A stretch of DNA of 64,000 nucleotides, taken from NCBI GenBank assembly GCA_017962365.1, contig JAGCVL010000006.1, forward strand, positions 769 through 64,768. The letters run 5' to 3'. The DNA is from Candidatus Saccharimonadota bacterium (GTDB lineage: Bacteria > Patescibacteriota > Saccharimonadia > Saccharimonadales > Saccharimonadaceae). Positions within the stretch are counted from its first letter, which is position 1. Each line of letters starts with the position of its first letter. The position numbers and the translations under genes were made by a program. The notes beneath the pieces were generated by a model. That model searched no databases and was not told where the DNA came from. It was given only the letters and a program-made list of their open reading frames with translations. Shown piece by piece: positions 1 through 64,000 of this stretch.

Positions 1-12
1 GGCCTTTTTGTC

Positions 13-1380
13 TTGGCTGCAAAGCCTGGGACATGGGCTTTGATCTCGTGGGTGCTGGTGCTGGCGGCGCTGGTCTATGTCATGCATGACTGGTATCGTC
101 GTAGCGGAACGTTGCGGACGAGGAAGTACTGGCTTTCTTGGGTGCTATTCTTGACTGGGATGGTCCCCGGAGTGGTGGTATTTCTACTTGCTTCTGGCGA
201 GGTGTCCAATTCGGTGGTTTGGATGACCGCTAGTAAAATCTTGGTCGTGGAGATGCTTTGCATTTTCGGGATCCTGTTTATCCAGCGGAATATGGTTGCC
301 ACTAATGACCCTCGATGGAGGAAGGCGAAAGCGTACGCTATCTTTATTGCCATCCTGGTTGCTGTCGTGTTTATAATTGCGAATATTAACTGGGGTGGTA
401 CATCCGATAAGGTAGTCGTCCCGACCGAGGCTCAAGTCGTCCCGACCGAGGCTCAAGTCGTCCCGACCGAGACCCAACTCGCACCGACCGATGCGCAAGT
501 ATCGATTGGGGATGGGCGGGATCCCCGTTTCATCCAGGAGGAGATTCCCCACGAGAACTATCGATTTGTGGCGAATTTCTCTGAGCGTTTGAAAAAGAAC
601 TCAGGGGATACGACCGCGACGGTTCTTGAGGCGTCTGGTCACGATGCCGAGCTGCTTGCGATTTATGCGCGAGTGCTGGGCATTCGTGAAACCAGCCAGT
701 ATGGGGAACTTTTAACGCCGGACGGAACCTATCTAAGCGATGAGGGGATCATTCTCTATCATCAGCTGGAGGGGGTTCTTCTTAGTTGTGAAACGAAGAG
801 AATCGAGGTTCCATCGTCTGGAACAAATACCGGGTATAATAGCGGCCTGAATGTCGCTGAGGAGCCTGGTATTTCTGGAGATCGGAACGGAACGGAGTAT
901 ACCACTCTCTCCGGGGATGTGTTCTACATTCTGGATCGCTGTGGCAACTACGTTTATCCCACCGATCCGCCGGAAGATATCCCCGTTGGGCCCACCGACG
1001 AGGTCTATAACAAAGACCCTACCCTTGGCGTTAAGGTTGGCGGTGATGGAGAGTACCATGCGGACTCGCCAGGCACCAACACTAACGACGGCGTCGGGGC
1101 CACGAGTTCCGCGGCGGACTCTTCGACCAATTCGGGGAGTATGACTGTCACCGAGTATTCGGAGGCGATGGAGGAACACGAAGGAGTTTCTACCGGCCAG
1201 CAGGTTGGTGGCGATCCAAATACTTCGAGTACTCCGACGCCGACTGGTGCCAACGTCGACAATAATGGCGATAATGGCACTGGTAACGGTGGTATTGATG
1301 AACCGACTCCGACGACACCGCCGGAGTCGGAAATTGCAACTGACCCCGTGGGATCAGAGTGGGGAGGTCCCCCGGATTAG
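13..1380 (+). CDS. Hypothetical multi-pass membrane protein with a tandem-repeat linker and a Thr/Gly/Pro/Asn-rich C-terminus. The frame is open back to base 1, so it may be 5'-partial.
   Basis: The N-terminal ~130 aa contain about 4 hydrophobic helices. They are followed by the VVPTEAQ x3-4 repeat and then a low-complexity tail. The start is a TTG at 13 with no upstream stop in frame. Confidence 0.55.
   Translation: MAAKPGTWALISWVLVLAALVYVMHDWYRRSGTLRTRKYWLSWVLFLTGMVPGVVVFLLASGEVSNSVVWMTASKILVVEMLCIFGILFIQRNMVATNDPRWRKAKAYAIFIAILVAVVFIIANINWGGTSDKVVVPTEAQVVPTEAQVVPTETQLAPTDAQVSIGDGRDPRFIQEEIPHENYRFVANFSERLKKNSGDTTATVLEASGHDAELLAIYARVLGIRETSQYGELLTPDGTYLSDEGIILYHQLEGVLLSCETKRIEVPSSGTNTGYNSGLNVAEEPGISGDRNGTEYTTLSGDVFYILDRCGNYVYPTDPPEDIPVGPTDEVYNKDPTLGVKVGGDGEYHADSPGTNTNDGVGATSSAADSSTNSGSMTVTEYSEAMEEHEGVSTGQQVGGDPNTSSTPTPTGANVDNNGDNGTGNGGIDEPTPTTPPESEIATDPVGSEWGGPPD
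415..498 (+). repeat. 21-bp tandem repeat (gtcgtcccgaccgaggctcaa), two perfect copies plus two degenerate ones, in frame
   Basis: Read directly: copies at 415-435, 436-456, 457-477 and 478-498. They encode VVPTEAQ/VVPTETQ/LAPTDAQ. Confidence 0.9.
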
Positions 1381-1450
1381 GTTAGGGCATCTATATTTAC
1401 CCAGCGGATGGGCCCATGAGCGGGACGGCTCAAGTACCTTAGCAAAAAGT

Positions 1451-1470
1451 CCGGCAACTTCGGTTGCCGG
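1451..1470 (+). terminator. Perfect 8-bp GC hairpin (ccggcaac-ttcg-gttgccgg) after the first CDS, with no clear T-tract
   Basis: The inverted repeat with a UUCG-type loop was read directly. Confidence 0.4.
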
Positions 1471-1574
1471 GCTCATCCAGGATTTGAAATTTGAAATGAT
1501 TCGGTTGTTAGACGAATTTTAACAATTCGGCTAGCAAACAAAATGATTGATTATTTTTTAATGAAAGGAATATT

Positions 1575-2834
1575 ATGAATAAAATTTATAAAGCTATTTT
1601 GGCAGTAGCTGCTACAGCGATTGTAGCGGGTGCTACTATGACGCCGATGGCAGTAAGTGCCTTTGGCGATTCAGCTAATGGTCGTCCTACCTATACTCTA
1701 GAGCAAATTAACGCTGGCGAGCTTGGTGACACCATTACTTTTAACTCTATTATTAACGGTAAAATTGGTGACGAACGGAATTTCGTAGGTGCAAGGATGG
1801 CAGGGTCAACTGCTGACTGGAGCACTGATGAAATTACTGTGAAAGATGGCGACACTTTGACGATTCTTCTTTATGTTCACAACAATAGCCCAAAGGGTAT
1901 GGATGCTGTGGCGAAGGACGTGTCGGTAAGCTTCTCGCTTCCTACTACGGTAGGTAAAACTCAGACTTTGATTGGATATCTTAACTCGTCTAATGCTGCT
2001 CCAACGCGGTATTGGGATGAGGTGATGCTTAAATCGTCTGATAATTTCTACGTTGAATATGTAGCTGGCTCTGCGAAGTATACCAACTCGAAACTCGGGA
2101 CGGTGGCACTTTCGGATGCTGTGATTACTTCTGGCGCTACGATTGGTTATGAAGCACTTAATGGTGAGATTCCTGGCTGTTATCAGTACGATGGCCAGGT
2201 AACCATCGAAGTCAAGGTGCATAAGTCGGTAACCGCAAAGTTGTCGAAAGTTGTACGACTTAAAGGCACTAAGGAATGGAGCGAATCCGTTGATGCGAAG
2301 ATTGGCGATGAGGTTGAGTACCAGATTGAGTACAAAAACTTGTCTGCTGAGCAAGTTGATAATGTAATGATTCGTGACGTTTTGCCAACCAATGTCGAGT
2401 ATGTGGCTGGTTCTACGGTGCTCTATAATGCCAATCATCAGTCTGGCATTGCGCTTAGTAGCGACAAAGTAACGACTAGCGGTATTAATATCGGTAGTTA
2501 TGCTCCTCGTGGTAATGCGTATGTGCGATTTACTGCGAAGGTGATTTCGAAGACCCTCGAGTGTGGTGACAACCAACTCGTAAACTGGGCTTCAGCTACT
2601 GTGAATGGCGAGGTGTTTAAGGATGACGCTTCGGTAATGGTGGAACGCGATGATGCAACCTGCCATGAGACGCCAACTCCAGAGCCGACTCCAGAACCAA
2701 CTCCAGAACCGGAGCCAAAGCCGGAAGAGCTTCCTGATACTGGTGCTACCAACATTGCTGGTGCTGCGCTTGGTGCAGGTTCAGTAGTAACCGCTCTTGG
2801 CTACTACATTGCTAGCCGAAAAAAGTTAATGTAA
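1575..2834 (+). CDS. Sortase-anchored (LPXTG-type) cell-surface protein with repeated beta-sandwich (DUF11-like) domains
   Basis: It has an N-terminal signal peptide (MNKIYKAILAVAATAIVAGATMTPMAVSA) and a PTPEPTPEPTPEPEPKPEE stalk. The C-terminal sorting signal is LPDTG, a hydrophobic stretch and an SRKKLM tail. Confidence 0.8.
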   Translation: MNKIYKAILAVAATAIVAGATMTPMAVSAFGDSANGRPTYTLEQINAGELGDTITFNSIINGKIGDERNFVGARMAGSTADWSTDEITVKDGDTLTILLYVHNNSPKGMDAVAKDVSVSFSLPTTVGKTQTLIGYLNSSNAAPTRYWDEVMLKSSDNFYVEYVAGSAKYTNSKLGTVALSDAVITSGATIGYEALNGEIPGCYQYDGQVTIEVKVHKSVTAKLSKVVRLKGTKEWSESVDAKIGDEVEYQIEYKNLSAEQVDNVMIRDVLPTNVEYVAGSTVLYNANHQSGIALSSDKVTTSGINIGSYAPRGNAYVRFTAKVISKTLECGDNQLVNWASATVNGEVFKDDASVMVERDDATCHETPTPEPTPEPTPEPEPKPEELPDTGATNIAGAALGAGSVVTALGYYIASRKKLM

Positions 2835-2864
2835 GTTGACCGCTTCACGGGTGGTCTAATACAG

Positions 2865-2897
2865 AAAACGACTAGGAGAAATCCTAGTCGTTTTTTG
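2865..2897. terminator. Bidirectional hairpin (aaaacgactagga-gaaa-tcctagtcgtttt) between the LPXTG gene and folD; it overlaps the folD stop codon
   Basis: A 13-bp perfect stem with an A-run on the left and a T-run on the right. Confidence 0.7.
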
Positions 2898-3672
2898 CTG
2901 CGGCGTGGATGACGTGATCGAAAAGACAGGTAACGGTGAGTGGACCGACACCGCCTTTTTCCGGGGTGATGGCGGCGAGGTCAGTGCGATTTCTAACTTC
3001 TGCGGCGAGGTCGCCTTTTAAGACGCCTTTATCAGAGGCGGTACCGGCATCGATGACGACGGCGCCTGGGCGCACCATAGAATCAACAATCAGCCCCGGT
3101 ACGCCCGTTGCTGTGATGATTATATCATACTGATTAAGCTTTGTCAAGTCAGAGCCACGGTGAAAGAGAGTGACGTTGTAATTTGAATCTGTAAACATCT
3201 TGTAAAGTGGGGCGCCGACGAGTTTGCCGCGACCAACGATGGCGATCTTGGCGTTTTGTAATTTGATGTCGTAGCCGGCGAGGAGCCAGTTGATGGCGGT
3301 GGCGGTGGCGGAATCGTAATTTCCGTTTTCAGAAAGGCCGTCAACGTCTTTTTTGGGAGCGATGAGGCTTGTTATTTCGTCAGTCTTATCTTTATTGATA
3401 AGAGGAAGTTGGATGATGATGCCGTCGATGGTTGGGTCGCTATTTGCGTGGATAATCTCCTCTCGGAGCGCGTCCGGTTGAACGTAGACATCCACTACTT
3501 CAATGCCGATATCTTCGCCGTATTGCTTTTTTAAATTAACATATTTGGTAATCACTGGGTTGTCGGAATCGCGAAGGATGAGGAGCTTGGGCTTTTTGGA
3601 CATTTGACGGACTTGGGCGGCCTGGCGCTCCTTAATAAAACCTGCGAGTTCTCTACCGTCTAAGATTTTCAT
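2884..3672 (-). CDS. folD: Bifunctional methylenetetrahydrofolate dehydrogenase/cyclohydrolase
   Basis: The N-terminus MKILDGRELAGFIKERQ, the GRGKLVGAPL dinucleotide-binding motif, PGGVGPLT-like GGVGPLTV and the length all fit FolD. Confidence 0.9.
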   Translation of the reverse strand: MKILDGRELAGFIKERQAAQVRQMSKKPKLLILRDSDNPVITKYVNLKKQYGEDIGIEVVDVYVQPDALREEIIHANSDPTIDGIIIQLPLINKDKTDEITSLIAPKKDVDGLSENGNYDSATATAINWLLAGYDIKLQNAKIAIVGRGKLVGAPLYKMFTDSNYNVTLFHRGSDLTKLNQYDIIITATGVPGLIVDSMVRPGAVVIDAGTASDKGVLKGDLAAEVRNRTDLAAITPEKGGVGPLTVTCLFDHVIHAAAKND

Positions 3673-4763
3673 ATTTCGTTTGGTTCCTGCTCTAATTGAT
3701 AGCCAAATTTATCATGGACGGATTTTATGATTTCGGTGCGGGCAGCAGCAAGGTCGTTGTAACTTGTGGCAGATTCATTGATGAGGACGAGGGCGGCAGC
3801 GTCGCAGACGCGGATGCCGTGGAGGAGTTTACCTTTGAGGCCGCATTGTTCGATCAGCCAGCCGGAGTTGATTTTGAGGCCGTCGTGACCGTGGTAAACT
3901 GGGATATTTTTGGCTTCGGCGGCTTCGGCTTCATCTTTGGTGAGGTAGATGTTCTTGAAAAATGAGCCGGCGGAAGCTTTTTTAGCTGGGTCGGGGAGCT
4001 TGTCGCTCCTAATAATGGAGACGATGTTGCGAATACCGGCAGGGGAGAAGTCGGTACAGTGGTGCTCATCGATGTAGCGTTCGATAGAGTTGTAAAAAGG
4101 GCGGGACATAGTGCCTGGTTTTAACTCTAGAGTGATGGAAATGACGAAATATTGGCCTTTTTTGGTGGAATTTAAAATAGAACGGCGGTAGGAAAAGCCG
4201 AAATCGGATTTTTGCAGGGTTTTAAAAGATTTATTTTTGATGTCGTAAACTTCGGCGGAGAGGAACGTGTCGGCGAGTTCTTGGCCGTAGGCGCCGATGT
4301 TTTGGACTGGAGCAGCGCCGGCAGTGCCGGGGATTTTACTCAAGGCTTCGATGCCGGTGAGGCCACGCTCGGTCGTATAGGCTACGACGGCGTCCCAGTC
4401 GGTACCACCGAGGGCCGTTATTTGGACGGGTCCTGAGGGGAGCGGGTCCTGCCGGCCCTTGTCCTCCCCCATCTTCGCGAAGCTCAGCTGGGGGTCCCCC
4501 TCCAGGGCCGTCACCCGCTCCCCTGGGACGACATCCCGAATACCGGTCATGGTGTTGCGGATGATGACGCCACCAAAGCCGTCGTCTTTTGCGATGGTGT
4601 TGGCGCCGCCACCGAGGATGTAAAACGGGAGGTTTTTTTCGGCAACAAAATCAAAAGCAGGTGTGATATCGTCTAGTTTTTCGATATCGATGACATATTT
4701 TGCGGGTCCACCAAGACGCATCGTGGTGAGCTCGGATAAGGGTACATTTTCGCGAATTTTCAT
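3669..4763 (-). CDS. murB: UDP-N-acetylenolpyruvoylglucosamine reductase carrying a 31-codon GC-rich insertion
   Basis: Motifs MKIRENVPLSELTTMRLGGPA, ILGGGAN and IPGTAGAAPVQNIGAYGQE are present. There is an ATGA overlap with the folD start. Confidence 0.9.
   Translation of the reverse strand: MKIRENVPLSELTTMRLGGPAKYVIDIEKLDDITPAFDFVAEKNLPFYILGGGANTIAKDDGFGGVIIRNTMTGIRDVVPGERVTALEGDPQLSFAKMGEDKGRQDPLPSGPVQITALGGTDWDAVVAYTTERGLTGIEALSKIPGTAGAAPVQNIGAYGQELADTFLSAEVYDIKNKSFKTLQKSDFGFSYRRSILNSTKKGQYFVISITLELKPGTMSRPFYNSIERYIDEHHCTDFSPAGIRNIVSIIRSDKLPDPAKKASAGSFFKNIYLTKDEAEAAEAKNIPVYHGHDGLKINSGWLIEQCGLKGKLLHGIRVCDAAALVLINESATSYNDLAAARTEIIKSVHDKFGYQLEQEPNEI
4436..4524. repeat. GC-rich palindromic insertion element, in frame within murB (divergent family member)
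   Basis: Terminal 12-bp inverted repeat aggggagcgggt (4436-4447) / acccgctcccct (4513-4524). Central palindrome cttcgcgaag at 4473-4482. An 8-bp direct repeat agggccgt occurs at 4411-4418 and 4504-4511. Confidence 0.75.
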
Positions 4764-5116
4764 ATGGAATAATTATAGCATAAATTGGGGGAATATTTTA
4801 GCATGGGGAAAGACATTTTGCAACCCCCCACTTGGATTCGTCGTGGTGTGGGGTTGACTGGTGATTTTTGGTGTGCTAATAAGAGTGCTAGGAAATAGGG
4901 CGGACGCTGTTTAAAAATATGGTTTGGAGAAAGGAGGTTTTATGAAGATTGGTATTGAAGAAATAAAAATTAATATCAAACTTAAAATCTCTCCTCGTAA
5001 GAAGAGAGATTAAAACCAACTAATTTAATCCTACCATACACCGGTGCTATAGTCAATGCCCTATTTCCTATTTTGGCAAAATATAATATAATTGTAAAGA
5101 AGAAAGGTAATACAAT

Positions 5117-6142
5117 ATGGCAAAGAAAGATGCGGTGGTGGAAAATGAGGGGAAGAATGACGGCAAGAATGAAGCTTTGAAGCTGGCGATGGCGCAGATT
5201 ACAAAGCAGTTTGGCGACGGGGCAATCATGAAGCTCGGGGAGACACCGAGGATGGATGTGGAACTTTTGCCATCGGGGTCGCTTTCGCTTGATTTGGCGC
5301 TTGGTGGCGGTTGGCCGAAGGGGCGGATTATCGAAATTTATGGTCCGGAGTCATCTGGCAAGACGACTTTGGCGCTTCATGCGATTGCAGAGATTCAAAA
5401 ACAGGGCGGGCAGGCGGCGTTTATTGATGCGGAGCATGCGCTCGACCCGGCATACGCGAAGAAGATTGGTGTAAATACGGCAGATCTTTTGATTTCGCAG
5501 CCAGATAATGGCGAGCAGGCGCTAGAGATTTGTGAGACTTTAGTGCGGTCCAATGCGGTAGATTTGATTGTGGTGGACTCGGTGGCGGCACTTGTCCCGC
5601 AGGCTGAGATTGACGGCGATATGGGTGATGCACAGATGGGTTTGCAAGCGCGGCTAATGTCGCAGGCGATGCGAAAACTCACGGGTATCATTTCTAAGTC
5701 GCGGGCGACAGTGATTTTCATTAACCAGATTCGGATGAAGATTGGTGTGATGTTTGGCAACCCGGAGACGACAACTGGTGGTAATGCCCTCAAGTTTTAT
5801 GCGTCGGTGCGAGTGGACATTCGGCGGATTGGGCAGATTAAGGATGGGGAAAATATCTCCGGTAACCGGACGAAGATTAAGGTAGTAAAGAATAAAATTG
5901 CGGCGCCATTTAGGACGGCAGAGTTTGACATTATGTATAATGAGGGGATTTCAAAATCTGGCGACGTGCTAGATCTTGGCGTGCAATATGGCGTACTAGA
6001 AAAAGCCGGTGCGTTCATCAAATACAATGGTGAAACTTTAGGTCAAGGACGTGAGGCGGTGAAGAAATTGTTCCGCGAAAAACCAGAGCTGATGGAAGAG
6101 ATTGAAGCTAAAGTACGCGAAAAAGCCGCAATGGAGGAATAA
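5117..6142 (+). CDS. recA: Recombinase A
   Basis: Walker [19 protein letters not shown] and [32 protein letters not shown] are present. Confidence 0.97.
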
Positions 6143-6700
6143 ATGCATCACGACGAGACGTGGCAGATTTTTAAGCCGAACGGCGAATTAGTGGTTGATA
6201 GAGGGTGGGATTCGGCTTTGGGGAATCCGGAAGAGACTGGGTCTGATGCGATTGTTGGCGTAACGGTGGTGTTTTTGTATCGTCGAAATAAAAATGGCGA
6301 ACTGGAACTTTTGTGGCAGAAAAGGTCTGCGAAGGTTGACCGGTTTCCGGGAGATTATGATATTTCGGCGGGTGGTCATGTTAATTTTGGCGAAACATTG
6401 ACTGACGCGGCCATTAGGGAAGCATGGGAAGAAATTGGCGCGAAGGTTGATGTGGAGGATTTAAACTTTATAGCAGTGCGAGCTTTTGGTAAGAACCGTT
6501 TTGCATGGGTTTATTTGATAGATTGGACGGATCGGGCGGAAGATTTTTGTTTTAATGATGAGGAAGTTTCGGAAGTAAAGTGGGTGCCGTTTGCTGAAAC
6601 GGAAGAATTCCGAGAGAGGAATGCAAAAGCTCCGCTCAAAGAAGAAAAGCTGCTATTTGCAGCTATGGAAGAGTGGTTTTTGCGAAATGGATATCTATAA
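6143..6700 (+). CDS. NUDIX hydrolase
   Basis: It contains the Nudix box GGHVNFGETLTDAAIREAWEEIG and starts immediately after the recA stop. Confidence 0.8.
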   Translation: MHHDETWQIFKPNGELVVDRGWDSALGNPEETGSDAIVGVTVVFLYRRNKNGELELLWQKRSAKVDRFPGDYDISAGGHVNFGETLTDAAIREAWEEIGAKVDVEDLNFIAVRAFGKNRFAWVYLIDWTDRAEDFCFNDEEVSEVKWVPFAETEEFRERNAKAPLKEEKLLFAAMEEWFLRNGYL

Positions 6701-7466
6701 GATAAAGGATTTTAAAACGGCGAGCGGGGAGCTGGTTTTTGATTCTAAAGAGAATGATGATAAAAAAGTTGTCGGGCGTGGCAAGCTAATAATTACCGAG
6801 TTGAAGGCTGGCGTAAAGAATCCAGAACGAGTAAATGTATATATTAATGGGAAATTTTCCTTTTCGCTTGATATAGCGCAGGTGGTGGAATTTAAAATTA
6901 GGGTTGGTGCGGAAATTTCCGAAGAAAAATTGAGCGAGCTTAGGTCGGCATCGGATTTTGGGAAATTGTACCAGAGAACGCTTGAGTGGGTGCTTGTTCA
7001 GCCACGTTCAGTAAGGGAGGTGAGAGAATATCTTGCAAGAAAACTCAGGAATAGCCTTCGAGGACCTTCCGCGACTAACGAGGAGCGGTGGAGCGAAGTC
7101 CCGCCCGTAACGACGGGCCGGGACGAGCGCGTCCGAGGGGGCTATTCTGAGTTTTCTGACGAAATAATTTCACGTTTGCTTACTAAGGGATACCTGAATG
7201 ACAGGACTTTTGCGGAGTGGTATGTGGAAAATCGGTTTGTGAAGAAGGGGATTTCGAAAAAGAGATTAAAAATGGAGCTCATGAAGAAGGGGATATCGAA
7301 GGAAATTATCGACGAAGTGCTGGACGTGAGGAGTGACGAAGAAGAGATTGATAAAATGATTGCAAAAAAGCGAGCAAAATATGATGACGAAAAACTAATT
7401 CAATATCTGTGCCGGCAGGGTTTTTCGTACGATTTGGTGCGTGAAAAAGTGGCGGAGTTAAATTAA
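6687..7466 (+). CDS. recX: RecX-like regulatory protein with an extra N-terminal domain and a GC-rich in-frame insertion
   Basis: RecX-type helical repeats are present (VREVREYLARKL, ISRLLTKGYLNDRTFAEWYV, ELMKKGISKEIIDEVL, LIQYLCRQGFSYDLV). It lies in the recA neighbourhood. The start was moved to the ATG at 6687 (MDIYKIKD). Confidence 0.7.
   Translation: MDIYKIKDFKTASGELVFDSKENDDKKVVGRGKLIITELKAGVKNPERVNVYINGKFSFSLDIAQVVEFKIRVGAEISEEKLSELRSASDFGKLYQRTLEWVLVQPRSVREVREYLARKLRNSLRGPSATNEERWSEVPPVTTGRDERVRGGYSEFSDEIISRLLTKGYLNDRTFAEWYVENRFVKKGISKKRLKMELMKKGISKEIIDEVLDVRSDEEEIDKMIAKKRAKYDDEKLIQYLCRQGFSYDLVREKVAELN
7039..7158. repeat. GC-rich palindromic insertion element, in frame within recX
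   Basis: AT-rich inverted arms agaaaactcag(g)aatagcc (7039-7057) / ggctattctgagttttct (7141-7158). The GC-rich core contains the hairpin cccgt-aacg-acggg. The reverse complement of the core aligns with the der and truB copies. Confidence 0.8.
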
Positions 7467-8056
7467 GATTCGTCGTCGGTCTTGGCTGGAGATGGAGAGA
7501 GCTCTGATTTACGGAAGGGGTTGACGAAATTTGGTATAAAATCTTCTTTTTCGGCGCGAGCACGGATGGTTTTTTCTTCGTCTCTTACGACGACTTTGTA
7601 GTCGGTGATTTCGACAATTTCGGAGCGAGGAATGGTAAGTTCTGGGCTAACGAAAGATTTAACCAGCGGGCGTTTGACAATGATTTGTTGGACGGTGAAA
7701 TTGTCGTCGGTGACAGTGTAATCGATGATTTTGCCGAGCTTGGTACCTTTTTTGGTCTCGACTTTGAGATCAATGAGGGAGAAGTTTAGTTTTAGGACTT
7801 TTTCAATCTGTATGACGTCGGCGGGGCCGATGAGGTCGTCGGAAGAATTGATGACGCAGCCAAACTTGGAATACTCACGGATGGATTTGGCGTCGAGAAT
7901 GTCTTCGTCGCGACTTATGAGGGGGCCGGAAAGGCGGAAAGCGATGATTTTAAGGCTATCCGGGTCTACGATGGGGGCAGAAATATATCCGATGGGTCCG
8001 GAAGATTGGATGCTTAGAATGTTGGTGCCGATAAGGCGAGAAGCTGTTATTAACAT
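7463..8056 (-). CDS. Hypothetical protein, probably two PRC-barrel-like domains
   Basis: LIGTNILSIQSSGPIGYISAPIVDPDSLKIIAF and LGKIIDYTVTDDNFTVQQIIV resemble PRC-barrel repeats. This is a weak call made from memory. Confidence 0.45.
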   Translation of the reverse strand: MLITASRLIGTNILSIQSSGPIGYISAPIVDPDSLKIIAFRLSGPLISRDEDILDAKSIREYSKFGCVINSSDDLIGPADVIQIEKVLKLNFSLIDLKVETKKGTKLGKIIDYTVTDDNFTVQQIIVKRPLVKSFVSPELTIPRSEIVEITDYKVVVRDEEKTIRARAEKEDFIPNFVNPFRKSELSPSPAKTDDES

Positions 8057-8063
8057 AACCTAA

Positions 8064-8771
8064 TTATAGCACAGAAGCGTCTTTGATGTCGTATTTTCCA
8101 ACTTTGGTGCGGCGAAGAGCGGTGAGGTAGGCGCCGGTGCCGAGAGCTTTTCCGATATCTTCGGCGAGAGCTCTAATGTAAGTTCCGCTTGAGACTTCGC
8201 AACGGATTTTTAGTGTCGGATAGTTATATTCTAAAATTTCAATATTATAAATAGTGACTTCACGTGTCGGAGTTTCAAAATCTTTGCCAGCGCGAGCAAG
8301 CTTATAGGCTCTCTCGCCATTAATCTTTATGGCGCTGAAAGCTGGGACTTTTTGATTGATTTTACCAATAAAACTCTGGAGACAAGATTCAATTATATTC
8401 AGCTCGGGGCGCGTCGCTCGCTCCCGTCGCCACGGGGCTCGCGCGCTAATCCTCGCCTTGCCAGGCTCCGGACCCCCTTCGCTTGAATATAATTGAATCT
8501 CGCCTTCGGGGTCGCCGGTGGAGGAGGTGTAACCGAGTTTTAGCTCGGCGATGTATTCTTTGTCGAGCTTTAAGAATTCATTGGATTTTTTGGTCATTTT
8601 GCCAGTAAGGAGGATTAAAAGGCCGGTGGCGAAAGGATCGAGAGTGCCGGTGTGGCCGACTTTGACTTTGTGGCCGAGTTCGGTTTTTAAACGTCCGCGG
8701 ACTTTGGCGACGACGCCAAAGCTGGAAATGCCAGCGGGTTTATCAATAAGAATTATTTGATTTTCATCCAT
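8064..8771 (-). CDS. truB: tRNA pseudouridine(55) synthase carrying a GC-rich in-frame insertion
   Basis: LIDKPAGISSFGVV, the catalytic-Asp motif GHTGTLDPFATGLL and PAFSAIKINGERAYKLAR are present. The start was set at MDENQ (8771), because the longer ORF overlaps rpsO. Confidence 0.88.
   Translation of the reverse strand: MDENQIILIDKPAGISSFGVVAKVRGRLKTELGHKVKVGHTGTLDPFATGLLILLTGKMTKKSNEFLKLDKEYIAELKLGYTSSTGDPEGEIQLYSSEGGPEPGKARISARAPWRRERATRPELNIIESCLQSFIGKINQKVPAFSAIKINGERAYKLARAGKDFETPTREVTIYNIEILEYNYPTLKIRCEVSSGTYIRALAEDIGKALGTGAYLTALRRTKVGKYDIKDASVL
8385..8500. repeat. GC-rich palindromic insertion element, in frame within truB
   Basis: Perfect 17-bp inverted arms agattcaattatattca (8385-8401) / tgaatataattgaatct (8484-8500). 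The core gctcggggcgcgtc...cccgtcgccacggg...gcgctaat...gctccggacccccttcgc is about 80% identical to the der copy. Confidence 0.85.
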
Positions 8772-8777
8772 TGCATA

Positions 8778-8799
8778 ATTATAACAGATGTGATATAAT
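8778..8799. promoter_or_regulatory. Back-to-back extended -10 boxes for truB (minus strand, 8778-8786) and rpsO (plus strand, 8791-8799), each 6 nt from its ATG
   Basis: The minus strand reads TGTTATAAT-tatgca-ATG and the plus strand reads TGATATAAT-gaggca-ATG. Confidence 0.6.
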
Positions 8800-8805
8800 G
8801 AGGCA

Positions 8806-9072
8806 ATGATAACAAAAGAGAATAAAGATAAGGCTATTGCCAGCGTCGCTCGAGATAAGAAAGATGTTGGTTCTCCTGAAGTACAAGTGGCTATTCTTAC
8901 GGCTCGCATCAAAGAGGTGACTGAGCACGTTAAGAATAACAAACATGACTTTATGGCCAAAAGAGGTCTGATGCAGATGGTCGGGAAGCGCAAGAAGCTT
9001 CTCAAGTACCTCGAGACGACTGATTTTGAGCTATACAAGAAGACTGTCGCCAAGCTCGGACTTAGGAAATAG
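8806..9072 (+). CDS. rpsO: 30S ribosomal protein S15
   Basis: GSPEVQVAILTARIKEVTEHVKNNKHDFMAKRGLMQMVGKRKKLLKYL is typical of S15. Confidence 0.95.
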   Translation: MITKENKDKAIASVARDKKDVGSPEVQVAILTARIKEVTEHVKNNKHDFMAKRGLMQMVGKRKKLLKYLETTDFELYKKTVAKLGLRK

Positions 9073-9083
9073 TAAAAAAGGAA

Positions 9084-9113
9084 AAACCCGTCGGTAAAAC
9101 CGGCGGGTTTTTG
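9084..9113 (+). terminator. Rho-independent terminator after rpsO
   Basis: The hairpin aaacccgtcgg-taaaa-ccggcgggttt is followed by a T-run. Confidence 0.8.
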
Positions 9114-9128
9114 ATTTTAATGTGCGGG

Positions 9129-9455
9129 TCAGAAGCCAAGATTGGTATTATCCATGGCTTCCTGAAAAGCCTCAAGGAAGTTTGATATGTCTCGATACGT
9201 TAGGTTGTTTTTTTCGAAACTAACTAACACGTCGAAAATATCTCCTCTTTTGGGATTTGGCTTTACCTCGAACGTAGCATTCTCGTCCGTGAGAATGGTT
9301 GTTCTGAAGAAAGCGTTGCCGATGGTGGCAGCCAAAGGATGACCAGACAAAGTCTTTTCATCATTTTGCTGCCGGAAGGATTTAATCTTTATCTCGAGCT
9401 TACGGATTGTCCGCTTATCGTCGAGGTGGTACTCGACGTGAACAACATTGACCAT
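9129..9455 (-). CDS. Hypothetical protein (108 aa) on the opposite strand between rpsO and pnp
   Basis: It has a clean ORF with a strong upstream SD on the minus strand (aagggggtgaaaaaATG). I recognise no family. Confidence 0.55.
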   Translation of the reverse strand: MVNVVHVEYHLDDKRTIRKLEIKIKSFRQQNDEKTLSGHPLAATIGNAFFRTTILTDENATFEVKPNPKRGDIFDVLVSFEKNNLTYRDISNFLEAFQEAMDNTNLGF

Positions 9456-9498
9456 TTTTTCACCCCCTTAGGATCAACTCTTTCTATTATATCACACT

Positions 9499-9527
9499 TT
9501 GCAAAAAAAGTCAAGGGGTGGTATAAT
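9499..9527 (+). promoter_or_regulatory. Sigma70-type promoter for pnp (TTGCAA-17-TGgTATAAT) with a leader of about 85 nt
   Basis: The -35 box is at 9499-9504 and the extended -10 at 9519-9527, with 17-nt spacing. Confidence 0.6.
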
Positions 9528-9611
9528 GAAAACAACATTAACAATAGAGAAGACGGCAGATATGGGGCAAGGGGCCTATACCTGAAGTTTTCTCTAAGAA
9601 AGGATATTTTC

Positions 9612-11789
9612 ATGGAAATTATAAACCCAATGGGCAAGAAGACTGTCCAAGTGTCTACCGATTGGCTGGGGCGGAAATTGACACTCGAGGTAAACCGAGT
9701 CGGGTTTAGGACGACTTCGTCGGTCCTAGTAACCTATGGCGATACCGTAGTACTCGGGAGCGTAGTTGTAGGGACGAAGCCGGTAGTGCAGGACTTTTTT
9801 CCATTATCAATTGACTACGAAGAGAAGTATTATGCGGCCGGTAAGATTTCGTCGTCGCGATTTATTAAGCGCGAGGGGAAACCGGCAGATGAGGCGGTGC
9901 TCGTAGGGCGGCTAATTGACCGACCGATTCGGCCACTTTTCCCGAAGGGCTATCGGCAGGAAGTACAGGTGGTCTGCACGGTGCTTTCGATGGACCCGAA
10001 TTTTAGGCCAGACTGCGTAGCGATGATTGCGGCAAGTGCGGCTTTGATGAATGCTGGTGTGCCATTTGATGGACCAGTGGCGGGGATTCGGATTGGGCGA
10101 ATTGGCGGAGAATTTAAGGGATTCCTAAGCCATGAAGAGCGAGAAATTTCACCGATGGATCTTGTGGTAGCTTGCAAAGACGGCAAGATTATGATGGTGG
10201 AAGCTGGTATGAAAGAAGTACCAGAAGAGACGATTATTGAAGCGATGCACTGGGCGGTGAAAAATGTCCAGCCAGCACTAGATTTGCAGAGGGAGCTTGC
10301 CAAGCTAGTGGCGGCGCCGGAGCAGGAATATGAATTAGTCTTGCCGGACGAAGCAGTGATTGAAGAGGTTGCTAAGTGGACCGAGGGGAAGTTTGGTTCA
10401 AAGATTCGTGGCAACGTGATGGAACGCGCGCATATTTTGGATGATATTAAATATGCAATGCATGATGAGTTTGCGCTTTCTAAGGGTGAGGGTGAGACTG
10501 ACAACGAAAAAGTTGCGTGGTATGATGAGAATTTGCGTGATGTGTATGACCAGGCGTTTGAGCTTGCGGTGTTTAAAGAAGTGCGTCGCGGTATTGTAGA
10601 AGAGGGTATACGTCCAGATGGACGAAAGCTGAACGAGGTGAGGCCTTTGTCGTCGCAGGTGTCGATTTTGCCGCGAGTACACGGGTCGTCGCTCTTTACG
10701 CGTGGTGTGACGCAGGCGATGAATATTGTAACATTGGCACCTTTGTCGTATGCACAGGAAGTGGATACGATGGAAGTGACTGATGGTAAGAGGCGCTATA
10801 TGCATCACTACAATGCGCCGTCATATACGGTGGGTGAGCCAGGTCGGATTGGGTCGCCTGGGCGACGTGAGATTGGGCATGGCTATCTTGCAGAGCGCGC
10901 ACTTTTGCCAGTTTTGCCATCTGAAGAAGAGTTCCCTTATGCGATTCGCTCGGTGACTGAGATTATGTCGCAAAATGGTTCTACTTCAATGGCAGCGACC
11001 TGCTCGTCTTGTATGGCTTTGATGGATGCTGGTGTGCCTCTCAAGCGGCCAGTGTCTGGCGTGGCGATGGGCCTCATGGTAGATGTGCCAAAAGGTACGC
11101 CGATTGAAACTTCGGACATTGATAAGGCATATGTATTGACGGATCTTATGGATGCAGAAGATTTTGCAGGTGATATGGACTTTAAGGTGACTGGTACGAC
11201 CGAGGGTGTGACGGCGCTTCAAATGGATATGAAAGTTCATGGTCTTCCGGTAGAAATCATGGAAAAGGCTTTGAAACAGTCGCATGAAGGTAGAATGTTT
11301 ATTCTTGATCATATCCTAAGTGTGATTCCGGAGCCGAAGAAGCAGATTTCGGAATATGCGCCGCGGATTGAAAAGTTGATGATCAATCCAGATAAGATTG
11401 GTGCGGTGATCGGTAAGGGTGGTGAGACGATTAACAAGATTACTTCAGAAACTGGTGCAGAAGTAAATATTGAAGACGACGGCCTCGTGACGATTTCTGG
11501 TAATGACCCGGAGAAGATTGCGAGAGCGCTAGAGTGGGTAAAATCTTTGACCGAGGAACCAGAAGTTGGGAAAGTTTACACTGGTACAGTGGTAACAATT
11601 AAAGATTTCGGGGCATTTGTAAATATTATGCCAGGGATTGATGGAATGCTTCATATCTCGCAAATCGTAGAGGGGAAGAGGCTAAAGAGCGTAGAAGAAG
11701 TACTCCACGTGGGCGATAAAGTAAAGGTGCGCCTAGTCGCTATTGACCACGGAAAGTTGTCGCTCAGTATGATTGGGGTGGAGCAATAA
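9612..11789 (+). CDS. pnp: Polyribonucleotide nucleotidyltransferase (PNPase)
   Basis: It has two RNase PH domains, a KH motif (IGKGGETINKI) and an S1 motif (GKVYTGTVVTIKDFGAFV). The start was trimmed to MEIINPMGKK. Confidence 0.95.
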   Translation: MEIINPMGKKTVQVSTDWLGRKLTLEVNRVGFRTTSSVLVTYGDTVVLGSVVVGTKPVVQDFFPLSIDYEEKYYAAGKISSSRFIKREGKPADEAVLVGRLIDRPIRPLFPKGYRQEVQVVCTVLSMDPNFRPDCVAMIAASAALMNAGVPFDGPVAGIRIGRIGGEFKGFLSHEEREISPMDLVVACKDGKIMMVEAGMKEVPEETIIEAMHWAVKNVQPALDLQRELAKLVAAPEQEYELVLPDEAVIEEVAKWTEGKFGSKIRGNVMERAHILDDIKYAMHDEFALSKGEGETDNEKVAWYDENLRDVYDQAFELAVFKEVRRGIVEEGIRPDGRKLNEVRPLSSQVSILPRVHGSSLFTRGVTQAMNIVTLAPLSYAQEVDTMEVTDGKRRYMHHYNAPSYTVGEPGRIGSPGRREIGHGYLAERALLPVLPSEEEFPYAIRSVTEIMSQNGSTSMAATCSSCMALMDAGVPLKRPVSGVAMGLMVDVPKGTPIETSDIDKAYVLTDLMDAEDFAGDMDFKVTGTTEGVTALQMDMKVHGLPVEIMEKALKQSHEGRMFILDHILSVIPEPKKQISEYAPRIEKLMINPDKIGAVIGKGGETINKITSETGAEVNIEDDGLVTISGNDPEKIARALEWVKSLTEEPEVGKVYTGTVVTIKDFGAFVNIMPGIDGMLHISQIVEGKRLKSVEEVLHVGDKVKVRLVAIDHGKLSLSMIGVEQ

Positions 11790-11796
11790 CTAAATA

Positions 11797-11821
11797 AAAG
11801 CTCCCTCTAGGGAGCTTTTAA
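11797..11821 (+). terminator. Rho-independent terminator after pnp
   Basis: Hairpin aaagctccc-tcta-gggagcttt. Confidence 0.75.
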
Positions 11822-11844
11822 AGATATGTTATAATATATAATAT

Positions 11845-13692
11845 ATGGAAAAAATCCGGAATTTTTGTATTATTGCGCATATTGATCATGGGAAGTCGAC
11901 AATTGCTGATCGGATGATGGAGCTTACCGGTACGGTAGAAAAACGTGAGATGAAAGAACAGCTCCTAGACTCAATGGAGCTAGAGCGAGAAAAAGGTATC
12001 ACGATTAAACTGACACCGGTGACGATGAAATGGAAAGGGCATACACTGAACCTGATTGATACGCCGGGGCATGTGGATTTTTCGTACGAGGTATCGCGGT
12101 CGCTTCAGGCGGTAGAGTCAGCCGTATTAGTGGTAGATGCAACGCAAGGGATTCAGGCGCAGACGTTGGCAAATGTGTATCTTGCGATTGAGCAAGACCT
12201 CAAGATTATTCCAGTAATAAATAAAGTTGACTTGCCGGCGGCAGACGTGGAGGGCACGGCGGCGCAGATTATGAACTTGCTCGGATGTTCGCGCGAAGAA
12301 ATCATTGAGGCATCTGGTAAAACAGGATTCGGAGTAGATAAAATATTGGATGCGGTAATAAGTAGAGGGCCTGAACCAAGGGTTGTTTCTCGGGATGGGT
12401 CGCTTGGCCTCAGATCTTCCATTACTAAAGCATTGATATTTGATTCGTATTTTGATGATTATCGGGGGGTAGTGCTGTATGTGAGGATTTTTGAGGGGGA
12501 GATAGCGAAAAATGCAGAGATTTTAATGATGGCGGCGGGGACAAAGGGGCTGGCACTTGAAGTTGGGATTTTGACACCAAAGATGAAGTCGCAGGAGAAG
12601 CTAAGCGAGGGGCAGATTGGCTATATCGTGACGAATCTTAAGACCACGCGTGAGGCAAAAGTGGGTGATACAGTGACGTTAGCTAAGGGATTGGCGATAA
12701 AAAAGGATGAGGGCGGAACGGAAGTATTTGACACAAGTGGCAAAAAACTTGAGCCGCTACCTGGTTACAAAAATGTGTTGCCGTTTGTATATGCAGGTTT
12801 TTTCCCGGTGTCAAATGATCAGTATAAGGAATTAAAGGAGGCGATTGAAAAATTGTCGCTTTCGGATTCGGCGCTTCGGTATGAGCCGGAGAATTCACCG
12901 GTCTTAGGGTTTGGGCTTCGGATTGGATTTCTAGGTCTACTTCACATGGATATTATTAAGGAAAGGTTGGAACGGGAATTCGGATTAGATTTAATTGTGA
13001 CAAACCCGAGCACAAATTATGAAGTAGTGATGAATAATGGTGAGGTGCTAGAAATTAAATCCGCAGCGGATTTACCGGATGCGAGTGAAATTCGCGAGAT
13101 TCGGGAGCCGTGGGTAAAAGGTGAAATTATTGTACCGAAGCCAATGATTGGCAATGTACTAAATCTTATTAATGCTAAACGCGGGCATCAGACTAGCGTG
13201 TCATATATCGAAGAGCGAGCGGTGATTGATTTTGAAGCGCCGATGGCGAATCTTTTGACGGATTTTTATGACCAATTAAAATCGGCGACTAGTGGATACG
13301 CGTCGTTTAATTATGAATTAAATGGTTATCGGGCGGATGATTTGGTGCGGATAGATTTTCTGGTGGCTGGACACAAAATGGATGCACTTTCGGTGATGGC
13401 GCATCGGTCGGAGGCGGATGGAATTGGCCGCGAAGTGACAAAGAAATTAAAAGAAGTGATACCGCGTCAAAATTATGAAGTGGCTTTACAGGCGGCAATC
13501 GGGGCTAGGGTGATTGCGCGTGAGACGATTGGCGCGTATCGTAAGGATGTGACGGTAAAGATTCATACGGGCGACCGTGATAGAAAAGCGAAGTTGCTTG
13601 AAAAACAGAAGCGTGGTAAAGCGCGAATGAAGCGGTTTGGTAAAGTAGATATTCCGAGCGAAGCATTTACTGTAATGTTGAAACGTGATTAA
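11845..13692 (+). CDS. lepA: Translation elongation factor 4
   Basis: G motifs AHIDHGKST, DTPGHVDF and NKVDL are present, along with the LepA-specific C-terminus (KKLLEKQKRGKARMKRFGKVDIP). Confidence 0.95.
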   Translation: MEKIRNFCIIAHIDHGKSTIADRMMELTGTVEKREMKEQLLDSMELEREKGITIKLTPVTMKWKGHTLNLIDTPGHVDFSYEVSRSLQAVESAVLVVDATQGIQAQTLANVYLAIEQDLKIIPVINKVDLPAADVEGTAAQIMNLLGCSREEIIEASGKTGFGVDKILDAVISRGPEPRVVSRDGSLGLRSSITKALIFDSYFDDYRGVVLYVRIFEGEIAKNAEILMMAAGTKGLALEVGILTPKMKSQEKLSEGQIGYIVTNLKTTREAKVGDTVTLAKGLAIKKDEGGTEVFDTSGKKLEPLPGYKNVLPFVYAGFFPVSNDQYKELKEAIEKLSLSDSALRYEPENSPVLGFGLRIGFLGLLHMDIIKERLEREFGLDLIVTNPSTNYEVVMNNGEVLEIKSAADLPDASEIREIREPWVKGEIIVPKPMIGNVLNLINAKRGHQTSVSYIEERAVIDFEAPMANLLTDFYDQLKSATSGYASFNYELNGYRADDLVRIDFLVAGHKMDALSVMAHRSEADGIGREVTKKLKEVIPRQNYEVALQAAIGARVIARETIGAYRKDVTVKIHTGDRDRKAKLLEKQKRGKARMKRFGKVDIPSEAFTVMLKRD

Positions 13693-13710
13693 GTATGATA
13701 TAATAAGCTT

Positions 13711-14478
13711 ATGATAAATAAGCTAAAATGCAAGTTGAAACGTGGGGATACATTGATAGAAGTGACTATTGCGATCGGGATTTTTTCGATGATTGCAATT
13801 ATGGCTGTGCTAGTGGTGAATACTTCGATTTCTGGTACGCAGGCTGCACTTGAAAACACCGTAACTAGAGAAGAGATAAATACTCAAGCTGAGGCACTTA
13901 GATTTATTCAGGCAGCATATGTGGCTGATAAGAATGAAAATAATGAAGAGTCTAGTAAGTACGGTAAACTTTGGCAGGAGATGGTGAGTCTAGCTAGGGA
14001 GCTAGGGAAAGATGAGGTCGATGATGCAAATTTCTTAAATTATCGTCCTGCAACTTGTAGTGACCTGTATGGTGAAAATGGGATTAAACGGCAAGGGGCT
14101 TTCATTTTGAATGTGAGGGCGCTTGATTCGGATGATGTGGATGATATTCTAGTGTCTATTGAAAAGAAGCCGGATATTTTCCAGGCGACTACCTCGTATC
14201 CTAGAATTATATATAAATATGGTGATGGTACGGTGGACTATGGTGAAGTTTTGTATAGTCCAGCTGGTAGTGATGCGGCGATAGATGGCGTAGAGGGGAT
14301 TTATATTGTGGCGGCGAGAGATAAAAATAGCACCAATATAATTTCCGATGATGGCGTAAAACCAGCGTCGGCATTTATTGATTTTTATATTAGAACTTGT
14401 TGGTATACGATGAATGCACAGCGTCCATCGACGATTTCGACTGTGGTGAGACTTTATAATCCAGATTATCAAAACTAA
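13711..14478 (+). CDS. Type IV prepilin-like protein (N-terminal cleavage/methylation-type motif)
   Basis: KRGDTLIEVTIAIGIFSMIAIMAVLVV resembles the G-(F/T)TLIE plus hydrophobic helix signature. Confidence 0.65.
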   Translation: MINKLKCKLKRGDTLIEVTIAIGIFSMIAIMAVLVVNTSISGTQAALENTVTREEINTQAEALRFIQAAYVADKNENNEESSKYGKLWQEMVSLARELGKDEVDDANFLNYRPATCSDLYGENGIKRQGAFILNVRALDSDDVDDILVSIEKKPDIFQATTSYPRIIYKYGDGTVDYGEVLYSPAGSDAAIDGVEGIYIVAARDKNSTNIISDDGVKPASAFIDFYIRTCWYTMNAQRPSTISTVVRLYNPDYQN

Positions 14479-14500
14479 AAAAGCAGCCGTAAGGCTGTCT

Positions 14501-14575
14501 TGGTCTGGGATACCAGGCTCGAACTGGCGACCTCACGCCCCCCAGGCGTGCGCGCTACCACTGCGCCAATCCCAG
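14501..14575 (-). tRNA. tRNA-Pro (anticodon GGG), CCA encoded
   Basis: Hand-folded cloverleaf: acceptor CTGGGAT/ATCCCAG, anticodon stem CACGC/GCGTG, loop CTGGGGG, T-loop TTCGAGC. Confidence 0.9.
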
Positions 14576-14584
14576 TCATTTTAG

Positions 14585-14660
14585 TGGTCTGGGTGACCTG
14601 ACTTGAACAGGCGACCTCGGCGTCCCGAACGCCGCGCGCTACCAACTGCGCCACACCCAG
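14585..14660 (-). tRNA. tRNA-Pro (anticodon CGG), CCA encoded
   Basis: Hand-folded cloverleaf: acceptor CTGGGTG/CACCCAG, anticodon stem CGGCG/CGCCG, loop TTCGGGA. Confidence 0.9.
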
Positions 14661-14667
14661 AAATAAA

Positions 14668-14743
14668 TGGTCTGGGTGACAGGACTTGAACCTGCGACCT
14701 CAACGTCCCAAACGTTGCGCGCTACCAACTGTGCTACACCCAG
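14668..14743 (-). tRNA. tRNA-Pro (anticodon UGG), CCA encoded
   Basis: Hand-folded cloverleaf: acceptor CTGGGTG/CACCCAG, anticodon stem CAACG/CGTTG, loop TTTGGGA. Confidence 0.9.
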
Positions 14744-14807
14744 ATATATTCATTATATCACAAAACTATAAAATATGGTAGAATAGAAATATTAAGGAGA
14801 TAAAAAA

Positions 14808-16736
14808 GTGGTAAGACAAAAGCCGAATGTGAACGTAAATGGCAGTGCCCTAAATGCTGGCAAATCCAATACCGTACGAAGTACGATGTTTTTCTTTATA
14901 ATGATTTTGTTTGCGGTGGCGATAGTAATAAATATGAACGGCAAAGGTACGGCTACAAAGACCGAGGTGCCAATTTCTGAAGTAATACAGCGCGCAAATG
15001 ATCCAGAAGGAAATATTGCAAAGATTACAGTTTCTGGTGATGCGCTCGAGATTACCTTGAAGGGCAAAGATGAGCCAACCGAGACATCACGAAAGGATGC
15101 ATCTGGGACTTTATATGATCAAGGTTTGAAGAATTATTGTGATGGCATGGATGGTGATGAGCTAGCTAAGTGTCAAGAGACTTATCCAGTGATTGAATAT
15201 AAAGAGGATGTAAATGTGTGGGGAGCGGTGCTCGATGTGGCGTTGACGGTGTTGCCGATTATTGCGATTGTGGTGTTTTTCTCTTGGATGATGCGGCAAG
15301 CAAATGCGGCAAGCGACAAGTCTTTGTCATTTGGTAAAGCGAGAGCGCAACTTTATGGTCCAGATAAAAAGAAAGTGACATTTAACGATGTGGCTGGTAA
15401 TGAAGCGGCGAAGCAGGACTTGACTGAAATTGTGGATTTTTTGAAAAATCCTAAAAAGTACGAAAAGTTGGGTGCAAAGATTCCGCGGGGAGTTTTACTG
15501 GCTGGTGACCCGGGTACTGGTAAAACTTTGATGGCGCGAGCAGTGGCTGGAGAAGCAAGTGTGCCATTCTTCTCGATTTCTGGTTCGGAATTTGCGGAGA
15601 TGTTTGTGGGTGTTGGTGCTTCGAGGGTGCGAGATTTGTTTTCCAAAGCCAAGAAAAATGCGCCGTCGATTATCTTTATTGATGAGATTGATGCGGTGGC
15701 ACACAAACGTGACGCGAGGGGCGGAGCTGGTCGCGAAGACGAACAGACTTTAAATCAGATTCTCGTGGAGATGGATGGGTTTGATAATGATTCTGGCGTG
15801 ATTGTGATGGCGGCGACAAACCGAGTTGATATGCTTGATAAGGCACTCTTGCGGCCGGGACGTTTTGACCGACATGTCAATGTGACTCTGCCGGAAAGGA
15901 AAGACCGATTGGAAATTTTGAAGGTGCATTTTAAGGGTAAGCCAGTAGAAGCGGATGTGGACCTTGAGGCGCTTGCGAAGAAAACAGCTGGGTCGAGTGG
16001 TGCGGATCTTGCAAACATTGCAAACGAGGCAGCGATTACGGCGGCGCGTGGTGGACACAAGGCGATATCGAATGCGGATCTGACGGAGGCGTTTGAGCGA
16101 GTGGCGATTGGGCCAGAGCGAAAGTCTAAAGTGATGAATGAAAAAGAGCGCAAGATTACGGCTTATCATGAGGCGGGACATGCGGTAGTGGGGCATGTAT
16201 TGCCGGATTCCGATCCAGTGCACAAGGTGACGATTATCCCGCGTGGTTCGACCGGTGGCGTGACGTGGTTTTTGCCACCAGAAGACAGAAGCTATAAAAA
16301 TATATATGAGTTGAAAGATATATTGGCGCGAGCGATGGGTGGACGCGTGGCTGAAAAGTTGATTTTCGGGACCGATGCGATTACGACTGGTGCGTCTTCG
16401 GATCTTAAGAATGTGGCTGAACTAGCAAAATCGATGATTGTGGAGGAAGGTATGGGCAAAGAGCTTCGTAACCAAGTATTCCCAAGCGAAGCGACTGGAT
16501 ATTATACGATTGCGACTTCGAAACCTTATTCCGAAAAGACTGCAGAAACGATTGATGCTGAAATTAAAGTATTAGCAGATGAAGCTGCAAAGCGGGCGGA
16601 AGAAGTTTTGAAAGCAAATAAGAAAGTATTAGATAAATTGGCAGAAGAATTACTTGCGCATGAGACTTTGGAAGAAAAAGAGCTAGAACCGATTTTGAAA
16701 GAAGCTAAATTACCAACGGTTGCTAAATTACATTAG
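14808..16736 (+). CDS. ftsH: ATP-dependent zinc metalloprotease FtsH
   Basis: Walker A GDPGTGKT, the AAA SRH region and zinc motif HEAGHAV are present. The GTG start has an AAGGAG SD 8 nt upstream. Confidence 0.95.
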
Positions 16737-16744
16737 GAGGTGCC

Positions 16745-19120
16745 ATGGAAAGGCTACTAAAATATTTTGAGCCAGAGAAATATATTTTGAACCTTAAAGT
16801 TGATAAACAACAAAAATATATTGGCGGCGAAGTTACGGTTTTTGGTGAAGCGAAAAATGAGCTTGTAAGATTTCACGCCGTGAATATGAAGATTAAAAAA
16901 GTCTTAGTGGATGATATTCAGACGAAATTTGAACATAAGGATGACTTATTAAATCTTAATATTAAGTTTTCAAAACATGATGATAAGTTTTTAAAACATA
17001 AGATTACGATTTTTTATGATGGGAATTTGAATGAAAATATGGAGGGGGCGTATTTGTCAACATATGAATATGATGGGCATGAAGAAAAAATTGTAGCGAC
17101 GCAGTTTGAGAGCCACTATGCGAGGGAAGCGTTTCCGTGCATTGATGAGCCGGCAGCAAAGGCAGTATTTGAAGTTTCTATCGCTGTGCCGGATGAAGAT
17201 GATATGGTGCTATCCAATATGCCGATGGGCGAGCCGACACCGCGGATGTCAACTTATCTACTAGCGTTTGTGGTGGGGAAGTTTCATGGGAAGACGGTGA
17301 CAAATAGTCATGGGGTGGAGATTACGACCTATTGTGCGCTTAATCAAGATGTGAACTCGGTGGACTTTGCAAATGAAATTGCGGCGCGGTCGCTCGAGTT
17401 TTATGATGATAATTTCGGTGTGTCATATCCGCTGAAAAAATGTGTACAGGTGGCGTTGCCGGATTTTGAAGCAGGGGCGATGGAGAACTGGGGGCTGGTG
17501 ACTTATCGGGAGTCGATGCTGCTTGCGGGGGAGTCGGCGACGATTGGTACGAAGAAAAGTGTGGCGCTCACGGTAGCACATGAGCTGTCGCATCAGTGGT
17601 TTGGCGATCTTGTGACGATGAAATGGTGGGATGATTTGTGGCTTAATGAATCGTTTGCGAGCGTGATGGAATATTTTGCCGTAGATGCGGTGCATCCGGA
17701 ATTTAAAATTTGGGAAGGATTTTTCACGGGCGATGCGCTAGCGGCGCTGAGGCGAGATTGTCTTTCTGGCGTGCAGTCGGTGCATCAGGATGTAAATGAC
17801 CCGGCGGAGATTGCAACGCTGTTTGATGGGGCAATTGTGTATGCAAAGGGGGCGAGACTAATGCTAATGTTGATTCGGCTGATGGGCTGGGATGATTTTT
17901 GCAGGGGACTTAAGAACTATTTTGAAAAATATCAGTATGGGAATACTTGCGGAGATGATTTGTGGGCAGCAATGCAACCATATGCGAAGTTTGATGTGGG
18001 CGAGATGATGCATGCGTTTATTGATCGACCTGGATATCCAGTAGTAAAGAATGAAGGTGTGGATTTTGATAAGATTTCACAGAAGAGATTTTTGCTGGAT
18101 GGGGAGATGGTAAAAACGGATTGGCCTTTGCCGGAGATTCGTGAAGACATGAGCGGGCATTATATCTTGCAATTGTCGGAAGCGGAGTTCAAAGAGAGAC
18201 TAGAAAGATTTGATGAGCTTGGGTTGGAAGAAAAATTACGGTTACTCATAGATAGAGACTTGTTGGCGCGAGCGCTTGAGGTGCCGTATGAATCACTTTT
18301 GCCATTGATTTTGAAATTCCGCAAAGAGTCGAATGCTGCAGTGTGGGATATTATTTTGACGATTGTGTCGGGAATGAAGATTTTCTTTGATGCGGGGTCT
18401 GAGGAAGAAAAAGAGTTTAAGAATTTTGTAGGCGAGTTGGTAGCTTTCAAGTTGAGCGAAATTGGGTTAAAGACGCGTGATGACGATGATGAAAATACGA
18501 TACGGCTGCGGTCTGTGCTTTTGGCGCTAGATTTTTATGCGGAAAAATTGGGTGACCTAGAAAAACTTGCTGGAATGTATAATGAGGATTATACGGCACT
18601 CGATGCGGAAATACGTGGTGACATACTTAGCGCGAAGATGTATTTGGAGCCAGATATGTATGATAAGTATTTGGAAGATTACGAGAAGATGGCCGATCCG
18701 GAGATTAAGTTCGAGCTACTATTTGCTATGACTTTGTCACATGATAGTGGGGTGCTGACAAAAACAATGAAGCTACTTCGTCAAATCGAAATAGTAAAAC
18801 CGCAAGACCAATTGTATCTTTTTGTGTGGCTTTATCGTAACCCGATTATTAAAAAACAAGTGTTTGAGTGGTTGACGCAAAATTGGGAATTTGTTGAAGG
18901 TTTGGCTGGTGATAAATCGATCGAAAGTTATCCTAGATATACGGCAAGCGGTGTGAGGACGGAAACAGAATATGATGCGTGGCATGAATTCTTTGAGCCA
19001 ATGAGTAAAAATCCGGCACTTTCGCGGGCGATTGAAGTTGGTGAAAATGAAATTAGGGCAAGGCTAAGGCTGATTCAGAAAAATCAAGTCGCCATACACA
19101 ATGCGCTTAAAAAATTTTAA
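16745..19120 (+). CDS. pepN: M1-family aminopeptidase N
   Basis: GAMENWG is present, together with HELSHQWFG...WLNESFA (HEXXH-18-E). Confidence 0.85.
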   Translation: MERLLKYFEPEKYILNLKVDKQQKYIGGEVTVFGEAKNELVRFHAVNMKIKKVLVDDIQTKFEHKDDLLNLNIKFSKHDDKFLKHKITIFYDGNLNENMEGAYLSTYEYDGHEEKIVATQFESHYAREAFPCIDEPAAKAVFEVSIAVPDEDDMVLSNMPMGEPTPRMSTYLLAFVVGKFHGKTVTNSHGVEITTYCALNQDVNSVDFANEIAARSLEFYDDNFGVSYPLKKCVQVALPDFEAGAMENWGLVTYRESMLLAGESATIGTKKSVALTVAHELSHQWFGDLVTMKWWDDLWLNESFASVMEYFAVDAVHPEFKIWEGFFTGDALAALRRDCLSGVQSVHQDVNDPAEIATLFDGAIVYAKGARLMLMLIRLMGWDDFCRGLKNYFEKYQYGNTCGDDLWAAMQPYAKFDVGEMMHAFIDRPGYPVVKNEGVDFDKISQKRFLLDGEMVKTDWPLPEIREDMSGHYILQLSEAEFKERLERFDELGLEEKLRLLIDRDLLARALEVPYESLLPLILKFRKESNAAVWDIILTIVSGMKIFFDAGSEEEKEFKNFVGELVAFKLSEIGLKTRDDDDENTIRLRSVLLALDFYAEKLGDLEKLAGMYNEDYTALDAEIRGDILSAKMYLEPDMYDKYLEDYEKMADPEIKFELLFAMTLSHDSGVLTKTMKLLRQIEIVKPQDQLYLFVWLYRNPIIKKQVFEWLTQNWEFVEGLAGDKSIESYPRYTASGVRTETEYDAWHEFFEPMSKNPALSRAIEVGENEIRARLRLIQKNQVAIHNALKKF

Positions 19121-20055
19121 GATTTGACGATGGTGCCAGCGTGTCCGGCGAGGGCTGTTTTTAGATTTTCAATATTGGTGATGATGCCGATGCGGGATTT
19201 TTTGGCAAAAATAGCGGCGGCTTCAACTTTTGGTAGCATGGAGCCGGCTTTGAAATAACCATACTTTGTCAGATTTGCGATTTCTTTGGCTGTGACTTGA
19301 TGTAGGGCCTGTTGGTCTGGCAGGCCATAATTAATATAAACATTTGGTACGGCGGTGACGGAGACGAAGATGTCGGCTTTTACGAGTTCGGCAAGTTTTT
19401 CGGCGGCAAAATCTTTATCAATGACAGCATCGATGCCTTTTAGACGCTTTGTGATTTTGGTGCGATAAACTGGAATACCACCGCCGCCAGCAGCGATGAC
19501 GATGATGCCACTAGAAACCATTTCGGTGATGGCTTTTTTCTCGACGATGTCGATTGGTTTTGGCGATGCAACTACGCGACGCCAGCCGCGGCCGGAGTCT
19601 TCTTTTACGGTCCAGCCTTTTTCGCGGGCGAGCTTTTTAGCCTCGGATTCGGAATAGAATTGGCCGATTGGTTTGGTTGGGTTTTTGAATGCAGGATCGT
19701 TTCGGTCAACTACAACTTGCGACACTACAGTGGCGACTTCGGTAGATTTGCCGCGCTTTAAGAAAGCGTTACTGATGGCCTGGGTGAGCCAGTAGCCGAT
19801 TTGGCCTTGGCTCATAGCGACTGCCGTCTCGAGTGGCATGGCTGGAGCTTTGTCGGTCGCGGCGGTCTCTTCATGGATTAAAATATTGCCAACTTGTGGG
19901 CCATTGCCGTGAGCGATGACGATTTCGTAGTTTGATGCTAGATCGGCGATGATTTTGCCGACGCTTTCAGCAACTTTTTTTTGAGCTTCAGCAGTGGCTT
20001 CGCCGTTTTTTTGTAAGGCGTTGCCGCCGAGTGCGAGTACTACGCGTTTTTTCAT
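19117..20055 (-). CDS. arcC: Carbamate kinase
   Basis: VVLALGGNAL and HGNGPQVG are present and the length is typical of carbamate kinase. The start overlaps the pgi stop (ATGA). Confidence 0.9.
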   Translation of the reverse strand: MKKRVVLALGGNALQKNGEATAEAQKKVAESVGKIIADLASNYEIVIAHGNGPQVGNILIHEETAATDKAPAMPLETAVAMSQGQIGYWLTQAISNAFLKRGKSTEVATVVSQVVVDRNDPAFKNPTKPIGQFYSESEAKKLAREKGWTVKEDSGRGWRRVVASPKPIDIVEKKAITEMVSSGIIVIAAGGGGIPVYRTKITKRLKGIDAVIDKDFAAEKLAELVKADIFVSVTAVPNVYINYGLPDQQALHQVTAKEIANLTKYGYFKAGSMLPKVEAAAIFAKKSRIGIITNIENLKTALAGHAGTIVKS

Positions 20056-21206
20056 TGGACCTCCATGAGTTTTTTAAGTTCGGATTTATAGGCTTCTACT
20101 CCCGGCTGGTCAAAAGGATTGACGCCGAAAAGTTTTGCGCTGATGGCGCAGGCCATTTCGAAGAAGTAAATGAGCTCGCCGAAACCGTATTCGTCGTAGG
20201 ATGGGACATCGAGGGATAAGACTGGGATGCCGCCGGCGGAGTGAGCTTTTTTGACGGCTTCTACGACTTTGGAATTTAGGTCGTCGGTAGGGAAGTCTAT
20301 GATGGTTTCCCAAAGATTGCGCCGACCGTCTTGCATAAATTGACCGAGCGAATGTAGGTCGGTGGAGTAAACAACGCTGGCTGGCCAAATGCCTTGTCCG
20401 TTTTTGCCTTCACTTTCGCCAAAGAGCTGCTTTAGCCATTCGTTGAAATACATGGTGGCTGGCTCAAAACTGGCGAAAACTTCGGTGTCATAACCGCGCT
20501 CGCCAAGATCGTGACGCATAAAAGCGTACTTTAAAATTGGGTTTTTGGCGAATTTGGGGTCTGATTCGTCTAGGCTTTTGGCCATCTCGTAGGCGCCGCT
20601 AAGAAGTGCGTCGATGTCTATACCGGCAGCTGCGAGCGGAAGCAAACCGACAGCTGAAAATACCGAATAGCGTCCGCCGATATTGTCTGGTACGACGAAT
20701 CTTTTGTAGCCTTTTTCTACGGCTTCGTCGTGGAGGGTGCCGTGGGTTGCGTCGGTGGTGGCGTAGATGCGCTTGAATGCTTCTGACTCGCCATATTTTT
20801 CGATTAATTTTTCCTTGAAAGCGTTGAAGGCAATGGCTGGCTCCAAAGTGGTGCCGGATTTTGAGATGACGTTGACTGAAAAATCTTTGCCTTCTATAGC
20901 GGCGAGGGATTTATCTAGCTCGCGGTGGCTAAGGGAATTGCCGGCATAGATGATGTCGATGTCTTTTTCGCCAAGTGCTTCGATGATGGCGCGGTGTCCG
21001 AGGTAGGAGCCACCGATTCCGATACAGACTAGAACTTCGGACTCAGAGCGGATTTTTTCGGCGGCTTTTTTGATGCGCGCGAGTTCTTTTTGGTCTATTT
21101 CAAGTGGTAAATTAGCCCAGCCGCCCATTGGGTCAGCTTTGATTAATCCGATGAGCTCTTTTGCTCTGGCTTCATTGACTTTGGTTTCGAAATTTACATC
21201 TATCAT
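20052..21206 (-). CDS. pgi: Glucose-6-phosphate isomerase (short form)
   Basis: IGIGGSYLG, RYSVFSAVGLLP and ESEGK motifs are present. Confidence 0.88.
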   Translation of the reverse strand: MIDVNFETKVNEARAKELIGLIKADPMGGWANLPLEIDQKELARIKKAAEKIRSESEVLVCIGIGGSYLGHRAIIEALGEKDIDIIYAGNSLSHRELDKSLAAIEGKDFSVNVISKSGTTLEPAIAFNAFKEKLIEKYGESEAFKRIYATTDATHGTLHDEAVEKGYKRFVVPDNIGGRYSVFSAVGLLPLAAAGIDIDALLSGAYEMAKSLDESDPKFAKNPILKYAFMRHDLGERGYDTEVFASFEPATMYFNEWLKQLFGESEGKNGQGIWPASVVYSTDLHSLGQFMQDGRRNLWETIIDFPTDDLNSKVVEAVKKAHSAGGIPVLSLDVPSYDEYGFGELIYFFEMACAISAKLFGVNPFDQPGVEAYKSELKKLMEVQ

Positions 21207-21338
21207 AATGCCTCCATTGGTATCATTATAGCAGATTGTGGGGGTTTGTGGTAGAGCTTATATTGACTTTTTAGGCCAAATGTGATATAATGGAAAGATA
21301 GGGGCGTAAATTAACCAACGAACAGGGGAGGTGATAAT

Positions 21339-21656
21339 ATGCATGAGTTCGTAGTGCGATTTGATGGTGAGATGCCGCGCGAAGAAGTGGAGAAGTTCTT
21401 GTCGAAGAGCGAGAACAACGACCGTACAGTGTACGTGATAAATGCGTACACCAAAGAAGTAAAAAATAAAGACGGTATTTATGATCAGAGAAAGTGGGGG
21501 GATTTCGTTGTGTTTATATACAATGGAGATGATAATATGAAAATATTATCCTTCATGAGGGATTATGCGGGCATAGACCCGAAAAACCCACACTTGCAGC
21601 CACATCCGCACTTTATTGATTATTACGACAATTGTTATCAAAAAAAAGAAATTTAA
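21339..21656 (+). CDS. Hypothetical protein (105 aa)
   Basis: The ORF has a GGGGAGG SD upstream. I recognise no family. Confidence 0.5.
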   Translation: MHEFVVRFDGEMPREEVEKFLSKSENNDRTVYVINAYTKEVKNKDGIYDQRKWGDFVVFIYNGDDNMKILSFMRDYAGIDPKNPHLQPHPHFIDYYDNCYQKKEI

Positions 21657-21662
21657 CCCCTT

Positions 21663-21692
21663 AGCCTCGGAGTGCTTTACCCCGAGGCTTTT
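21663..21692 (+). terminator. Terminator hairpin (agcctcgg...ccgaggct + TTT)
   Basis: The inverted repeat was read directly. Confidence 0.65.
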
Positions 21693-21712
21693 AAATGCTA
21701 TAATTATAGCAT

Positions 21713-21800
21713 GCCCGCTTGGCGGAATTGGTAGACGCGCTAGCTTCAGGTGCTAGTGGCCGCAAGGCTGTAAGAGTTCAAATCTCTTAGTGGGCACCAG
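21713..21800 (+). tRNA. tRNA-Leu (anticodon CAG), long variable arm, CCA encoded
   Basis: Acceptor GCCCGCT/AGTGGGC, anticodon stem CTAGC/GCTAG, loop TTCAGGT, T-loop TTCAAAT. Confidence 0.9.
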
Positions 21801-21805
21801 GTGAT

Positions 21806-21828
21806 CACGCACTATGTGCGTGTTTTTT
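21806..21828 (+). terminator. Terminator after tRNA-Leu (cacgcac-tat-gtgcgtg + T6)
   Basis: Read directly. Confidence 0.75.
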
Positions 21829-21841
21829 GTGTTTCTAAAAC

Positions 21842-21870
21842 TTGAAAAAAGCGTAAACGTGATATATAAT
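21842..21870 (+). promoter_or_regulatory. Sigma70-type promoter of the arc operon (TTGAAA-17-TATAAT)
   Basis: The -35 box is at 21842-21847 and the -10 box at 21865-21870. Confidence 0.6.
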
Positions 21871-21921
21871 GGAAGGTAAAAGAAGGGCATCACATGAAAA
21901 TAAATAGAAAGGGTGGCAACG

Positions 21922-22914
21922 ATGAATTTTAAGGGGCGAGATTTTTTAAGAATTCTTGATTTTAGTGAGGGGGAATTGCACCATATGCTAGACGTGGCGA
22001 AGAAATTTAAAGAGATGAAGCGCGCGGGGCAGAATCATAAATATTTTCCAGAAAAAAATATCGTGATTGTGTTTGAAAAGACCTCAACCAGGACGAGGTG
22101 TGCGTTTGAGGTAGCTGGGTATGACCTTGGAATGGGAGTGACCTATCTTGATCCGACGGGATCACAGATGGGGCACAAGGAATCAATCGCGGATACAGCT
22201 AGGGTGCTGGCTAGGTTTTATGATGGGATTGAGTTTCGTGGATTTAAGCAGGAGACGGTAGATACTTTGGCAAAATATGCCGATGTGCCGGTATGGAATG
22301 GCTTGACCGATGCGTGCCATCCGACTCAGGCGCTAGCTGATTTTATGACGATGGAAGAAAAATTGGGCGATCTAAAGGGCAAGACTTTGGCGTTTGTGGG
22401 CGACACTCATAATAATGTGTCGAACTCACTGATGGCGATGAGCGCAAAAATGGGCGTAAACTACATCGCGTGTGGTCCGGTGGATAGGCGGCCGTCTGAT
22501 GAGGTTATCGCGGCATGCCAACCGATTGCTGAGAAAAACGGCTCCACGATTACGATTACAGACGATGTGCATGCGTTGGATGGGAAAGCGGATGCGATTT
22601 ATGCCGATGTATGGCTATCACTTGGTGAAGATAAAGAAAAATGGGGCGAGAGAATTGAACAACTGAGGCCGTACCAAGTAAATATGGAAATGATGAACCG
22701 AGCGCGGCCAGGTGCGATTTTCTTACATTGTTTGCCGTCATTTCACGACACAAATACTTCGATTGGGCAAGATATTTTTGAGAGATTTGGACTTTCGGAA
22801 ATGGAAGTGACAAATGAAGTGTTTGAGTCGGAACGATCGGTGGTGTTTGATGAAGCGGAAAATCGCATGCACACAATTAAAGCGGTGATGTATTTAACTT
22901 TGTGGGATAAATAA
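21922..22914 (+). CDS. arcB: Ornithine carbamoyltransferase (catabolic context)
   Basis: STRTRCAFE, HPTQALAD and FLHCLP motifs are present. The ATG at 21922 is preferred over the GTG at 21913. Confidence 0.9.
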   Translation: MNFKGRDFLRILDFSEGELHHMLDVAKKFKEMKRAGQNHKYFPEKNIVIVFEKTSTRTRCAFEVAGYDLGMGVTYLDPTGSQMGHKESIADTARVLARFYDGIEFRGFKQETVDTLAKYADVPVWNGLTDACHPTQALADFMTMEEKLGDLKGKTLAFVGDTHNNVSNSLMAMSAKMGVNYIACGPVDRRPSDEVIAACQPIAEKNGSTITITDDVHALDGKADAIYADVWLSLGEDKEKWGERIEQLRPYQVNMEMMNRARPGAIFLHCLPSFHDTNTSIGQDIFERFGLSEMEVTNEVFESERSVVFDEAENRMHTIKAVMYLTLWDK

Positions 22915-22923
22915 AGGAGGAAA

Positions 22924-24153
22924 ATGAAAAACGTAATTACAAATTTTAGCGAAATCGCACCACTCAAAAAAGTATTGATGCATCGGCCGGGTGATGAATT
23001 CTTAAATCTGACGCCGAATACTTTGGAAAGGTTACTATTTGATGATATTCCGTATCTGAAAATTGCGCAGCAGGAGCATGATGCGTACGCGAATGCCTTG
23101 AGAGCAGAAGGCGTGGAAGTCGTGTATCTTGTAGACTTAGTCGCGGAAGCGATTGAAGCTGGCGGGAAGACCGTGCGACGTAAGTTTTTGGAGCAATTTA
23201 TCGCGGAAGCTGGGGTGACTTCGCCAAAGATTGCGAGACATTGTTATGAGTTTTTGAATAAAATTCGTGACACGAAAGATATGATAAGAAAATGCATTGC
23301 TGGGATTGACATTTCTGAGCTTAAAAAACTTGGGAGTGTGTCTGGGTTTTATGCGACGAGGGATACGGGGCGGATGATAATTGATCCGATACCGAATCTT
23401 TATTTCCAGCGCGACCCGATGGCGACGATTGGGCATGGTGCAACGCTTCACAAAATGTGGTCGGTAACGCGGACGAGGGAGTCGATCTTCATGGAATATG
23501 TTTATCAGTATCATCCATTTTATGATGACGTGAAGTTGTATTACGATCGGAACGAGCCATATTGCATTGAGGGTGGTGATATTCAGGTGCTATCGAAAGA
23601 AGTGGTGGCGATCGGGATTTCACAACGGACGGAGCCGGATGCGATTGCAGATTTTGCGAAGAGATTATTTAAAGATAAGTCGAATGCATTTAAGTATGTG
23701 CTCGCGATTGATATTCCGGACGAGAGGAGCTTTATGCACCTTGATACCGTGATGACACAGGTGGATGTAAATAAGTTTGCGGTGCAGGATGCGATTATGG
23801 ATATTTCGACGATTTATGAAATCACGGCCGGTAAAGGTGGCGAGGTTGAGATTCTTGAGATTCATCAAAGCCTTGCAAAAGTACTAGAAAAATATTTGCA
23901 TTTGAATCATGTAGAATTAATTAAATGCGGAAATGGTCGCAGGATTGATGCCGAGCGTGAGCAGTGGAGCGACGGAGTAAATCTCCTTTGTATTCGTCCG
24001 GGCGTGGTGGTAGCGTATGATAGAAATTATGTTACGAATGAGACTTTAAGGAAACACGGAGTCAAAGTGATAGAACTTCCAAGTTCGGAGCTTTCGCGCG
24101 GGCGAGGGGGCTCGCATTGTATGTCAATGGCGCTGGTGCGGGAGGAGGTGTAA
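22924..24153 (+). CDS. arcA: Arginine deiminase
   Basis: The length is about 409 aa. FQRDP and MHLDTVMTQVD are present, as is the C-terminal catalytic Cys motif GGSHCMSMAL. Confidence 0.93.
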   Translation: MKNVITNFSEIAPLKKVLMHRPGDEFLNLTPNTLERLLFDDIPYLKIAQQEHDAYANALRAEGVEVVYLVDLVAEAIEAGGKTVRRKFLEQFIAEAGVTSPKIARHCYEFLNKIRDTKDMIRKCIAGIDISELKKLGSVSGFYATRDTGRMIIDPIPNLYFQRDPMATIGHGATLHKMWSVTRTRESIFMEYVYQYHPFYDDVKLYYDRNEPYCIEGGDIQVLSKEVVAIGISQRTEPDAIADFAKRLFKDKSNAFKYVLAIDIPDERSFMHLDTVMTQVDVNKFAVQDAIMDISTIYEITAGKGGEVEILEIHQSLAKVLEKYLHLNHVELIKCGNGRRIDAEREQWSDGVNLLCIRPGVVVAYDRNYVTNETLRKHGVKVIELPSSELSRGRGGSHCMSMALVREEV

Positions 24154-24209
24154 AGGTATTAGATCATATATAATTATTTATTAAAATATTAAAGTTAAAG
24201 GAAAAGGAA

Positions 24210-25967
24210 ATGTTTAGAAAGAAAAATCGGAGTAAGAAGCGCAGTAGGGCGATGCTCTCAGCGTATTCGATTATTATGATTTTAATCATCTTGCTTGGGA
24301 TTTTGTCGCACGTGTTACCTAAGGCGCAGTACGCACCGATTGTAGATGGCGATACTGAAGCTAGCGTCGACGTAGGTCCTGGCGAGTGGGAAGGTGAGAT
24401 GCCGGAAGGTGGGGCGGCTGCTTTAGAGGGTGACTTGACTGAGGAACCTGAGATGCCAGAAAGTTTGTCACATGAAATGTCCGAAAAAGTGACACCATCC
24501 GAAGTGGTGGACGCGGCACCTGTGCTGGTAGACGAAGAAGTTACTGCCGACAAAGAGGCCGTAACCGAAGAAACGACGGCTGAGGCTGAAGTTTATGATT
24601 CGAAGGCTGCCTGTGAGGAAGTTTACGGTGAAGATGGCTGTGCAATCGTGGATGGCTCTGGTGTTGAAGGCGCGGAACTTTATCAAGTTTTGATGGCCCC
24701 AATACTTGGCTTTGCGGATGCGATTGATGTCTGTATCTTCATCATGATGCTTGGCGGATTGCTCGCGGTAGTAGCTAGGACCAAGGCGCTCGAAACCGGG
24801 ATTAAGCTTTTGGTACAAAAATTGCACGGTAAAGAATATTTATTAATCGTACTTTTGATGTTTATCTTCTCGATACTCGGTACAACTTACGGGTTCCTAG
24901 AAGAAAGCGTTGGGTTCTACGTGCTAATCGCGGCAACGATGTTTGCGGCAGGACTAGATCCGTTAGTCGGTGTTGCGACGATTTTGCTCGGTGCTGGTGC
25001 TGGTGTGCTTGGGTCCACAATTAACCCATTTGCGACTGGCGTAGCGCTTTCGGCAATGAAAGATGCTGGGATTGAGTTTAATCAAGGTACAGTGATCTTG
25101 ATTGCTGTGGTCTTGTGGCTTACGACACTTGCGATCGCTGCATTCTTTGTAATTAAATATGCAAAGAAAGTACAAAAAGATAAGGGTTCAACATTCCTCA
25201 GCTTACGCGAACAGGCCGCGGCTGAAAAAGCCTATGGCAAGTTCTTGAAATCTCAGGATGACGCCTCAAAATTAACTGGCAAACAAATTGCTACACTCAT
25301 CGTATTTGGAATTACTTTCCTTGTGATGATTGTTGGGTTTATCCCATGGGGTGAATTTGGAATCACATTCTTTGATTCATGGACCGGCTGGCTCACTGGA
25401 TCTTCACTCGGTAACTGGTGGTTCTACGAAGCGGCTCTTTGGTTCTTGATCTGCGCGATTATCATTTCGATTATCAATCGCCAGGGTGAACATGGATTCG
25501 TGGATGCATTCGTGGATGGTGCCGATGATATGATTGGCGTTGCCCTAGTTATTGCAGTGGCGCGTGGTGCATCGGTTTTGATGTCTCAGACTGCACTTGA
25601 TAACTTTATTGTAATCAACGCAGCAAACGCGTTAGCTTCAATGCCAGAAATGGCGTTTGTGCCATTAAACTATTTGCTCCATGTGGTGTTGTCGGTCTTG
25701 GTGCCGTCATCATCTGGGCTTGCAACTTTGTCTACGCCAATTATCGCACCAGTGGCTGCGCAGCTTGGTTATAGTACCAACGTAGCAGCGATGACAATTG
25801 TGTCGGCAAATGGTCTTGTCAACTTGATTACGCCAACTTGTGGCGCGATCATGGGCGGTCTTGCACTTGCGAAAGTTGACTATTCAACTTGGTTTAAGTG
25901 GGGAATTAGGGTAGTTGCATGTATTGCGGTAGTAAATATCGTTATATTATGCCTATTCTCGCTATAG
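24210..25967 (+). CDS. YfcC/DcuC-type (C4-dicarboxylate anaerobic carrier family) transporter, a putative arginine/ornithine antiporter
   Basis: It is polytopic and has the YfcC-like blocks GSTINPFATGVA and SSSGLATLSTPIIAP. It sits immediately downstream of arcA. It has an unusually long acidic first loop. Confidence 0.7.
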   Translation: MFRKKNRSKKRSRAMLSAYSIIMILIILLGILSHVLPKAQYAPIVDGDTEASVDVGPGEWEGEMPEGGAAALEGDLTEEPEMPESLSHEMSEKVTPSEVVDAAPVLVDEEVTADKEAVTEETTAEAEVYDSKAACEEVYGEDGCAIVDGSGVEGAELYQVLMAPILGFADAIDVCIFIMMLGGLLAVVARTKALETGIKLLVQKLHGKEYLLIVLLMFIFSILGTTYGFLEESVGFYVLIAATMFAAGLDPLVGVATILLGAGAGVLGSTINPFATGVALSAMKDAGIEFNQGTVILIAVVLWLTTLAIAAFFVIKYAKKVQKDKGSTFLSLREQAAAEKAYGKFLKSQDDASKLTGKQIATLIVFGITFLVMIVGFIPWGEFGITFFDSWTGWLTGSSLGNWWFYEAALWFLICAIIISIINRQGEHGFVDAFVDGADDMIGVALVIAVARGASVLMSQTALDNFIVINAANALASMPEMAFVPLNYLLHVVLSVLVPSSSGLATLSTPIIAPVAAQLGYSTNVAAMTIVSANGLVNLITPTCGAIMGGLALAKVDYSTWFKWGIRVVACIAVVNIVILCLFSL

Positions 25968-25981
25968 AAGGCAGATAGCAA

Positions 25982-26015
25982 AAAAAGAACGGGTTTAATA
26001 AAACCCGTTCTTTTT
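25982..26015. terminator. Bidirectional terminator (aaaaagaacgggttt-aata-aaacccgttcttttt)
   Basis: A 15-bp perfect stem that includes the A and T runs, between convergent genes. Confidence 0.8.
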
Positions 26016-27606
26016 ATCTGATGGTGATTAGTGATGGATCCCAACTTTGTGGAAGGTCTTGCTCGGTAAAACCAAAGAGACTTGCCAAAGTGGAAGCGAG
26101 ATTGGAAAGGCCGGGATGACTTAGGCCAGAATAAATATATTTAGTGCGGTTTGTGGTGTTGTCGTAAATGATGAACGGGACTTTATTAATAGTGTGGGCG
26201 GTCTTTGGTTGTCCGTTTTCGTCTAATAATTCTTCGGCGTTGCCATGATCGGCGACGATGACGAGTGCTCCACCTAGTTCGTCAACTTTTTTGGCAAGGC
26301 GAGCAAGGGATAAATCGATTGATTCTAGAGCTATGATTGTTGCATTGACGTCGGCAGTATGACCGACCATGTCGCCACCAGGATAATTTATGCGGATGAA
26401 ACGAAAATCATTCATGCGTTTTAAGGCCTCGTCGGTGATTTCGGCGCTTTTCATCCACGGGCGGGTCTCAAATGGCTCAGTGTAAGATTCTATACAAACG
26501 GATTCTTCGCTGGGATGTTTTTCGTAGCTATTACCATTGAAATAGTAAGTAATGTGTCCAAATTTGACAGTCTCACTGATGGCGAGACTAGGAATTTGGT
26601 GGTCTCCAAGAAAATGAGAAAGTGTCTCGTCGAATTTAATAGGTTCGACAAGGCGATGCTCTGGGATGTGTGCGTCAGAATTATATTCGCACATACCGAC
26701 GAAGTAGACTTGATTTGGGTTGTAATTTCCGCGACTAAAATATGGGAAATATTTACACGTGAAGGCCTGGGCGATTTCAACAGCACGGTCGGCACGAAAA
26801 TCAAAATAGATAAAAGCATCGCCGGGTTTGACTTTACCGATGGGTTTTTCGTCTGAGTCAACTATGACGAAGGCCGGCATGTATTGATCTTGCATATTTG
26901 GATCAATGCGACGTAAAGTAGTGATGGCTTCTTCGGCTGAGTGAAAATAATAATTTGCCTCGCCATTTACCATGGCGTCCCAACCACGAGCGACGACTTG
27001 CCAGTCATTTTCGTAGCGATCTGCGACATAAACCATGCGTCCGCCGCCATCGGCAATTTTGATGTTGGCGTCTTCAAAGTTTCTGATGAATTCCTCGAAC
27101 TTTTTTACATAGGTGAGGGAAGATTGTGGGGCAACATCGCGACCATCAAAAACAGGATGAATGCGAATGTTTTTGACGCCTTCTTCGTAGGCTTTAGTTA
27201 TCATTTTGGTTAGATGACTCATGTCGCTATGTACTCCGCCATCTGAAAAAATGCCGGAAAAATGTAAAGTGTGACCATCTTGCGTTCGGCGAATGGCTTC
27301 TTTCCAGGCGGGTGAATCAAAAATTCGTCCAGTGGTGAATTCATTATTGATCCTAGCGATGCCTTGTGGAACGGCTTTACCGACGCCCATGGTATTGTGC
27401 CCAACTTCGGAATTTCCCATTTGATTTGGAGTGAGACCTACGGATTCGCCGGAGGCGTCAAGCGCGATATGAAAATATTCACTGGCGGCTTTACCGAGGA
27501 ACGGAGTGCGAGCACGAGAAACCGCGTTGCCGGGACCATCGGGTGCAAGGCCCACCCCATCAAGAATTGCAAGAATTATCGGCCCATCATACGACAATTT
27601 ATTCAT
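26014..27606 (-). CDS. gpmI: 2,3-bisphosphoglycerate-independent phosphoglycerate mutase
   Basis: ILDGVGL, NSEVGHNTMG and ADHGNAE motifs are present. Confidence 0.92.
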   Translation of the reverse strand: MNKLSYDGPIILAILDGVGLAPDGPGNAVSRARTPFLGKAASEYFHIALDASGESVGLTPNQMGNSEVGHNTMGVGKAVPQGIARINNEFTTGRIFDSPAWKEAIRRTQDGHTLHFSGIFSDGGVHSDMSHLTKMITKAYEEGVKNIRIHPVFDGRDVAPQSSLTYVKKFEEFIRNFEDANIKIADGGGRMVYVADRYENDWQVVARGWDAMVNGEANYYFHSAEEAITTLRRIDPNMQDQYMPAFVIVDSDEKPIGKVKPGDAFIYFDFRADRAVEIAQAFTCKYFPYFSRGNYNPNQVYFVGMCEYNSDAHIPEHRLVEPIKFDETLSHFLGDHQIPSLAISETVKFGHITYYFNGNSYEKHPSEESVCIESYTEPFETRPWMKSAEITDEALKRMNDFRFIRINYPGGDMVGHTADVNATIIALESIDLSLARLAKKVDELGGALVIVADHGNAEELLDENGQPKTAHTINKVPFIIYDNTTNRTKYIYSGLSHPGLSNLASTLASLFGFTEQDLPQSWDPSLITIR

Positions 27607-27627
27607 ATGTATTATTATAACATAAGT

Positions 27628-28854
27628 CTAATGGGTAAGGGATTCGAATTTGGAGATTTTGGTGGAGATCTTTTTGGGGCTACGATTTTTGATGGCGATA
27701 TGGGACATCTTTGCGACGCATTCTGGATGTTCCAGTAGATCGGAGAGGGCGGCAGCCATAGACTCTGATGACGGGTCTTTTGATAAAATGTAGCTGTCTT
27801 TTGGTAAAATTTCTTGCATGTCTGGGTCGGCAATGAAAGCCGGAGCGCCAGAAACGACAGACTCTACTAGGGTCATACTATAGTTGTCAAAATTATATGA
27901 AGCGAGAATGTCCAAATGCGCTTTAGTTAGGGCTTGCCAAACTTTGTCATGCGGGGTGGCGCCATGAAAAGTGACTGGCAATTTGTAATTATAGACATAT
28001 TTTTTAGCTTTAGCTAGGTCTGGACCATCGCCGTAGACATCTAGATGAAAGTTTGTTTTAGTTTCGGATAAAATTTTGATGGCTTGGAGAAATTCCAGAA
28101 TGCGTTTTTCGCCAGAGAGGCGCGAGTGCCAAATCATGCGAAGAGTTTCGTTGGATTTAAGTGTTCGTGGTGGGATGTTCTGCTCGCATAATGCGTCGGC
28201 GAGTCCGTGAGGTAAAACTTCAAAAGGTTTAGTGACGCCGTAATGTTGGAGTTTTTTGCGAAAATGTTCGGATGGTGAGACGACAAGGTCGGCATAGTTT
28301 GCGTGGTTTACCATAAGGGTCCACATTTTGGCCTTGGCAGTGGTGTCGGCAAGGTAATCGTCGCGATGGACCTTTATGCGGTGTGGAATATACCAAGAAT
28401 GAAACCAGTTTAGAAGTATAGCCACGATAGTGCGAAAACCGTAGGGAATGAGGCGGTCTTCACCCACATCTTCACGCCCGTGCATGACTTGGATGGATTT
28501 AATGTGGTATTTTTTTGCGAGATGTAAGCCAGCAATGGAGCAACCGGCTTCGTAATGTATGTAATATATGTCAAAATCTTTGATTTCTGGATGGGTGCGT
28601 GACAATTCGCGTTCGATAATCTTTGGACGTCTAGCGATAGGGGTGATGCCATGCCCGATAATGCGACAGGATTTGACTGGGTAGACGTGATTTTTAGCGA
28701 GTTTTTTTAGCTCAGATTCGTTTCTGCGGTAGCCACTTGAAAAAACATAGACGGTGTGACCGCGGCGTTCGAGCTCTTCTTTGTCGGCGTTGATTGAGCT
28801 GACTATGCCGCCAGTGAGGTCTAAATAACAGTCGGTGAAAATAGCAATTTTCAT
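27628..28854 (-). CDS. GT-B fold glycosyltransferase (family 4-like)
   Basis: MKIAIFTDCY...GG is at the N-terminus and an E-x7-E-like region (MTLVESVVSGAPAF) at the C-terminus. Confidence 0.72.
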   Translation of the reverse strand: MKIAIFTDCYLDLTGGIVSSINADKEELERRGHTVYVFSSGYRRNESELKKLAKNHVYPVKSCRIIGHGITPIARRPKIIERELSRTHPEIKDFDIYYIHYEAGCSIAGLHLAKKYHIKSIQVMHGREDVGEDRLIPYGFRTIVAILLNWFHSWYIPHRIKVHRDDYLADTTAKAKMWTLMVNHANYADLVVSPSEHFRKKLQHYGVTKPFEVLPHGLADALCEQNIPPRTLKSNETLRMIWHSRLSGEKRILEFLQAIKILSETKTNFHLDVYGDGPDLAKAKKYVYNYKLPVTFHGATPHDKVWQALTKAHLDILASYNFDNYSMTLVESVVSGAPAFIADPDMQEILPKDSYILSKDPSSESMAAALSDLLEHPECVAKMSHIAIKNRSPKKISTKISKFESLTH

Positions 28855-28949
28855 AGTTTGATTATATCATATGCTTTCGTGGTGGGAAGAATAAGTAAAA
28901 CTAGCAAAATGCTATTGTAAAAAATAAGCTACCAGAGTATAATGGGATT

Positions 28950-30653
28950 ATGGTTAAAATAGGCAGAGCCATAGTTGGTGTACTGGCGGTCATACTAGTG
29001 GGGTCGATAGGCGTTTTTTACCGTGTTCATACTGATGATTCCGCTAATGCTGCGACGTCCAATTTGACCATGTCGGCGACGATTGAACCATCTATGACCA
29101 TGACACTGAGCGATGCCAGTAAGGTTATAGACGTAAAGCCAACTAGTGAGGGTACGTTTGAGGCGACGAGTGTTGATGTGGGAGTGGTCAGCAATGGTTC
29201 AATAGGGTTTACGCTTACTATGACACCGTCTAGCACTTCGCTTGTTGGTGCCTCTGGTACTATACCGACTTTATCGGCGACTAGTAGTTGTAGTGGTAAC
29301 AGTTTTAGCTGTTCAAGTAATAATGGTTTTGGCGCTGGCCGTTGGGGGGTTGCCATAAGTAATGATTTTTATAGACCGGCCGCGGAGATAGTTTTGGCGA
29401 ATGTGTCGGATCCTTCGACTGGCACAATAGCTCTTTCCAATACGATCCATTTTGGAGTTAATCTTGATTTAACTTCGGCAGTTGATAGCTATAGTACCAC
29501 GATTGCCTTTACTGCTGTTCCGATTACGATAAATTATAAGGCGTCATTTGTGTTTGATAGCGGCATCGATAGCGTGGTCGTAAAGAGTCTTGATGGAGCT
29601 TCGGTTGTTGCGACAATATCGTCTTCAGGCGATTTTGTGGAATTGGATTATGCCAACAGTTATATTATTGCACCGAATTATGCTACTGGTCAGGGTTTGG
29701 ATTCTATGAGTTTGACCGGTGGTGGTACGCTCGTGGGCAATATTCTAACGATGGGCACAACTAGTACCACTGTTGAGGTGTCAAGTAAGAATACCACTAC
29801 GCCGATAAAGAGTATTGAGGATGTAAATTATATGCAGCAGTTTGCGTCAATGACACCAACGGAGCTTGCGAATGTAAAAAGTAGTATGACTCTCGATACC
29901 CAGTATCAATTGATAGATAATCGTGACAATAAAGCTTATTATATTGCCAAGTTGGCAGATGGAAATGTGTGGATGACGCAGAACCTCGATCATTACATAG
30001 TGAATACTCCTAACTTTTACACCTATTACAATACGGATATTGGGCACGGATATATTGTAGACACCACTGCGACATGGACTGGTGTCGCTACGCGTACGAC
30101 TAGCGATACGACTTGGAATAGTTCGAATACTTTGCCGGAGTCATACGATCCTGGTAGCGTTTGTTGGGATGGCATACTGGATGACTATGGTCTTGGCCTT
30201 AACGAAAGGACTCAAAGTTGCAGAGAGGGCGTTGCTGGTCATGATAGTATCGGAATTTATTATAACTGGACGGCGGCGGCGGCGTTGTCTAACTCTGCTG
30301 GTTATATAAAATCCATTGACATTGATCAGTCGATCTGTCCGGCGGGGTGGAGGTTACCGACATATGAAGGTGACAAATCTTACCAGAATTTAATAAGCTT
30401 CATCAGTGTTCGTAGACCAAATTCGGTGATACCTTATGACGCTCCGTTATATCTTGCGTATGGTGGTGGTTGGCGTGGGAGTTCGCGTTTTGTTGGGTAT
30501 AACGGGCAATATTGGACAGCGATGGTTGTTGATGACGGCAATGGCGTTTCGGAAAATGCATATCAGTTCGTTGCCTATTACGTTAATAACACCAATTCTC
30601 AAGCGATCGAAGAACGCTCTACCGGATCTTCGGTGCGTTGTGTGGCGCGCTAG
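28950..30653 (+). CDS. Secreted protein with a C-terminal FISUMP (Fibrobacter succinogenes major paralogous) domain
   Basis: It has a signal anchor. The C-terminal blocks are DGNVWMTQNLD, CPAGWRLPT, GQYWTA and SSVRCVAR. Confidence 0.65.
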   Translation: MVKIGRAIVGVLAVILVGSIGVFYRVHTDDSANAATSNLTMSATIEPSMTMTLSDASKVIDVKPTSEGTFEATSVDVGVVSNGSIGFTLTMTPSSTSLVGASGTIPTLSATSSCSGNSFSCSSNNGFGAGRWGVAISNDFYRPAAEIVLANVSDPSTGTIALSNTIHFGVNLDLTSAVDSYSTTIAFTAVPITINYKASFVFDSGIDSVVVKSLDGASVVATISSSGDFVELDYANSYIIAPNYATGQGLDSMSLTGGGTLVGNILTMGTTSTTVEVSSKNTTTPIKSIEDVNYMQQFASMTPTELANVKSSMTLDTQYQLIDNRDNKAYYIAKLADGNVWMTQNLDHYIVNTPNFYTYYNTDIGHGYIVDTTATWTGVATRTTSDTTWNSSNTLPESYDPGSVCWDGILDDYGLGLNERTQSCREGVAGHDSIGIYYNWTAAAALSNSAGYIKSIDIDQSICPAGWRLPTYEGDKSYQNLISFISVRRPNSVIPYDAPLYLAYGGGWRGSSRFVGYNGQYWTAMVVDDGNGVSENAYQFVAYYVNNTNSQAIEERSTGSSVRCVAR

Positions 30654-30685
30654 TATTGATATTTGCTCGTGATATAATATTTGAT

Positions 30686-31327
30686 ATGAGATATTTAGCC
30701 GATATGTTAACTTTCTCGCGACTAATATTAGCGGCAGTGCTACTTATGGTAGGTATATTTGATATTGGCGCGGATGTTGGCGTGGGGTTCGTGATTTTTA
30801 TGATTGCTGAACTTACAGATGCGTTTGATGGTACGCTTGCGACTAGATATCCATTTCCGAGGAGTAAAATGCCGAAGTATCGTAAATATGCGGCGAAGTA
30901 TGATATGATTGCTGATGCTTTGCTAGCGCTTGCTGCGATGGTGTTTTTTACTTTGCGAGTAAATTTGGCGGCGGGATTTACAATAGCTGTTTCGTACGTA
31001 GTGGTCGCTTTGATAATTGACCTAGTGGTGTACGGAAAAATATTTGGCCATCCGGATGATTGTGTGCCTACTTCGCTGATGCAGCGAAATTTTATGCTTG
31101 CGAAGAAAATTATTATGATAAGACGAGCGGTGTATCTTTTGTTGATGTCGGCGGTAGCTGTCTGGATGCTATGTGTGTCGGGTTGGGATTTGATGACAAA
31201 AATAATAATTGCCGTGATTGCGGTAATCATCACGATATTTTTGTGGTTTTTCTTGTCGGAGAGAAGGCATCATATTTCGCGAGACGCGGTGGATATTGAG
31301 AAAAAACTTGCTAGGAAAAACAAATAG
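30686..31327 (+). CDS. CDP-alcohol phosphatidyltransferase-family membrane protein
   Basis: DAFDGTLATR...YDMIADAL resembles DG-x2-AR...D-x3-D, and there are multiple TM helices. The start is set at MRYLADML, 7 nt after TGATATAAT. Confidence 0.55.
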   Translation: MRYLADMLTFSRLILAAVLLMVGIFDIGADVGVGFVIFMIAELTDAFDGTLATRYPFPRSKMPKYRKYAAKYDMIADALLALAAMVFFTLRVNLAAGFTIAVSYVVVALIIDLVVYGKIFGHPDDCVPTSLMQRNFMLAKKIIMIRRAVYLLLMSAVAVWMLCVSGWDLMTKIIIAVIAVIITIFLWFFLSERRHHISRDAVDIEKKLARKNK

Positions 31328-31356
31328 ATCTATACCCAAAATGGTATAATGTAACT

Positions 31357-32025
31357 ATGGATTTAAATGATGAGCTAATGCAATATATTGTTGGTTGCAT
31401 TTTTCCTAAGTATGAAAAATACTATTCTCACGGAATGACTCATATCAATAGCGTAATTACAAATATGATGATGCTCGCCGACTATTACGGCCTAGACAAG
31501 AATATGGCCTACACGATTGCTAGCTATCATGATATTGGCTTAAATATAGATAGAGAAAACCATGAAAAAGAATCTGCGAAAATACTGAAGAATGATAGCA
31601 AGTTAAAGAAGTTTTTTACTGAACCGCAAATCGGAACCATGGCGGAAGCTGTTGAAGACCACAGAGGTTCAAGAAAAGAAAAACCTAGAAATATTTATGG
31701 AGAATGTCTTTCCGACTCTGACAGAGACTTCGATGTTTCAATTCTAGCAAAGAGACAATTAGCCACCTCTCTTAAAAACTATCCGCAATTAGAGACTTTT
31801 GAGGATCACTTTGAGCGTTGTTATGAATATATATGTAGACGAATTAATAAGAGTGGCGTGTTTAACCTTTGGACCAGTAATCCTATTCTAATAGAGAGAA
31901 GAGACAAGTTTCAAAAAGAGTATCTAAATAAGAACTATGCTCGGAGTATTTATAAAAAAGAGTGGGACAGAATATCTAACGATGGAACAAAAGAAAAAAT
32001 CATAAATTATTATGAAGATTATTAG
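31357..32025 (+). CDS. HD-domain phosphohydrolase
   Basis: H...HD (SYHDIGL) and a later DHRGS are present. Confidence 0.6.
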   Translation: MDLNDELMQYIVGCIFPKYEKYYSHGMTHINSVITNMMMLADYYGLDKNMAYTIASYHDIGLNIDRENHEKESAKILKNDSKLKKFFTEPQIGTMAEAVEDHRGSRKEKPRNIYGECLSDSDRDFDVSILAKRQLATSLKNYPQLETFEDHFERCYEYICRRINKSGVFNLWTSNPILIERRDKFQKEYLNKNYARSIYKKEWDRISNDGTKEKIINYYEDY

Positions 32026-32218
32026 TTAGAGTTTTTTAGACAGAACTGTTGGGGATTTAACAGAATTGCAAAGAGTAGGAATAGATTGCGAATTATTTTA
32101 TAAATCGTTTAGTGGGGGCGAATTGGGCAGGCATTAACAATTTATAGAGAAGATTTACGAATGAAATTAAATTGTGAGTGTGCTATAATAAAACATAAGG
32201 ATAAACGAAAGGGTGATA

Positions 32219-32881
32219 ATGGAACAAAACTCAGACACTAGCGCGCCAATAGCGCCAGTAGTAGAAAATAATAAGCAAAATGGTGGCAATGGATTAAAAA
32301 TTGCCATAGCAATTGCATGCATAGTGGCTGTTTGCGGTATGGGGTTTGGCGCTTATGGCGTAATGCAAGTTTCTGATAAAGATAACCAAATCTCCAATCT
32401 GAAAACCCAAATAGAAAAACTCGAAGCGGTTGAAAAAAATGAAGGGCCAACCATTACAGATATAGATATTGATGAAAGTAATGATGGCGAGTCTTTCTCT
32501 GCCAACATTTTAACTAATATAAAAAATCTTGGAGATTCAACCTATGGTTTTAAGTCAATAAATTCTGGAAATGGCACAGTTTATGCATATATAAATAGCA
32601 ATGGTGATTTGATTTTGGAGAAAGACAAAAAATACACAGTCGCGTCAAATGTTATATTCGCAGATTTCCTATGGGAAGGTAATGGCGGTGCACCTTCGCT
32701 TTACTTCGTAAAAGACAATGGTTCGGTTGGGGTTGTTAAAAATGTTACCTATGACACCGAAAGTCCTACTCCAGAAGAAGTTGCTATCGCTTCTAAAGCA
32801 GTGTCTGTAAAGAATATTACGACACGAGCCGGTCACAAAGTTGTCGTTATAGATATTGACGGGAATTTTGTAAATTTGTAA
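32219..32881 (+). CDS. Hypothetical single-pass membrane protein with a coiled-coil segment (paralog of 51988-52668)
   Basis: It has a TM helix (LKIAIAIACIVAVCGMGFGAYGV) followed by QISNLKTQIEKLE. An SD (AAAGGGTG) precedes the ATG at 32219. Confidence 0.55.
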   Translation: MEQNSDTSAPIAPVVENNKQNGGNGLKIAIAIACIVAVCGMGFGAYGVMQVSDKDNQISNLKTQIEKLEAVEKNEGPTITDIDIDESNDGESFSANILTNIKNLGDSTYGFKSINSGNGTVYAYINSNGDLILEKDKKYTVASNVIFADFLWEGNGGAPSLYFVKDNGSVGVVKNVTYDTESPTPEEVAIASKAVSVKNITTRAGHKVVVIDIDGNFVNL

Positions 32882-32892
32882 TATATAAAAAG

Positions 32893-32921
32893 CACTCGTG
32901 GTTCAACCACGGGTGTTTTTT
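32893..32921 (+). terminator. Rho-independent terminator (cactcgtgg-ttcaa-ccacgggtg + T6)
   Basis: Read directly. Confidence 0.75.
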
Positions 32922-32937
32922 GTGACCTGATTGTTTA

Positions 32938-32968
32938 GGGTATTAACAGACGATTTTATAGAGGTAAA
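32938..32968 (+). repeat. Composite motif GGGTATTAACAGA-N5-TTATAGAGGTAAA (copy 1)
   Basis: It is near-identical to 33624-33653. Shorter TTAACAGA copies are at 32051, 33031, 33111 and 33716. Confidence 0.8.
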
Positions 32969-33206
32969 AAGGCAGCTTTTGTCCCATTTTTTACGTAAAA
33001 TCGGTACAAGATTACACCCTAGAACCTGCAGGGTACTTAACAGAAATTTACCACTAAAAAATCGGCCAAAATGCCGAGTTTCTTATAATCTGGTGGGGCT
33101 CAATTAACCAGGTTTTAACAGAACACAGAAAGAGCATGGGGGAATCCACAAAGTAAGTCCGTTACTATGTTATAATAATATTATATATAATAAGGAGAAC
33201 CGTAAA

Positions 33207-33578
33207 ATGGAAAATTTACCAAGAACACCAGAACTGACGCCAGAGTCAGAATCAACAAGAAGTCTCTCCGAAATGCCATCATTCAAAGAGCACATGGCTT
33301 CTAGGGAACAGGCGAGAATTACGCCCGAAGCAAAGGAAAGAATCCTTCAGGCCGCAGTCTATAGAGATGAAGCATCTCGAAGAAGGCTTGATTCTGCCGC
33401 CGAAAAAGGTTTGTCCGTTGATGAACAAGATAGAATTTTAGATAAAGAAATTGCAATAGAAGATGCTGACAAAAAATTGATCGAAGATTTAGCTTCAGAT
33501 GATGGCACTGTCGCATCCATGGAAGAAAAACTAAAAGACAGTATTGATGCTGTAAATGAAGCTACTAAAGGTCTCTAA
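33207..33578 (+). CDS. Hypothetical acidic protein (123 aa)
   Basis: The ORF has an AAGGAG SD. No family was recognised. Confidence 0.45.
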   Translation: MENLPRTPELTPESESTRSLSEMPSFKEHMASREQARITPEAKERILQAAVYRDEASRRRLDSAAEKGLSVDEQDRILDKEIAIEDADKKLIEDLASDDGTVASMEEKLKDSIDAVNEATKGL

Positions 33579-33623
33579 TAATAGTTTTGACGAATATAGA
33601 GTGGTCTGAGTACACCAATATAA

Positions 33624-33653
33624 GGGATTTAACAGAAAAATTATAGAGGTAAA
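33624..33653 (+). repeat. Composite motif GGGATTTAACAGA-N4-TTATAGAGGTAAA (copy 2)
   Basis: Direct comparison with 32938-32968. Confidence 0.8.
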
Positions 33654-33773
33654 TTGCGTTTTTTGGCATGTTTTTGGCGCAAAAATAGCACAAAAATAGC
33701 CCTTTATTTTGATAAGGGATTTAACAGACATTTACAGATTACGAAATAGTTGGAAACAACTTCATAACCCGTT

Positions 33774-33860
33774 TGGTGGGCGAGAAGGGACTTGAACCCT
33801 TACGACATTGCTGTCACTAGATTTTGAGTCTGGCGCGTCTACCAGTTCCGCCACTCGCCC
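33774..33860 (-). tRNA. tRNA-Leu (anticodon CAA), long variable arm, CCA encoded
   Basis: Acceptor GGGCGAG/CTCGCCC, anticodon loop CTCAAAA, T-loop TTCAAGT. There is one mismatch in the anticodon stem. Confidence 0.85.
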
Positions 33861-33939
33861 GATTAGGAGTTGCTAAGGGGGGTTGGCGACTCCTGGGGTA
33901 ATTATAGCACATTTTGCCTAGATATGCTATAATTTTGAT

Positions 33940-35106
33940 ATGGATTCTGATAATGGTGGGCAGATTTTGGATTCGCAGCGTAAAGCTGCGGCAGAGATTG
34001 CTAGGCGCAAAGTGCTTGCAGCTTATGGCAAGACCGTCAGTGAAGCCCAGCCAAATGTCGTAAATGGGTCTAGTGCTTATGCTGCACCTAATAGCTCACA
34101 CATGAAGGAAGAGCCGATAAATTCGCGCATTAATTCGGAATCGTGGAAGCGATATCATTCGGAGTGGCAAAACTATTATCAGAAATATTATAGTAATTAT
34201 TATTCTAATGCAGCGAAGCAGTATATTGCGAAAGAGCGACTAAAAGACACTAGGGCTCAGGCGGAAGAAGATGATATCGTGTACGCTTTGGCGCATGCTG
34301 GCGGACGAGAAAAGCCGACTGAGGGTTTGAAACTTCGGGATGATATTCGTCGCAAAGCAACGGATAACGCTAAGAAAACTAGAAAGCTTAGAAAATTTAT
34401 ACCAATCATGGCGGGGGCCATGGTGACACTTTTAATTTTATTTTTGCAATATAATCGTTTAATTTTTGCGCCAATTTATGCATATGTGTCACCAGGTAAT
34501 GCGCCGGCGAGTGAAATTGAAGCTCTGGACCCGACAATTACGCAAACCGTCTCGGCTGATCCGCGACTCATTATCCCAAAACTTAATGTTGACGTGCCGA
34601 TTAGGTTTGGGGTGCCGCTTTCTGGCGTAATGGCAGCGATGAATAATGGTGTGGCGCATTATAGAATTGCTGGGGCATCTGCATATCCGGGCGAGATTGG
34701 TAATTTTATTATCACTGGTCATTCGGCTGGCGATGTGTATAGTTCGAATCCATATAAATATATCTTTTCAGGGTTGGAGCGGCTAGAAGAGGGCGATCTT
34801 ATATATGTAAATTATGAATCGGTACGCTATACTTATCGGGTGACGAATAAGACGGTGGTTGAACCATCCGATGTTGATGCCCTAGTGGTCAGCACGGATA
34901 AACCACTTATTACTTTGGTGACATGTACGCCGCTTGGTACGTCACGATATCGGTTACTGGTGACTGGCGAACAAATATCACCAGACTACGAGGGGTCCAG
35001 TAAACAGGAAAGTGTGACGCCGGAGGAATCTTCTGAGTCAGAGGAGCTACCGTCAAATGAGCCATCTTTCTTTGAAAATATTTGGAAATTCTTGACTGGA
35101 CAATAA
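33940..35106 (+). CDS. Sortase (transpeptidase) with a long N-terminal cytoplasmic extension and a TM anchor
   Basis: It has catalytic His in ITGHSAG, the TLxTC-type motif LITLVTCTP and a downstream Arg (SRYRLLV). Confidence 0.85.
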   Translation: MDSDNGGQILDSQRKAAAEIARRKVLAAYGKTVSEAQPNVVNGSSAYAAPNSSHMKEEPINSRINSESWKRYHSEWQNYYQKYYSNYYSNAAKQYIAKERLKDTRAQAEEDDIVYALAHAGGREKPTEGLKLRDDIRRKATDNAKKTRKLRKFIPIMAGAMVTLLILFLQYNRLIFAPIYAYVSPGNAPASEIEALDPTITQTVSADPRLIIPKLNVDVPIRFGVPLSGVMAAMNNGVAHYRIAGASAYPGEIGNFIITGHSAGDVYSSNPYKYIFSGLERLEEGDLIYVNYESVRYTYRVTNKTVVEPSDVDALVVSTDKPLITLVTCTPLGTSRYRLLVTGEQISPDYEGSSKQESVTPEESSESEELPSNEPSFFENIWKFLTGQ

Positions 35107-36267
35107 TTATTTGGTGATGATTTCGCGAATGATGTTGCCGTCACTAAAATAATATAGCCATTTATTGTCCGTAATGGTGACTGGGAAGTCAGCGGCGACG
35201 CTACCTGAAAGTTCACGGCGATTTTGGCCATCAAAATCATAGACGATAAGTTTGCCGTCGTTGATAGCGTAGAGCATGCCACTAGTTAGCCAGTCGTAAT
35301 CAGTAGAATCAAGCGACCAGTTAATGATTTTTAAGATTTCCATATCTAAGACAGAAACGTTGGTGTCGGACTGCATAAAGACAAAACTTCCGCCGTTGCC
35401 AATTTTTAAGGTTTCGGGGACGAAGTCTAGCTTGGTGGAAATGATGAGCTCCGGAGAATCTTGGGATTTTTTATAAAGATTAAACAAGTCGTCCGTCAGT
35501 AACACGCTGTATGTTTCGTCGTAAAAATGGAAAATTTCTCCTGGAAGAACTGGCTCGTCCGCTGGCTTTTCTGGCTCTTTTATGAAGGAGATTTCTGAGT
35601 TACGCCAATTGATTTTGTAATGTTTGCTATTTATAGTGGCGGTAAGATTGTTGTTAATATCCCATTTTAAGGCCGGGAGAGAATTGGCAGTGATGGGTGA
35701 CTTAGCATCCGGATCGGTGGATTTTAAATTAAGAAGGTCTAGCTTGGTAGATTCTGGTCGGTCGGAATTTAGTTGTAGAATAGTATAACTAGTAGTATTG
35801 TCTCCGAGTAGCAAATAATTATGGTTGGGTGAGACTAGGGCGGTAGTAAAATCTGTGGCTTTATAGTAAATACTTTTTTCGCGCTCTAATAGAAAAAGAC
35901 GAGGATAATTGACGCGGTAAAGTAACCCCTCAGAAATATTGATGGTTTTTTCCCATGAATCGTAGCCGTCTTTTTTGAGGACAACATGGTGTTCGCCACT
36001 TGATAAGACTTTGCTTGTGTTGGTGCGTTGGAGCCAAGCGGTCTCACCATCGATTTCAATATCTGCGCCAGTGGGTACGGAATGAATTTGGAGCATGCCT
36101 TGACGTTCAACTTTGAAATCGGCGTTTAGCCAGTATCCGGAAGCAAGAAATGCCAAAATAATTACCGTAATGATGACGGTCAAAAACATAATAATTTCTG
36201 AAGTGATAACCCGTAGGCTTTGCCGGCGGGCGCGAGCTTCTTCATCCATAATTACATCATAACACAT
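35107..36267 (-). CDS. PEGA-domain membrane-anchored protein
   Basis: It has a TM helix followed by IHSVPTGADIEIDGE...HHVVLKKDGYDSWEKTINI (PEGA-like). Confidence 0.6.
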   Translation of the reverse strand: MCYDVIMDEEARARRQSLRVITSEIIMFLTVIITVIILAFLASGYWLNADFKVERQGMLQIHSVPTGADIEIDGETAWLQRTNTSKVLSSGEHHVVLKKDGYDSWEKTINISEGLLYRVNYPRLFLLEREKSIYYKATDFTTALVSPNHNYLLLGDNTTSYTILQLNSDRPESTKLDLLNLKSTDPDAKSPITANSLPALKWDINNNLTATINSKHYKINWRNSEISFIKEPEKPADEPVLPGEIFHFYDETYSVLLTDDLFNLYKKSQDSPELIISTKLDFVPETLKIGNGGSFVFMQSDTNVSVLDMEILKIINWSLDSTDYDWLTSGMLYAINDGKLIVYDFDGQNRRELSGSVAADFPVTITDNKWLYYFSDGNIIREIITK

Positions 36268-36338
36268 TTTATAAATATTACCAGTATTGTGCTTTTTAGC
36301 ATAGGCATATATAATATATATGTTATAAGTGAGGTAAT

Positions 36339-37034
36339 ATGTCCCAAGACGCGAAACAACATGGCGTGGTTATGCATCGAAAGGTTCAGCTTTCTGATGT
36401 GCGTTGGCGGGACGATGTGAGGCCTGTAAGACGAAACGAAGCAAAGCGTGTAATAGCTGACCCAGTAGTGGAGCCGATGACGGAAGATGAGCTAATGCAA
36501 GATATGATTAATGATGTGGCTAAAGGACGGCAGTCGTTAACGACGCAGAAGAAGATGCGGAAACATTCGCAAAAAGGTTTCGGAATAAAGAAGATAGCCT
36601 TGGCGTTTGTAGTGGCCGTGATTGTTATGATTGGTATCGTTCATTTGGTAAATATGAGTACACCGGATGTTTCACTAAAGATGACGGCGATGCAGAATGG
36701 GATTAATGCGATTTATCCAGAGTATACGCCACGGGGATATGCGTTATCTGATATTACTTCGGAAAATGGCAAGGTGACGCTAAATTTTAAGAATGCGGAA
36801 AATGGTGCCAGCTATTCATTAGTAGAAGAAAATGTAAATAATGCCAGGTTATTAAACGAATATGTGGATAGCGTGTTCGGTGAAGAATATGTAAAATTAG
36901 ATGAGCATGGAACAGTGGTCTATATCGGCGATGGTGGCGCGGCATGGATGAATGGTGGAGTTTTATTTAAACTAAAAATTACATCTGGGTCTTTGACGCG
37001 GAAACAGATTATGTCGATTGCGACAACGAAATAA
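36339..37034 (+). CDS. Hypothetical single-pass membrane protein (possibly a DUF4367-like C-terminus)
   Basis: It has a central TM helix (IALAFVVAVIVMIGIVHLV). The family call is weak. Confidence 0.45.
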   Translation: MSQDAKQHGVVMHRKVQLSDVRWRDDVRPVRRNEAKRVIADPVVEPMTEDELMQDMINDVAKGRQSLTTQKKMRKHSQKGFGIKKIALAFVVAVIVMIGIVHLVNMSTPDVSLKMTAMQNGINAIYPEYTPRGYALSDITSENGKVTLNFKNAENGASYSLVEENVNNARLLNEYVDSVFGEEYVKLDEHGTVVYIGDGGAAWMNGGVLFKLKITSGSLTRKQIMSIATTK

Positions 37035-37053
37035 TTGTGGTATAATTTTAGGC

Positions 37054-38493
37054 ATGAAAGCTGTTACTCGTTTTGCGCCGAGCCCGACCGGCTATATTCA
37101 CATCGGGAATGTTCGTTCTGCTATTTATCCATATTTGTTGGCGCGCCAGACTGGTGGGAAGATGATCCTTAGGATTGAAGATACCGACAGGGAGCGTTAT
37201 GTAGAGGGTGCAACCGAGCTGATTGAGGATACTTTGAAATGGTTGGGACTAGATTGGGATGAGGGACCAATTGTGGGCGGGCCAAATGAGCCGTATTTCC
37301 AAAGTGAAAGAAAAGATTTGTATCTTGAATGGGCGATGAAATTAATGGAGAGTGGTAGAGCGTATGCTGACCCGACGTTGCCAGAAAAAATTGACGAATA
37401 TCGTAAAGAATGTAGTGCCGCTAAGCGCCCGTTTCTTTATCGTAACTATCGACCGAAAGAGTTTGTGGATTGGGAGCCAGGGATGCCGATTCGGTTTTTG
37501 TCGGAGCCACGCGAGTACGAGTGGCATGACGAGGTGATGGGTGATATGCATACTGGACCAGAAGTGCTAGACGATATAATTTTGATTAAAAAAGATGGAT
37601 ATCCGACGTATAATTTTGCACATATTGTGGACGATGCCGAGATGGGCGTAACTCATGTGATGCGCGGGGTGGAATATTTGTCGTCGACGCCAAATTATTT
37701 GGCTTTGTATGAAGCTTTGGGATTGAATCGTCCAAAGCTGGTGTCTTTGCCGCATATTTTGGCTCCAACTGGAAATAAAAAACTAGGGAAGCGTGATGGG
37801 GCAAAGTCGGTGACCGAGTATCGCAATGATGGGGTGCTCGCTGAGGCGATGCTGAATTACTTAGTGGGTCTTGGCTGGAATGATGGTACGGAGCAGGAAA
37901 TTTACACAAAAGAAGAATTGGTTGAAAAATTTTCACTAGACAGGATTCAGACTTCTGGGGCACGTTATGATGAAACTAAATTATTGTGGTTAAATGGGCA
38001 GTGGATTCGGAGAATTTTTGACACTGAGGGCGCGCAGGTGTTATATGATCGCACGGTTAATTTCTGGCCAGAAGAAGCGGATGGATATACGGAAGAATAT
38101 CGGTTGAAGGTATTGTCGATTATCTACGATAGACTTAAGACTTTGTCTGATTTAAAAGAAATGACAAAATATTTCTTTGTTGATCCAGAGATTGATGTCG
38201 ATATGATTGTCGGAAATAAGTTTTTAAAGAAGATGTCGGAGGCTGAAATTGAAGATTTGATGAAGGTGGTGATTCATAAGCTGTCGGATGTAAAGGATTG
38301 GAATGCGGATGAGTTACAGAAAGTGTTGAACGAGCTATTAGTCGAGACTGAGAAGAAACCGGCAGAGCTATTTTCGTTGATTCGGATTGCGGTGTCATTT
38401 GCGGCATTTTCGCCGGCGCTTCATTTGACTTTGGAAGTGCTAGGCAAAGATGTGACGCTTGCGAGATTAAACGCGGTGGCGAGAGCGATATAG
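37054..38493 (+). CDS. gltX: Glutamyl-tRNA synthetase
   Basis: PSPTGYIHIGNVRSA (HIGH) and KLGKR (KMSKS-like) are present. The start was trimmed to MKAVTRFAPSPTG. Confidence 0.93.
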   Translation: MKAVTRFAPSPTGYIHIGNVRSAIYPYLLARQTGGKMILRIEDTDRERYVEGATELIEDTLKWLGLDWDEGPIVGGPNEPYFQSERKDLYLEWAMKLMESGRAYADPTLPEKIDEYRKECSAAKRPFLYRNYRPKEFVDWEPGMPIRFLSEPREYEWHDEVMGDMHTGPEVLDDIILIKKDGYPTYNFAHIVDDAEMGVTHVMRGVEYLSSTPNYLALYEALGLNRPKLVSLPHILAPTGNKKLGKRDGAKSVTEYRNDGVLAEAMLNYLVGLGWNDGTEQEIYTKEELVEKFSLDRIQTSGARYDETKLLWLNGQWIRRIFDTEGAQVLYDRTVNFWPEEADGYTEEYRLKVLSIIYDRLKTLSDLKEMTKYFFVDPEIDVDMIVGNKFLKKMSEAEIEDLMKVVIHKLSDVKDWNADELQKVLNELLVETEKKPAELFSLIRIAVSFAAFSPALHLTLEVLGKDVTLARLNAVARAI

Positions 38494-38628
38494 GGGGGGC
38501 GGGAGTAAGGATTTTGCAGAGCAAAATCCTTTCCTTTCTGCGTCATTCGGCGTAAGAATAATAAATTATTCTTACGCAATCATTTCCTTGAAAGGGCGAA
38601 CCCTATGGGTTCGCCTCCCGGTCAAAAA

Positions 38629-38675
38629 CAGAATTAAAAAAAAACGAATCCTTCGGATTCCTTTTTTTAATTCTG
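38629..38675. terminator. Long AT-flanked bidirectional hairpin (cagaattaaaaaaaaacgaatcc...ggattcctttttttaattctg)
   Basis: Read directly. The right arm abuts or overlaps the tRNA-Glu 3' end. Confidence 0.7.
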
Positions 38676-38750
38676 GTGATTCCGGCGGGAGTCGAACCCG
38701 CGATTTTCTGGATGAGAACCAGACGTCCTAGACCACTAGACGACGGAACC
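38674..38750 (-). tRNA. tRNA-Glu (anticodon CUC), CCA encoded
   Basis: Acceptor GGTTCCG/CGGAATC, anticodon stem TCTGG/CCAGA, loop TTCTCAT, T-loop TTCGACT. Confidence 0.88.
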
Positions 38751-38789
38751 GTGACGACAGTCTACCTTACCATTATAGCACAAAATCTC

Positions 38790-39950
38790 TTAAAAATCAA
38801 TACTTCCGTAATTTGGTACTGCTTCTACGAAAGTTTGACCTGGGGCTAGTGCAATTTCGACGCCGGACTCATCGTAAAATTTGATTTGGTCAGCGACGGT
38901 GTTTTTCTCCCAGCGTCCTTTGATGGCGTAACCATTTTGGAATACATAAGCCTCGCCTGATCCTAGCGTTGTAATATCTTCATGGTAGTTGTCCCAGGCT
39001 TTTTTCTCAGATACTACCATTGCGACTACTACGGTAGGTGAAAGTTGTTTCAATGTGCAGGCGCTTTCTGGGTTTACTTCGCCGAGGTTGGAATCTGGGC
39101 AAGTATATATTTCGTGAGCCATGCCATTTTGGTAGCTTCTGAGATATGAATTGGTGGTTAAGTCATACTTGTAGTTTACATTGAAGCTAGCGATACCACC
39201 AAAATGGACTGAGATATCCGTCACTTTTGGCGTTAATGTTGAGGTGTCGGAGTCGGCTGCTTCGACAATCGATAACTTGGTGGCGATATTTTGATCGACT
39301 AGGTCTTGTTTTGACTCTTTTGGTGTCATCCTGGTGAAGCCGTGAACTTCTGAACCGCCGTAGCCGCGGTCTGTGTTCATGGTTGAAAGAAGTGTGGAGG
39401 TTGTGAAAAGATTATTCCACAAGCGGTTGCCGGCTGACCCACGATACATGTAGGTGTAATTTTCGGTCAAATCTTTGTAACCGCCGTTTCGTACTGCCGC
39501 TAAGGCGTCGTCTGCGCCGCCGGCATGCACGATTGTGCAGTCAAATGGGGTGTCCCACTGTAAATAATACAGACGGAGTGAGCGAATTGGGCCAATTACT
39601 GCACTAGTGGGCGCCTGGTAAATTGCCGCAAATCTTGTGATGCCGGCTTCGGCGATGGCTTCAAATACGACGCCGGCTTGGTCTAGGCCGGCTTGTGGGC
39701 GGGCGCCATCCATGCCATTTGGTGTCTGTATGCAATAAGTCGGGGCGGTTTTTTGGTCGGCGGAGATTTTGAGGCCGGTCAAATCGCTGTATGTTGAGGT
39801 ATCGGTAGAGGTGGATGGTATTTGTGGGAAGGTGAGCCCCAAGACTTCTGGCTCAGGTTGTAATAATGCTACGATTAGGCAGACAATTCCACCTAGTAGG
39901 CTTACTACGCCGACGATTGTTAATATTAGCCATTTTTTACTCTTTTCCAT
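38790..39950 (-). CDS. DUF3048 (YerB-like) secreted or membrane-anchored protein
   Basis: It has a signal anchor. GARPQAGLDQAGVVFEAIAEAGITRFAAIY and IGPIRSLRLYY resemble DUF3048. Confidence 0.6.
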   Translation of the reverse strand: MEKSKKWLILTIVGVVSLLGGIVCLIVALLQPEPEVLGLTFPQIPSTSTDTSTYSDLTGLKISADQKTAPTYCIQTPNGMDGARPQAGLDQAGVVFEAIAEAGITRFAAIYQAPTSAVIGPIRSLRLYYLQWDTPFDCTIVHAGGADDALAAVRNGGYKDLTENYTYMYRGSAGNRLWNNLFTTSTLLSTMNTDRGYGGSEVHGFTRMTPKESKQDLVDQNIATKLSIVEAADSDTSTLTPKVTDISVHFGGIASFNVNYKYDLTTNSYLRSYQNGMAHEIYTCPDSNLGEVNPESACTLKQLSPTVVVAMVVSEKKAWDNYHEDITTLGSGEAYVFQNGYAIKGRWEKNTVADQIKFYDESGVEIALAPGQTFVEAVPNYGSIDF

Positions 39951-40021
39951 ATTTTTCCCGCAAATTAATAGTTCTTATTTTTATTTTAGCATAAAAATAA
40001 AAGTTGTGTTATAATAAGCTT

Positions 40022-40960
40022 ATGGTCAAGAAAAAAATGCTGAAGGCGGTAATACTTAACAGTCTCGCAGTGGTTTTCTTGTTGCCTGCAATACATGGTG
40101 ATGGCGTCGTTTATGGCGTGTCTAGTGGTATAACTCGTCTAGATGGTACTTCTTTTAATGTTGATATAAGAGAATTTTTATCGGTGAATGTTTTGACGCC
40201 AGAGACATGGGCGAGTGGTACAATTAATGAGTTTCTCACGAACAAAGTGGGATTTAGCGTTCTTACCAATAATCCTGCCGGGTTTATTGCCACGATGCAG
40301 TCTTCTGCTATGTTGCCAAATCTGGTAAATCTGACGGACAGTACATATGTCATGCCTACGATTGCGACCGCGTCTGTCACCATAGATGATGCTACTGATA
40401 GTGGAGATGATTTTCCAGCAAATCGGTGGGGATACGGCATAGTAAATGGTAATGCCGCTGCGCCATTAACTTACTATCCGATGGTAGGCAGCAATGATTA
40501 TCCGATAGAAATTGCAAGCTCAAATGTTGCCACAAATGAAATTACTAAAGATATCTATTTTTCTGCTAAGGCTGATGGTACGGTGGCGTCCGGCACTTAT
40601 GCAAATAGTGTGATTATTAGTGTTGTGTCTGGGGTTGCTCCTGATCCGATTGATGATCCGATCGACGAGCCGATTATTGATCCAGGCGAACCGATTATCC
40701 CTGGGCCTGGGCCTGATATACCTATTGTTATGAGCGTCAACCCTCAGCCGGGCTTGATGTCGGTCACGACTTCGTCGTCATATGCAAAACCGGCTGGCGT
40801 AAATGATACTACTATATCTAATGTCAATGAGGGGGTGCCACTTGCTGCTGGGATAGCTGTGGCAGCGGGTGTTTCCGCTGCGGCAGGTGTGATATTCTTT
40901 GTTATTGCCAAACGTCGTCGCAAAGATGAAGACGATGATGATGGTACGGAAGATTATTAG
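40022..40960 (+). CDS. Surface protein with a C-terminal membrane anchor and a charged tail; its N-terminal domain is related to that of 28950-30653
   Basis: It has a signal peptide and a proline-rich stalk (PDPIDDPIDEPIIDPGEPIIPGPGPDIP). The C-terminus is GVPLAAGIAVAAGVSAAAGVIFFVIAKRRRKDEDDDD. Confidence 0.55.
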   Translation: MVKKKMLKAVILNSLAVVFLLPAIHGDGVVYGVSSGITRLDGTSFNVDIREFLSVNVLTPETWASGTINEFLTNKVGFSVLTNNPAGFIATMQSSAMLPNLVNLTDSTYVMPTIATASVTIDDATDSGDDFPANRWGYGIVNGNAAAPLTYYPMVGSNDYPIEIASSNVATNEITKDIYFSAKADGTVASGTYANSVIISVVSGVAPDPIDDPIDEPIIDPGEPIIPGPGPDIPIVMSVNPQPGLMSVTTSSSYAKPAGVNDTTISNVNEGVPLAAGIAVAAGVSAAAGVIFFVIAKRRRKDEDDDDGTEDY

Positions 40961-41022
40961 GTAATAGGTCTGAGCTACGATACCTTTTTGGCATTTTCTT
41001 GAAAATATGGTATAATTAAGAT

Positions 41023-42447
41023 ATGAAAAAATTACCAATAGTAGCATTGATTGGCCAGACGAATGCGGGGAAATCTTCGCTTCTTAATCGGATGGCGCGG
41101 AAAAATATTGCGATTGTAGCGAGGGAAGAGGGTACGACGCGCGATAACGTGATGGCGACGATCGATGATGCTTTTATTTTGGTAGATACGGCTGGTCTTA
41201 AAGACCCAACGGATGATTTTGAGGCGTCGATTCAGGATCAGATTCAGGATGCGATAGAAGCGGCGGATGTGATATTGGTGGCACTAGATTCTACGAAGTA
41301 TTTCGATCATCGTGATAAGAAAATTACAAAAGATGCTTTGAAATCTGGGAAACCAGTGTTTTTGGTTCTTAATAAATGTGATCTCGGCGAGTCGTTGCCG
41401 ATTGAGGAGTTTAGGGCTCTTGGTATAGCGCCAGAAAATATTTTTTATACTTCGGCAACAACGGGTGTCGGGATTAAGGAACTCAAAGCTGGGGTTCTGG
41501 CAGATATTTCTCGCTCGGGGGCGCGTCCGGCCGGCCCGTCGCCACGGGCGGCCGGCGCTAATACTCGCGCTGCCGCGCTCCGTACCCCCCTTCGCCAAGA
41601 AATATCTACCACTCCCGCTCTGAAGATTGCTTTGATTGGGCGGCCGAATGTGGGGAAGTCGTCATTATTTAATACGCTTGGCAAAAAGCAGCAGGCGATT
41701 GTGTCGAGTCGGCAAGGTACGACGCGGGATGTCAATCGGGTGACGGTGAAATATAAAGGTCGGGAGATTGAGATTTTGGATACAGCTGGACTTCGGAAAC
41801 CAGGCAAACGTGAGGTGGGGATTGAAAAGTTTTCAGCAATACGGACACTTGCGGCGATTGAGGAAGCGGATATTTGTTGCCTTTTGGTGGATTCGACCGA
41901 GCCACATTCGAAACTTGACCAGTCGCTCGCGGGACAAATTGTGGAAGCCGGGAAGGGAATTATGATGATTGTGACGAAGGCGGATTTACTTGAAAATGCC
42001 GAACCGACGAATTTTTATGGTGAAGAGAATATTGGCAATCGGACGGCGGCGGATTTCTTGCTAGACGCCCTCGAAAAGGATTATGATTTCTTGCCGTATG
42101 CGCCAGTGATACTTACAAGCTCGGAGACCGGGATGAATGCGACAAGGATTTTTGAAATGGCGCTTGAGATTGACGCGGCGCGGCATATGGAAGTAAAGAC
42201 TTCGGAGCTAAATAAGATTTTGAATGATGCGATTGTTGCTCACGCGCCGGCAGGTCTAAAAGATACTCGTCCGAAGCCGAAATATATCGTGCAGACCGAT
42301 ACTTGTCCACCGTGGTTTGTGGTGCATGGACACGAACTTGGGCTTCTTCACTGGTCGTGGAAGCGGTATTTGGAGCGAAAAATTCGGGAAAAGTACCCAT
42401 TTATTGGTACGCCAATCATGTTTTCATACCGTTCAGATGATAAATAG
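41023..42447 (+). CDS. der: Ribosome-associated GTPase Der/EngA with a GC-rich insertion in the inter-G-domain linker
   Basis: It has two G domains (GQTNAGKSS / DTAG; GRPNVGKSS / DTAG) and a KH-like C-terminus. Confidence 0.92.
   Translation: MKKLPIVALIGQTNAGKSSLLNRMARKNIAIVAREEGTTRDNVMATIDDAFILVDTAGLKDPTDDFEASIQDQIQDAIEAADVILVALDSTKYFDHRDKKITKDALKSGKPVFLVLNKCDLGESLPIEEFRALGIAPENIFYTSATTGVGIKELKAGVLADISRSGARPAGPSPRAAGANTRAAALRTPLRQEISTTPALKIALIGRPNVGKSSLFNTLGKKQQAIVSSRQGTTRDVNRVTVKYKGREIEILDTAGLRKPGKREVGIEKFSAIRTLAAIEEADICCLLVDSTEPHSKLDQSLAGQIVEAGKGIMMIVTKADLLENAEPTNFYGEENIGNRTAADFLLDALEKDYDFLPYAPVILTSSETGMNATRIFEMALEIDAARHMEVKTSELNKILNDAIVAHAPAGLKDTRPKPKYIVQTDTCPPWFVVHGHELGLLHWSWKRYLERKIREKYPFIGTPIMFSYRSDDK
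41498..41611. repeat. GC-rich palindromic insertion element, in frame within der (best-preserved copy)
   Basis: Inverted arms tggcagatatttct (41498-41511) / agaaatatctacca (41598-41611). The 87-nt core is about 80% G+C by hand count. Internal hairpins are ccggccggcccgt-cgcc-acgggcggccgg and gcgc-taatactc-gcgc. Confidence 0.85.
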
Positions 42448-42545
42448 TGTGATATAATTAGATTAAGTGGGAGCTTCAGGAGGTGAAAAAGGTTTTTAAG
42501 CTCTCATTTTTGTAATTTAAGTACTTTAAAAAGGAGTTGGTCAAA

Positions 42546-44177
42546 ATGTTAGATCTGAACAGGAATTTTTTCGTGATTGATACGAATGTCCTAGTGTCTT
42601 ATCCTGACATAATCCCTAATGGGGGTGGTGAGACGAAGATTTTCGACAATCCGATAGTGGACATGACGGATGCGCATATTGTGATTCCGTCGGCCGTAGT
42701 AAGAGAACTTTCAAGTTTCAAGAAAGAAAAATCTGAGCGCGGCGAAGTGGCCAGAGTGCTACTTCGGCGACTGAGAAGACTTGTGGAAAATAAGATTCAC
42801 GGCATGGATGAAAACTATCATCTGGAATCTCCAGTGGAATTGTCGGATGGTAGACTGATGTCGATTTTGCCGGTACACGCGGATTTTAAAAAGCGATTTC
42901 CTTTCCGTCCATCCGAGGACGATATGGATGGGCAGATTATCCTAGCAACGCTCACGACGATGTATTTGGTGGAGAACCTCGAGTCGGGGTTTGATGGCAA
43001 ACATGAGTCGATTGATCTTGCTGATTCATCTTCTCGGCTGGGCGTGACTTCGGATAAAGTTACATTACTTACTAATGACAATGGACTTGCTATCAGGGCC
43101 AGAGCGCGAGGGATTAAAACTTCGCGGTATGGCTATAGCATACCGGATCCGTATACTGGTCGACGAGAAGTCGTAGTGCCAAACGAGATTTTTAACGAGT
43201 TTTGGAAAGAACGGCGACTGGATCGTGATTTATGGGAAGCCTATTTTCCGGACGAAGCACCATTGGTGGCAAATGAGTTTATCTCGATGAAGCCCGAAGA
43301 TATGAAGAGTATCACTTTGCCCGAGGATTATGTTAGGGGAAATGATGAGTTTTTCTGTCATATCGGACGCTATGATCAGAGAGAAGATGCAATTATGGGG
43401 TTAAGGTATATCCAGGATGCTCCATATGCAATTCGCAGCGAAGGTCAAGCTATGTATACGGAGGCATTACTGAATCCTGATATCGCGGTGGTTATCTGCA
43501 CCGGGCCGGCTGGTTCCGGTAAGACTTATCTTCCGACGATATATGGACTTCAGGCCTGCGCACGGAAGATTTATATCGATGTCGTGGTGGTGCCTTGCTC
43601 GAACACTGGGAATCGCGGAGCTTTGCCGGGTGGCCTGAACGAGAAGATGATCCTGGATACTGGACCTATCAGGAACGCAATCCGGAATTATCTATTGAAA
43701 GAGACCGCGCATTTCAGAAATAAGCGCGAGAAGCAGATTGATTATTTCGCATATGCTACGGTCGATGATCTCATGAAAGACGTCGGTGACGACGAGGATG
43801 AATATGAGCATCCGATAGATGCCAAGGTGAATGCTATTTGGGCAAAGTATTTCCGGAATATCCCGGTAGAGAGTGCGCGCGGACTGGATTTTTCGGCCGA
43901 GTTGATTCTCTATGATGAATTCCAGGATCAGAGCCCCTCCCAAGCCGATATGCTGGTGAAGCGAATTGGCGAGTGGGGCAAAGTAGTCATCACTGGCGAT
44001 ATCAAGCAAATTCATGCTCCATACGTGGATGAGTATAACAACGGCATTACGTATGCGACCAGTCTGCTCTACGATTTTCCGATGGTGGCAAGGGTGTCTC
44101 TGCTCAAGGACGAGGTCGAACGACATCCTCTGGTAAAGATGATTGCAGAACGTCAGGCTAAACAGAAAGCGTTCTAA
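42546..44177 (+). CDS. PIN-domain/PhoH-like ATPase fusion (PhoH2/YlaK type)
   Basis: It has an N-terminal PIN-like motif (FVIDTNVLV), Walker A GPAGSGKTY and a PhoH C-terminal region. The ATG at 42546 follows an AAAGGAG SD. Confidence 0.8.
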   Translation: MLDLNRNFFVIDTNVLVSYPDIIPNGGGETKIFDNPIVDMTDAHIVIPSAVVRELSSFKKEKSERGEVARVLLRRLRRLVENKIHGMDENYHLESPVELSDGRLMSILPVHADFKKRFPFRPSEDDMDGQIILATLTTMYLVENLESGFDGKHESIDLADSSSRLGVTSDKVTLLTNDNGLAIRARARGIKTSRYGYSIPDPYTGRREVVVPNEIFNEFWKERRLDRDLWEAYFPDEAPLVANEFISMKPEDMKSITLPEDYVRGNDEFFCHIGRYDQREDAIMGLRYIQDAPYAIRSEGQAMYTEALLNPDIAVVICTGPAGSGKTYLPTIYGLQACARKIYIDVVVVPCSNTGNRGALPGGLNEKMILDTGPIRNAIRNYLLKETAHFRNKREKQIDYFAYATVDDLMKDVGDDEDEYEHPIDAKVNAIWAKYFRNIPVESARGLDFSAELILYDEFQDQSPSQADMLVKRIGEWGKVVITGDIKQIHAPYVDEYNNGITYATSLLYDFPMVARVSLLKDEVERHPLVKMIAERQAKQKAF

Positions 44178-44239
44178 TCCATTTTGACTCCTATCCCCCG
44201 TTTCTTAAAAGCGGGGGATTTTTATGGTATAATTTAGAT

Positions 44240-44755
44240 ATGAAACTAGTAGTAGGGCTTGGGAATCCAGGGGTGCGGTATAATTTTACGCGGCACAATA
44301 TAGGGTTTTTGGCGCTTGATTTTTACGCGAAGAAGCATGGTCTGGAGTGGAAAAATGAGTTGTCAGCTCTGGCGTGTCGGGAGGGCGATACGTGGTTTGT
44401 AAAGCCGCAGGATTATTATAATATGAGCGGAAAAGCGGTGGCGGAGTTTATGCGGTATTATAAAATTGCGGCGGCGGATGTTTTAGTGATTTGTGATAAT
44501 TTTGATCTTGAGTTTGGGGTTTTGAGATTCCGGTCGAAGGGTTCGGCTGGTGGGAATAATGGACTAAAATCGGTAGATGCGGCGCTCGGGACTTCGGATT
44601 ATCCGAGGCTTCGGATTGGGACGGGGAACAACGAACTGAAGACGAAGCTCGGGGCGGTGGATTTTGTATTATCGCGGTTCACAGATGAAGAGAAGGCTAA
44701 ATTGCCGGAGATTTTGGGTGCGGTAGAGGGGGAGATTGAGAAGTTTGTGCGGTGA
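44240..44755 (+). CDS. pth: Peptidyl-tRNA hydrolase
   Basis: VGLGNPG..Y..TRHNIGF and GGNNGLKS motifs are present. Confidence 0.93.
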   Translation: MKLVVGLGNPGVRYNFTRHNIGFLALDFYAKKHGLEWKNELSALACREGDTWFVKPQDYYNMSGKAVAEFMRYYKIAAADVLVICDNFDLEFGVLRFRSKGSAGGNNGLKSVDAALGTSDYPRLRIGTGNNELKTKLGAVDFVLSRFTDEEKAKLPEILGAVEGEIEKFVR

Positions 44756-44790
44756 AGCGACGCTGAGGTCTATTTTTTGATGTCAAAAAA

Positions 44791-44827
44791 GCCTCAGGTA
44801 AGGGTGGGCATCACCTGAGGCTATTTT
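44791..44827 (+). terminator. pth terminator (gcctcaggt-N13-acctgaggc + TATTTT)
   Basis: Read directly. The left arm can alternatively pair with ctgagg at 44763-44768. Confidence 0.7.
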
Positions 44828-45123
44828 GGCCCTCTAACGCTTCTCTTTCTATACCGGGAGAGACCCCGGAGCGTAAGCCCACCTCACACAAATTGGGGCC
44901 CGCCGGTTAGAGGGATTGCTAAGCCTTCGAAATTGAGTCCTTTCAAAGTGGAGGTAATACTTATAAACAACAAACCATGAAGAAATTTATTGTCCGAAAG
45001 GGTTTCAAAAGCTCGCAATTTCTGCTATACTAGTAAAGTATAGCGAAATTATAACTTATTTAGGTGCGGTGTGATATGCTTTTTGCATATCAACTGTCCT
45101 TATTATATCACAGGAGAAAAAAT

Positions 45124-46050
45124 ATGTCAACACTTTTTTCATACTTTTTTGAAAAAATCAACCAAATTGCACCCCTGGAGAGTGATTTTACAGAGGTGTT
45201 AGAGTCCATTGCGGTTAAGCCTAAAACATTGTATTATTATGGAAAAATGCCAGAAAATGTGGTAAAAAATGGGGTTTTAACGCGGCCGAAGACGGTGGCG
45301 ATTGTGGGGTCGAGGCATAATACGAAATATGGGGAGGAAGTGGCATATAAATTAGGGTATGGACTGGGAAAACGAGGTGTAGTGGTGGTGTCGGGGCTAG
45401 CTTTTGGGATTGACTCAATTGGGCATCGGGGGTGTCTGGATGCAGGTGGGGTGACGGTGGCAGTTCTGGGGACGAGGATAGACAAGATTTATCCGAAGGC
45501 GCACACGGCGCTCGCAAAGGAGATTATAGAGAAGGGTGGGGTGGTGATGAGTGAATATGGCATATCTGACAATCTGGTCGCGAAAGTGAGTTTTTTAGAG
45601 AGAAATCGGATTATCGCGGGGCTAGCTGACGTGGTGGTGATAGTGGAGGCGGCGGAGCAGTCGGGGTCCCTCAATACGGCGGCGCATGCTTTGGCACAGG
45701 GGCGGGAGGTGTTTGCAGTGCCGGGGAATATTACGAGTCCGTATTCCAGGGGGTGCAATAAGCTGATTTCTCAGGGTGCGATTCCGTATACTGAGCCAGA
45801 TGATGTACTAAGAGTGCTTTTTCCGGAGGAGTTTTTGAAGAAGCGGAAGAAGCTAAAGCAGATGGATTTATTTGGGGATACAGATGCCGAGACAGCGGTG
45901 CTTACGGCGATGGCGGCGGGCATGAGGAGTGGGGATGACATTATGAAGTGTGCGCTTTTGCCACCAGAAGTGTTTAATCAGGCGATTACGATGCTCGAGA
46001 TAAAGGGGCGGGTGAGGGCGCTTTCGATGAACAATTGGAGTTTGGCGTAA
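45124..46050 (+). CDS. dprA: DNA-processing protein DprA/Smf
   Basis: VAIVGSRHNTKYG, SGLAFGIDSIGHRG and QSGSLNTA are present. The ATG at 45124 follows a CAGGAGA SD. Confidence 0.85.
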   Translation: MSTLFSYFFEKINQIAPLESDFTEVLESIAVKPKTLYYYGKMPENVVKNGVLTRPKTVAIVGSRHNTKYGEEVAYKLGYGLGKRGVVVVSGLAFGIDSIGHRGCLDAGGVTVAVLGTRIDKIYPKAHTALAKEIIEKGGVVMSEYGISDNLVAKVSFLERNRIIAGLADVVVIVEAAEQSGSLNTAAHALAQGREVFAVPGNITSPYSRGCNKLISQGAIPYTEPDDVLRVLFPEEFLKKRKKLKQMDLFGDTDAETAVLTAMAAGMRSGDDIMKCALLPPEVFNQAITMLEIKGRVRALSMNNWSLA

Positions 46051-46100
46051 CTAATGCTTATTTTGCGGTAATGTTTGACTGATGTGGTATTATTATATAT

Positions 46101-48368
46101 ATGGCTAAGAATTTGGTAATAGTAGAGAGCCCGGCGAAGGCGCATACGATCGAGAAGTATCTCGGGTCGGATTTTAAGGTGCTGGCGAGTGTGGGGCATA
46201 TTCGGAAAGATACGAAGGTTGATAAAAATACTTTTGATGTGACATATGAGATTGATCCGGGGCATAAGTCTATTATTACGGAGCTAAAGCGTGAGGTGAA
46301 GGCGGCGGACAAGATATGGCTCGCGACGGATGAAGACCGTGAGGGTGAGTCGATTTCGTGGCATCTTTTGGAGGTGCTAGGGTTGCCTGGGGATACGGCG
46401 CGGATTACTTTTCATGAGATTACGAAGCCGGCGCTTGAGGCGGCAATCCTAAATCCTAGAGCGGTTGATATGAATATGGTATCTTCGCAGCAGGCGAGGC
46501 AGACGCTTGATATGCTGGTGGGGTATGATTTGTCGGACATAGTGCGACGAAAGGTGCCGGGGGCGATTTCGGCGGGGCGGGTGCAGTCGCCGGCGCTGAG
46601 GCTCGTAGTGGAGCGAGAAAAAGAGATTGAGAAGTTTGAGAGTAAGTTTAGTTTTAAGATTTCTGGTGAGTTTATATCGGGTGCGAGTTCGATTTTCTTA
46701 GCTTCCTATGATGGAAAAGCGCCGGAAAACGAGGATGACGTAAAAGATTTACTCGCAAAACTGTCAAATGAAGAATTTACGGTGATGGATGTTGAGGAGG
46801 CGGAGGGGGTGAAGCCGAATCCGGTGCCGTTTACTACGGCGGCGCTTCAGATTGAGGCAAATGCGAAGCTTGGGTTTTCGTCGCGGACGACGATGAGCGC
46901 GGCACAGGGGCTTTATCAAGCCGGGTTGATTACATATCATAGGACAGATTCTTTGAATTTGTCTTCGCAGGCAGTGGCGGCGATGGCTGGATATATCAAA
47001 GCAAATTTTAGTGAGCAATATTTGAAGACAAGGCATTTTAAGACGAAGGATGCTTCGGCGCAAGAGGCACATGAGGCGATTCGTCCGACGGATATTACAC
47101 GGACGGCGGCTGGTAAGAATGATTTTGAGAAGAGGCTTTATCAGTTGATTTGGGCGCGGACGCTGGCGACCCAGATGGCAAATGCCAAGGTGGCGAAGAC
47201 GATGATTCGCTTGAGTCATGATTTCGTGGCGAAGGGCGAAGTGGTGGTGTTTGACGGTTTTTTGAAAGTTTATGGGAAGAGTAAGGATTTGGAGCTTCCG
47301 AGAGTAGCTAAAGGCGACGAAATGGAGTGCTTGAAGCTAACCGCGAAGCAGACTTTTGCGAAACCACCAGCAAGATATACCGAGGGGTCACTAGTGAAGA
47401 AGCTCGAGGAGCTCGGTATTGGACGGCCATCTACGTATGCCTCGATTATGACGGCGATTCAGGCGCGAAATTATGTAGAAAAGGGTGAGTCGGAAGGCTC
47501 TGAGCGCGAAGTGGTAGAGTTTGTGGCGGAAAAAGGCAATGTAGAGCGAACTTTGGTGAAAGAAAAATTTGGCGCGAATAAAGGAAAATTGATGCCGACG
47601 CCGATTGGCGAGTTGGTGTCTGGATTCCTCACGGATAATTTTAAAAATATTGTGGATTATAAATTTACGGCAAATATTGAGAAAGATTTGGACCTCGTGG
47701 CAGCAGCGAAGCTGGAACGGGTGAAGATGTTGAAAGATTTTTATGGGCCATTTCGCGATACGGTACTAACGGCAAATGGAGTAGAAAGATACAATAACGC
47801 TCGGCTACTTGGTCATCATCCTGAAAATGGCAAGCCGATTTATGCGAAAGTTGGAAAGACTGGCGGATTTATCCAGCTAGGCGACAATGAAAAAGAGGCG
47901 GGCGAGAAGCCGCAATTTGCGCCACTTCCAAAACGAAAATCTGCGAAGACGGTGACCCTGGAGCAGGCTTTGAAGCAGCTGGCTCTACCTGCACTTCCGA
48001 GAAATCTCGGCAAGGCTCCGGATGGGGCGGAGATTATCGCGGCGAATGGGCCGTTTGGGCCGTATCTTAAAGGTGGTAAATATAATATACCAATTAAGGA
48101 TTTTGACCCATATACGATAAGTTTGGAAGAGGCGCTACCGCTTTATCAGAAAAAAGTGGATTCGATGATTGCGGACTGGGGCGAAGTGCAGATTATTAAT
48201 GGTGCGTATGGGCCATACGTGAAAGGTCCTGGACGGCGCAATAATGTAAAAATTCCAAAAGATGTAGATCCAAAGACCGTGACTGAGGCACAGGCACGGG
48301 AAATGTTAGCAAATAAACCAAAAACAGCTTCGAAAACGAGGCGGGGAGCGAGAGGTAAACGAAAATGA
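46101..48368 (+). CDS. topA: DNA topoisomerase I
   Basis: It has the Toprim motifs LVIVESPAKA and ATDEDREGE and the catalytic Tyr region ITYHRTDS. The basic C-terminus lacks obvious Cys4 zinc ribbons. Confidence 0.95.
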   Translation: MAKNLVIVESPAKAHTIEKYLGSDFKVLASVGHIRKDTKVDKNTFDVTYEIDPGHKSIITELKREVKAADKIWLATDEDREGESISWHLLEVLGLPGDTARITFHEITKPALEAAILNPRAVDMNMVSSQQARQTLDMLVGYDLSDIVRRKVPGAISAGRVQSPALRLVVEREKEIEKFESKFSFKISGEFISGASSIFLASYDGKAPENEDDVKDLLAKLSNEEFTVMDVEEAEGVKPNPVPFTTAALQIEANAKLGFSSRTTMSAAQGLYQAGLITYHRTDSLNLSSQAVAAMAGYIKANFSEQYLKTRHFKTKDASAQEAHEAIRPTDITRTAAGKNDFEKRLYQLIWARTLATQMANAKVAKTMIRLSHDFVAKGEVVVFDGFLKVYGKSKDLELPRVAKGDEMECLKLTAKQTFAKPPARYTEGSLVKKLEELGIGRPSTYASIMTAIQARNYVEKGESEGSEREVVEFVAEKGNVERTLVKEKFGANKGKLMPTPIGELVSGFLTDNFKNIVDYKFTANIEKDLDLVAAAKLERVKMLKDFYGPFRDTVLTANGVERYNNARLLGHHPENGKPIYAKVGKTGGFIQLGDNEKEAGEKPQFAPLPKRKSAKTVTLEQALKQLALPALPRNLGKAPDGAEIIAANGPFGPYLKGGKYNIPIKDFDPYTISLEEALPLYQKKVDSMIADWGEVQIINGAYGPYVKGPGRRNNVKIPKDVDPKTVTEAQAREMLANKPKTASKTRRGARGKRK

Positions 48369-48802
48369 TGCCGACACAAGCACAGATCGTGGTGATACAA
48401 GATAGATGTGATGCGATACATGAAGAGCTTAAAGTTTTGCAGCGGAATGATTCCAGGGCGCGGGTGTACCTCGGGCGGTATTATGAGACGATTTTAAATC
48501 GTTTTATCACACCTTTGAATGTGAGGCTGGTGGAAAATAATTTATCATCTACGAGTTTTATTAATAATCAGAATGATTTTAATAAGGCGCGGACGAATTT
48601 TATGATTGATTATGTGGAATATCAGAAGGGGCTAGAGGATTTGGTGGCGACGGATTGCAAGGAAAATCCAGAGCAGTTTTATGAAAAATTGGTCGATGTG
48701 CGGACGAAACGCGCGACGGTTGCAGATGATACGGCGAGACTTAGAAAGTTAGCTGGAAGACATCTGGATCTTGTAAAAGAATTGAAAGTGAGTGGACTAT
48801 GA
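48365..48802 (+). CDS. Hypothetical helical protein (145 aa), translationally coupled to topA
   Basis: There is an ATGA overlap with the topA stop. No family was recognised. Confidence 0.5.
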   Translation: MMPTQAQIVVIQDRCDAIHEELKVLQRNDSRARVYLGRYYETILNRFITPLNVRLVENNLSSTSFINNQNDFNKARTNFMIDYVEYQKGLEDLVATDCKENPEQFYEKLVDVRTKRATVADDTARLRKLAGRHLDLVKELKVSGL

Positions 48803-49134
48803 CAAAAGGCGGCAAAAATTTAGTAATACTCGGCGTGGCTTCTGTGGTAGTAGCGATTGCGACGACTAGTGCATCGCTTGCGATTTATCATAATTCGGGG
48901 GATATTTATCTAGATCGTTCGCGCCCAGGGTATTTACCAGACAAGGAAGAGATAGAAGAGGAGCCGGTGGAGGAAGATTATTCTTTGGAGAAGAGTGGTC
49001 TGGTGACAGAGCAGGTGATAGACGAATATTTAAAGGCCTACGAGATAGAGCTTGAGGCGATGGACTCTTATAAGGAGCCATTTACGTCTGACGCGCTTAG
49101 CGATGAAAAGTTGGGAATACCAGCGGCGGAATAG
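48799..49134 (+). CDS. Hypothetical single-pass membrane protein (111 aa)
   Basis: It overlaps the previous stop by 4 nt and has the TM helix LVILGVASVVVAIATTSASLAIY. Confidence 0.5.
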   Translation: MTKGGKNLVILGVASVVVAIATTSASLAIYHNSGDIYLDRSRPGYLPDKEEIEEEPVEEDYSLEKSGLVTEQVIDEYLKAYEIELEAMDSYKEPFTSDALSDEKLGIPAAE

Positions 49135-49206
49135 TGGCCTGGTAGCTATATTTTATTGATTTGGTCGACTTATGATATAATGGTAAAAAATAAGCGAGGA
49201 TTTTGT

Positions 49207-50043
49207 ATGACTGCAAAAATTACGAAAGCGATTATTCCAGTAGCTGGATGGGGGACGAGAAGACTTCCGATTACGAAGGTGATTGAAAAATCAATGCTTC
49301 CGGTAGGAAACCGACCTTTGGTGGATTATTCGGTGCAGGAGCTGATAAAAGCCGGCGTGAAAGATATTTATATGGTGGTGTCCAATGTGGAGCCGTGCCA
49401 AGTGAGGGCGTTTTATCAGGACAATTTGGCGCTCAATCGGTATTTGGTAGATAGGGGTAAAGAAGATAAGCTCGAGAAGGCAAAGACTTTGCCGGATGAT
49501 GTGAGAATGCATTATGTGGCGCAGGATCCATCGGCAAAATATGGTACGGCGGTGCCGATTGCAATGGTGGTGGAAGAATTTAAGATTGACGAACCGGTAT
49601 TGGTGTTTATGGGTGATGATTTTATTTGGAACCCAGGTGGTGAGTCGGCGGCGGAGGCGCTAGTTAAGGCTTCTGGCGGTACAGAGGCGGCGATTTTGGG
49701 CGTAGAAATTCCAAAATCTGAAGTAGAAAAATATGGCGTGTTGTCGGTAGAAGACGGTAAACTTTCTTCGGTAGTGGAAAAGCCGAAGCCGGAGAATGCG
49801 CCGTCAAATTTGATTAACGTATCAAAGTATGTAATGACGCCAGATCTTTTGAAGCGGATTGTGAAATATGTTAATGAGAATGATTTTGGCCCAACGGATC
49901 AAGAGTATATGGTGACGGACCCGATTGATGAATTCATTCGCGATGGTGGCGTGATGAAAGTGGCTGCTACGTCTGGGGAATACCTAGACGGTGGTTCAGT
50001 TGAGGGTTGGGTGCATGCAAATGAAGTTGTTTGCAAACAATAG
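49207..50043 (+). CDS. galU: UTP--glucose-1-phosphate uridylyltransferase-like nucleotidyltransferase
   Basis: AIIPVAGWGTRRLPITK...MLPV is present. The start is set at MTAKITK. Confidence 0.72.
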   Translation: MTAKITKAIIPVAGWGTRRLPITKVIEKSMLPVGNRPLVDYSVQELIKAGVKDIYMVVSNVEPCQVRAFYQDNLALNRYLVDRGKEDKLEKAKTLPDDVRMHYVAQDPSAKYGTAVPIAMVVEEFKIDEPVLVFMGDDFIWNPGGESAAEALVKASGGTEAAILGVEIPKSEVEKYGVLSVEDGKLSSVVEKPKPENAPSNLINVSKYVMTPDLLKRIVKYVNENDFGPTDQEYMVTDPIDEFIRDGGVMKVAATSGEYLDGGSVEGWVHANEVVCKQ

Positions 50044-50062
50044 TAAATAAAAAAATACAAAC

Positions 50063-50166
50063 GGTTCGCTCACGTCTGATTAAAAAAATAATTTCAGGCA
50101 GGGCTGTGCTGGTATTTCAGTACCATGCTCGCCCTGTGAAATTATTTTTTTAATCTGGTTCGCTCA
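50063..50166. mobile_element. MITE-like element: a ~78-bp near-perfect hairpin (50078-50155) flanked by the 10-bp direct repeat ggttcgctca. It probably also serves as a bidirectional terminator.
   Basis: The direct repeat is at 50063-50072 and 50157-50166. The arms gattaaaaaaataatttca (50078-50096) and tgaaattatttttttaatc (50137-50155) are perfect complements. Confidence 0.5.
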
Positions 50167-50179
50167 AAGTTTATATTTT

Positions 50180-51898
50180 TTATTTACTATTACTTTCTGC
50201 AAGTTCTTTTGCCATGCGTTCGAGTTTCCTAAAGTCGGTTTTGTTGGCGCGAGTTAGGGGGAGCTCGTCGAGGAAGACAACTTTCCTAGGGATCTCGTAA
50301 TCTTTTAAAGTGATTCTGCGTTTGCCAATATAGAAAGGCTCGGTGGCGTCTTTGGCGATTTTGCGACGAGTATCGTTGTTTTTGCCAATGCCGTCGTTTA
50401 GGACGACGAAAGCGCAGGAGACCCAGCCGAGTTTTTTATCTGGCATTTTGACGACATAGCAAGACTTGACGATTTCGTTTCTGGCGACTGCGGCGCGGAC
50501 GACCTCGTAGTAGACTTTAGCGGGGATAGTATTGATAAAGAAAGTAGCGCGACCAACAAGGGTAATGAAGCCGGTCTCGGAAACCGAGGCGAGGTCGCCG
50601 GTCGTGATGAAGCGTTTTTTCTTGATATATTTGAATTTTTCTTCGGTGAGTTCGGGGCGGTTAAAATAGCGAGAAAGGGTGTGTTTGCCGGAAACATGGA
50701 GGATGCCGGTCTGACCAAAGCTGAGTTCTTTGCCGGTTTCTGGGTCTATGACGGCGACATGTGCGCCGGGGACGACTCGTCCTACTGTGTCTGGGTGATA
50801 GGTGGAGCCGACAGCAACAGTGATGGAGCCGAGACATTCGCCGACGCCATAGCCGTTGCACATTTTAACGGTGGCACCGTGTTGCTTAAAGAATTCAGTA
50901 ATTTCTTCGGAGGCTTGTTTTTCAAGACGTTCGCCGCCAGAGATGCACATTTTGACACTTGAAAGATTTTGATCTTCTGGTAGGACTTTGGGGAGTAATT
51001 CATAGAAAAGCGGGACGGTTTGGAGGACACTAATGTCTTTACTTAGATAATATGGAAAATTATCTTCGGAGATGTCTGGCGTAAGAATGACAGAGCTACC
51101 ACCGATGATAGGCGTCATGACGGAAGTCCAAAAGCCGTAAGGGCAGTCGAATTTGACAAAGGAAAACCAGGTTTTGATGTTTTTGTCCCACATTTTAATG
51201 CCAGAGGCGGCTTTGGAGAAAAGAGCGGCGGCGATGAGGGCTTTGTTGGTGAAAACCATAGGCTTTGGACCGGAGGTGGAGCCAGAAGTGAAAGTGATAA
51301 TAGCTTCGTTGTTGCCACCAAAAATATTTTTGGGAATGTGGCCTTTAAATTTCTCGGCGATTTTAGTGATAGGTTGTTTGCCAAGATGAATGTGGTCGAG
51401 AGCGGAAGTCTCAATAGCTTCGGTCTGAGTCTCATCTGGGTCACCGTGGTCTACAAAATAGCCGTCGAGATTGATGACGTTTTCGATGGACTTAGCGTCT
51501 TTTTTTAGCTCCTTGATGCGCTTGTCATTGTATTTATAGGTGACGACGAGTTTAGAATTGAATTCTTCAATGTAATGTAAGAGGACATCGCGAGGAGTTT
51601 TCTCGTCAAGAAAGCTAACGATGGCGCCGATTTTGTTGGCGGCGAGGAAAATCAGGACGTTTTCATACATGCTACGACCGGTGGCGACCAGGATGATGTC
51701 GCCTTTTTTAATGCTGAGCGCGAGAAAGGCTTTTGCAAGGATTTTGCGGTCGTGTTTTAACTCTTTTCTGGTGAAATCGAATTCTTTCTGATTAACGACT
51801 GTATTGTTCCAGTGGCGGAAACTTGATAGATTATAAAGCGCTGAAATACTTAGTGGTGGAACGATGGGGTCTTTTTTTTGATTCTTGATTTTTAGCAT
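50180..51898 (-). CDS. AMP-dependent synthetase/ligase (acyl-CoA synthetase-like)
   Basis: It has the AMP-binding motif FTSGSTSGPKP, TGD and a C-terminal lysine region. Confidence 0.75.
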   Translation of the reverse strand: MLKIKNQKKDPIVPPLSISALYNLSSFRHWNNTVVNQKEFDFTRKELKHDRKILAKAFLALSIKKGDIILVATGRSMYENVLIFLAANKIGAIVSFLDEKTPRDVLLHYIEEFNSKLVVTYKYNDKRIKELKKDAKSIENVINLDGYFVDHGDPDETQTEAIETSALDHIHLGKQPITKIAEKFKGHIPKNIFGGNNEAIITFTSGSTSGPKPMVFTNKALIAAALFSKAASGIKMWDKNIKTWFSFVKFDCPYGFWTSVMTPIIGGSSVILTPDISEDNFPYYLSKDISVLQTVPLFYELLPKVLPEDQNLSSVKMCISGGERLEKQASEEITEFFKQHGATVKMCNGYGVGECLGSITVAVGSTYHPDTVGRVVPGAHVAVIDPETGKELSFGQTGILHVSGKHTLSRYFNRPELTEEKFKYIKKKRFITTGDLASVSETGFITLVGRATFFINTIPAKVYYEVVRAAVARNEIVKSCYVVKMPDKKLGWVSCAFVVLNDGIGKNNDTRRKIAKDATEPFYIGKRRITLKDYEIPRKVVFLDELPLTRANKTDFRKLERMAKELAESNSK

Positions 51899-51987
51899 AT
51901 TATCTCCGATTTAAAATGTACAGGACCATTTTAACATATTTGTGGTATAATAATAAGCATAAGCATAATTTTTGAAAGGAAAATAAA

Positions 51988-52668
51988 ATGGAACAAGGAA
52001 ATGGTGTGGGGGCTGGTCAGACGGGGGTCGTCGGTGGTGCTAATCCGATGGGGGCTGAGCAGGTAGTATCAGAGCAGGTGACGGTGGCGCAGGTAGAGCC
52101 AGCGGCGCCAGTAACTCCAGTAGAGCCAGTGGCTCCTGGGTCTATGGTGGCAGAGCCGAAAGCATCAAAGAAGGGTCACGGAATGGCGATTGGGCTAATT
52201 TTCTGTCTTTTGCTTGCGGCTGGTGGGGTCGGCTTTGGTGTCTGGGCGTGGATGGATGGAAATACGCAGAAGGATGCGCTGAATTCGCAGATTAATACTT
52301 TGAAAAAACAAAATAGCGATTTATTGAGCCAGATATCAGAGTTAAACGAAAAAATTGCGGAACTTGAGAATGACGATGCGGATGAGGCGGTGCCGGAGAA
52401 TGGAAATGCCGATAGTGGCGAGAGTACGAGCAACAATAATACTTCCGTGATAAGGGGCGAGGTGGTCGATGGTGTATTTTATGTGAAAGACAGCAGTGGT
52501 AATATTTTGGCACAAAGTAGCAAAACCGATATTACCGAGGTGGTGTCTTGCGATAGCATAGAAAATGGTAGTGCCATGAAATGTTCCGTGACGGCTTCTG
52601 ATGGTAGTGGATGGTTTATTTACAATGTGTCAGAAAAGACTTTGACATCAAGCTTTGATGCGAATTAG
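51988..52668 (+). CDS. Hypothetical single-pass membrane protein with a coiled-coil (paralog of 32219-32881)
   Basis: It has a low-complexity N-terminus, a TM helix (AIGLIFCLLLAAGGVGFGVWAW) and the coiled-coil segment LNSQINTLKKQNSDLLSQISELNEKIAELE. Confidence 0.55.
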   Translation: MEQGNGVGAGQTGVVGGANPMGAEQVVSEQVTVAQVEPAAPVTPVEPVAPGSMVAEPKASKKGHGMAIGLIFCLLLAAGGVGFGVWAWMDGNTQKDALNSQINTLKKQNSDLLSQISELNEKIAELENDDADEAVPENGNADSGESTSNNNTSVIRGEVVDGVFYVKDSSGNILAQSSKTDITEVVSCDSIENGSAMKCSVTASDGSGWFIYNVSEKTLTSSFDAN

Positions 52669-52733
52669 GGTTTAATTGTAAAAACAATAACTCTATTCGG
52701 AAATCTAAGCTATAACAGATAGAATTTCATGAA

Positions 52734-52760
52734 TTAGCACTCTTGACTGAAGAGTGCTAA
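52734..52760. promoter_or_regulatory. CIRCE operator (HrcA binding site), an exact match to the consensus
   Basis: TTAGCACTC (52734-52742), a 9-nt spacer (ttgactgaa) and GAGTGCTAA (52752-52760). Confidence 0.85.
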
Positions 52761-52771
52761 TTTGCTACAAT
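52743..52771 (+). promoter_or_regulatory. clpC promoter TTGACT-17-TGcTACAAT; the -35 box lies inside the CIRCE spacer
   Basis: The -35 box is at 52743-52748 and the extended -10 at 52763-52771. The ATG is at 52781. Confidence 0.7.
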
Positions 52772-52780
52772 GAGGGTATT

Positions 52781-55249
52781 ATGCAAGCGGAATTTAGTGA
52801 AATAATGAGTCATTTGTCTGAAAACGCGCGGTTTGCGCTACAAAAGGCAGATTACTATGCAAAGAGATATAATAATGGTTATATGGGGACCGAGCATCTC
52901 CTCATGGGCATCATGGCGATGGATACTTCGACGGGTGCCAGGATGCTCCGCGATGAGGGGGCGACAGTGGATGATGTTGAGAAATCGCTAAATAAGGTAG
53001 CGGTGGAAGTGCCAGGGAGCGATATGGCGATGATGTCTTTGTCGGAGCCGGTGATTTTGACGTTTCGGATGGCGCAGAATTTTGTGATTGAGCAAGGTCT
53101 AAGCGTGATTGGGACGGAACATATGCTTTTTGCTCTCCTATCTCAGCCGAACTCTAGAGCGTCTTTAATTCTCCAAGGTCTGAAAGTTGATAACAATAAG
53201 GTGCTGGACGAGATTGAATCGCTGGTGGAAAAGCAGACTAAGGAAGAGCAATTAAAAGCCGAGAAGGCGAAATACGTCAAGAGTTCGAATTTGAAGTTTT
53301 TGAAGAAGTTTGGCAAGGATTTGACGGAAGAGGCGAAGCTCGGACATCTCGACACGGTGATTGGGCGCGAGAATGAAATTGAGCGGGTGGTGACGGTGTT
53401 GTCTCGGCGCACGAAATCTAACCCAGTATTGATTGGTGAGGCTGGTGTCGGTAAAACGGCGATTGTGGAAGGTCTTGCGATGCGAATCGTGAAAAACGAA
53501 GTGCCAGGAAATTTGATTGGTAAGCATATTTACCAAGTGGATTTGTCGGGGCTGGTGGCTGGTACGAAGTTCCGCGGGGAGTTTGAGGAGCGGATTAAAG
53601 GCATCATTGACGAAGCGGTGGGGGATGATACGGTGCTGCTATTTATCGACGAGATTCATCTACTTTGTGGGGCGGGAAATTCGGAAGGTTCGATGGACGC
53701 GGCGAATATTTTGAAGCCGGCGCTCGCGCGTAACCAAATCAATTTGATTGGTGCGACGACGCTCGATGAATATCGCAAAACGATTGAAAAGGATAAGGCT
53801 CTCTCGCGTCGGTTCCAGACGGTGATGGTGGAGGAGCCTTCGGCGGCGGTAACGCTTCGGATTCTCAAGGGCATCAAGAAGCATTATGAAAAGCATCACG
53901 GTGTGACGATTCCGGATGAGGCGCTTGAAACTGCGATTGTGATGTCTGAGCGGTATATTAATGATAGATTTATGCCAGATAAGGTGATTGATGTGGTTGA
54001 CGAGGCGTCGGCGATTTGTAAAGTAGCGGCCGACAAAAAAGGTGGTGGTAAGTATAAGAAGATGAAAATTGAGCTGAAATCTTTGGAGGAAAAAATCACC
54101 GAAGCGGCGGAGGCAGAAGATTATGAAAAGGCTGCAGAATATAAAACTGAGGCTGCGAGGTTGTCAAAAGAAATTAAAAAGCTCGAAAAGTCTGGTGTGA
54201 AAGAAACCGTGACGCCGAAACTTTCGGAAGAAAATTTGGCGACGGCGGTGTCTTTAAAAACCGGAATTCCGGTATCAAAAGTGCATGGTTCGGAAATGAA
54301 GATGCTGATGGGGCTTGAGGATGAACTATCAAAGTCGGTAATTGGGCAGAAAGAAGCGATTGATGCGGTGGCGAAAGCGATTCGGCGCGGAAGGTCTGGG
54401 ATTGCGGATTCGAGGCGGCCGATTGGTTCTTTCCTATTTATGGGCCCGACTGGTGTAGGTAAGACGGAGTTAGCTAGGGTGATTGCGCGGGAAGTTTTCG
54501 GCGGCGAGAATGCTTTGGTAAAAATCGATATGAGCGAGTTTGGCGAGAAACATAATGTGTCGCGGCTCGTGGGTGCGCCGGCGGGATATATTGGCTATGA
54601 CGATGGCGGAAAACTAACTGAAGCGGTGCGACGAAAACCTTACTCGGTGATTTTGTTTGATGAGATTGAAAAGGCGCACCCAGATGTATTTAACTTGCTG
54701 TTGCAGATTTTGGAAGATGGCGTACTGACGGATGGTCAGGGTAACAAAATTAAGTTTAATAATACGATCGTGATTTTGACATCAAATCTCGGGTCGGCGG
54801 ACATGTACCGCGAGGGTGAACTTGGGTTTACGGCTAAGACGGCGAAGGACAAGAAGGCATTGGCGGAAGAATACGAAGAGAACAAGTCTTATGCGATGAA
54901 AGCGCTGAAGAAAGTGATGCGTCCGGAATTAATCAATAGGCTGGATTCGATTTTGGTATTCCATGCGCTAACTAGGAGCGACGTGGAAAAGATTTTTGAC
55001 AATTTGATTGATGATCTCAAACGGCGTCTCGCGACGAAGGGCGTGGGGATTAAAGTAAACGAGAAAGCGAAGAATTATTTGATCGAGAAAGGTTACGACC
55101 CGAAAAACGGGGCGCGGCCACTCAGACGTTGTATTGAGGATGAGGTAGAGTCGCTACTTTCCGAAAAGTTGATTGCGGGAGAGCTTACTAAAGGCGATAT
55201 TCCAGTTCTAAAATATAGCAATGGTAAATTGAAGTTAGAAAAAGCATAA
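52781..55249 (+). CDS. clpC: ATP-dependent Clp protease ATP-binding subunit ClpC
   Basis: It has N-terminal Clp repeats, two Walker A motifs ([18 protein letters not shown]), a UVR-like segment ([16 protein letters not shown]) and an LGF ClpP-docking loop. It is adjacent to clpP. Confidence 0.9.
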
Positions 55250-55266
55250 TAATGAAAGGAGAAAAT

Positions 55267-55848
55267 ATGAAAGATTATCTAGTGCCGACGGTGGTGGAAG
55301 AGACCAATAAAGGCGAGCGAGCGTATGATATCTATTCGCGGCTTTTAAATGACCGAATTATATTTCTTGGCGAGGATGTGAATTCGCATACGGCGAATTT
55401 AGTGGTGGCGCAGCTATTATATCTTGCACACGAAGACCCAAAGAAGCCGATTAAACTTTACATTAATTCACCTGGCGGGTCGGTATATGATGGACTGGCG
55501 ATTATTGACACGATGAATTATATCGAGCCGGATGTGGAGACGATCGGGATTGGCTTGCAGGCGTCGATGGGCGCGATGCTTCTTTCGTGTGGCGCAAAGG
55601 GTAAGAGATATTGTCTGCCGAATGCGCGAATTATGATTCATCAACCATCTTCTGGAACGGAAGGAAAGATTACGGATCAGGAAATTATGTTGAGGGAAGG
55701 TGTATTCTTGAAAAAGCGGCTGGCGGAGATTTTTGCAAAGAATACCGGTAAAGATTTGAAGCAGGTGGAAAAAGATATGGATCGCGATAATTGGATGAGT
55801 GCGGAAGAAGCAAAAGCATACGGAATTATTGACGAAATTATAAAATAA
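55267..55848 (+). CDS. clpP: ATP-dependent Clp protease proteolytic subunit
   Basis: [19 protein letters not shown] (Ser) and IMIHQP (His) are present. The ATG at 55267 follows an AAAGGAG SD. Confidence 0.95.
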
Positions 55849-55863
55849 GTTTATACTTAAAAT

Positions 55864-56244
55864 ATGAAAGCGCCAAAAATTCTAATAACAGCTGGAATAG
55901 CGATGGCGATTGCTGTGGTGGCCTTGATAGGTACTGTGGGGGCAAATACATCGCGGACGGTGGGGGAGCTTGATATTGCGTTAACCGAAATAGAAACTGA
56001 TAAAGTAATCGCGCGCACGAATAGTCTCGAGGCGGTAAATGATCCTAGTGGCACTGGGTATGCGGCGCCGCTTGGTGAGAATAGGACTGTTGGTTCCGGG
56101 ATTGATAGATCGAGCGAGAGTAGAGTGCTTGCTACTGCGGTTGGCGTGCAAGGCATGGTGGCTGGTATGCTAGCGGTATGCTTACTGATTATTATTTCTT
56201 TGGTTGTGAAATATTGGCGGAATGCCCGTAGTCTGGGATTATAA
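55864..56244 (+). CDS. Hypothetical small membrane protein (N- and C-terminal hydrophobic segments); its 3' end overlaps tsaB by 53 bp
   Basis: TATACT lies 6 nt upstream of the ATG. The C-terminal hydrophobic stretch is followed by KYWRNAR. Confidence 0.45.
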   Translation: MKAPKILITAGIAMAIAVVALIGTVGANTSRTVGELDIALTEIETDKVIARTNSLEAVNDPSGTGYAAPLGENRTVGSGIDRSSESRVLATAVGVQGMVAGMLAVCLLIIISLVVKYWRNARSLGL

Positions 56245-56524
56245 TTTGATGCTTTTCGCCGCGGTGGTCGTACAAGGGGATTTTTAGCTCGTGTGCTAAA
56301 GTATTAACGACCGTGGCACCAATGCGAAGACCGGTAAAAGAGCCAGGGCCGGACATAAAAGTAATTTTTGCAATATCTTGCCAGGTTTTATTATTCTCTT
56401 CAAGTTTATCTTTGATGAAAGCGAGGAGTTTTTCGGCGAGGTCGTGGCCAGAATCCCATTCGTAGGCTTTGTCGTCTAATTTTAAAATCGTCGTTGGTGT
56501 TGATGTATCAAGGTAGAGTTTCAT
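56192..56524 (-). CDS. tsaB: tRNA t6A biosynthesis protein TsaB, short form (N-terminal domain only, 110 aa)
   Basis: LYLDTST and the GPGSFTGLRIG motif are present. It is coupled to tsaE. Confidence 0.7.
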   Translation of the reverse strand: MKLYLDTSTPTTILKLDDKAYEWDSGHDLAEKLLAFIKDKLEENNKTWQDIAKITFMSGPGSFTGLRIGATVVNTLAHELKIPLYDHRGEKHQIIIPDYGHSANISQPKK

Positions 56525-56922
56525 TTGATAGTGACCTCCCGAAAATTATCGTCAGTATACTGTATATTTATAATGGTGTGATTTTCTGGAAGGAGATTCG
56601 CTACGGATTCGCCCCATTCTATGATGACGATTTTGCTGTCGTCGGCTAAATTTTCGGCGAGGTCGTCGACCATGAGTCCAGGGTCCGAGAGGCGGTAAAA
56701 GTCGTAATGGATGAGAGTTTTACCGTCTGGCAAAGCATAAGATTTGGAAATGGTGAAGCTAGGGCTGGTAATTTCGGATGTAATGCCGAGGCCTTCCGCG
56801 AGACCGCGTGTAAAAGTAGTCTTGCCGGCGCCAACATCACCGACGAGCTCAATAACGTGAGGGCAATTTTTGGCAAAGTTTTCGCCGAATTCTAACATAT
56901 CTTGCTCGGATTTTATAATCAT
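56521..56922 (-). CDS. tsaE: tRNA t6A biosynthesis ATPase TsaE
   Basis: GDVGAGKTTFTRGLA and HYDFYRL are present. Confidence 0.88.
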   Translation of the reverse strand: MIIKSEQDMLEFGENFAKNCPHVIELVGDVGAGKTTFTRGLAEGLGITSEITSPSFTISKSYALPDGKTLIHYDFYRLSDPGLMVDDLAENLADDSKIVIIEWGESVANLLPENHTIINIQYTDDNFREVTIK

Positions 56923-56924
56923 TA

Positions 56925-56937
56925 TATAATTATACCA
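56925..56937. promoter_or_regulatory. Overlapping divergent -10 boxes for murC (plus strand, TATAAT 56925-56930) and tsaE (minus strand, TGGTATAAT = complement of 56929-56937)
   Basis: Each box is 6 nt from its own ATG, and the two start codons are 14 bp apart. Confidence 0.6.
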
Positions 56938-58232
56938 TGAAAGTGTATATTTCGGGGATTTCAGGTACGGGGATGGGGCCTCTAGCGCTCTTTGCGGCGA
57001 ATGCTGGCATAGAAGTAGTGGGGTCGGACCTCGCCAAGGGGGCGATTTATGATGAATTAATGAGGGCGGGGATTCGGGTAAAGATTGGGGTGCAGGATGG
57101 AGAGTTTTTAAAGTCGGAGATTGATGGACTAAATTGGTTTGTGTATACCTCGGCTTTGCCGGAAAATCACCCGGAGCTTATGGCGGCGCGTGAGGCGGGG
57201 GTGAAGATAAGTAAACGTGATGATTTTACGGCATATCTCGTGGATAAACTCGGTCTTAAGATGGTGGCGGTGGCAGGGACGCATGGCAAGACTACTACGA
57301 CGGCGATGACTATTTGGGCGTGTCTGAAATTGGGCTTACCAGTGTCATATGTGGTGGGGACGACGCTTGGATTTACAGTTTCCGGGGCATATCATGATGG
57401 GGATAAGTATTTTGTGTATGAAGCCGATGAATATGATCGGAATTTTTTGAAATATCATCCGTGGTTAGCGGTTATTCCGAGCGTGAGCTATGATCATCCG
57501 GACATTTATCCAACGGTTTCGGATTACGAGGCGGCGTTTTTGCAATTTAAGTCGCAGAGTGAGATGGTGATTGAAAATACGGCTGATGGGATTGTCGGCG
57601 GCGAAGTGATGTTTTTGCCGGAAGATTTTAAACTGGCTGGTGGGGCGCGAAGGATTGATGCGGCGATGGCGGCAAATGCAGTAATGAGGATGCTAAGATT
57701 GGAGCATAATGATGGACTTGTGACTGATGATAAGAAGATGGAAGTGACTCGGATTTTAAATGAATTTCCTGGAGTGGGGAGGAGATTTGAAAAGTTAGCC
57801 GATGGATTATATACGGATTATGCGCATCATCCGGAGGAGATTGTGGCGACGATTGAGATGGCACGAGAGCAGGCGAAGATTGATGACAAAAAAGGCGTAG
57901 TGGTGGTGTATGAGCCACACCAGAATGCTAGGCAGACTGAAGTAAAGGATGGGTACCGTGAAGCGTTTGTGGGGGCGGATAAGATTTTTTGGTTACCGAC
58001 ATATCTAGTGCGGGAGCCGGAAGGGGTGCCGATTTTGTCTGCTGAAGAGCTGGCTGGTGGACTAGTGAATGAGGAAGATGTGTGTCTGGCGTGGCTATCA
58101 CGTGGGCTTGCGATAACGATTCGCGAAGAGTTGGCGGCTGGAAATCTGGTGCTTTTGATGACGGCGGGTCCGGCAGATGCATGGATGCGTAGGCTGGCGG
58201 CGGGCGAGAGCGTGGACGAGCTGGCGCACTGA
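56937..58232 (+). CDS. murC: Mur ligase family protein, MurC-like (UDP-N-acetylmuramate--L-alanine ligase)
   Basis: It has an N-terminal Rossmann-like segment (ISGISGTGMGPLA...GSD) and the P-loop VAGTHGKTTTT. MurC and Mpl cannot be distinguished by eye. Confidence 0.68.
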   Translation: MKVYISGISGTGMGPLALFAANAGIEVVGSDLAKGAIYDELMRAGIRVKIGVQDGEFLKSEIDGLNWFVYTSALPENHPELMAAREAGVKISKRDDFTAYLVDKLGLKMVAVAGTHGKTTTTAMTIWACLKLGLPVSYVVGTTLGFTVSGAYHDGDKYFVYEADEYDRNFLKYHPWLAVIPSVSYDHPDIYPTVSDYEAAFLQFKSQSEMVIENTADGIVGGEVMFLPEDFKLAGGARRIDAAMAANAVMRMLRLEHNDGLVTDDKKMEVTRILNEFPGVGRRFEKLADGLYTDYAHHPEEIVATIEMAREQAKIDDKKGVVVVYEPHQNARQTEVKDGYREAFVGADKIFWLPTYLVREPEGVPILSAEELAGGLVNEEDVCLAWLSRGLAITIREELAAGNLVLLMTAGPADAWMRRLAAGESVDELAH

Positions 58233-58299
58233 TTTTTGCGATCATTTATTGCAGTTATTTGGCTTGTGATTTTGAACGTGGTTATGTTATAATGGGGTT

Positions 58300-58815
58300 A
58301 TGGTAAAACATAGTAAGGTAGATGGCACAAAAACAAAAAGTCGTGTTGGTTTAATAGCGATGCTCGCAACGCTAGTCGTCGCGATAGTGGCGCTGGTGGT
58401 GGGGATTGTAGTGGTAAATCTTGATGGTAATAGGCAGGGTGATGTTGGGGAATTATCTTCGACGACGCAAATGGAAATTGAACGGGAATTTCAAGATGTG
58501 GTAATGTCTGGCGATCTTAATTCTGGCATTAAATATTTGAATGACATATTAGAGAATGGATATACTGAAGGTGGAGCAAAACTGTCTGAGCGGGATGTTT
58601 TTGCGACCAGGCTTTCTCTTGCTAATTTATGTATAGATGCATTGCGATATGATGAATCGTTGAAAATTTTAGATGAGCTTGAGGCTTCTGAGTTGTCAGA
58701 ATATGATTTGGGACAGGTATATAGTGCATATATAAGTCTGTATAATGCGATTGGTGATTTTGATAAATTGGAAGAATATATAACTAAGTTTGAAAGAATA
58801 GGAGGAGAGCAATGA
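58300..58815 (+). CDS. Hypothetical membrane-anchored helical (TPR-like?) protein
   Basis: It has the TM helix LIAMLATLVVAIVALVVGIVVV. Its stop shares an ATGA overlap with the next gene. Confidence 0.5.
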   Translation: MVKHSKVDGTKTKSRVGLIAMLATLVVAIVALVVGIVVVNLDGNRQGDVGELSSTTQMEIEREFQDVVMSGDLNSGIKYLNDILENGYTEGGAKLSERDVFATRLSLANLCIDALRYDESLKILDELEASELSEYDLGQVYSAYISLYNAIGDFDKLEEYITKFERIGGEQ

Positions 58816-61800
58816 AAAAAAAGATTTTTTTAGTGATGGCGATTTGCGCTCTTGCTTGCTCTGTGTTTATTGGCAGCTTATTGTCTCAAGATGTTTTCGC
58901 TGAAGGTGCAGTTGTGCCTGGAAGCGGGGGAAATTTTGGTCAGACATGCGTGAATTATTGTACTACTCATATTGCATGGCTGTATCACAGATGGGACGAA
59001 GACACGTCTCTTTCCGATGTTTCGGAATTGATAAGTGGTGCTCATCAGATTGTTGGGTATGCTGGTAGCGTTGGCGGGACTGGCGGTGCAATTATCCCCG
59101 CTTTATGCGCTAAGACCGGTGGGTATTATAGGCTTGCATTTTATAGACAAAATGGTCCGGAGAAATTAAGCAATGGCATAGTTTATCAAAAAGGACAACA
59201 ACTCGGCGTCTTAAGCCTCGAAGGTTTAAAAACTATCGCTCCGAATACATTTAATATTGATACTGGATATGTTACCGGCGTTAAGATATACGGGTGGGAT
59301 GATGCAAAAGCGGCCTTTGAGACAATGAAGGAATATGATGTAGCGCACGGCACTAATTATACCAGTGGATATGATTGGTCGACGAGCAGTGGTTTGGGTG
59401 CGTTTTGTTTTACGCCCGATACTGATGGATTGGAAAATCGGGTTTACTATGGCTCGTCAAACGTTGCGGTTAATCCGCCAAAGAGTTCTGGCGCCGTATG
59501 GAAAGGGACTGGGATTACGAGTACGCAAAAAGATGTCGCTTATGGTCCATCGGTGATTAATGTTGGCGATACGGCGACGATGACTTTTTCACATAAAGTT
59601 TTAGCAAATAAGGAAACTAATAACGTAGCGTGGAGGGTGGACAGAAATTGGGATAAGAGTAGTGGATATACCCCTATTTCTTCTGCGTCTTCTAGTGGCA
59701 CAGCTAACTTAACTATAAAGGAAGACAACTATTATACTCAGGGAAGTACTGATTATTATGATGGTACATATTATTATACTATGCGAGATGTATATAGTGT
59801 CACGTTTGATACTCCGGGCACTTATACGTTTTGTGAAAGCCTAACGGTAAATAATGCGGGGGAATATATCACTAAATCATGTGCAGTGGTAGAGGTGAAG
59901 CCGGTTGAATATTATACGGAGTCAAACGTAGCAGTAGGAATGCCCCATGTTGATACTACTCACGTAACAAAAACACCAACCGTTGTTACCGATCAATTAG
60001 CATATTTGAAGGTTGGAGATGAAGCCCCAGTTACATTCTCGCATGTGATTTTCTCTTCCGCAAAAGTTAATGAAGTTCAGTGGTTGGTTAATAGAAACTT
60101 TAATATTTGTAGTAATAATACAAATAATGATAGATGTACGCTTACTTCACGGAGCAATGTCGGCGATGTAAATAACCCAAGCGCAGATCCAAAATTGAAT
60201 AACGGAAATAGTGGATTTAGTAGCGTAGTGGCTAATGTATCAAAATTGACAGAAGCAAGTGGTGTGACCGTTGATGGGAAGGAGTTGTGGTACTCGCCTC
60301 AGAGCGTAGGTGGTTCATATATCGGAAGGCCATATACTGATAATGGCGGCGGACATTGGTTTAGCTGGCGAGATATTTATTGGGCAGTATTTAAGAAGGT
60401 TGGTAATTATAGCGGTGATGGCAATAATTTGTGTGAAAGATTGTCCATACCCGGAAGTGGCAATGAGATGACGGGGGCTTGCTCTAATGTTAAAGTACCA
60501 TACAACTTCAAGAATAGCGCTTCAATTGAGCTTGGTGAAGACATGGTACAGGTTGGTGGCACGGTAGAAATTGAAAGTGCTACGGTTACGGTTGGTAAGA
60601 AGCCAAATCCTGATGTGTGGTGTGCAAACTGGGTCAGTACGGGTGAGAGGAGTGGTTATTGTCCTGATGAGTATGCTACTCAGGTAGATAATGCGACGGT
60701 AAAATTGATAAAGTATTCTGCGTCGTCACAGAGTGGCTCGGTAAGAGAGAATTATGGCAACTATGATTCTGATTTATGTGCTCAAGGTGTGATTGGCGGT
60801 TCGTCAACTGGATGTGAGATTGAAACTCAAGAAGGAATTTACCTAAATCAAAATAACAATACGGACGGGGTAACTAATGGTGTCCAAGGTATTGATTTGT
60901 CAGAAAGAACTGTCAATGCAGAAGCTGGTAAATATTATTGTGTAAGATTGGCAATTTACCCATACACTAGTGGCGACAATACCAATGTGGATGACAAAGA
61001 GGGGAGTCATTCTTGGTACATTTCCGCGCCGAGTTGTGTACAAGTTGGTAAGAAACCAACTTTCCAGGTGTGGGGCGGAAGTGTCTATTCGGCAGGGCCA
61101 ATTAGAACAAATTCATTTATCAGGACGATTGAAGGTGAGAAGAAAATGTTTGGTTCGTGGGGCGAGCAAAGCGTAGTGGCGAGAGGGTTAGTGAGTGGAT
61201 TTGCGTCTGGAGCCGCAACTAGTAAAGGTTCTGACATTAATTTCTGTAAATACCAGACACCACTTACATTCATGAATGCAAAGAAGGATATAGCGGTAAC
61301 GGGTATGTGCAGTGATAATCAGATTGGAAATGCCAATATTCCAGCTGATATGTCTGGCAAGGATGCAATTAAAAATTACTGGTGGATACCTACTGTCCCA
61401 GTAGGCGATGGAAACTCTTTTGTGGAAGAGATTACTACTGGTGGTGAAAAAATAAAATATAGGTATAGCTCTGGTGATATGACAATAGATGGATATGACA
61501 ATATAACTGACGGTACATATGTAGTACGCTCTGATAATGGAAATATCTACATAAATGGAAATATAAGTTATGCTGATAAAGTATATCAAAAAGCTAGCGA
61601 AATACCAAAGATGATAATATATGCAAAGAATATATATATCGGTTGCGGAGTGAATAGAGTTGATGCAATATTGATTGCGGATGGCAAGATTGATACCTGT
61701 GCTAATGGTAATGGGATTAATCCTGGCATAGATGAAGAAAGTCGCTCAAACCAGCTTAAGATTAATGGGATATTGATGGCTGGGCAGGTGGTATTTAACC

Positions 61801-61958
61801 GGACTTATGGCGGTGGTAGTGGTCTTGGTGCTACAACTCCAGCAGAAATCGTAAACTATGACACATCTGCTCTTCTTTGGGGTAGAGGCAGTGCCGAAGA
61901 TAATGACAATAGCTTACTCACGGTTGTGTATCAGCAAGAGCTTGCGCCAAGATATTGA
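58812..61958 (+). CDS. Large secreted protein (1048 aa) of unknown function with three Cys-pair modules
   Basis: It has a signal peptide (MKKKIFLVMAICALACSVFIGSLLSQDVFA). The blocks YY(G/T)xSNVAV...TFSH...N(N/E)V(A/Q)W(R/L)V(D/N)RN...CExL...C..V.V are repeated. Confidence 0.6.
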   Translation: MKKKIFLVMAICALACSVFIGSLLSQDVFAEGAVVPGSGGNFGQTCVNYCTTHIAWLYHRWDEDTSLSDVSELISGAHQIVGYAGSVGGTGGAIIPALCAKTGGYYRLAFYRQNGPEKLSNGIVYQKGQQLGVLSLEGLKTIAPNTFNIDTGYVTGVKIYGWDDAKAAFETMKEYDVAHGTNYTSGYDWSTSSGLGAFCFTPDTDGLENRVYYGSSNVAVNPPKSSGAVWKGTGITSTQKDVAYGPSVINVGDTATMTFSHKVLANKETNNVAWRVDRNWDKSSGYTPISSASSSGTANLTIKEDNYYTQGSTDYYDGTYYYTMRDVYSVTFDTPGTYTFCESLTVNNAGEYITKSCAVVEVKPVEYYTESNVAVGMPHVDTTHVTKTPTVVTDQLAYLKVGDEAPVTFSHVIFSSAKVNEVQWLVNRNFNICSNNTNNDRCTLTSRSNVGDVNNPSADPKLNNGNSGFSSVVANVSKLTEASGVTVDGKELWYSPQSVGGSYIGRPYTDNGGGHWFSWRDIYWAVFKKVGNYSGDGNNLCERLSIPGSGNEMTGACSNVKVPYNFKNSASIELGEDMVQVGGTVEIESATVTVGKKPNPDVWCANWVSTGERSGYCPDEYATQVDNATVKLIKYSASSQSGSVRENYGNYDSDLCAQGVIGGSSTGCEIETQEGIYLNQNNNTDGVTNGVQGIDLSERTVNAEAGKYYCVRLAIYPYTSGDNTNVDDKEGSHSWYISAPSCVQVGKKPTFQVWGGSVYSAGPIRTNSFIRTIEGEKKMFGSWGEQSVVARGLVSGFASGAATSKGSDINFCKYQTPLTFMNAKKDIAVTGMCSDNQIGNANIPADMSGKDAIKNYWWIPTVPVGDGNSFVEEITTGGEKIKYRYSSGDMTIDGYDNITDGTYVVRSDNGNIYINGNISYADKVYQKASEIPKMIIYAKNIYIGCGVNRVDAILIADGKIDTCANGNGINPGIDEESRSNQLKINGILMAGQVVFNRTYGGGSGLGATTPAEIVNYDTSALLWGRGSAEDNDNSLLTVVYQQELAPRY

Positions 61959-61976
61959 TGTGATACAATATTTTAT

Positions 61977-63329
61977 ATGAAAGTGCGGAGTCAGTTTGTT
62001 TGTCAGCAATGTGGTGCTTCTTATACAAAGTGGGTCGGGCAGTGCACTAATTGTCAGTCTTGGAATTCGCTAGTTGAGCAGGTAGTGGATACTGGTGCCA
62101 GTGGTGGAAAATCGGCGATTGAAAAAGGCAGAGCGTCCGGTAAGAAACTAGATTTTGTAAAACTGTCTTCGGTGGTGCCAAGCGATGCGAAAGCTAGGCT
62201 TTTGACTGAGTTTGAGGACTTAAATACGGTACTTGGCGGCGGGATATTGATGGGGTCAGTGTGTTTACTTGCTGGTCAGCCTGGGATTGGAAAGTCTACG
62301 CTTCTGATGCAAATTTGTGCAGAGATAGCGAAAGGCCATGACGTATTATATATCTCCGGTGAGGAGTCGGCGGGGCAGGTAAAGTTGCGCGCGGAGAGGC
62401 TTGGGGCGAAGTCGGAAAGGCTGAATTTTGCGGCATCGACATCGGGGAATGATATTGCGAAAACGATCGAGGGTGGTGAGTTTGATCTTGTGATTGTAGA
62501 TTCAATACAGACGCTCGCGATGGATGAGATTTCTTCGGCTCCAGGTACCGTGTCGCAAGTGACAAATTGTGGGAATTTGATTATTCGAGCGGCGAAAGCT
62601 ACCGATACGGCAGTGGTGATAGTGGGGCATGTGACAAAGGATGGTACTTTGGCGGGGCCAAAAGTGCTAGAGCATCTGGTGGACGTGGTGCTTCAGTTTG
62701 AGGGTGATAGATATGGCGGATTTAAGACGGTGAGAGCGGTAAAGAATAGGTTTGGTTCGACCAATGAGGTGGCGATTTTTGAGATGCTGGGAACCGGGCT
62801 TCGCGAAGTGCAGAATCCGTCGGCGGCGCTTCTAGCTGAGAGAACAAATACTGATGGATCGGTGATACTTGCGACGATGGAGGGGAATCGGCCGATTTTG
62901 GTGGAAATTCAGGCGCTTGCTACGTCGACTAATTTTGGCTATCCGAAACGGACGGCGAGTGGCTTTGATCTTAATCGGTTAAATTTGCTAATAGCAGTGC
63001 TTGAAAGGCGAACCAAATTAAAGCTGTCTGATAAAGATATATTTATCAATGTAGTAGGCGGAATGAAATTAAATGATTCGGCGGCGGACCTTGCGATTTG
63101 TATGGCGATTGCGTCGGCGGTAGCGGGGCGAAAATTAGGTGAAGAGTATGTAGTATTTGGTGAGGTGGGGCTTGGCGGTGAGATTCGCTCGGCGTTTCGG
63201 GCAGACCAGAGGATTGCAGAAGCAAAAAAGTTAGGGTTTTTGCATGCGATTGGGCCGTCTACTGTGCATGATAAATTTGTAATACCAGCAAAAGATTTAC
63301 GCGAAACATTAATAAGGTACGTAAAATGA
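61977..63329 (+). CDS. radA: DNA repair protein RadA/Sms
   Basis: It has the zinc finger CQQCGASYTKWVGQCTNCQSWN, Walker A GQPGIGKST, KNRFG and a Lon-like C-terminus. Confidence 0.95.
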   Translation: MKVRSQFVCQQCGASYTKWVGQCTNCQSWNSLVEQVVDTGASGGKSAIEKGRASGKKLDFVKLSSVVPSDAKARLLTEFEDLNTVLGGGILMGSVCLLAGQPGIGKSTLLMQICAEIAKGHDVLYISGEESAGQVKLRAERLGAKSERLNFAASTSGNDIAKTIEGGEFDLVIVDSIQTLAMDEISSAPGTVSQVTNCGNLIIRAAKATDTAVVIVGHVTKDGTLAGPKVLEHLVDVVLQFEGDRYGGFKTVRAVKNRFGSTNEVAIFEMLGTGLREVQNPSAALLAERTNTDGSVILATMEGNRPILVEIQALATSTNFGYPKRTASGFDLNRLNLLIAVLERRTKLKLSDKDIFINVVGGMKLNDSAADLAICMAIASAVAGRKLGEEYVVFGEVGLGGEIRSAFRADQRIAEAKKLGFLHAIGPSTVHDKFVIPAKDLRETLIRYVK

Positions 63330-63850
63330 GGATTTTAGGGATTGATCCGGGACTTGGTAGGTGCGGATTTGGATTGATCGAGACATCTTCCCGAAGTGGA
63401 GCTTCGGCACTAGATTTTGGTGTGGTGACGACGACGGTGGACATGGATTTACCAAACCGGTTGTTGGAATTATATGATTCTATTTTGGAGGTGTTCGAAG
63501 AAACAAAACCGGAAGTGGTGGCGATTGAAAAATTGTTTTTTGCAAAAAATATTACGACTGGGATTGCGGTGGCGGAGGCGAGAGGGATTGTGTTACTTGT
63601 GGCAGCTAAGAAGGGTCTCCCGGTATATGAGTACACACCGAATGAAATCAAAAAGAGTTTGACTGGGTACGGGGCGGCGACGAAGACGCAGATTTCGGAG
63701 ATGGTGCGAGTGCATCTTGGGCTAGAGAAGAAGCCGAAGCCGGATGACGCGGCAGATGCGCTAGCGGCAGCGATAACATGCAGTTTCCTATACATGACTG
63801 GTAAAAATGATGGTTATAAGTTTTCTAATTCTAGAAAGGAGAAAAAATGA
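63326..63850 (+). CDS. ruvC: Holliday junction resolvase RuvC
   Basis: MRILGIDPGLGRCGFG and the DAADALAAAI motif are present. Confidence 0.93.
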   Translation: MRILGIDPGLGRCGFGLIETSSRSGASALDFGVVTTTVDMDLPNRLLELYDSILEVFEETKPEVVAIEKLFFAKNITTGIAVAEARGIVLLVAAKKGLPVYEYTPNEIKKSLTGYGAATKTQISEMVRVHLGLEKKPKPDDAADALAAAITCSFLYMTGKNDGYKFSNSRKEKK

Positions 63851-64000
63851 TAGCACATATTAGGGGTGTAATTTCGGAGAAATTTGGGAATGCCTTGATT
63901 GTGGATGTGGGCGGTGTAGGGTATGAAATGACAGTAGCACTGTCGGATTTTGAGAGCGTTAATTTGGGCGAGGAGCGGAAATTTTACACGTACCATGCGG
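63847..64000 (+). CDS. ruvA: Holliday junction helicase subunit RuvA (3'-partial at the window end)
   Basis: The ATG at 63847 overlaps the ruvC stop (ATGA). The translation MIAHIRGVISEKFGNALIVDVGGVGYEM is typical of the RuvA N-terminus. Confidence 0.8.
   Translation, partial: MIAHIRGVISEKFGNALIVDVGGVGYEMTVALSDFESVNLGEERKFYTYHA

Follow-up and report, generated by a model that had tools for sequence, protein, structure and literature searches.

The palindromic segment inside the murB gene of this Saccharibacteria contig is best explained as one copy of a dispersed repeat that folds into a three-helix hairpin and is read in frame by its host gene. The copy sits in a loop of MurB that is a hot spot for insertion; copying would proceed in trans, and selection would filter the resulting copies. 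We put the probability of this reading, taken as a whole, at roughly 0.7. The repeat has no coding capacity of its own, and its family, which was previously undescribed and matches no Rfam family, occurs in gut and rumen (animal-associated) Saccharibacteria genomes. In the window, by which we mean the whole stretch of 64,000 nucleotides that was analysed, the following features are relevant.

3669-4763, minus strand: murB (UDP-N-acetylenolpyruvoylglucosamine reductase), the host gene, 364 aa, from the ORF list
4436-4524, minus strand: full repeat unit of 89 nt, a 75-nt core plus 7 nt per side that extend helix P1
4443-4517, minus strand: core, coding strand CGGGTGACG ... GGCAGGACCCG, defined by family alignments
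4436-4447: helix P1, 3' arm, pairs with 4513-4524
4513-4524: helix P1, 5' arm in the coding sense, includes CGGGTGACG, the reverse complement of 4509-4517
4450-4459: helix P2, one arm, pairs with 4504-4513
4466-4494: helix P3 (CCCCC.../...GGGGG), from repeat, fold and alignment; the most variable part of the family
4473-4482: apex palindrome cttcgcgaag in helix P3
4504-4511: octamer AGGGCCGT, element copy, inside helix P2
4411-4418: octamer AGGGCCGT, host-codon copy, T116-A117-L118 of the conserved ITALGG strand
4419-4511, minus strand: 93 nt absent in sister strains L001 and L004, from DNA alignments
4421-4436, minus strand: second, isolated 3' end left by an older copy; TCAGGACCCGTCCAAA on the coding strand, encodes SGPVQ

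The Repeat and Its Host Gene

The host gene is identified by homologues annotated as MurB, in which the Pfam domains PF01565 and PF02873 occur, and by matches to solved MurB chains. Its minus-strand ORF stays open across the whole palindromic segment. The full unit encodes G81-P109 of MurB, and the core encodes RVTALEGDPQLSFAKMGEDKGRQDP. The inverted termini and the central palindrome reported in the initial annotation were both found: AGGGGAGCGGGT (4436-4447) and ACCCGCTCCCCT (4513-4524) are 12 nt each, 100% complementary, and separated by 65 nt. Further arms are nested inside them at 4450-4459/4504-4513 and at 4466-4474/4486-4494. The segment has a GC content of 69–74%, compared with 45% window-wide, and its predicted single-strand fold has an energy of -40.2 kcal/mol (z = -3.2), a stability equalled by 1 of 200 shuffles. 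A covariance model of the family matches at 4432-4528 with 82.6 bits (E about 5e-20), and no other real match to it was found in the rest of the window. As a side observation, P0001, a filled MurB, was recorded with no more than a weak PF01565 match.

The segment had also been proposed as an in-frame addition to the FAD-binding domain, with duplication of the peptide motif RVTALEG ... QITALGG. The duplication was confirmed, and very close relatives lack the insert by exactly 93 bp (31 codons). The 31 residues are missing from three proteins at 96–98% identity (P0002, P0004, and P0006), and the insert is absent in approximately 80 of the 120 nearest MurB clusters. It has no counterpart in solved MurB structures, where it falls between aligned blocks; the Pseudomonas aeruginosa enzyme covers query residues 3-76 and 112-362 only. 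The loop measures 8–14 residues in native Saccharibacteria MurB, 35 in the window, and 7 in the solved P. aeruginosa protein. A structure prediction of modest quality (mean pLDDT 68) places the insert between two strands as a coil of low confidence; residues 80-106 have pLDDT values under 50. On this evidence, the insert is an in-frame addition to the FAD-binding domain that is foreign to MurB. In domain 1 of MurB, the copy probably occupies a permissive loop. In-frame read-through by ribosomes would add about 30 residues there, most of them hydrophilic and with predicted disorder, so that the enzyme would be kept.

A Conserved Three-Helix Fold

The family folds into a three-helix hairpin with invariant unpaired motifs, although the invariance of two of these motifs is partly circular because they were fixed in the pattern used to collect the copies. 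The motif CGGGTGACG is nearly invariant across the family though it lies outside the search pattern. The terminal inverted repeat CGGGT/ACCCG is likewise invariant, and conservation fades 7 nt beyond these ends. Standard pairs fill 96.8% of the cells in paired columns versus 80.5% in shuffles, none of which (0/500) reaches the observed value, and sliding the partners lowers standard pairing to 33–54%. Compensatory change was seen at 15 of 21 pairs. The outer four pairs of helix P1 covary (one of them is AU in 52 copies and GC in 42), and helix P2 covaries strongly, with one pair occurring as CG 46, AU 23, GC 16, and UA 7 times. Among the paired columns, there are 26 G-U pairs versus 11 A-C mismatches. 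The flanks of murB-family copies add an extra complementarity that is real, though modest (-11.1 vs. -8.1 kcal/mol).

Three other structural interpretations were rejected. An archaeal-type bulge-helix-bulge intron does not fit, as the 3-nt unpaired stretches face each other instead of being staggered and reading frames are preserved. An intron, intein, or bypassed element of another kind is likewise contradicted by genic copies that keep the frame open, and no ribozyme match was obtained in Rfam scans. The idea that the flanks are an inverted copy of the host flank was also discarded; the apparent copy in the window is partly the stub of an older element.

A Dispersed Family in Saccharibacteria

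A search for further copies revealed a multi-copy palindromic family. A 24-base gapped core pattern, run against 185,579 species genomes, found 73 stretches in 43 assemblies, exclusively from Saccharibacteria and with at most seven family loci per assembly, and the covariance model gave 103 matches in 638 kb of fetched DNA. No match to the pattern occurred among viral contigs, and nothing thus points to a phage vector. The unit is about 86–96 nt long, with cores of 69–82 nt. Rfam scans returned tRNAs only for the window (gathering score) and a single 16S fragment for four loci holding seven copies (E ≤ 1). A literature search on palindromic or in-frame repeats and MITEs of Saccharibacteria gave nothing relevant, and the general papers on hairpins in genes were organellar.

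Over half of the copies fall within ORFs, and others are intergenic. Thirty-eight copies are embedded in long ORFs, which belong to 17 or more unrelated proteins; every one of these ORFs continues through the element, and the host frame is kept open despite the range of core lengths. Among the hosts, Pfam identifies class I tRNA synthetases (an Ile/Leu/Met/Val-type enzyme and ArgRS), QueA, Tgt, TsaE, YchF, PriA, a penicillin-binding transpeptidase, and MnmA. Many intergenic copies are found just upstream of TATAAT boxes, immediately behind a stop codon, or in front of 16S rRNA. Copies are more alike within a genome than between genomes (0.70 vs. 0.45 at 38 variable columns, p = 1e-12), and two genomes each carry identical cores at two different loci. 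At one exonuclease I site, sense and antisense copies of different subfamilies of the murB-type family occur.

This distribution bears on whether the segment could simply be a loop specific to MurB of this lineage, evolved in place without any repeat being involved. Orthologues down to 72–82% identity do carry a similar peptide in the same loop. Nevertheless, the same nucleotide sequence turns up in 17 or more other proteins and at intergenic positions, it is absent from the closest relatives, and the cores of the window and of L002 differ at a single base (99% identical) whereas their murB genes are 79% identical. Evolution in place is therefore scarcely credible. That diverged genomes have nearly identical cores could, however, be due to strong constraint or to gene conversion, and not to transposition.

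The Direct Repeat and the Mode of Entry

The initial annotation had noted an 8-bp direct repeat and read it as a target-site duplication. The repeat itself was confirmed: the two AGGGCCGT octamers start 93 nt apart, at 4411 and 4504. A classical miniature transposon that entered murB by a staggered cut, duplicating the 8-bp target on both sides, would account for this spacing and for sister strains that differ by exactly the 93-nt unit. However, one octamer is located in helix P2, 7 nt inside the 12-bp terminal arm, so the octamers do not flank the palindrome. The murB copy of L002 has the same core but for one base, different flanks, and no direct repeat. Across 75 copies, direct repeats were no commoner in true flanks than in mismatched flank pairs (p = 0.11), and the short alleles retain 17 nt of the element while the host Ile codon is gone. 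In composition-preserving shuffles of 4380-4560, an 8-nt direct repeat appeared somewhere in 32% of cases and a match between element interior and flank in 10%; the octamer alone is not significant. At the position of the host octamer, relatives have ACCGCCAT, ACTGCCAT, or ACCATAAT. For these reasons (the P2 location, L002, the family flanks, the short alleles, and the shuffles), the target-site duplication was rejected, and entry as a classical miniature transposon is very improbable. The octamer pair is best read as a chance match of helix P2 with the host TAL codons, which probably acted as the slippage or recombination point for the 93-bp deletion.

Under the preferred reading, a dispersed hairpin repeat, we infer that a trans-acting activity recognises the hairpin together with its invariant unpaired motifs and makes copies within a genome. 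Single-stranded DNA would be the probable substrate, and no target duplication would result. Copies might be helped to re-enter old sites by recombination with stubs that remain there, and selection would retain those copies that keep the frame in tolerant loops or lie between genes. No enzyme able to move the element was found, nor was a longer autonomous version among the occurrences of the 5' and 3' motifs (633 kb of loci, in windows of up to 8 kb around copies).

Turnover at the MurB Loop

The strain comparison provides a detailed view of this site. The "empty" alleles of L001 and L004 keep the first 17 nt of the element, GAGCGGGTGACGGCCCT, at its 5' end, and they have lost a conserved host Ile codon; they are therefore deletion products. 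The deleted stretch can equally be written as 4411-4503 because its ends are repeated. The remnant at 4421-4436 agrees with the family 3' end, GCAGGACCCG(Y)CCAGA, and L079 holds a stub only, TCAGGACCCGCCCAGGT, at the same place. Similar extra stubs were seen at L077, L068, L018, L046, L043, L061, and L064.

Among strains that are 95–97% identical, the MurB loop was found with a full copy plus the older stub (the window and L080), with a copy of a different subfamily (L078), and with the 17-nt 5' stub alone (L001 and L004). Three families were found to share this loop. The states are out of step with the identity tree, so recurrent deletion or recombination is needed to explain them. The MurB loop is a hot spot. 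No case was found in which a fresh insertion had a truly untouched empty counterpart.

These observations would also fit copies that spread and are replaced mainly by homology, through gene conversion or template switching among copies and stubs followed by slippage deletions, and not by a dedicated transposase. Element ends are left in "empty" alleles (17 nt at murB in L001 and L004 and 13 nt, GACGCGCTCCGAG, at folD), 3'-end stubs stand beside full copies at eight or more loci, different subfamilies and families make repeated use of the same loops, and copies are homogeneous within a genome. What this process leaves without account is the first arrival at stub-free sites. That the repeat occurs in 17 or more host proteins with no relation to one another, and at many intergenic sites, implies some true insertion activity, which argues against this reading. 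We regard such spread as a possible but distinctly less probable explanation.

Orientation and Possible Function

The copies are not randomly oriented. With crude gene calls, 39 genic copies are sense versus 5 antisense, and with the same crude calls, 19 intergenic copies are co-oriented with the upstream gene versus 7 that are not. This bias is not predicted by a purely selfish DNA model without extra assumptions. It raises the question of whether the repeat is a functional structured nucleic acid that is kept by selection and recruited at many loci, with mobility being secondary. Such an element might be a protein-binding site or an RNA motif that acts in the sense transcript, for example on the stability or processing of mRNA or on transcription. 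Invariance of the unpaired motifs extends to third codon positions (CGGGTGACG), covariation is strong, the sense-strand bias holds in genes and less strongly between them, G-U pairs exceed A-C mismatches, and the intergenic copies have the placement described above near TATAAT boxes, stop codons, and 16S rRNA. However, copies are gained and lost among strains that are 95–97% identical, and the site may hold stubs or other families instead; this turnover argues against a needed function at murB. The host genes have no function in common, Rfam yields no match, and covariation with conserved loops is seen equally in mobile hairpin DNA because an enzyme must recognise it. A primary function is thus considered unlikely.

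Other Elements of the Window

The elements in der, truB, and recX are families separate from the murB element. The kinship with the der and truB copies suggested in the initial annotation did not hold up well: neither element matches the murB-family model at E ≤ 10, and their predicted fold consists of two internal hairpins closed by a flank stem, in contrast to the three-helix rod of the murB family. The likeness is one of style only. The window folD gene retains the 13-nt stub where L001 has a truB-type copy. GC-rich islands at 417, 4253, 45630, 46531, and 58148 are not hairpin elements.

The der element is exactly inverted in an orthologue of 93% identity, with both orientations open and with compensating changes in the arms. 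It is present in most close orthologues, among which no clean empty site was found. We know of no invertase for an inversion of this type. This in-place inversion and the three families in the MurB loop point towards a Saccharibacteria-specific system whose dedicated enzyme, recognising structure, would install, swap, and flip short cassettes at fixed loops of essential proteins and at promoter-proximal sites. Such a system is a speculative proposal and is regarded as rather improbable; if true, it would generate protein-loop or expression variants in a very small genome.

Relation to Known Repeats

The closest parallel is provided by the Rickettsia palindromic elements (RPEs; Ogata et al. 2000, 2002), which are summarised in a later source as protein-coding palindromic repeats of about 100–150 nt (PMC10969869). 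They resemble the murB family in being short and palindromic, with no gene of their own and many copies per small genome; a large share lies in frame in unrelated housekeeping genes and is translated into additional peptide that is regarded as tolerated, and several families coexist per genome (PMC10969869). They differ in host (Alphaproteobacteria vs. Saccharibacteria) and in unit length (about 100–150 nt vs. about 90 nt) (PMC10969869). Compared with RPEs as so described, the murB family is GC-rich in a 45% GC genome and has a three-helix architecture and invariant unpaired motifs. It shares multi-copy dispersal, a stable hairpin, and in-frame placement in ORFs. The two are likened by traits and not by sequence, and homology would be unexpected given the hosts and base composition. 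We regard the murB family as an RPE-like system, here in a phylum new to such repeats.

Target-site duplications belong to the definition of MITEs such as Correia, ERIC, and RUP, for which a parent IS is also usual. Like the murB family, they are small, multi-copy, and non-autonomous, with terminal inverted repeats and occasional in-frame ORF fusion (PMC10969869). The murB family has the terminal inverted repeats; unlike MITEs, it shows no target-site duplication, no parent was found in the loci fetched, and its arms vary and covary beyond five conserved pairs instead of forming a fixed terminal inverted repeat.

REP/REPIN elements with RAYT and the palindrome elements of IS200/IS605 rely on hairpin recognition and produce no target duplication. 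They have in common with the murB family conserved bases beside an imperfect hairpin, genome-specific subfamilies, and a plausible strand bias. They differ in being extragenic and shorter (REP) or in having distinct left and right ends, and they are not known for the in-frame genic habit that places over half of the murB-family copies in ORFs.

The GC clusters of yeast mitochondria and organelle hairpins are similarly GC-rich in AT-richer compact genomes (compare PMC7813641). Some of them are in frame in coding regions, with hot spots and presence/absence polymorphism, but the organellar clusters are much shorter, have another sequence, and probably have other mechanisms. Intragenic invertons resemble the der element in being segments between inverted repeats inside a gene (bioRxiv 10.1101/2023.03.11.532203), whereas the der inversion is found between strains and not within a population. 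No inversion was seen for the murB copy, which does not qualify as an inverton.

Significance

The Saccharibacteria, which are ultra-small and episymbiotic with genomes below 1 Mb, would be the second clear case after Rickettsia in which essential enzymes carry translated palindromic repeats. When translated, the murB element would yield peptides such as RVTALEGDPQLSFAK. Such repeats enlarge and diversify protein loops, and they interfere with the alignment of orthologues, with domain scoring, and with strain typing. The elements may also serve as natural markers of permissive loops. The turnover at the hot spot, the stubs, and the in-place inversion inform how short inverted repeats reshape coding sequence. 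With its well-defined structure, the family would be a tractable starting point in the search for the enzyme behind the movement of hairpin DNA in the Candidate Phyla Radiation.

An Inserted Palindrome in a Loop of MurB

The murB gene contains a segment (4378–4561) whose GC content reaches 69–74%, compared with a window average of 45%. The palindrome, its nested arms, and the direct repeat described in the initial annotation are all present in the sequence:

3669–4763, minus strand: murB, ORF of 364 aa
4436–4447: inverted arm AGGGGAGCGGGT, 12 nt, perfect complement of ACCCGCTCCCCT
4513–4524: inverted arm ACCCGCTCCCCT, 12 nt, perfect complement of AGGGGAGCGGGT
4411–4418 and 4504–4511: octamer AGGGCCGT, 93 nt apart

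The 12-nt arms enclose two more pairs of nested arms and, at 4473–4482, the apical palindrome cttcgcgaag. A single strand of the segment is predicted to form one long hairpin (−40.2 kcal/mol, z = −3.2). The 8-nt repeat by itself is unremarkable; some 8-nt direct repeat occurs in 32% of shuffles of the GC-rich stretch, and an interior–flank match in 10%.

MurB homologues place the source organism in Candidatus Saccharibacteria. The proposal that the segment is an in-frame addition was borne out by the alignment of MurB orthologues. Exactly 31 residues are missing from the homologues P0002 (98% identical), P0004, and P0006, which read VVPGERVTALGGTDW there, and exactly 93 nt are absent from the murB DNA of the loci L004 (97% identical) and L001 (95%). 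In about 80 of the 120 nearest MurB clusters, a loop of 8–14 residues links the GI strand to the ITAxGG strand, and about 40 of the 120 carry inserts of 20–70 residues in this loop. Against the solved Pseudomonas aeruginosa MurB (7orz), the query aligns at residues 3–76 and 112–362, and the 7-residue loop of that enzyme corresponds to 35 residues in the window protein. In a ColabFold model of modest quality (mean pLDDT 68), the suggested surface loop appears as low-confidence coil (residues 80–106, pLDDT <50) between strands 75–77 and 113–118. An in-frame insertion in a MurB loop is thus supported by the homologue gaps, the alignment to the solved MurB, and the modelled coil.

A Dispersed Family with a Conserved Hairpin

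The gapped core pattern GAGGGGGACCCC N26–44 CGGCAGGACCCG was searched in one genome per species (185,579 species). There were 73 matching stretches in 43 assemblies, with up to seven loci per assembly, and solely in Candidatus Saccharibacteria or Candidatus Nanosyncoccus; these assemblies derive from gut or rumen samples of humans, sheep, goats, deer, yak, buffalo, and cattle. A covariance model trained on the aligned copies gave 103 family members (E ≤ 1e-3) across the 638 kb searched. The murB copy belongs to this dispersed family and is the sole one that the model finds in the 64-kb window. The next-best window scores (15 and 13 bits) belong to terminator-like hairpins at 25979–26018, with the stem bases CGGGT/ACCCG, and 44784–44828, and were judged to be chance matches. 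No Rfam family matches the element.

In 71 distinct copies, oriented as the murB coding strand, a partly conserved ACATGG(R) is followed by the invariant CGGGTGACG and a variable stem, then by GAGGGGGA, CCCCC, a variable hairpin, and GGGGG, and finally by AGGA(R)A, the partner of the variable stem, GGCAGG, ACCCG, and (Y)CCAGA(R). Conservation drops off 7 nt beyond CGGGT and ACCCG, so the window unit is about 89 nt, which agrees with the 89-bp span first noted. Standard pairs fill 96.8% of cells, a share that none of 500 shuffles attains (80.5%) and that falls to 33–54% when partners are slid by 1–3 columns, and both-side changes occur at 15 of 21 pairs (327 cells). These figures lean toward structure, since the copies are not independent by descent and the model itself guided their alignment, but they still stand far above the slid controls.

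Subfamilies are genome-specific. Across 38 variable columns, identity is 70% within the same assembly versus 45% between assemblies (p = 1e-12), and in each of two assemblies the same core is shared by two separate loci. The murB gene of L002 is 79% identical overall, and its core, at the same loop, differs by one base within quite different flanks. This near-identity points the same way, toward recent copying, with strong constraint or gene conversion as a contributor that could have acted.

Genic and Intergenic Copies

Long ORFs contain 38 copies, in at least 17 unrelated protein clusters. Besides MurB, the Pfam hosts include class I tRNA synthetases (an Ile/Leu/Met/Val-type enzyme at three separate sites, and ArgRS), QueA, a TsaE–TsaB fusion, Tgt, exonuclease I, YchF, PriA, a penicillin-binding transpeptidase, and MnmA. 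Since the host ORF stays open through the element in every genic case despite core lengths of 69–82 nt, translation would be the only economical reading. The commonest frame gives RVT.LEGDP; some copies enter instead in +2 (GD.PGGGPP), and an antisense orientation is seen in three to five. A crude gene call counts 39 sense versus 5 antisense copies in genes, and 19 intergenic copies co-oriented with the upstream gene versus 7.

Intergenic copies often lie a few bases past a stop codon and often ahead of a TATAAT box. In many loci, this box is 10–15 nt downstream, with an ATG close behind. For some copies, the upstream gene's stop codon is supplied by the element's own TGA, in CGGGTGACG. In two assemblies, the copy lies about 20 nt upstream of a 16S rRNA gene (L008 3685–3782, L016 63–160). 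Loci with intergenic placements of these kinds also include L041, L042, L025, L033, L059, and L011.

Individual host genes also differ in occupancy. One exonuclease I site holds an antisense copy in one species and a sense copy, of a different subfamily, in another (L026 1679–1773, L045 5320–5420). The Ile/Leu/Met/Val-type synthetase has at least three separate hot spots (L014, L015, L029, L039, L056, L057, L068, L077), which by species carry murB-type copies, other families, or nothing. ArgRS of L053 has several elements.

The Direct Repeat and Turnover at the MurB Loop

The initial annotation took the 8-bp repeat for a target-site duplication, an explanation that was rejected. The copy at 4504–4511 falls within the element, in helix P2 (GACGGCCCTG), and the one at 4411–4418 encodes TAL in the host's conserved ITALGG strand. 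In L002, the P2 sequence is the same and there is no direct repeat, because the host reads ACCGCCAT. Among 75 copies, the longest direct flank match is no better in true than in mismatched pairs (p = 0.11); it is flank complementarity that is better in true pairs (−11.1 versus −8.1 kcal/mol, p = 5e-8).

The short alleles L001 and L004 read CCCAGGGGAGCGGGTGACGGCCCTCGGTGGT, retaining the invariant 5' motif of the family and 17 nt of the element, and the conserved host Ile codon ATA (window, L080, L078, L079, L002) is replaced by the element's GTG. In this clade the filled state is therefore the earlier one, and the short allele is a product of deletion between the two octamers. Allele states do not track the identity tree (window–L004 0.969, L080–L004 0.974, window–L080 0.952), which requires either recurrent deletion or allele exchange. 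The murB feature is real, and the idea of an in-frame mobile palindrome was right where that of a target-site duplication was wrong.

The loop is an old hot spot. Directly following the full window copy, TCAGGACCCGTCCAAA (4421–4436) is a second, solo 3' end of the family and encodes SGPVQ. The same place holds just a 3' stub in L079 (85% identical) and a slightly degenerate copy of a different subfamily in L078 (96% identical). Many other MurB proteins have an AGPV or SGPAQ peptide because the family 3' end is read in the +2 frame. Extra 3' stubs adjoin full copies at seven or more other loci, and der/truB-type or recX-type elements occupy the loop in other lineages.

Other GC-Rich Inserts

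Three other GC-rich inserts lie in frame within genes of the window:

7024–7171: insert in recX
8373–8512: insert in truB
41498–41611: insert in der

None matches the murB family model at E ≤ 10, and all fold differently, with two internal hairpins and a closing flank stem. The shared motif CCCCC..TTCGC, from which a kinship with der and truB had been read, is too weak a link. These inserts are parallel families, with no demonstrable relation to the murB family.

The 86-nt GC-rich core of the der linker (41512–41597) occurs as its exact reverse complement (86/86 bases) at the same site of a 93% identical Der orthologue (L081 1938–2127). The arms differ by a compensating pair (ATATTTCT/AGAAATAT versus ATGTTTCT/AGAAACAT), and the frame is open in both orientations; the core looks like an intragenic invertible cassette.

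The der/truB-type family has the motif CCCGTCGCCACGGG (window truB 8373–8512; L027, L034, L052, L001). Each of its copies is bordered by AT-rich, locus-specific inverted repeats of 12–29 nt, which vary among copies; such arms are not explained by a fixed terminal repeat or by direct duplication of the target. One recX site holds three different GC-rich cores (window 7024–7171, L001 7256–8035, L002 7319–8095) with a common outer stem, AGAAAACTCA/TGAGTTTTCT, and inner stems that differ yet are complementary; RecX of L079 (490–1155; 221 aa) is without an insert. In folD, a truB-type core is in frame in L001 (11147–11224) and absent from the window (3474–3482), where 13 nt of the core's end (GACGCGCTCCGAG) are present and the flanks are already complementary (GTGGATGTCT/AGATTATCCAC).

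Two further observations lie apart from these inserts. Between lepA and pnp, L001 (1872–2931) and L002 (2217–3281) have a gene of roughly 1 kb that encodes 322–324 aa with no Pfam match; the window lacks it, and the matches on either side are only about 35 nt apart there (~11789–11824). At ~415–500, the window has three to four GC-rich units of about 24 nt (GTCGTCCCGACCGAGGCTCAA...) in tandem, which do not form a hairpin element.

Known Systems and a Possible Mechanism

No description of such elements was found in the literature on Saccharibacteria. The murB-type family differs from MITEs in having no target duplication and from REPs in not being confined to extragenic DNA. By analogy, its closest counterpart is the Rickettsia palindromic element (RPE). 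RPEs are gene-less repeat families with nearly half of their copies in frame in unrelated metabolic genes (PMC10969869). The murB-type family likewise sits in frame within unrelated genes, but its host phylum, size, base composition, and architecture are different.

The searched loci contained no mobilising enzyme or autonomous partner, and no copies were found in phage sequences. A trans-acting activity, probably working on single-stranded DNA, may recognise the hairpin and its unpaired, invariant bases. Stubs left behind would favour re-entry through recombination or template switching, and selection would retain the copies that preserve the frame in tolerant loops.

Follow-up and report, generated by a model that had tools for sequence, protein, structure and literature searches.

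A GC-rich palindromic block lies in frame within the recX gene of a Candidatus Saccharimonadota bacterium, and raises the question of whether it belongs to the protein, to an RNA or to a DNA element that the gene tolerates. The reading that we regard as probable, with real room for doubt, is the last: the block is one copy, resident at this site, of a mobile DNA element that is dispersed and non-autonomous and is tolerated by read-through translation, with its movement and the origin of its arms unresolved. Coordinates refer to the window, which is the whole 64,000-nt stretch of DNA that was analysed.

The insert in recX and its fold

The host gene is an open reading frame (ORF) of 259 amino acids at 6687..7466 on the + strand, beginning MDIYK. 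Its product is 100% identical to the NCBI entry 'RecX family transcriptional regulator [Candidatus Saccharibacteria bacterium]' and matches the Pfam RecX_HTH1, RecX_HTH2 and RecX_HTH3 models as well as NCBIfam RecX models; Pfam found only RecX domains in it. The whole element, outer stem and core together, occupies 7038..7157 (+), which is 120 nt or 40 codons in frame. The initial annotation had placed it at 7039-7158; the element is there and the coordinates were off by 1 nt. The inverted repeat of about 18 bp with one bulge that had been proposed is also present, with G7049 bulged, although arms of that sequence belong to the recX site and are not a feature of the family. The repeated arms read AGAAAACTCAG(G)AATAGCC at 7038-7057 and GGCTATTCTGAGTTTTCT at 7140-7157, and the folded stem is longer than these repeats: its 5′ arm (7038..7059, defined by the fold and the inverted repeats, encoding RKLRNSL) pairs with a 3′ arm at 7137..7157 that encodes GGYSEFS, with two G-U pairs on the + strand.

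Between the arms lies the GC-rich core (7060..7136, +), assigned as a three-way junction from the fold, from alignment to the family model and from covariation in P2 and P3 over 201 copies. The minimum-energy fold consists of an inner P1 (7062-7065 with 7131-7134), a P2 hairpin (7069-7088) and a P3 hairpin (7093-7130) with an apical CCCGU-AACG-ACGGG at 7104-7117 followed by a bulged C at 7118. The + strand folds at -72.6 kcal/mol (z = -7.1, with 0 of 200 shuffles as good) and the - strand at -59.3, and GC content within the element rises to 0.66-0.72 against a window mean of 0.45. As had been noted from the letters alone, the core carries the family hairpin in reverse complement, CCGGCCCGTCGTTACGGGCGG being the reverse complement of 7100-7120. 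The motif CCCGTCGYYACGGG occurs in the window at the recX, truB and der sites only, with five matches on both strands against 0.49 expected. The P2 hairpin is of the CGCGACNAACG...GAGCG type, not GCCUGGCAAGGC or GCGCGGCAGCGC.

The inserted peptide, NSLRGPSATNEERWSEVPPVTTGRDERVRGGYS, contains no stop and introduces no frameshift within the recX ORF. It splits the first RecX three-helix domain, of which Pfam RecX_HTH1 matches only residues 104-119 (profile positions 11-26), so the earlier claim of an in-frame addition inside the first RecX helical repeat is borne out.

A family of copies in Saccharibacteria

Pairwise comparison linked the three copies in the window only marginally. The recX and der copies matched by blastn at 74.5% over 51 nt (E 1e-3), recX and truB gave no blastn match, and a three-way MAFFT alignment had a mean column identity of 66%, in keeping with the divergence of the recX copy described before. 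Because this pairwise evidence was too weak alone, a family covariance model (model R1) was used instead, built from 47 copies with all window copies and all recX-site copies left out. Exactly three significant matches were found in the window, unchanged with filters off. The recX copy is matched at 7035-7162 (+) with 66.2 bits (E 2.3e-14) over the full model length (1-129). The truB copy lies at 8378..8505 (-), sense to truB (99.3 bits, E 8.2e-23; folding energy -71.7 kcal/mol, z = -8.65), and the der (engA) copy at 41490..41617 (-), antisense to der (81.3 bits, E 3.3e-18; -75.6 kcal/mol). Clustering of GC-rich islands likewise placed all three in one family of 87. The proposed kinship of the three copies and the opposite orientation of the recX copy are both upheld, and the refuting outcome that had been named, an alignment no better than with shuffled GC-rich sequence, is ruled out by the family model. 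The divergence had been ascribed to an older insertion or a subfamily; the latter fits better, as a copy 86% identical also occupies a non-recX site (L021:18209) and several subfamilies occur at the recX site itself.

A remnant of a further copy lies in lepA (12357..12421, +), comprising the arms CTGAACCAAG and CTTGGCCTCAG and a stub of core. A relative that is 95-96% identical to the window (locus L081) has a full lepA copy at the same place (16699-16827, 115 bits), and the window remnant is 63 nt shorter, a difference that is in frame. Other GC-rich islands of the window, at 395-540, 1020-1155, 45590-45750, 46500-46650, 52000-52170 and 58120-58260, are not family members.

Model R1 finds 201 copies in 1.9 Mb of Saccharibacteria DNA (105 come from genome loci totalling 1.41 Mb and 96 from metagenome contigs totalling 0.5 Mb). 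The carriers are rumen and gut Saccharibacteria of the phylum Saccharimonadota. Uninterrupted ORFs hold 181 of the 201 copies (about 90% intragenic), and these host ORFs form 31 clusters of unrelated housekeeping genes, including RecX, TruB, LepA, Der, Obg, GyrA, PolA and aminoacyl-tRNA synthetases. Where copies fall outside ORFs (20 cases), the adjoining ORFs are unremarkable (pnp and others), and no insertion in rRNA or other RNA genes was seen near those copies. Of the copies from genome loci (105), 47 run in the sense of the host gene and 49 against it; every one of the six frames occurs (21/6/6 sense, 12/8/13 antisense). Carriage by phages was considered and rejected, since a scan of IMG/VR viral contigs found no family copy.

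Conservation and translation of the insert

Composition alone would leave about half of the frame and orientation combinations free of stops, and one length in three would keep the frame; that 181 of 201 copies nevertheless lie in open ORFs shows selection for read-through. RecX and TruB family profiles align on either side of the insert and skip it. At E ≤ 1, NCBIfam returned RecX and TruB models only for the two whole proteins and no family at all for three inserted peptides. The loop that the insert encodes in RecX is predicted to be disordered: in the AlphaFold2 model, core-encoded residues 126-151 have pLDDT <50 and lie between confident helices at 109-124 and 150-167.

That the segment is adaptive at the protein level, with a lineage-specific loop in RecX under selection for its amino acids and the palindromy merely incidental, is the explanation to which we give the least credence. 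One peptide form found among RecX orthologues, type A, looks well conserved (RGPSATNEERxSEVxPVTTGRxERVRE), as such a loop would be. Yet identity by codon position in type A recX copies is flat across the core (0.72/0.71/0.66, against 0.70/0.83/0.41 in the flanks), and at fourfold-degenerate sites identity is 0.68 for the core and 0.34 for the flanks. The recX site also bears the reverse complement and other subfamilies, with unrelated peptides, and the same core stands in about 30 unrelated proteins and in six frames; the predicted disorder is a further point against a selected loop. Judged from aligned sequences, the conservation of the element is at the level of nucleotides and not of the peptide, and on sequence evidence the adaptive loop is already contradicted by site diversity, by the six frames and by the codon-position profile. 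At the recX site of some lineages there is also a K/E-rich insert that is unstructured and has no demonstrable tie to the family.

Folding and covariation across the family

A full element is about 125 nt long. Its GC-rich core of 72 ± 3 nt forms a three-way junction with conserved short inverted ends of 6-10 bp (UUUY-GAGGRC ... GYCC-GA-RAAA), and is clamped by an AT-rich outer stem of 20-25 bp whose sequence is site-specific, which is 85-94% paired and which shows massive covariation. The family architecture is an inner P1, a P2 hairpin and a P3 hairpin with an apical CCCGU-RRMG-ACGGG and a bulged C. The recX minimum-energy fold is this architecture, and the same fold was obtained in 82 copies, with the better fold on the core-defined strand in 79 of the 82. 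Additional hairpins may be present at the loop tips, and nested copies occur.

RNAalifold on a plain MAFFT alignment recovered P3 alone. The arms need a structure-aware alignment, and a representative fold was therefore mapped onto the copies, which were realigned with Infernal. Pair counts from alignments fitted in this way lean toward the structure, and the controls were shuffles, slid pairings and a second independent set. Paired cells amounted to 88.8% and 85.4%, against 61% and 58% in shuffles and 37-48% in slid controls, and double changes were found in 39 of 42 pairs in two independent sets. Helices 1-2, which flank the core, are 89-94% paired, that is, reverse-complementary. G-U pairs exceed A-C pairs on the core-defined strand, antisense copies included (43:7 and 30:14); the ratio in the second set is weaker (90:58), and the asymmetry may be inflated by alignment to the model.

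These properties give some weight to the proposal that the element is first of all a structured RNA (or single-stranded DNA) with a function, and not selfish DNA, its dispersal being secondary. On this view the three-way junction, held shut by some 22 bp of perfect duplex, would either signal processing or stability, in the manner of an RNase III-type site, or be produced as a small RNA in its own right, and the host would retain it on that account. Very strong covariation in all helices, the site-specific arms included, is what such a module would show, as are nucleotide-level conservation at fourfold-degenerate sites, the preference for one strand both in folding energy and in G-U over A-C pairs, and optional hairpins at loop tips, a feature of many structured RNAs. 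One site, moreover, is the tip of a conserved stem in the pnp leader, and the E. coli pnp leader is a regulatory hairpin processed by RNase III. We nonetheless consider the proposal improbable. Copies face either way along the host gene at random (47 sense, 49 antisense), so no single role at the mRNA level fits; many related species have empty sites with nothing in replacement; no promoter or terminator is evident within the 125 nt; and essential coding regions are an odd location for a regulatory RNA. Rfam 15 gave no match in the window at gathering score, and none even at E ≤ 1 on two loci that hold five copies.

The pairing of flank with flank bears as well on whether the element is cut out of the RNA or skipped over in it, either as a mini-intron with arms that hold the exons or by ribosomal bypassing, so that the insert would be absent from the protein. 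The covarying stem does resemble an exon-docking stem, and at truB the arms encode host-like residues, leaving a net gain of about the core. The ORF runs open through the core in 181 of 201 copies, however, half of all copies run antisense to the gene that holds them, and no ribozyme or intron family was matched; inserted peptides that differ by frame likewise leave no intein motifs. The criteria for an intron, an intein or a bypass element are thus not met, processing of the RNA or protein having itself been judged by inference, and we hold removal at the RNA level to be very unlikely.

Cores, arms and the history of sites

The evidence for mobility of the preferred kind, that of a dispersed DNA element, lies in the different behaviour of cores and arms. 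For the nearest copy in a different gene, core identity averages 89% and arm identity is about 33%; in one case, truB of L029 and lepA of L081, the cores are 100% identical over 73 nt. Arms from the same gene are 0.49 identical and those from different genes 0.32, against 0.27 in shuffles. From gene to gene the outer 15 bp show no relation, and only the 6-10 bp adjoining the core are semi-conserved.

Sites vary in occupancy and content. Empty sites were found at recX (15 orthologous loci), truB, lepA and the pnp leader, arms-only remnants at recX (L015, L035) and truB (L005, L021), and each site bears four to six core subfamilies. Across species the recX site holds several core subfamilies in either orientation, remnants and nested copies; the outer part of the 5′ arm, AGAAARCTCA, is common to the orthologues whatever their core type, and its inner part covaries. 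At truB the outer arms overlay host residues, so that the net gain is about the core, unlike the pnp leader, where they are net additions. The origin of the outer arms is inconsistent between these sites.

Several sources for the arms and cores were weighed and set aside. Copying of arms from nearby sequence is not supported, a third copy of the arm sequence being found nearby in 14 of 198 cases, mostly by chance. Carriage of arms from a donor site is not supported either, as 114 cross-gene pairs with at least 93% core identity share only the inner 8-12 bp. Homogenisation of cores within a genome was not seen (0.677 on the same contig vs 0.677 on different contigs). Hairpins already present in coding DNA were rejected as targets for truB, where the fold of truly empty alleles is weak, at -1 to -5 kcal/mol; a pre-existing hairpin target does hold for the pnp leader, the site there being the stem tip.

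No target-site duplication was found, the flanks of the core being inverted and not direct, and no transposase or parent element was found in the neighbourhoods of about 20 kb around copies to which the search was confined. No transposition event was caught between near-identical genomes. The window and L081 show two differences, both of them allele replacements with diverged flanks and not clean insertions; a simple in-place inversion between the two was rejected, the L081 core being only 70% identical in reverse and the inner arm and about 50 nt downstream differing as well.

Proposed mechanism

Family membership, dispersal, presence and absence at sites, both orientations, the use of six frames and preservation of ORFs are established by these results, together with nucleotide-level constraint, covariation in all helices and identical cores in different genes with unrelated arms. 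The scheme that we build on them is probable and not certain. The spreading unit would be the 72 ± 3-nt GC-rich core with its own inverted ends of 6-10 bp, folding as a three-way junction on one defined strand; after insertion, the site would gain and retain a site-specific, AT-rich outer stem of 20-25 bp. Copies that leave the host reading frame open would survive; transcription and translation would pass through them, and the protein would gain a disordered loop of some 25-30 residues, placed in RecX after helix 2 and before helix 3 of its first three-helix domain. Once a site is occupied, its core might later be inverted, be lost by slippage with the arms left behind, be swapped for another subfamily or be invaded by a second small module, and homologous recombination may shuffle the resulting alleles between strains. 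Spread through a single-stranded hairpin intermediate made by an unidentified trans-acting enzyme is inferred, as is upkeep of the arms by templated correction within the hairpin, by selection or by both. Two observations count against a purely selfish, dead insertion, of which neither is expected: long-term pairing in site-specific arms, and the excess of G-U pairs in antisense copies. Both suggest a constraint that we cannot name.

A bolder version, which we put forward only tentatively and think doubtful, is a new kind of mobile cassette, in which a folded, single-stranded core (about 72 nt) passes from one site-specific hairpin 'dock' to another, with neither conserved terminal repeats nor target duplications. 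A dock would be the host-embedded outer stem, created and kept complementary by the very process that installs, flips, ejects or replaces the core, be it a structure-specific enzyme that works on one strand of the DNA or synthesis templated inside the hairpin; the stem would outlast loss of the core and be re-used. If true, this would account for identical cores flanked by unrelated arms in different genes, multiple subfamilies and both orientations at a site, arms-only alleles, nesting at loop tips and the strand-specific G-U excess.

Significance

Saccharibacteria (TM7) belong to the Candidate Phyla Radiation; they are ultra-small episymbionts, and their genomes are reduced. To our knowledge, in-frame palindromic repeats in essential genes have had essentially one textbook example, that of Rickettsia, whose repeats are known as Rickettsia palindromic elements (RPEs). 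The family described here would be a second RPE-like system, unrelated to the first and far more structured, which suggests that tolerance of coding-sequence parasites recurs in small, slowly evolving genomes. Dozens of housekeeping proteins are inflated and diversified by it, and the low-complexity loops may mislead alignment, phylogeny, structure prediction and quality checks of metagenome-assembled genomes (MAGs). We know of no described transposition scheme that explains a conserved core, a maintained and covarying site-specific stem and subfamily turnover at fixed sites; the family offers a concrete system for the study of hairpin-directed recombination or templated maintenance of palindromes.

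Comparison with known systems

Integron attC sites are recombination substrates set by a one-strand DNA fold and not by sequence, being imperfect palindromes that differ between copies. The Saccharibacteria element shares the one-strand folded structure and the variation between copies, but attC sites have a variable centre and conserved terminal boxes, the reverse of the arrangement found here, and the element is without a cassette gene. The GC clusters of yeast mitochondria and the 'byp' elements of Magnusiomyces are GC-rich, palindromic and mobile within an AT-richer genome, and can sit in protein-coding genes. They are about 30-60 nt long, and byps are skipped by the ribosome, whereas the Saccharibacteria element is longer, keeps the ORF open and resides in a different domain of life.

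Bacterial MITEs (Correia, ERIC, RUP, Nezha and others) are small, non-autonomous, multi-copy and foldable, and sometimes form intragenic in-frame fusions (PMC10969869). The Saccharibacteria element resembles them in all of these respects. The defining features of MITEs, however, are conserved terminal inverted repeats that match a parent IS, and target-site duplications. Neither criterion is met, since conservation in the arms is confined to the 6-10 bp next to the core and the flanks are inverted complements; a parent IS was not seen in the roughly 20-kb neighbourhoods.

Intragenic REPs tagged with GTAG or CGTC, and REP dimers (Opitutus terrae; R. conorii RPE-4 and RPE-6), are GC-rich stem-loops in coding regions, DNA-repair genes included, that encode 20-30 extra residues, and CGTC REPs are without a dedicated transposase (PMC3733652). 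The present element is likewise a GC-rich intragenic stem-loop that adds residues, and its apical hairpin reads CCCGTCG..ACGGG on one strand. A REP is one hairpin of 20-40 bp, its stem 8-13 bp long, whose terminal tetranucleotide and tail are conserved, whereas the element has about 125 nt and three helices, lacks a terminal tag and does not conserve its outer stem. It equally fails the description of REPs or REPINs with RAYT (a hairpin of 20-40 bp with a GTAG/CGTC head, mostly extragenic) in size, in its three helices and in being 90% intragenic.

In its behaviour the element is like the RPEs, for which NCBIfam includes domain models; the three inserted peptides drew a blank against NCBIfam at E ≤ 1, and there is no sequence relationship. 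RPEs are palindromic repeats of about 100-150 bp that carry no gene, in a genome that is small and reduced; they sit in frame within a wide range of unrelated housekeeping genes, where the extra surface peptide is apparently tolerated, and they have no known transposase (PMC10969869; PMC3733652). The Saccharibacteria family, in a different host phylum (Saccharimonadota), meets the criterion of a palindromic in-frame repeat in unrelated housekeeping genes (181 of 201 copies, 31 clusters). Each RPE is described as encoding a conserved peptide (PMC10969869), whereas here six frames are used under nucleotide-level constraint. The Saccharibacteria element conserves an internal GC-rich three-way junction, its long terminal stem differs at every site, and one site may bear different subfamilies and orientations. 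Our literature search found no paper on it, and the family is previously undescribed, RPE-like in behaviour and different in build.

The recX copy and its relatives

The window has a GC content of 45%, and a block of 66-72% GC lies inside recX (6687-7466, + strand), whose product matches an NCBI entry named Candidatus Saccharibacteria at 100% identity. The initial annotation had placed a palindromic element here at 7039-7158, with arms of about 18 bp and one bulge. The arms are present, each one base further left (7038-7057 and 7140-7157, + strand, by sequence match), and the bulge is G7049, but the full outer stem is longer, pairing 7038-7059 with 7137-7157 (+ strand) by folding and inverted repeats. 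Folding energy is -72.6 kcal/mol for the + strand (z = -7.1; equalled by none of 200 shuffles) and -59.3 kcal/mol for the - strand. As had been claimed, the GC-rich core carries the family's apical hairpin motif, CCCGTCGYYACGGG, with five matches in the window against 0.49 expected, all confined to the recX, truB and der sites. The peptide is also encoded in frame as described, by 40 codons without a stop. The Pfam RecX_HTH1 match is limited to residues 104-119, which correspond to positions 11-26 of the profile, and the HTH2 match does not begin until residue 171; therefore the insert splits the first three-helix domain, in agreement with its assignment to the first helical repeat region.

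Pairwise evidence that this copy belongs with the other two was thin: blastn aligned it with the der copy at 74.5% over 51 nt (E 1e-3) and gave no match to the truB copy. Relatives were therefore collected by a RecX-alignment scan of one-genome-per-species contigs, giving 80 loci of at most 20 kb; the MAGs of origin are from rumen and gut and carry the label Saccharibacteria or Candidatus Nanosyncoccus. Clustering of all GC-rich islands from loci and window placed the three window copies in one family of 87. A covariance model of the family (R1), derived from 47 copies with every window copy and every recX-site copy left out, matches the window exactly three times with filters on or off: in truB (8378-8505, - strand, 99.3 bits, E 8e-23), der (41490-41617, - strand, 81.3 bits, E 3e-18) and recX (7035-7162, + strand, 66.2 bits, E 2e-14). 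With these scores, the refuting condition of an alignment no better than shuffled GC-rich sequence is not fulfilled for the recX copy. The proposed inversion relative to truB and der holds, as does the suggested subfamily, since the P2 hairpin is of another type; the closest core outside recX (L021:18209) is 86% identical. The initial finding is thus real and its interpretation correct as far as it went.

Size and architecture of the family

In the genome loci, 1.41 Mb in all, R1 recognises 105 copies, and in 0.5 Mb of metagenome contigs at least 96, the latter a lower bound from contigs retrieved by a 23-nt core pattern. The architecture is identical in every copy. The outer stem is AT-rich and 20-25 bp long, and the inner stem is short and semi-conserved (UUUY GAGGRC ... 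GYCC GA RAAA). The P2 hairpin has at least six variants with compensatory changes. In P3 the apex is invariant (CCCGU-RRMG-ACGGG), a C is bulged, and the lower stem covaries freely (CCGGCC/GGCCGG, GCUCGC/GCGAGC and others). Cells are paired in 88.8% of cases in the genome set and 85.4% in the metagenome set (among the matches listed), against 61% and 58% in column shuffles and 39-45% and 37-48% in slid controls. In each set 39 of 42 pairs have changes on both sides, and the outer helix, with all four Watson-Crick types at most positions, is paired in 94% and 90-91%, respectively. These counts lean toward structure because the alignments were fitted to R1; with a contrast this large, seen again in a second set, the covariation conclusion is safe. 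Rfam gave no family match in the window at gathering score or, on two loci with five copies, at E <= 1, and no family copy was found on IMG/VR viral contigs.

In some copies a second, small GC-rich module (33-36 nt or ~72 nt) that forms hairpins of its own is nested exactly in the P3 apical loop (L002:15366-15566, L002:11630-11796, L048:170-329, L053:11524-11685, L066:19438-19600, L026:4775-4934, and the recX sites of L001 and L076); at L041:20395 the extension is in P2 instead. The P3 module could be an element in its own right that targets loops, or it could represent optional domains of the family element. A GC-rich stretch at 409-500 of the window, with three to four copies of a ~21-nt tandem repeat (gtcgtcccgaccgaggctcaa), is unrelated to the hairpin family.

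Host genes

Uninterrupted ORFs of at least 100 codons hold 181 of 201 copies and fall into 31 clusters (both among the matches listed). From our own reading, without tool annotation, we take these to include recX, truB, lepA, der, obg, valS, argS, pheT, mnmA, miaA, tsaD, gatB, folD, murB, gyrA, polA, dnaX, dnaG, a UvrD-like helicase, ftsK and others. The 105 genome-locus copies comprise 47 sense and 49 antisense insertions, and all six frames are in use. Only about half of frame and orientation combinations are stop-free by composition and one length in three keeps frame, so the near-universal ORF continuity shows selection for read-through translation. Copies outside ORFs are intergenic, eight of them at the tip of a conserved pnp leader stem.

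Single genes carry two copies at different positions in L167 (Obg-like), L127 (ArgS-like) and L113 (MnmA-like), the Obg-like ORF having two inserts SSEGHPQ(S/L)LRGRSEEPREDG(S/R)DERPEEE. Five loci with clear Saccharibacteria gene content and family copies (L042, L057, L062, L072, L073) are deposited as 'Clostridiales bacterium', 'Bulleidia sp.' or 'bacterium', names that are probably binning or labelling errors.

Empty and filled sites

Classified by length between the anchors LEWxLxxPR and NRFxKKG, recX sites are empty (KKVFEKKLDKNYIDLI, 63 aa) in 15 loci, hold one element (88-90 aa) in about 35, are reduced to the arms, with or without a stub, (60-69 aa) in L015, L035 and L080, and bear longer nested double insertions in L001, L024, L026 and L076. 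As judged from sequence, two CCTC repeats in L035 suggest that its state arose by a slippage deletion between them. Filled sites encode at least six peptide types; by hand translation, with which R1 strands agree, types A and B are reverse complements of each other, as are types C and D, and other core subfamilies account for types E and F. All types share the outer arm AGAAARCTCA / TGAGTTTTCT, and the inner arm varies with type and pairs in every case. The related contig L081 matches the window at 95-96% identity over 17 kb, and its recX element lies in the opposite orientation. With a core only 70% identical, a different inner arm and ~50 diverged bases downstream, the L081 allele is a replacement by recombination and not the product of a local flip.

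Eleven other loci (L040, L044, L046, L048, L049, L050, L061, L063, L068, L069, L075) have at the same RecX position a lysine/glutamate-rich insert of 22-40 residues (KRSKYKKEMEERKKEWQ...), of 33-54% GC and without a hairpin, which either was inserted independently or is an element that has decayed completely.

True empty truB alleles read EIKAYS-NKK-PELEEIES, are unfolded (-1 to -5 kcal/mol) and match the TruB of other bacteria in length and motifs. Filled alleles read EIQLYS-[25 aa]-PELNIIES, so that the arms overlay host residues rewritten to complementarity, with a net gain of 22 aa. Net gains in lepA (29 aa) and recX (25-27 aa) are likewise below the 42 codons of the whole hairpin. In lepA the window keeps a 65-nt remnant (12357-12421; arms CTGAACCAAG / CTTGGCCTCAG and a core stub) where L081 has a full 128-nt copy (16699-16827), an in-frame difference of 63 nt with diverged flanks. 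In truB of L059 (about 11586-11778) the insert is duplicated or nested, with 91 aa between anchors, and the arm sequence AGATTCAATCACACT recurs 65 nt away.

Upstream of pnp, a conserved 5′ leader stem (GAGAAGACGGCAGATAT...ATACCTGAAGTTTTCTC, 9547-9600 in the window) ends in a 19-22-nt hairpin tip when empty, as in 22 loci including the window. It is filled in at least eight species, with a gain of 105-125 nt and new outer arms that differ between species; elsewhere it holds arm-only palindromes of 30-41 nt or, in others, a ~100-nt element unrecognised by R1 (loci of interest: L002, L003, L014, L021, L040, L042, L059, L080 and others).

The spreading unit and the origin of the arms

Copies in different genes have a core identity of 0.68 and an outer-arm identity of 0.32 (0.27 when shuffled); the values within the same gene are 0.70 and 0.49. 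Nearest partners in another gene average 0.89 in the core and about 0.33 in the arms, and several cross-gene pairs, such as truB of L029/L030 and lepA of L081, show no core difference over 73 nt and an arm identity of 20%. Across 114 cross-gene pairs with core identity of at least 93%, sharing is limited to the inner 8-12 bp of the stem. What spreads, or is converted between sites, is therefore the core together with short inverted ends, and the outer stem is a property of the site. Cores on the same contig are not more alike than those on different contigs (0.677 vs 0.677).

Derivation of the arms by copying nearby sequence was not borne out by comparison. Our conclusion is that the outer stem forms locally, during insertion or later, and that its pairing is actively maintained from then on, by templated correction or by selection, which are not distinguished. 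Templated correction inside a hairpin is a known mutational process for quasi-palindromes.

Level of constraint and strand preference

In five type A recX copies, core identity at codon positions 1, 2 and 3 is 0.72, 0.71 and 0.66 (0.68 at fourfold-degenerate sites); the recX flanks give 0.70, 0.83 and 0.41 (0.34). With so flat a core profile, the apparent peptide conservation is secondary to conservation of the nucleotides or to recent replacement. AlphaFold2, run with the RecX alignment, gives pLDDT < 50 for core residues 126-151, and confident helices at 109-124 and 150-167 flank the core and take in arm-encoded residues. RecX and TruB family profiles align on either side of the inserts.

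The strand defined by the core folds better in 79 of 82 copies. On this strand arm G-U:A-C counts are 32:20 (sense), 43:7 (antisense) and 13:1 (intergenic) in the genome set, and 50:35, 30:14 and 10:9 in the metagenome set (among the matches listed), an overall excess of ~2:1 that may be partly alignment bias. The excess is independent of host gene direction, which argues that the constraint is on the element's own strand, as single-stranded DNA or a transcript of the element itself, and not on host mRNA. A mobile system of cassettes and docks that works on folded single strands is possible but remains a doubtful proposal, with the spread mechanism, the enzyme and the force maintaining the stem unidentified.

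Comparison with known elements

The recX copy thus leads to a repeat family that is large, undescribed and unusual in how structured it is; a full-text literature search yielded no account of elements of this kind from Saccharibacteria, TM7 or Patescibacteria. MITE criteria are unmet, as conserved terminal repeats and a target-site duplication are lacking. Closest in behaviour are the Rickettsia palindromic elements (PMC10969869) and the REPs that lie within genes of R. conorii and Opitutus terrae (PMC3733652), all of them in-frame palindromic repeats in unrelated housekeeping genes, without a known transposase. Unlike the Rickettsia elements, the Saccharibacteria family has no single conserved peptide and combines a conserved core with variable ends. 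In addition, NCBIfam and Pfam gave no family for the inserted peptides. Membership in either group fails, and the family is filed more broadly among in-frame palindromic repeat elements.

Follow-up and report, generated by a model that had tools for sequence, protein, structure and literature searches.

The truB gene in the window, by which we mean the whole 64,000-nucleotide stretch of DNA analysed, carries a hairpin element with perfect inverted arms around a GC-rich core, and this core is one member of a structured repeat family with further copies in the same window and in related genomes. The element is likely to be a small selfish coding palindrome of ruminant-gut Saccharibacteria, maintained for its structure and similar to the Rickettsia palindromic elements (RPEs), but with arms derived from the host gene. 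No sequence comparison with RPEs was made for this assignment, and the mobilising mechanism has not been identified.

The truB element and its repeat family

The two truB arms, AGATTCAATTATATTCA and TGAATATAATTGAATCT, are AT-rich, 17 bp long and perfect reverse complements of each other (Table 1). The inverted repeat extends imperfectly on its outer side to 29 nt with 83% complementarity, and this 29-nt pair was the longest short-range inverted repeat found by a repeat search of the window. When the window was subjected to mononucleotide shuffling (n = 100) perfect short-range inverted repeats had a maximum length of mostly 10-12 bp, with 17 bp being reached once. The motif CCCGTCGYYACGGG is present at three sites in the window, against a chance expectation of 0.49. 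The core has a GC content of 75%, compared with 45% for the window, and folds into a three-way junction in which a helix between GGGG (8406-8409) and CCCC (8474-8477) closes a long hairpin, P3 (8410-8445, with CCCGTCGCCACGGG at its apex at 8423-8436), and a short hairpin, P2 (8450-8472). Folding of the core as RNA and as DNA, on both strands, gave z-scores of -5.8 to -7.0, and in the sense of the truB mRNA the hairpin has a folding energy of -74 kcal/mol. The original prediction of perfect arms bracketing a GC-rich core was therefore upheld, and the folding that it proposed as a check shows a strongly stable three-way junction.

Table 1. Positions of the features of the element and its relatives, numbered from the first letter of the window.
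Feature	Position	Strand	Remarks
truB, tRNA pseudouridine-55 synthase, host gene	8064-8771	-	235 aa; from ORF and translation, Pfam, homologues and PDB alignment
Outer stem extension	8373-8384		Imperfect, native truB codons; pairs with 8501-8512; lengthens the stem in folds
Arm encoding (L)NIIES	8385-8401	-	Native TruB helix start; judged ancestral
GC-rich core	8402-8483		82 nt, three-way junction
Arm encoding (E)IQLYS	8484-8500	-	Judged derived; inverted copy replacing native strand and loop
Outer stem extension	8501-8512		Imperfect, conserved GDPEGE codons; pairs with 8373-8384; from repeat search and folds
recX copy	7040-7154	core on opposite genomic strand to truB copy	Covariance model 41.1 bits; host identified as RecX by Pfam
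lepA remnant	12361-12429	+	Peptide RGPEPRVVSRDGSLGLRSS; from lepA site comparison (44 loci) and sequence
der copy	41497-41613	core on same genomic strand as truB copy	Covariance model 105.8 bits

A covariance model, which scores the truB copy at 116.3 bits, recognises three copies in the window, in truB, der and recX, each with its own complementary arms and with fold z-scores ranging from -4.9 to -7.8. In der (plus strand, 41023-42447) the element falls within the linker that joins the two GTPase domains and has the arms CAGATATTTCT and AGAAATATCT(a). On the same genomic strand the truB and der cores are 76% identical over 72 nt (8406-8477 and 41518-41589), so the homology that had been claimed held, as did the opposite orientation of the two copies relative to the reading frames of their hosts, truB being on the minus strand. 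The recX copy has the arms AACTCAGGAATAGCC and GGCTATTCTGAGTT and a folding energy of -76.5 kcal/mol. The truB and recX arms are unexpectedly similar, matching at 12 of 17 bases. At the lepA site, where relatives have full copies, only a remnant is left, which is likely to be a deletion product. Four other GC-rich islands (45643-45711, 46532-46620, 58156-58231 and 62356-62415) are not copies: none is matched by the covariance model and, apart from the last, which was not folded, they have ordinary folding z-scores. Genes for DprA and RecA are also present in the window.

A further 97 copies were found with the covariance model in 1.34 Mb of sequence from 80 related Candidatus Saccharibacteria/Nanosyncoccus genomes, bearing out the idea of a repeated in-frame element with 100 copies. 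The structure used in the model was set by hand; RNAalifold applied to a MAFFT alignment misaligned hairpin P2. The family consensus is a core of approximately 80 nt with the ends GAGG...CCGA. Over the 97 copies 90% of cells are paired, compared with 63% for shuffled and around 40% for slid partners, and 39 of the 42 pairs show changes on both sides. The core is, therefore, a conserved three-way junction under heavy covariation. While the cores are 76-92% alike, the arms vary with the locus (truB, der, recX, lepA or intergenic), though those of any one copy are always complementary to each other; the truB core of L001, for instance, is approximately 92% like the der core of the window, with unrelated arms. 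The element junctions showed no constant target motif. On one strand of the element G-U pairs outnumber A-C mismatches by 141 to 67 regardless of the direction of the host gene, and selection at the level of the mRNA is ruled out as the source of this bias as antisense copies show it too.

No Rfam family matched the element, either in the window at gathering thresholds or in positions 8300-8600 at E<=10, the only matches being to tRNAs and one meaningless lncRNA, and a search of the full-text literature returned no description of it in Saccharibacteria or the Candidate Phyla Radiation. In viral contigs the pattern CGGAG-N(26-50)-CCCGTRRMGACGGG gave 66 matches, none of which was confirmed by the covariance model, and these are attributed to chance. 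It would seem likely that the core repeat, which is common in the housekeeping genes of these bacteria, has not been described before.

Reading frames and the TruB protein

Approximately 88% of the copies (85 of 97) are within long ORFs, with 45 in the sense and 40 in the antisense orientation relative to the host; the remaining 12 are outside long ORFs. All six combinations of orientation and frame are used (A0 16, A1 13, A2 10, B0 28, B1 8 and B2 9). In the host proteins, TruB, Der, RecX and LepA, the copies are found mostly in permissive loops and linkers. All 81 truB loci are in frame and free of stops despite around 18 different insert lengths, and variants avoid stops in the frame that is used, with, for example, TGAG instead of TTAG where TAG would be in frame. 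For recX the regular expression defining the site was too strict, recovering 22 of 81 loci, and these results are used only qualitatively. The truB copy in the window is open in just one of the six frames, that used by truB. Freedom from stops, originally put down to selection for stop-free palindromes, is thus not built into the element; it is a filter on the copies that survive.

The truB product matches the Pfam families TruB_N, in two stretches, and TruB_C_2, has homologues annotated as TruB of Candidatus Saccharibacteria and aligns with PDB entries 1sgv and 1r3e. Translation confirmed the peptides that had been given for the insert and for its arms (EIQLYS and LNIIES). The placing of the insert between the catalytic domain and a later region, on the other hand, was wrong, since it is located inside the TruB_N catalytic domain, itself matched in two stretches, and takes the place of a 10-residue loop of 1sgv. 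The LNIIES arm aligns with the start of a helix in 1sgv, and TruB proteins without the insert carry L-x-x-I-E/K-S at this position. An AlphaFold2 model of the protein with the insert, a check that had also been proposed, is confident overall (pLDDT 83.9), with values below 50 for residues 98-118; a strand is modelled at residues 92-94, in the region of the EIQLYS arm, and the helix at residues 124-132. The insert is predicted by the model to be a disordered loop between this native strand and helix and, from the model and the 1sgv alignment, to be at the surface and compatible with the fold. As all 81 truB loci are in frame the insert is taken to be read through. Though translation has not been observed, and is inferred from conservation of the frame, the insert is very probably translated as a disordered surface loop of approximately 27 residues. 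Inserts of this type add disordered loops to the universal marker proteins TruB, Der, LepA and RecX and give rise to GC-rich islands and strong hairpins, all of which may affect the assembly of metagenomic genomes, alignment and the phylogeny of Saccharibacteria.

An intron-like intervening sequence, cut from the mRNA or bypassed by the ribosome to give TruB without the extra peptide, would be an alternative. In its favour, the long stem juxtaposes the two junctions, and GC-rich hairpin inserts in Magnusiomyces mitochondria are bypassed in translation (cited in PMC6649704). It is, however, made very unlikely by the maintenance of a stop-free frame in 81 of 81 truB alleles with around 18 insert lengths, by the avoidance of stops in the frame in use and by the fact that, even with a cutoff of E<=10, Rfam has no matching intron or ribozyme. 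Introns of the group I, group II and bulge-helix-bulge types, whether self-splicing or spliced, were rejected on the same grounds, there being no Rfam match and the frame always being kept.

The structure could instead be a functional part of the mRNA that is kept by the host, either pausing the ribosome at domain boundaries and aiding co-translational folding, or acting as a signal for stability or RNase III processing. The great stability in the truB mRNA sense, the strong covariation, the location of copies in TruB, Der, LepA and RecX in loops and in the linkers between domains, and a der core that is unchanged despite diverged flanks would all be consistent with this. Against it, antisense copies are about as frequent as sense copies, the G-U bias tracks the element strand and not the mRNA strand, the same element is also present in intergenic DNA, and in many relatives the insert is missing or its core has been lost. 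In other species, moreover, the same truB loop holds unrelated AT-rich palindromes (L050, L052, L059, L045 and L048). A role of this kind appears highly improbable.

Origin, flipping and loss of the arms

Relatives show that one of the arms belongs to the native coding sequence and that the other is an added inverted duplicate. The truB gene of L026 has its native loop intact and exactly 99 nt added, made up of 21 nt that repeat the following 21 native bases in inverted form and a 78-nt core. Similarly, comparison of L028 and L055 with the insert-free L060, L061, L074 and L075 shows a 111-nt indel in which 22 nt are the immediately downstream sequence in inverted form. At the junctions in L026 and L028 the duplication of the flank is inverted, not direct. 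In the extended alleles (L026, L035, L004, L037, L024 and L069) the native loop is kept and the EIQLYS-type arm is extra sequence complementary to the codons of the helix start. By homology with these alleles, rather than with a close insert-free relative, the comparison of orthologues suggests that in the window the LNIIES arm is ancestral and the EIQLYS arm derived. The original prediction that native coding sequence next to the element was copied in inverted form to give at least one arm is therefore supported, based on L026 and L028/L055; creation of the arm at the moment of insertion is possible but has not been shown. The two arms at the rpsO-pnp site, which is intergenic, are not recognisable as copies of the local flank.

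The der gene of L147 is 96.4% identical to that of the window outside the element, whereas its core is the exact reverse complement over 86 of 86 nt. The length of the gene is the same and the 27/24-nt asymmetry of the arms is swapped. The whole hairpin can therefore flip in situ. There are no substitutions in the 86 nt of the core, with approximately 3-8 expected from the divergence of the flanks, and where orthologues differ by a substitution in one arm, the opposite arm has the matching change. A fixed polarity of the native arm with respect to the core was rejected, the native arm being at the CCGA end in sense copies and at the other end in L014; because of in-situ flipping this polarity is uninformative. 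A neighbour-joining tree of TruB contained too much noise for gains to be distinguished from losses in general.

Flipping raises the possibility that the peptide itself is useful, as a variable surface loop switched by inversion of the hairpin in the manner of a shufflon-like coding switch. The inversion wholly changes the der peptide while keeping its length, and six frames are all seen. Nevertheless, the hosts are cytosolic housekeeping enzymes, the inserts are frequently lost, and the peptides, which are predicted to be disordered, show no relationship from one species to another, with conservation residing in the nucleotides and structure and not in the peptide. We consider this explanation to be very unlikely.

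Loss of the core leaving remnants of the arms is seen in L020, L025, L027 and the lepA site of the window, and many relatives have either no insert or have lost its core. L020 is the sole allele with arms but no core and, because it still holds 12 nt of the core edge, it is a deletion derivative. In undisturbed insert-free truB alleles complementarity at the arm positions is limited to 4-7 nt, with folding energies of -1 to -9 kcal/mol. Apart from the deletion derivative L020, relatives with both arms but without the core, which would have refuted the original prediction, were thus not found.

These alleles bear on a further explanation in which the arms came first and are the target, a recombinase or transposase specific for hairpin tips or single strands placing the core in the apical loop of existing hairpins. 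Several observations support this: the rpsO-pnp leader contains a conserved native hairpin, GGGAAGACGGCAGATAT...ATATCTGAGGTTTTCCC, whose apex is occupied by many different copies; in L003, L005, L037, L076 and L078 the element has itself received secondary mini-inserts (36 and 72 nt), precisely in its P3 apical loop; a small quasi-palindrome marks the insertion point in the insert-free allele L074; and G-U against A-C pairs show a strand asymmetry. However, insert-free truB loops mostly lack a hairpin, and the second arm in L026 and L028 is clearly extra and absent from insert-free alleles. Furthermore, Pfam revealed no recombinase, transposase, reverse transcriptase or nuclease among the 20 uncharacterised ORFs of the window, whole genomes not being included in this search. 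On balance the arms-first explanation is unlikely.

In the preferred explanation, that of a selfish element with host-derived arms, a single-stranded intermediate of the core would take part in insertion. After the core has been copied, fold-back (snap-back) synthesis or template switching would copy the adjoining host flank to give the second arm, and the same template switching could later maintain the complementarity of the arms. Spread between genomes at the same sites may occur by homologous recombination following DNA uptake. No host function would be required, with selection only purging copies that disrupt frame or fold. The unchanged der core and the G-U bias count against this explanation, since both point to the insert being constrained or homogenised, for which there would be no need if it were purely inert. 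Also against it are the lack of a candidate transposase, reverse transcriptase or nuclease among the 20 window ORFs, the unrecognised origin of the rpsO-pnp arms and the similarity of the truB and recX arms. A bolder reading, which taken as a whole is no more than possible, is of a new class of mobile element that lacks terminal repeats of its own and builds them at each insertion by fold-back copying of the host flank. The copying would be primed by an intermediate, either DNA or RNA, that is structured, single-stranded and always of the same strand, with the hairpin then flipping in situ and arm-to-arm correction keeping it perfect. If true, one insert could present different peptides in an essential protein.

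Comparison with known systems

Like MITEs, REPs and IS200/IS605-derived palindromes, the element is small, without coding capacity and able to form hairpins. Unlike MITEs, its terminal inverted repeats are not conserved among copies, and in place of a direct target-site duplication there is an inverted one. It also differs from REP/BIME sequences, which are extragenic, in that only 12 of 97 copies are outside long ORFs. REP/RAYT and IS200/IS605 systems recognise structure rather than sequence. The two hairpins and strand asymmetry of the element can be compared with IS200/IS605-derived elements, whose hairpins are recognised on one strand and which insert beside a fixed tetra- or pentanucleotide, though its junctions have no constant target motif and no TnpA was found among the 20 window ORFs.

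Mitochondrial GC clusters and double-hairpin elements are GC-rich, hairpin-forming mobile mini-elements in more AT-rich genomes, sometimes in coding regions. The Magnusiomyces 'byp' elements (cited in PMC6649704) are similarly GC-rich, hairpin-forming and mobile, but break the reading frame, with ribosomes bypassing them, whereas the Saccharibacteria element always preserves it. All three are hosted by organelles, with no evidence of host-derived arms, while the present element is bacterial. The coding palindromes of Nematomorpha, which have been proposed to be parasitic and to be maintained through template switching or conversion between arms (PMC6649704), share with it perfect inverted repeats, arms that are both protein-coding, dynamic gain and loss, and arm identity that appears to be actively maintained, as seen here in the compensated changes between orthologues. 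The Nematomorpha palindromes are, however, mitochondrial, reach 284 bp and have no foreign conserved core; in Saccharibacteria there is a mobile GC-rich core, enclosed by short arms of 10-25 bp.

RPEs (Ogata et al. 2000, 2002) are also short palindromic repeats (approximately 100-150 bp) that occupy unrelated housekeeping genes without disturbing the frame, in a bacterium that has a reduced genome and depends on a host, are compatible with the protein fold, decay, and have an unknown mobilising mechanism. Repetition at many unrelated loci and insertion in frame in housekeeping ORFs with the ORF maintained are features of RPEs that are met here. Each RPE family encodes a conserved peptide (summarised in PMC10969869), which is not the case for the Saccharibacteria element with its six frames and unrelated peptides. 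The latter also differs in having a three-way junction instead of a simple hairpin, terminal arms that are host-derived, locus-specific and outside the repeat, in-situ flipping, nested insertions, and a different host phylum, Saccharibacteria. If the interpretation is right, this would be the second independent large-scale case, after RPEs, of selfish DNA inside essential protein-coding genes and, with a host from the Candidate Phyla Radiation being another reduced, host-dependent lineage, the phenomenon may go with this lifestyle. The host-derived arms, the series of filled, empty, extended, flipped and deleted alleles and the strand asymmetry provide unusually direct clues to how coding palindromes originate and persist, a question that is open for both RPEs and the palindromes of Nematomorpha.

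A repeat with a conserved, structured core

The arms of the truB copy enclose an 82-nt core of 75% GC, against a window mean of 45%, and their complementarity extends, imperfectly, to 29 nt per arm. It was the longest short-range inverted repeat listed for the window in the repeat search; across 100 shuffled versions of the window, the maximum for a perfect short-range repeat was mostly 10-12 bp and once 17 bp. On the same strand, der contains a segment (41518-41589) with 76% identity to the core over 72 nt, and a third copy, inverted, is present in recX. The 14-nt motif CCCGTCGYYACGGG is found at exactly these three window sites, where 0.49 matches would be expected by chance. The arms are unrelated from copy to copy and self-complementary within each.

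All three copies share a fold (RNA fold z-scores -4.9 to -7.8): beyond a long outer stem come a closing helix, GGGG/CCCC, and two hairpins, the short P2 and the long P3, the latter with the apex CCCGU-NNNN-ACGGG. Single-stranded DNA of the truB copy adopts the same fold on either strand. The strand reading GAGG...CGGAG...CCCGU..GACGGG...CCGA, here termed orientation B and corresponding to the truB mRNA sense in the window, folds 9-15 kcal/mol better than its complement in all three copies. A covariance model, built from ten copies with the structure set by hand, scored the window copies at 116, 106 and 41 bits. TruB homologs place the source in Candidatus Saccharibacteria, and relatives were sampled by taking truB together with 10 kb to either side of it in 80 genomes, each representing a species and most of them belonging to ruminant-gut "Candidatus Nanosyncoccus". 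In these 1.34 Mb the model identified 97 copies. Standard pairs occupy 90% of the alignment cells, compared with 63% for shuffled and about 40% for slid partners, and both-sided changes are seen in 39 of the 42 pairs. The near-invariant unpaired or apical motifs are CGGAG, CGAG, AG, CCCGU..GACGGGC and a GA bulge. The element is a multi-locus repeat with a conserved structured core, and no Rfam family matches it.

In orientation B, G-U pairs outnumber A-C mismatches by 141 to 67. As the bias is seen in both sense (64:36) and antisense (60:27) copies it follows the element and not the mRNA; nor can it follow the replication strand, since the truB and recX copies lie 1.3 kb apart in opposite orientations. 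The bias suggests that one defined strand must fold at some stage, be it as single-stranded DNA or as RNA.

Positions of the arms and of other features (L numbers, loci of related genomes; P numbers, Der homologs)
Feature	Position, sequence or locus	Remark
truB arms	8385-8401 (LNIIES arm) and 8484-8500 (EIQLYS arm)	perfectly complementary, 17 nt each, AT-rich
truB host gene	8064-8771	minus strand
der arms	CAGATATTTCT / AGAAATATCT(a)	
recX arms	AACTCAGGAATAGCC / GGCTATT-CTGAGTT	
rpsO-pnp leader copies	L016:7615, L031:4959, L042:16917, L060:8518, L061:8607, L070:3498, L078:3856, L028:8659, L037:6530	
lepA segment	12361-12429	in lepA, 11845-13692
P3-apex mini-inserts	truB L003, L005, L014, L037, L076, L078; P0149, P0195, P0139	
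AGLEFSSTSYAGTPAEPSLRDEPVG.VRNI insert family	P0165, P0168, P0217 and others; lepA of L034, L007, L077	
GC-rich coding hairpin	4405-4554	minus strand, in ORF 3669-4763
Intergenic hairpin	50039-50191	between ORFs 49156-50043 and 50180-51898
Its 19-bp repeat	50078-50096 / 50137-50155	
21-nt tandem repeat	393-497	within first ORF, 13-1380
Extended -10 motif	8770-8800, 21262-21292, 39986-40016, 13696-13721, 41006-41028, 44223-44245	
Clustered tRNA genes	14504-14743	minus strand
Pair of tRNA genes	21713-21796 and 33777-33860	
DprA	45064-46050	
RecA	5117-6142	

Reading frames and sites of insertion

Translation of the truB ORF gives ...GDPEGEIQLYS-SEGGPEPGKARISARAPWRRERATRPE-LNIIESCLQSFIGKINQ..., as the original prediction had read it. 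The same prediction placed the insert outside the catalytic domain, and this did not hold: Pfam matches TruB_N in two stretches of the window TruB, which places the insert within the catalytic domain, splitting it, and not between domains. The AlphaFold2 model is a confident fold (pLDDT 83.9, pTM 0.78) in which residues 98-118 score below 50; one arm corresponds to a strand (residues 92-94), the other to the beginning of a helix (124-132). Compared with M. tuberculosis TruB (1sgv), residues 93-123 stand in place of a loop of 10 residues, and the insert is inferred to be translated into a disordered loop.

Most TruB homologs have an insert at the same position with a wholly different peptide; their DNA is that of the same element, read in a different frame or from the opposite strand. 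All six combinations of orientation and frame are used. Single copies are not generally stop-free, with a median of 2-3 of six frames open, and the sole open frame of the window truB copy is truB's own. The frame continues across the insert site at all 81 truB loci, with about 18 different insert lengths from 129 to 237 nt; without a constraint from translation two thirds of length variants would be expected to break the frame. In-frame stops are avoided in variants, for example by GAUGAG where GAUUAG would place UAG in frame. From the frame conservation and stop avoidance, without expression data, we infer that the insert is translated and read through. The element persists in frame and is polymorphic for gain and loss.

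Among the 97 relatives' copies, 45 are sense in long open frames, 40 antisense and 12 outside long ORFs. Copies recur in the truB loop, in recX, in two linkers (the one joining the G domain of LepA to domain II, and the Der inter-GTPase linker) and at the apex of a native hairpin that is conserved in the rpsO-pnp leader. This last hairpin (GGGAAGACGGCAGATAT ... ATATCTGAGGTTTTCCC) is a hotspot for copies with very different arms, neither of which is an obvious copy of the local flank. The window lepA contains a 69-nt segment (RGPEPRVVSRDGSLGLRSS) at a site occupied in relatives by full elements, which may have either orientation and are sometimes found as tandem pairs; it is likely to be a decayed or deleted copy.

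Other inserts were also seen. In other species the truB loop is occupied by long, unrelated palindromes that are AT-rich (37-39% GC) and have folding energies of -67 to -102 kcal/mol: those of L050, L052 and L059, where the loop is 210 nt, of L045 and L048, and part of L007. Deletion remnants of them are seen in L017 and L043; this loop serves as a general sink for hairpins in coding sequence. Mini-inserts of about 36 nt (e.g. AGACCGCCCCTTGGGACGCGGA..GACCCGAAGGGTC) or about 72 nt lie in frame exactly in the P3 apical loop and might be a second, nested mobile element. Another recurrent in-frame family, encoding ...AGLEFSSTSYAGTPAEPSLRDEPVG.VRNI..., is found in the Der and LepA linkers of other genomes.

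Elsewhere in the window, a GC-rich stretch of about 73% GC forms a long coding hairpin (-79 kcal/mol, z -2.7) that has no covariance-model match and could represent a further type of coding palindrome. A convergent intergenic region contains a near-perfect hairpin, about 150 nt long (-57 kcal/mol, z -9.5), which includes the window's longest perfect inverted repeat and may be a bidirectional terminator or another palindromic element. The first ORF, which has no Pfam match, includes 4-5 tandem copies of a 21-nt unit (AGTCGTCCCGACCGAGGCTCA). An extended -10 motif of the TGTGATATAATG / TATGGTATAAT type recurs just upstream of window genes and is probably the organism's standard promoter. Three tRNA genes are clustered, and two 84-nt tRNA genes, 12 kb apart in inverted orientation, are 74% complementary.

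Origin of the arms, hairpin inversion and maintenance

truB loops that have no insert measure 60-69 nt, and most are without arm complementarity (4-7 nt, folding energy -1 to -9 kcal/mol). The related locus L026 keeps a complete native-type loop (EISPYSVESCPEE...LNILESTLQT) with exactly 99 extra nt preceding LNILES, made up of a 21-nt inverted complement of the next 21 native bases, pairing through 18 Watson-Crick and 3 G-T pairs, and then a 78-nt core. Relative to four close insert-free relatives, L028 and L055 have a 111-nt indel: 16 nt of filler, then 22 nt that repeat in inverted form the adjoining downstream sequence (native EKDVFLT codons), and a 73-nt core. The L026-type layout is also seen in the extended alleles L035, L004, L037, L024 and L069 and in the antisense-oriented L014. 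In these alleles one arm is demonstrably native and the other an addition, the arms being host-derived and locus-specific. The compact 129-nt window allele corresponds to L026 minus the 39 nt between direct repeats G(A/G)GATT (168 - 39 = 129), a deletion step that is inferred; by homology, the LNIIES arm is ancestral and the EIQLYS arm derived.

The original prediction held that arms without a core in close relatives would refute the making of an arm at insertion, since the arms would then be older than it. This occurs once, in L020, which has 13-bp arms and no core, yet 12 nt of core edge remain (CCGAAATACCCC, as in L013). L020 is therefore a deletion derivative and the refutation is not upheld. 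Similar remnants are present in L025, L027, L044 and the window lepA.

Unexpectedly, truB arms (e.g. L003:10265) and recX arms (e.g. L010:11614, L012:11575, window 7040-7056) are about 12/17 alike (GAGATTCAAGAATATCC vs AAAACTCAAGAATGTCT), despite their different reading frames. Possible reasons are chance, a target preference common to both sites, or occasional transfer of arms along with the core.

The der locus L147 (P0122), from another metagenome, is 96.4% identical to the window der outside the element, with third codon positions 8.8% different. The core there and the window der core are exact reverse complements of each other (86/86 nt), the gene length is the same, and the extended arms have exchanged their 27/24-nt asymmetry. 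The entire hairpin has thus been inverted in situ, which explains the presence of both orientations at each orthologous site. No core substitutions separate the two, against about 3-8 predicted by the divergence of the flanks; the core is conserved or homogenised at the nucleotide level and the encoded peptide is changed entirely.

Changes in the arms are compensated. One arm substitution in L147 is matched in the opposite arm, as is each of about five arm differences between the rpsO-pnp leader copies of L060 and L061 (flanks about 90% identical), and the truB arms covary from TTA/ATA in the window to TTG/ACA in L001. Such matching is the pattern expected of arm-to-arm correction by template switching, an inference here, as proposed for Nematomorpha coding palindromes (PMC6649704). 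Separately, the Der homolog P0121 (99% identical to the window der) departs from it inside the element at the P3 apex alone (ARPAVRKPRAAG vs ARPAGPSPRAAG), a variant that recurs in more distant Der proteins and may reflect a small rearrangement or conversion of the apical hairpin.

Proposed mechanism and comparison with known systems

The second arm would be made by fold-back or template-switch copying of the flank, with the closing GGGG/CCCC helix returning a 3' end to it, and the same process may later correct the arms. Spread among genomes at the same site would occur by recombination following DNA uptake, for which the window genes cited are DprA and RecA. A serious rival answer to the question of the arms is a structure-specific enzyme that targets hairpin tips, supported by the copies at the tip of the native rpsO-pnp hairpin and by the mini-inserts in the P3 apex. 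No transposase or reverse transcriptase was found among the 20 uncharacterised window ORFs, and the agent copying the core to new sites is unidentified.

The element is undescribed in the literature searched. A MITE was rejected, as the copies lack conserved terminal repeats and duplicate the flank in inverted, not direct, orientation; a REP, as the element is not extragenic; and an intron, as the reading frame is invariably preserved and Rfam gives no match. The Nematomorpha coding palindromes (PMC6649704) are close in kind. Closest are the Rickettsia palindromic elements, likewise in-frame palindromic selfish DNA in housekeeping genes (PMC10969869), from which the element differs in its host-derived arms, its three-way-junction core, its use of all six frames and its flipping in situ.
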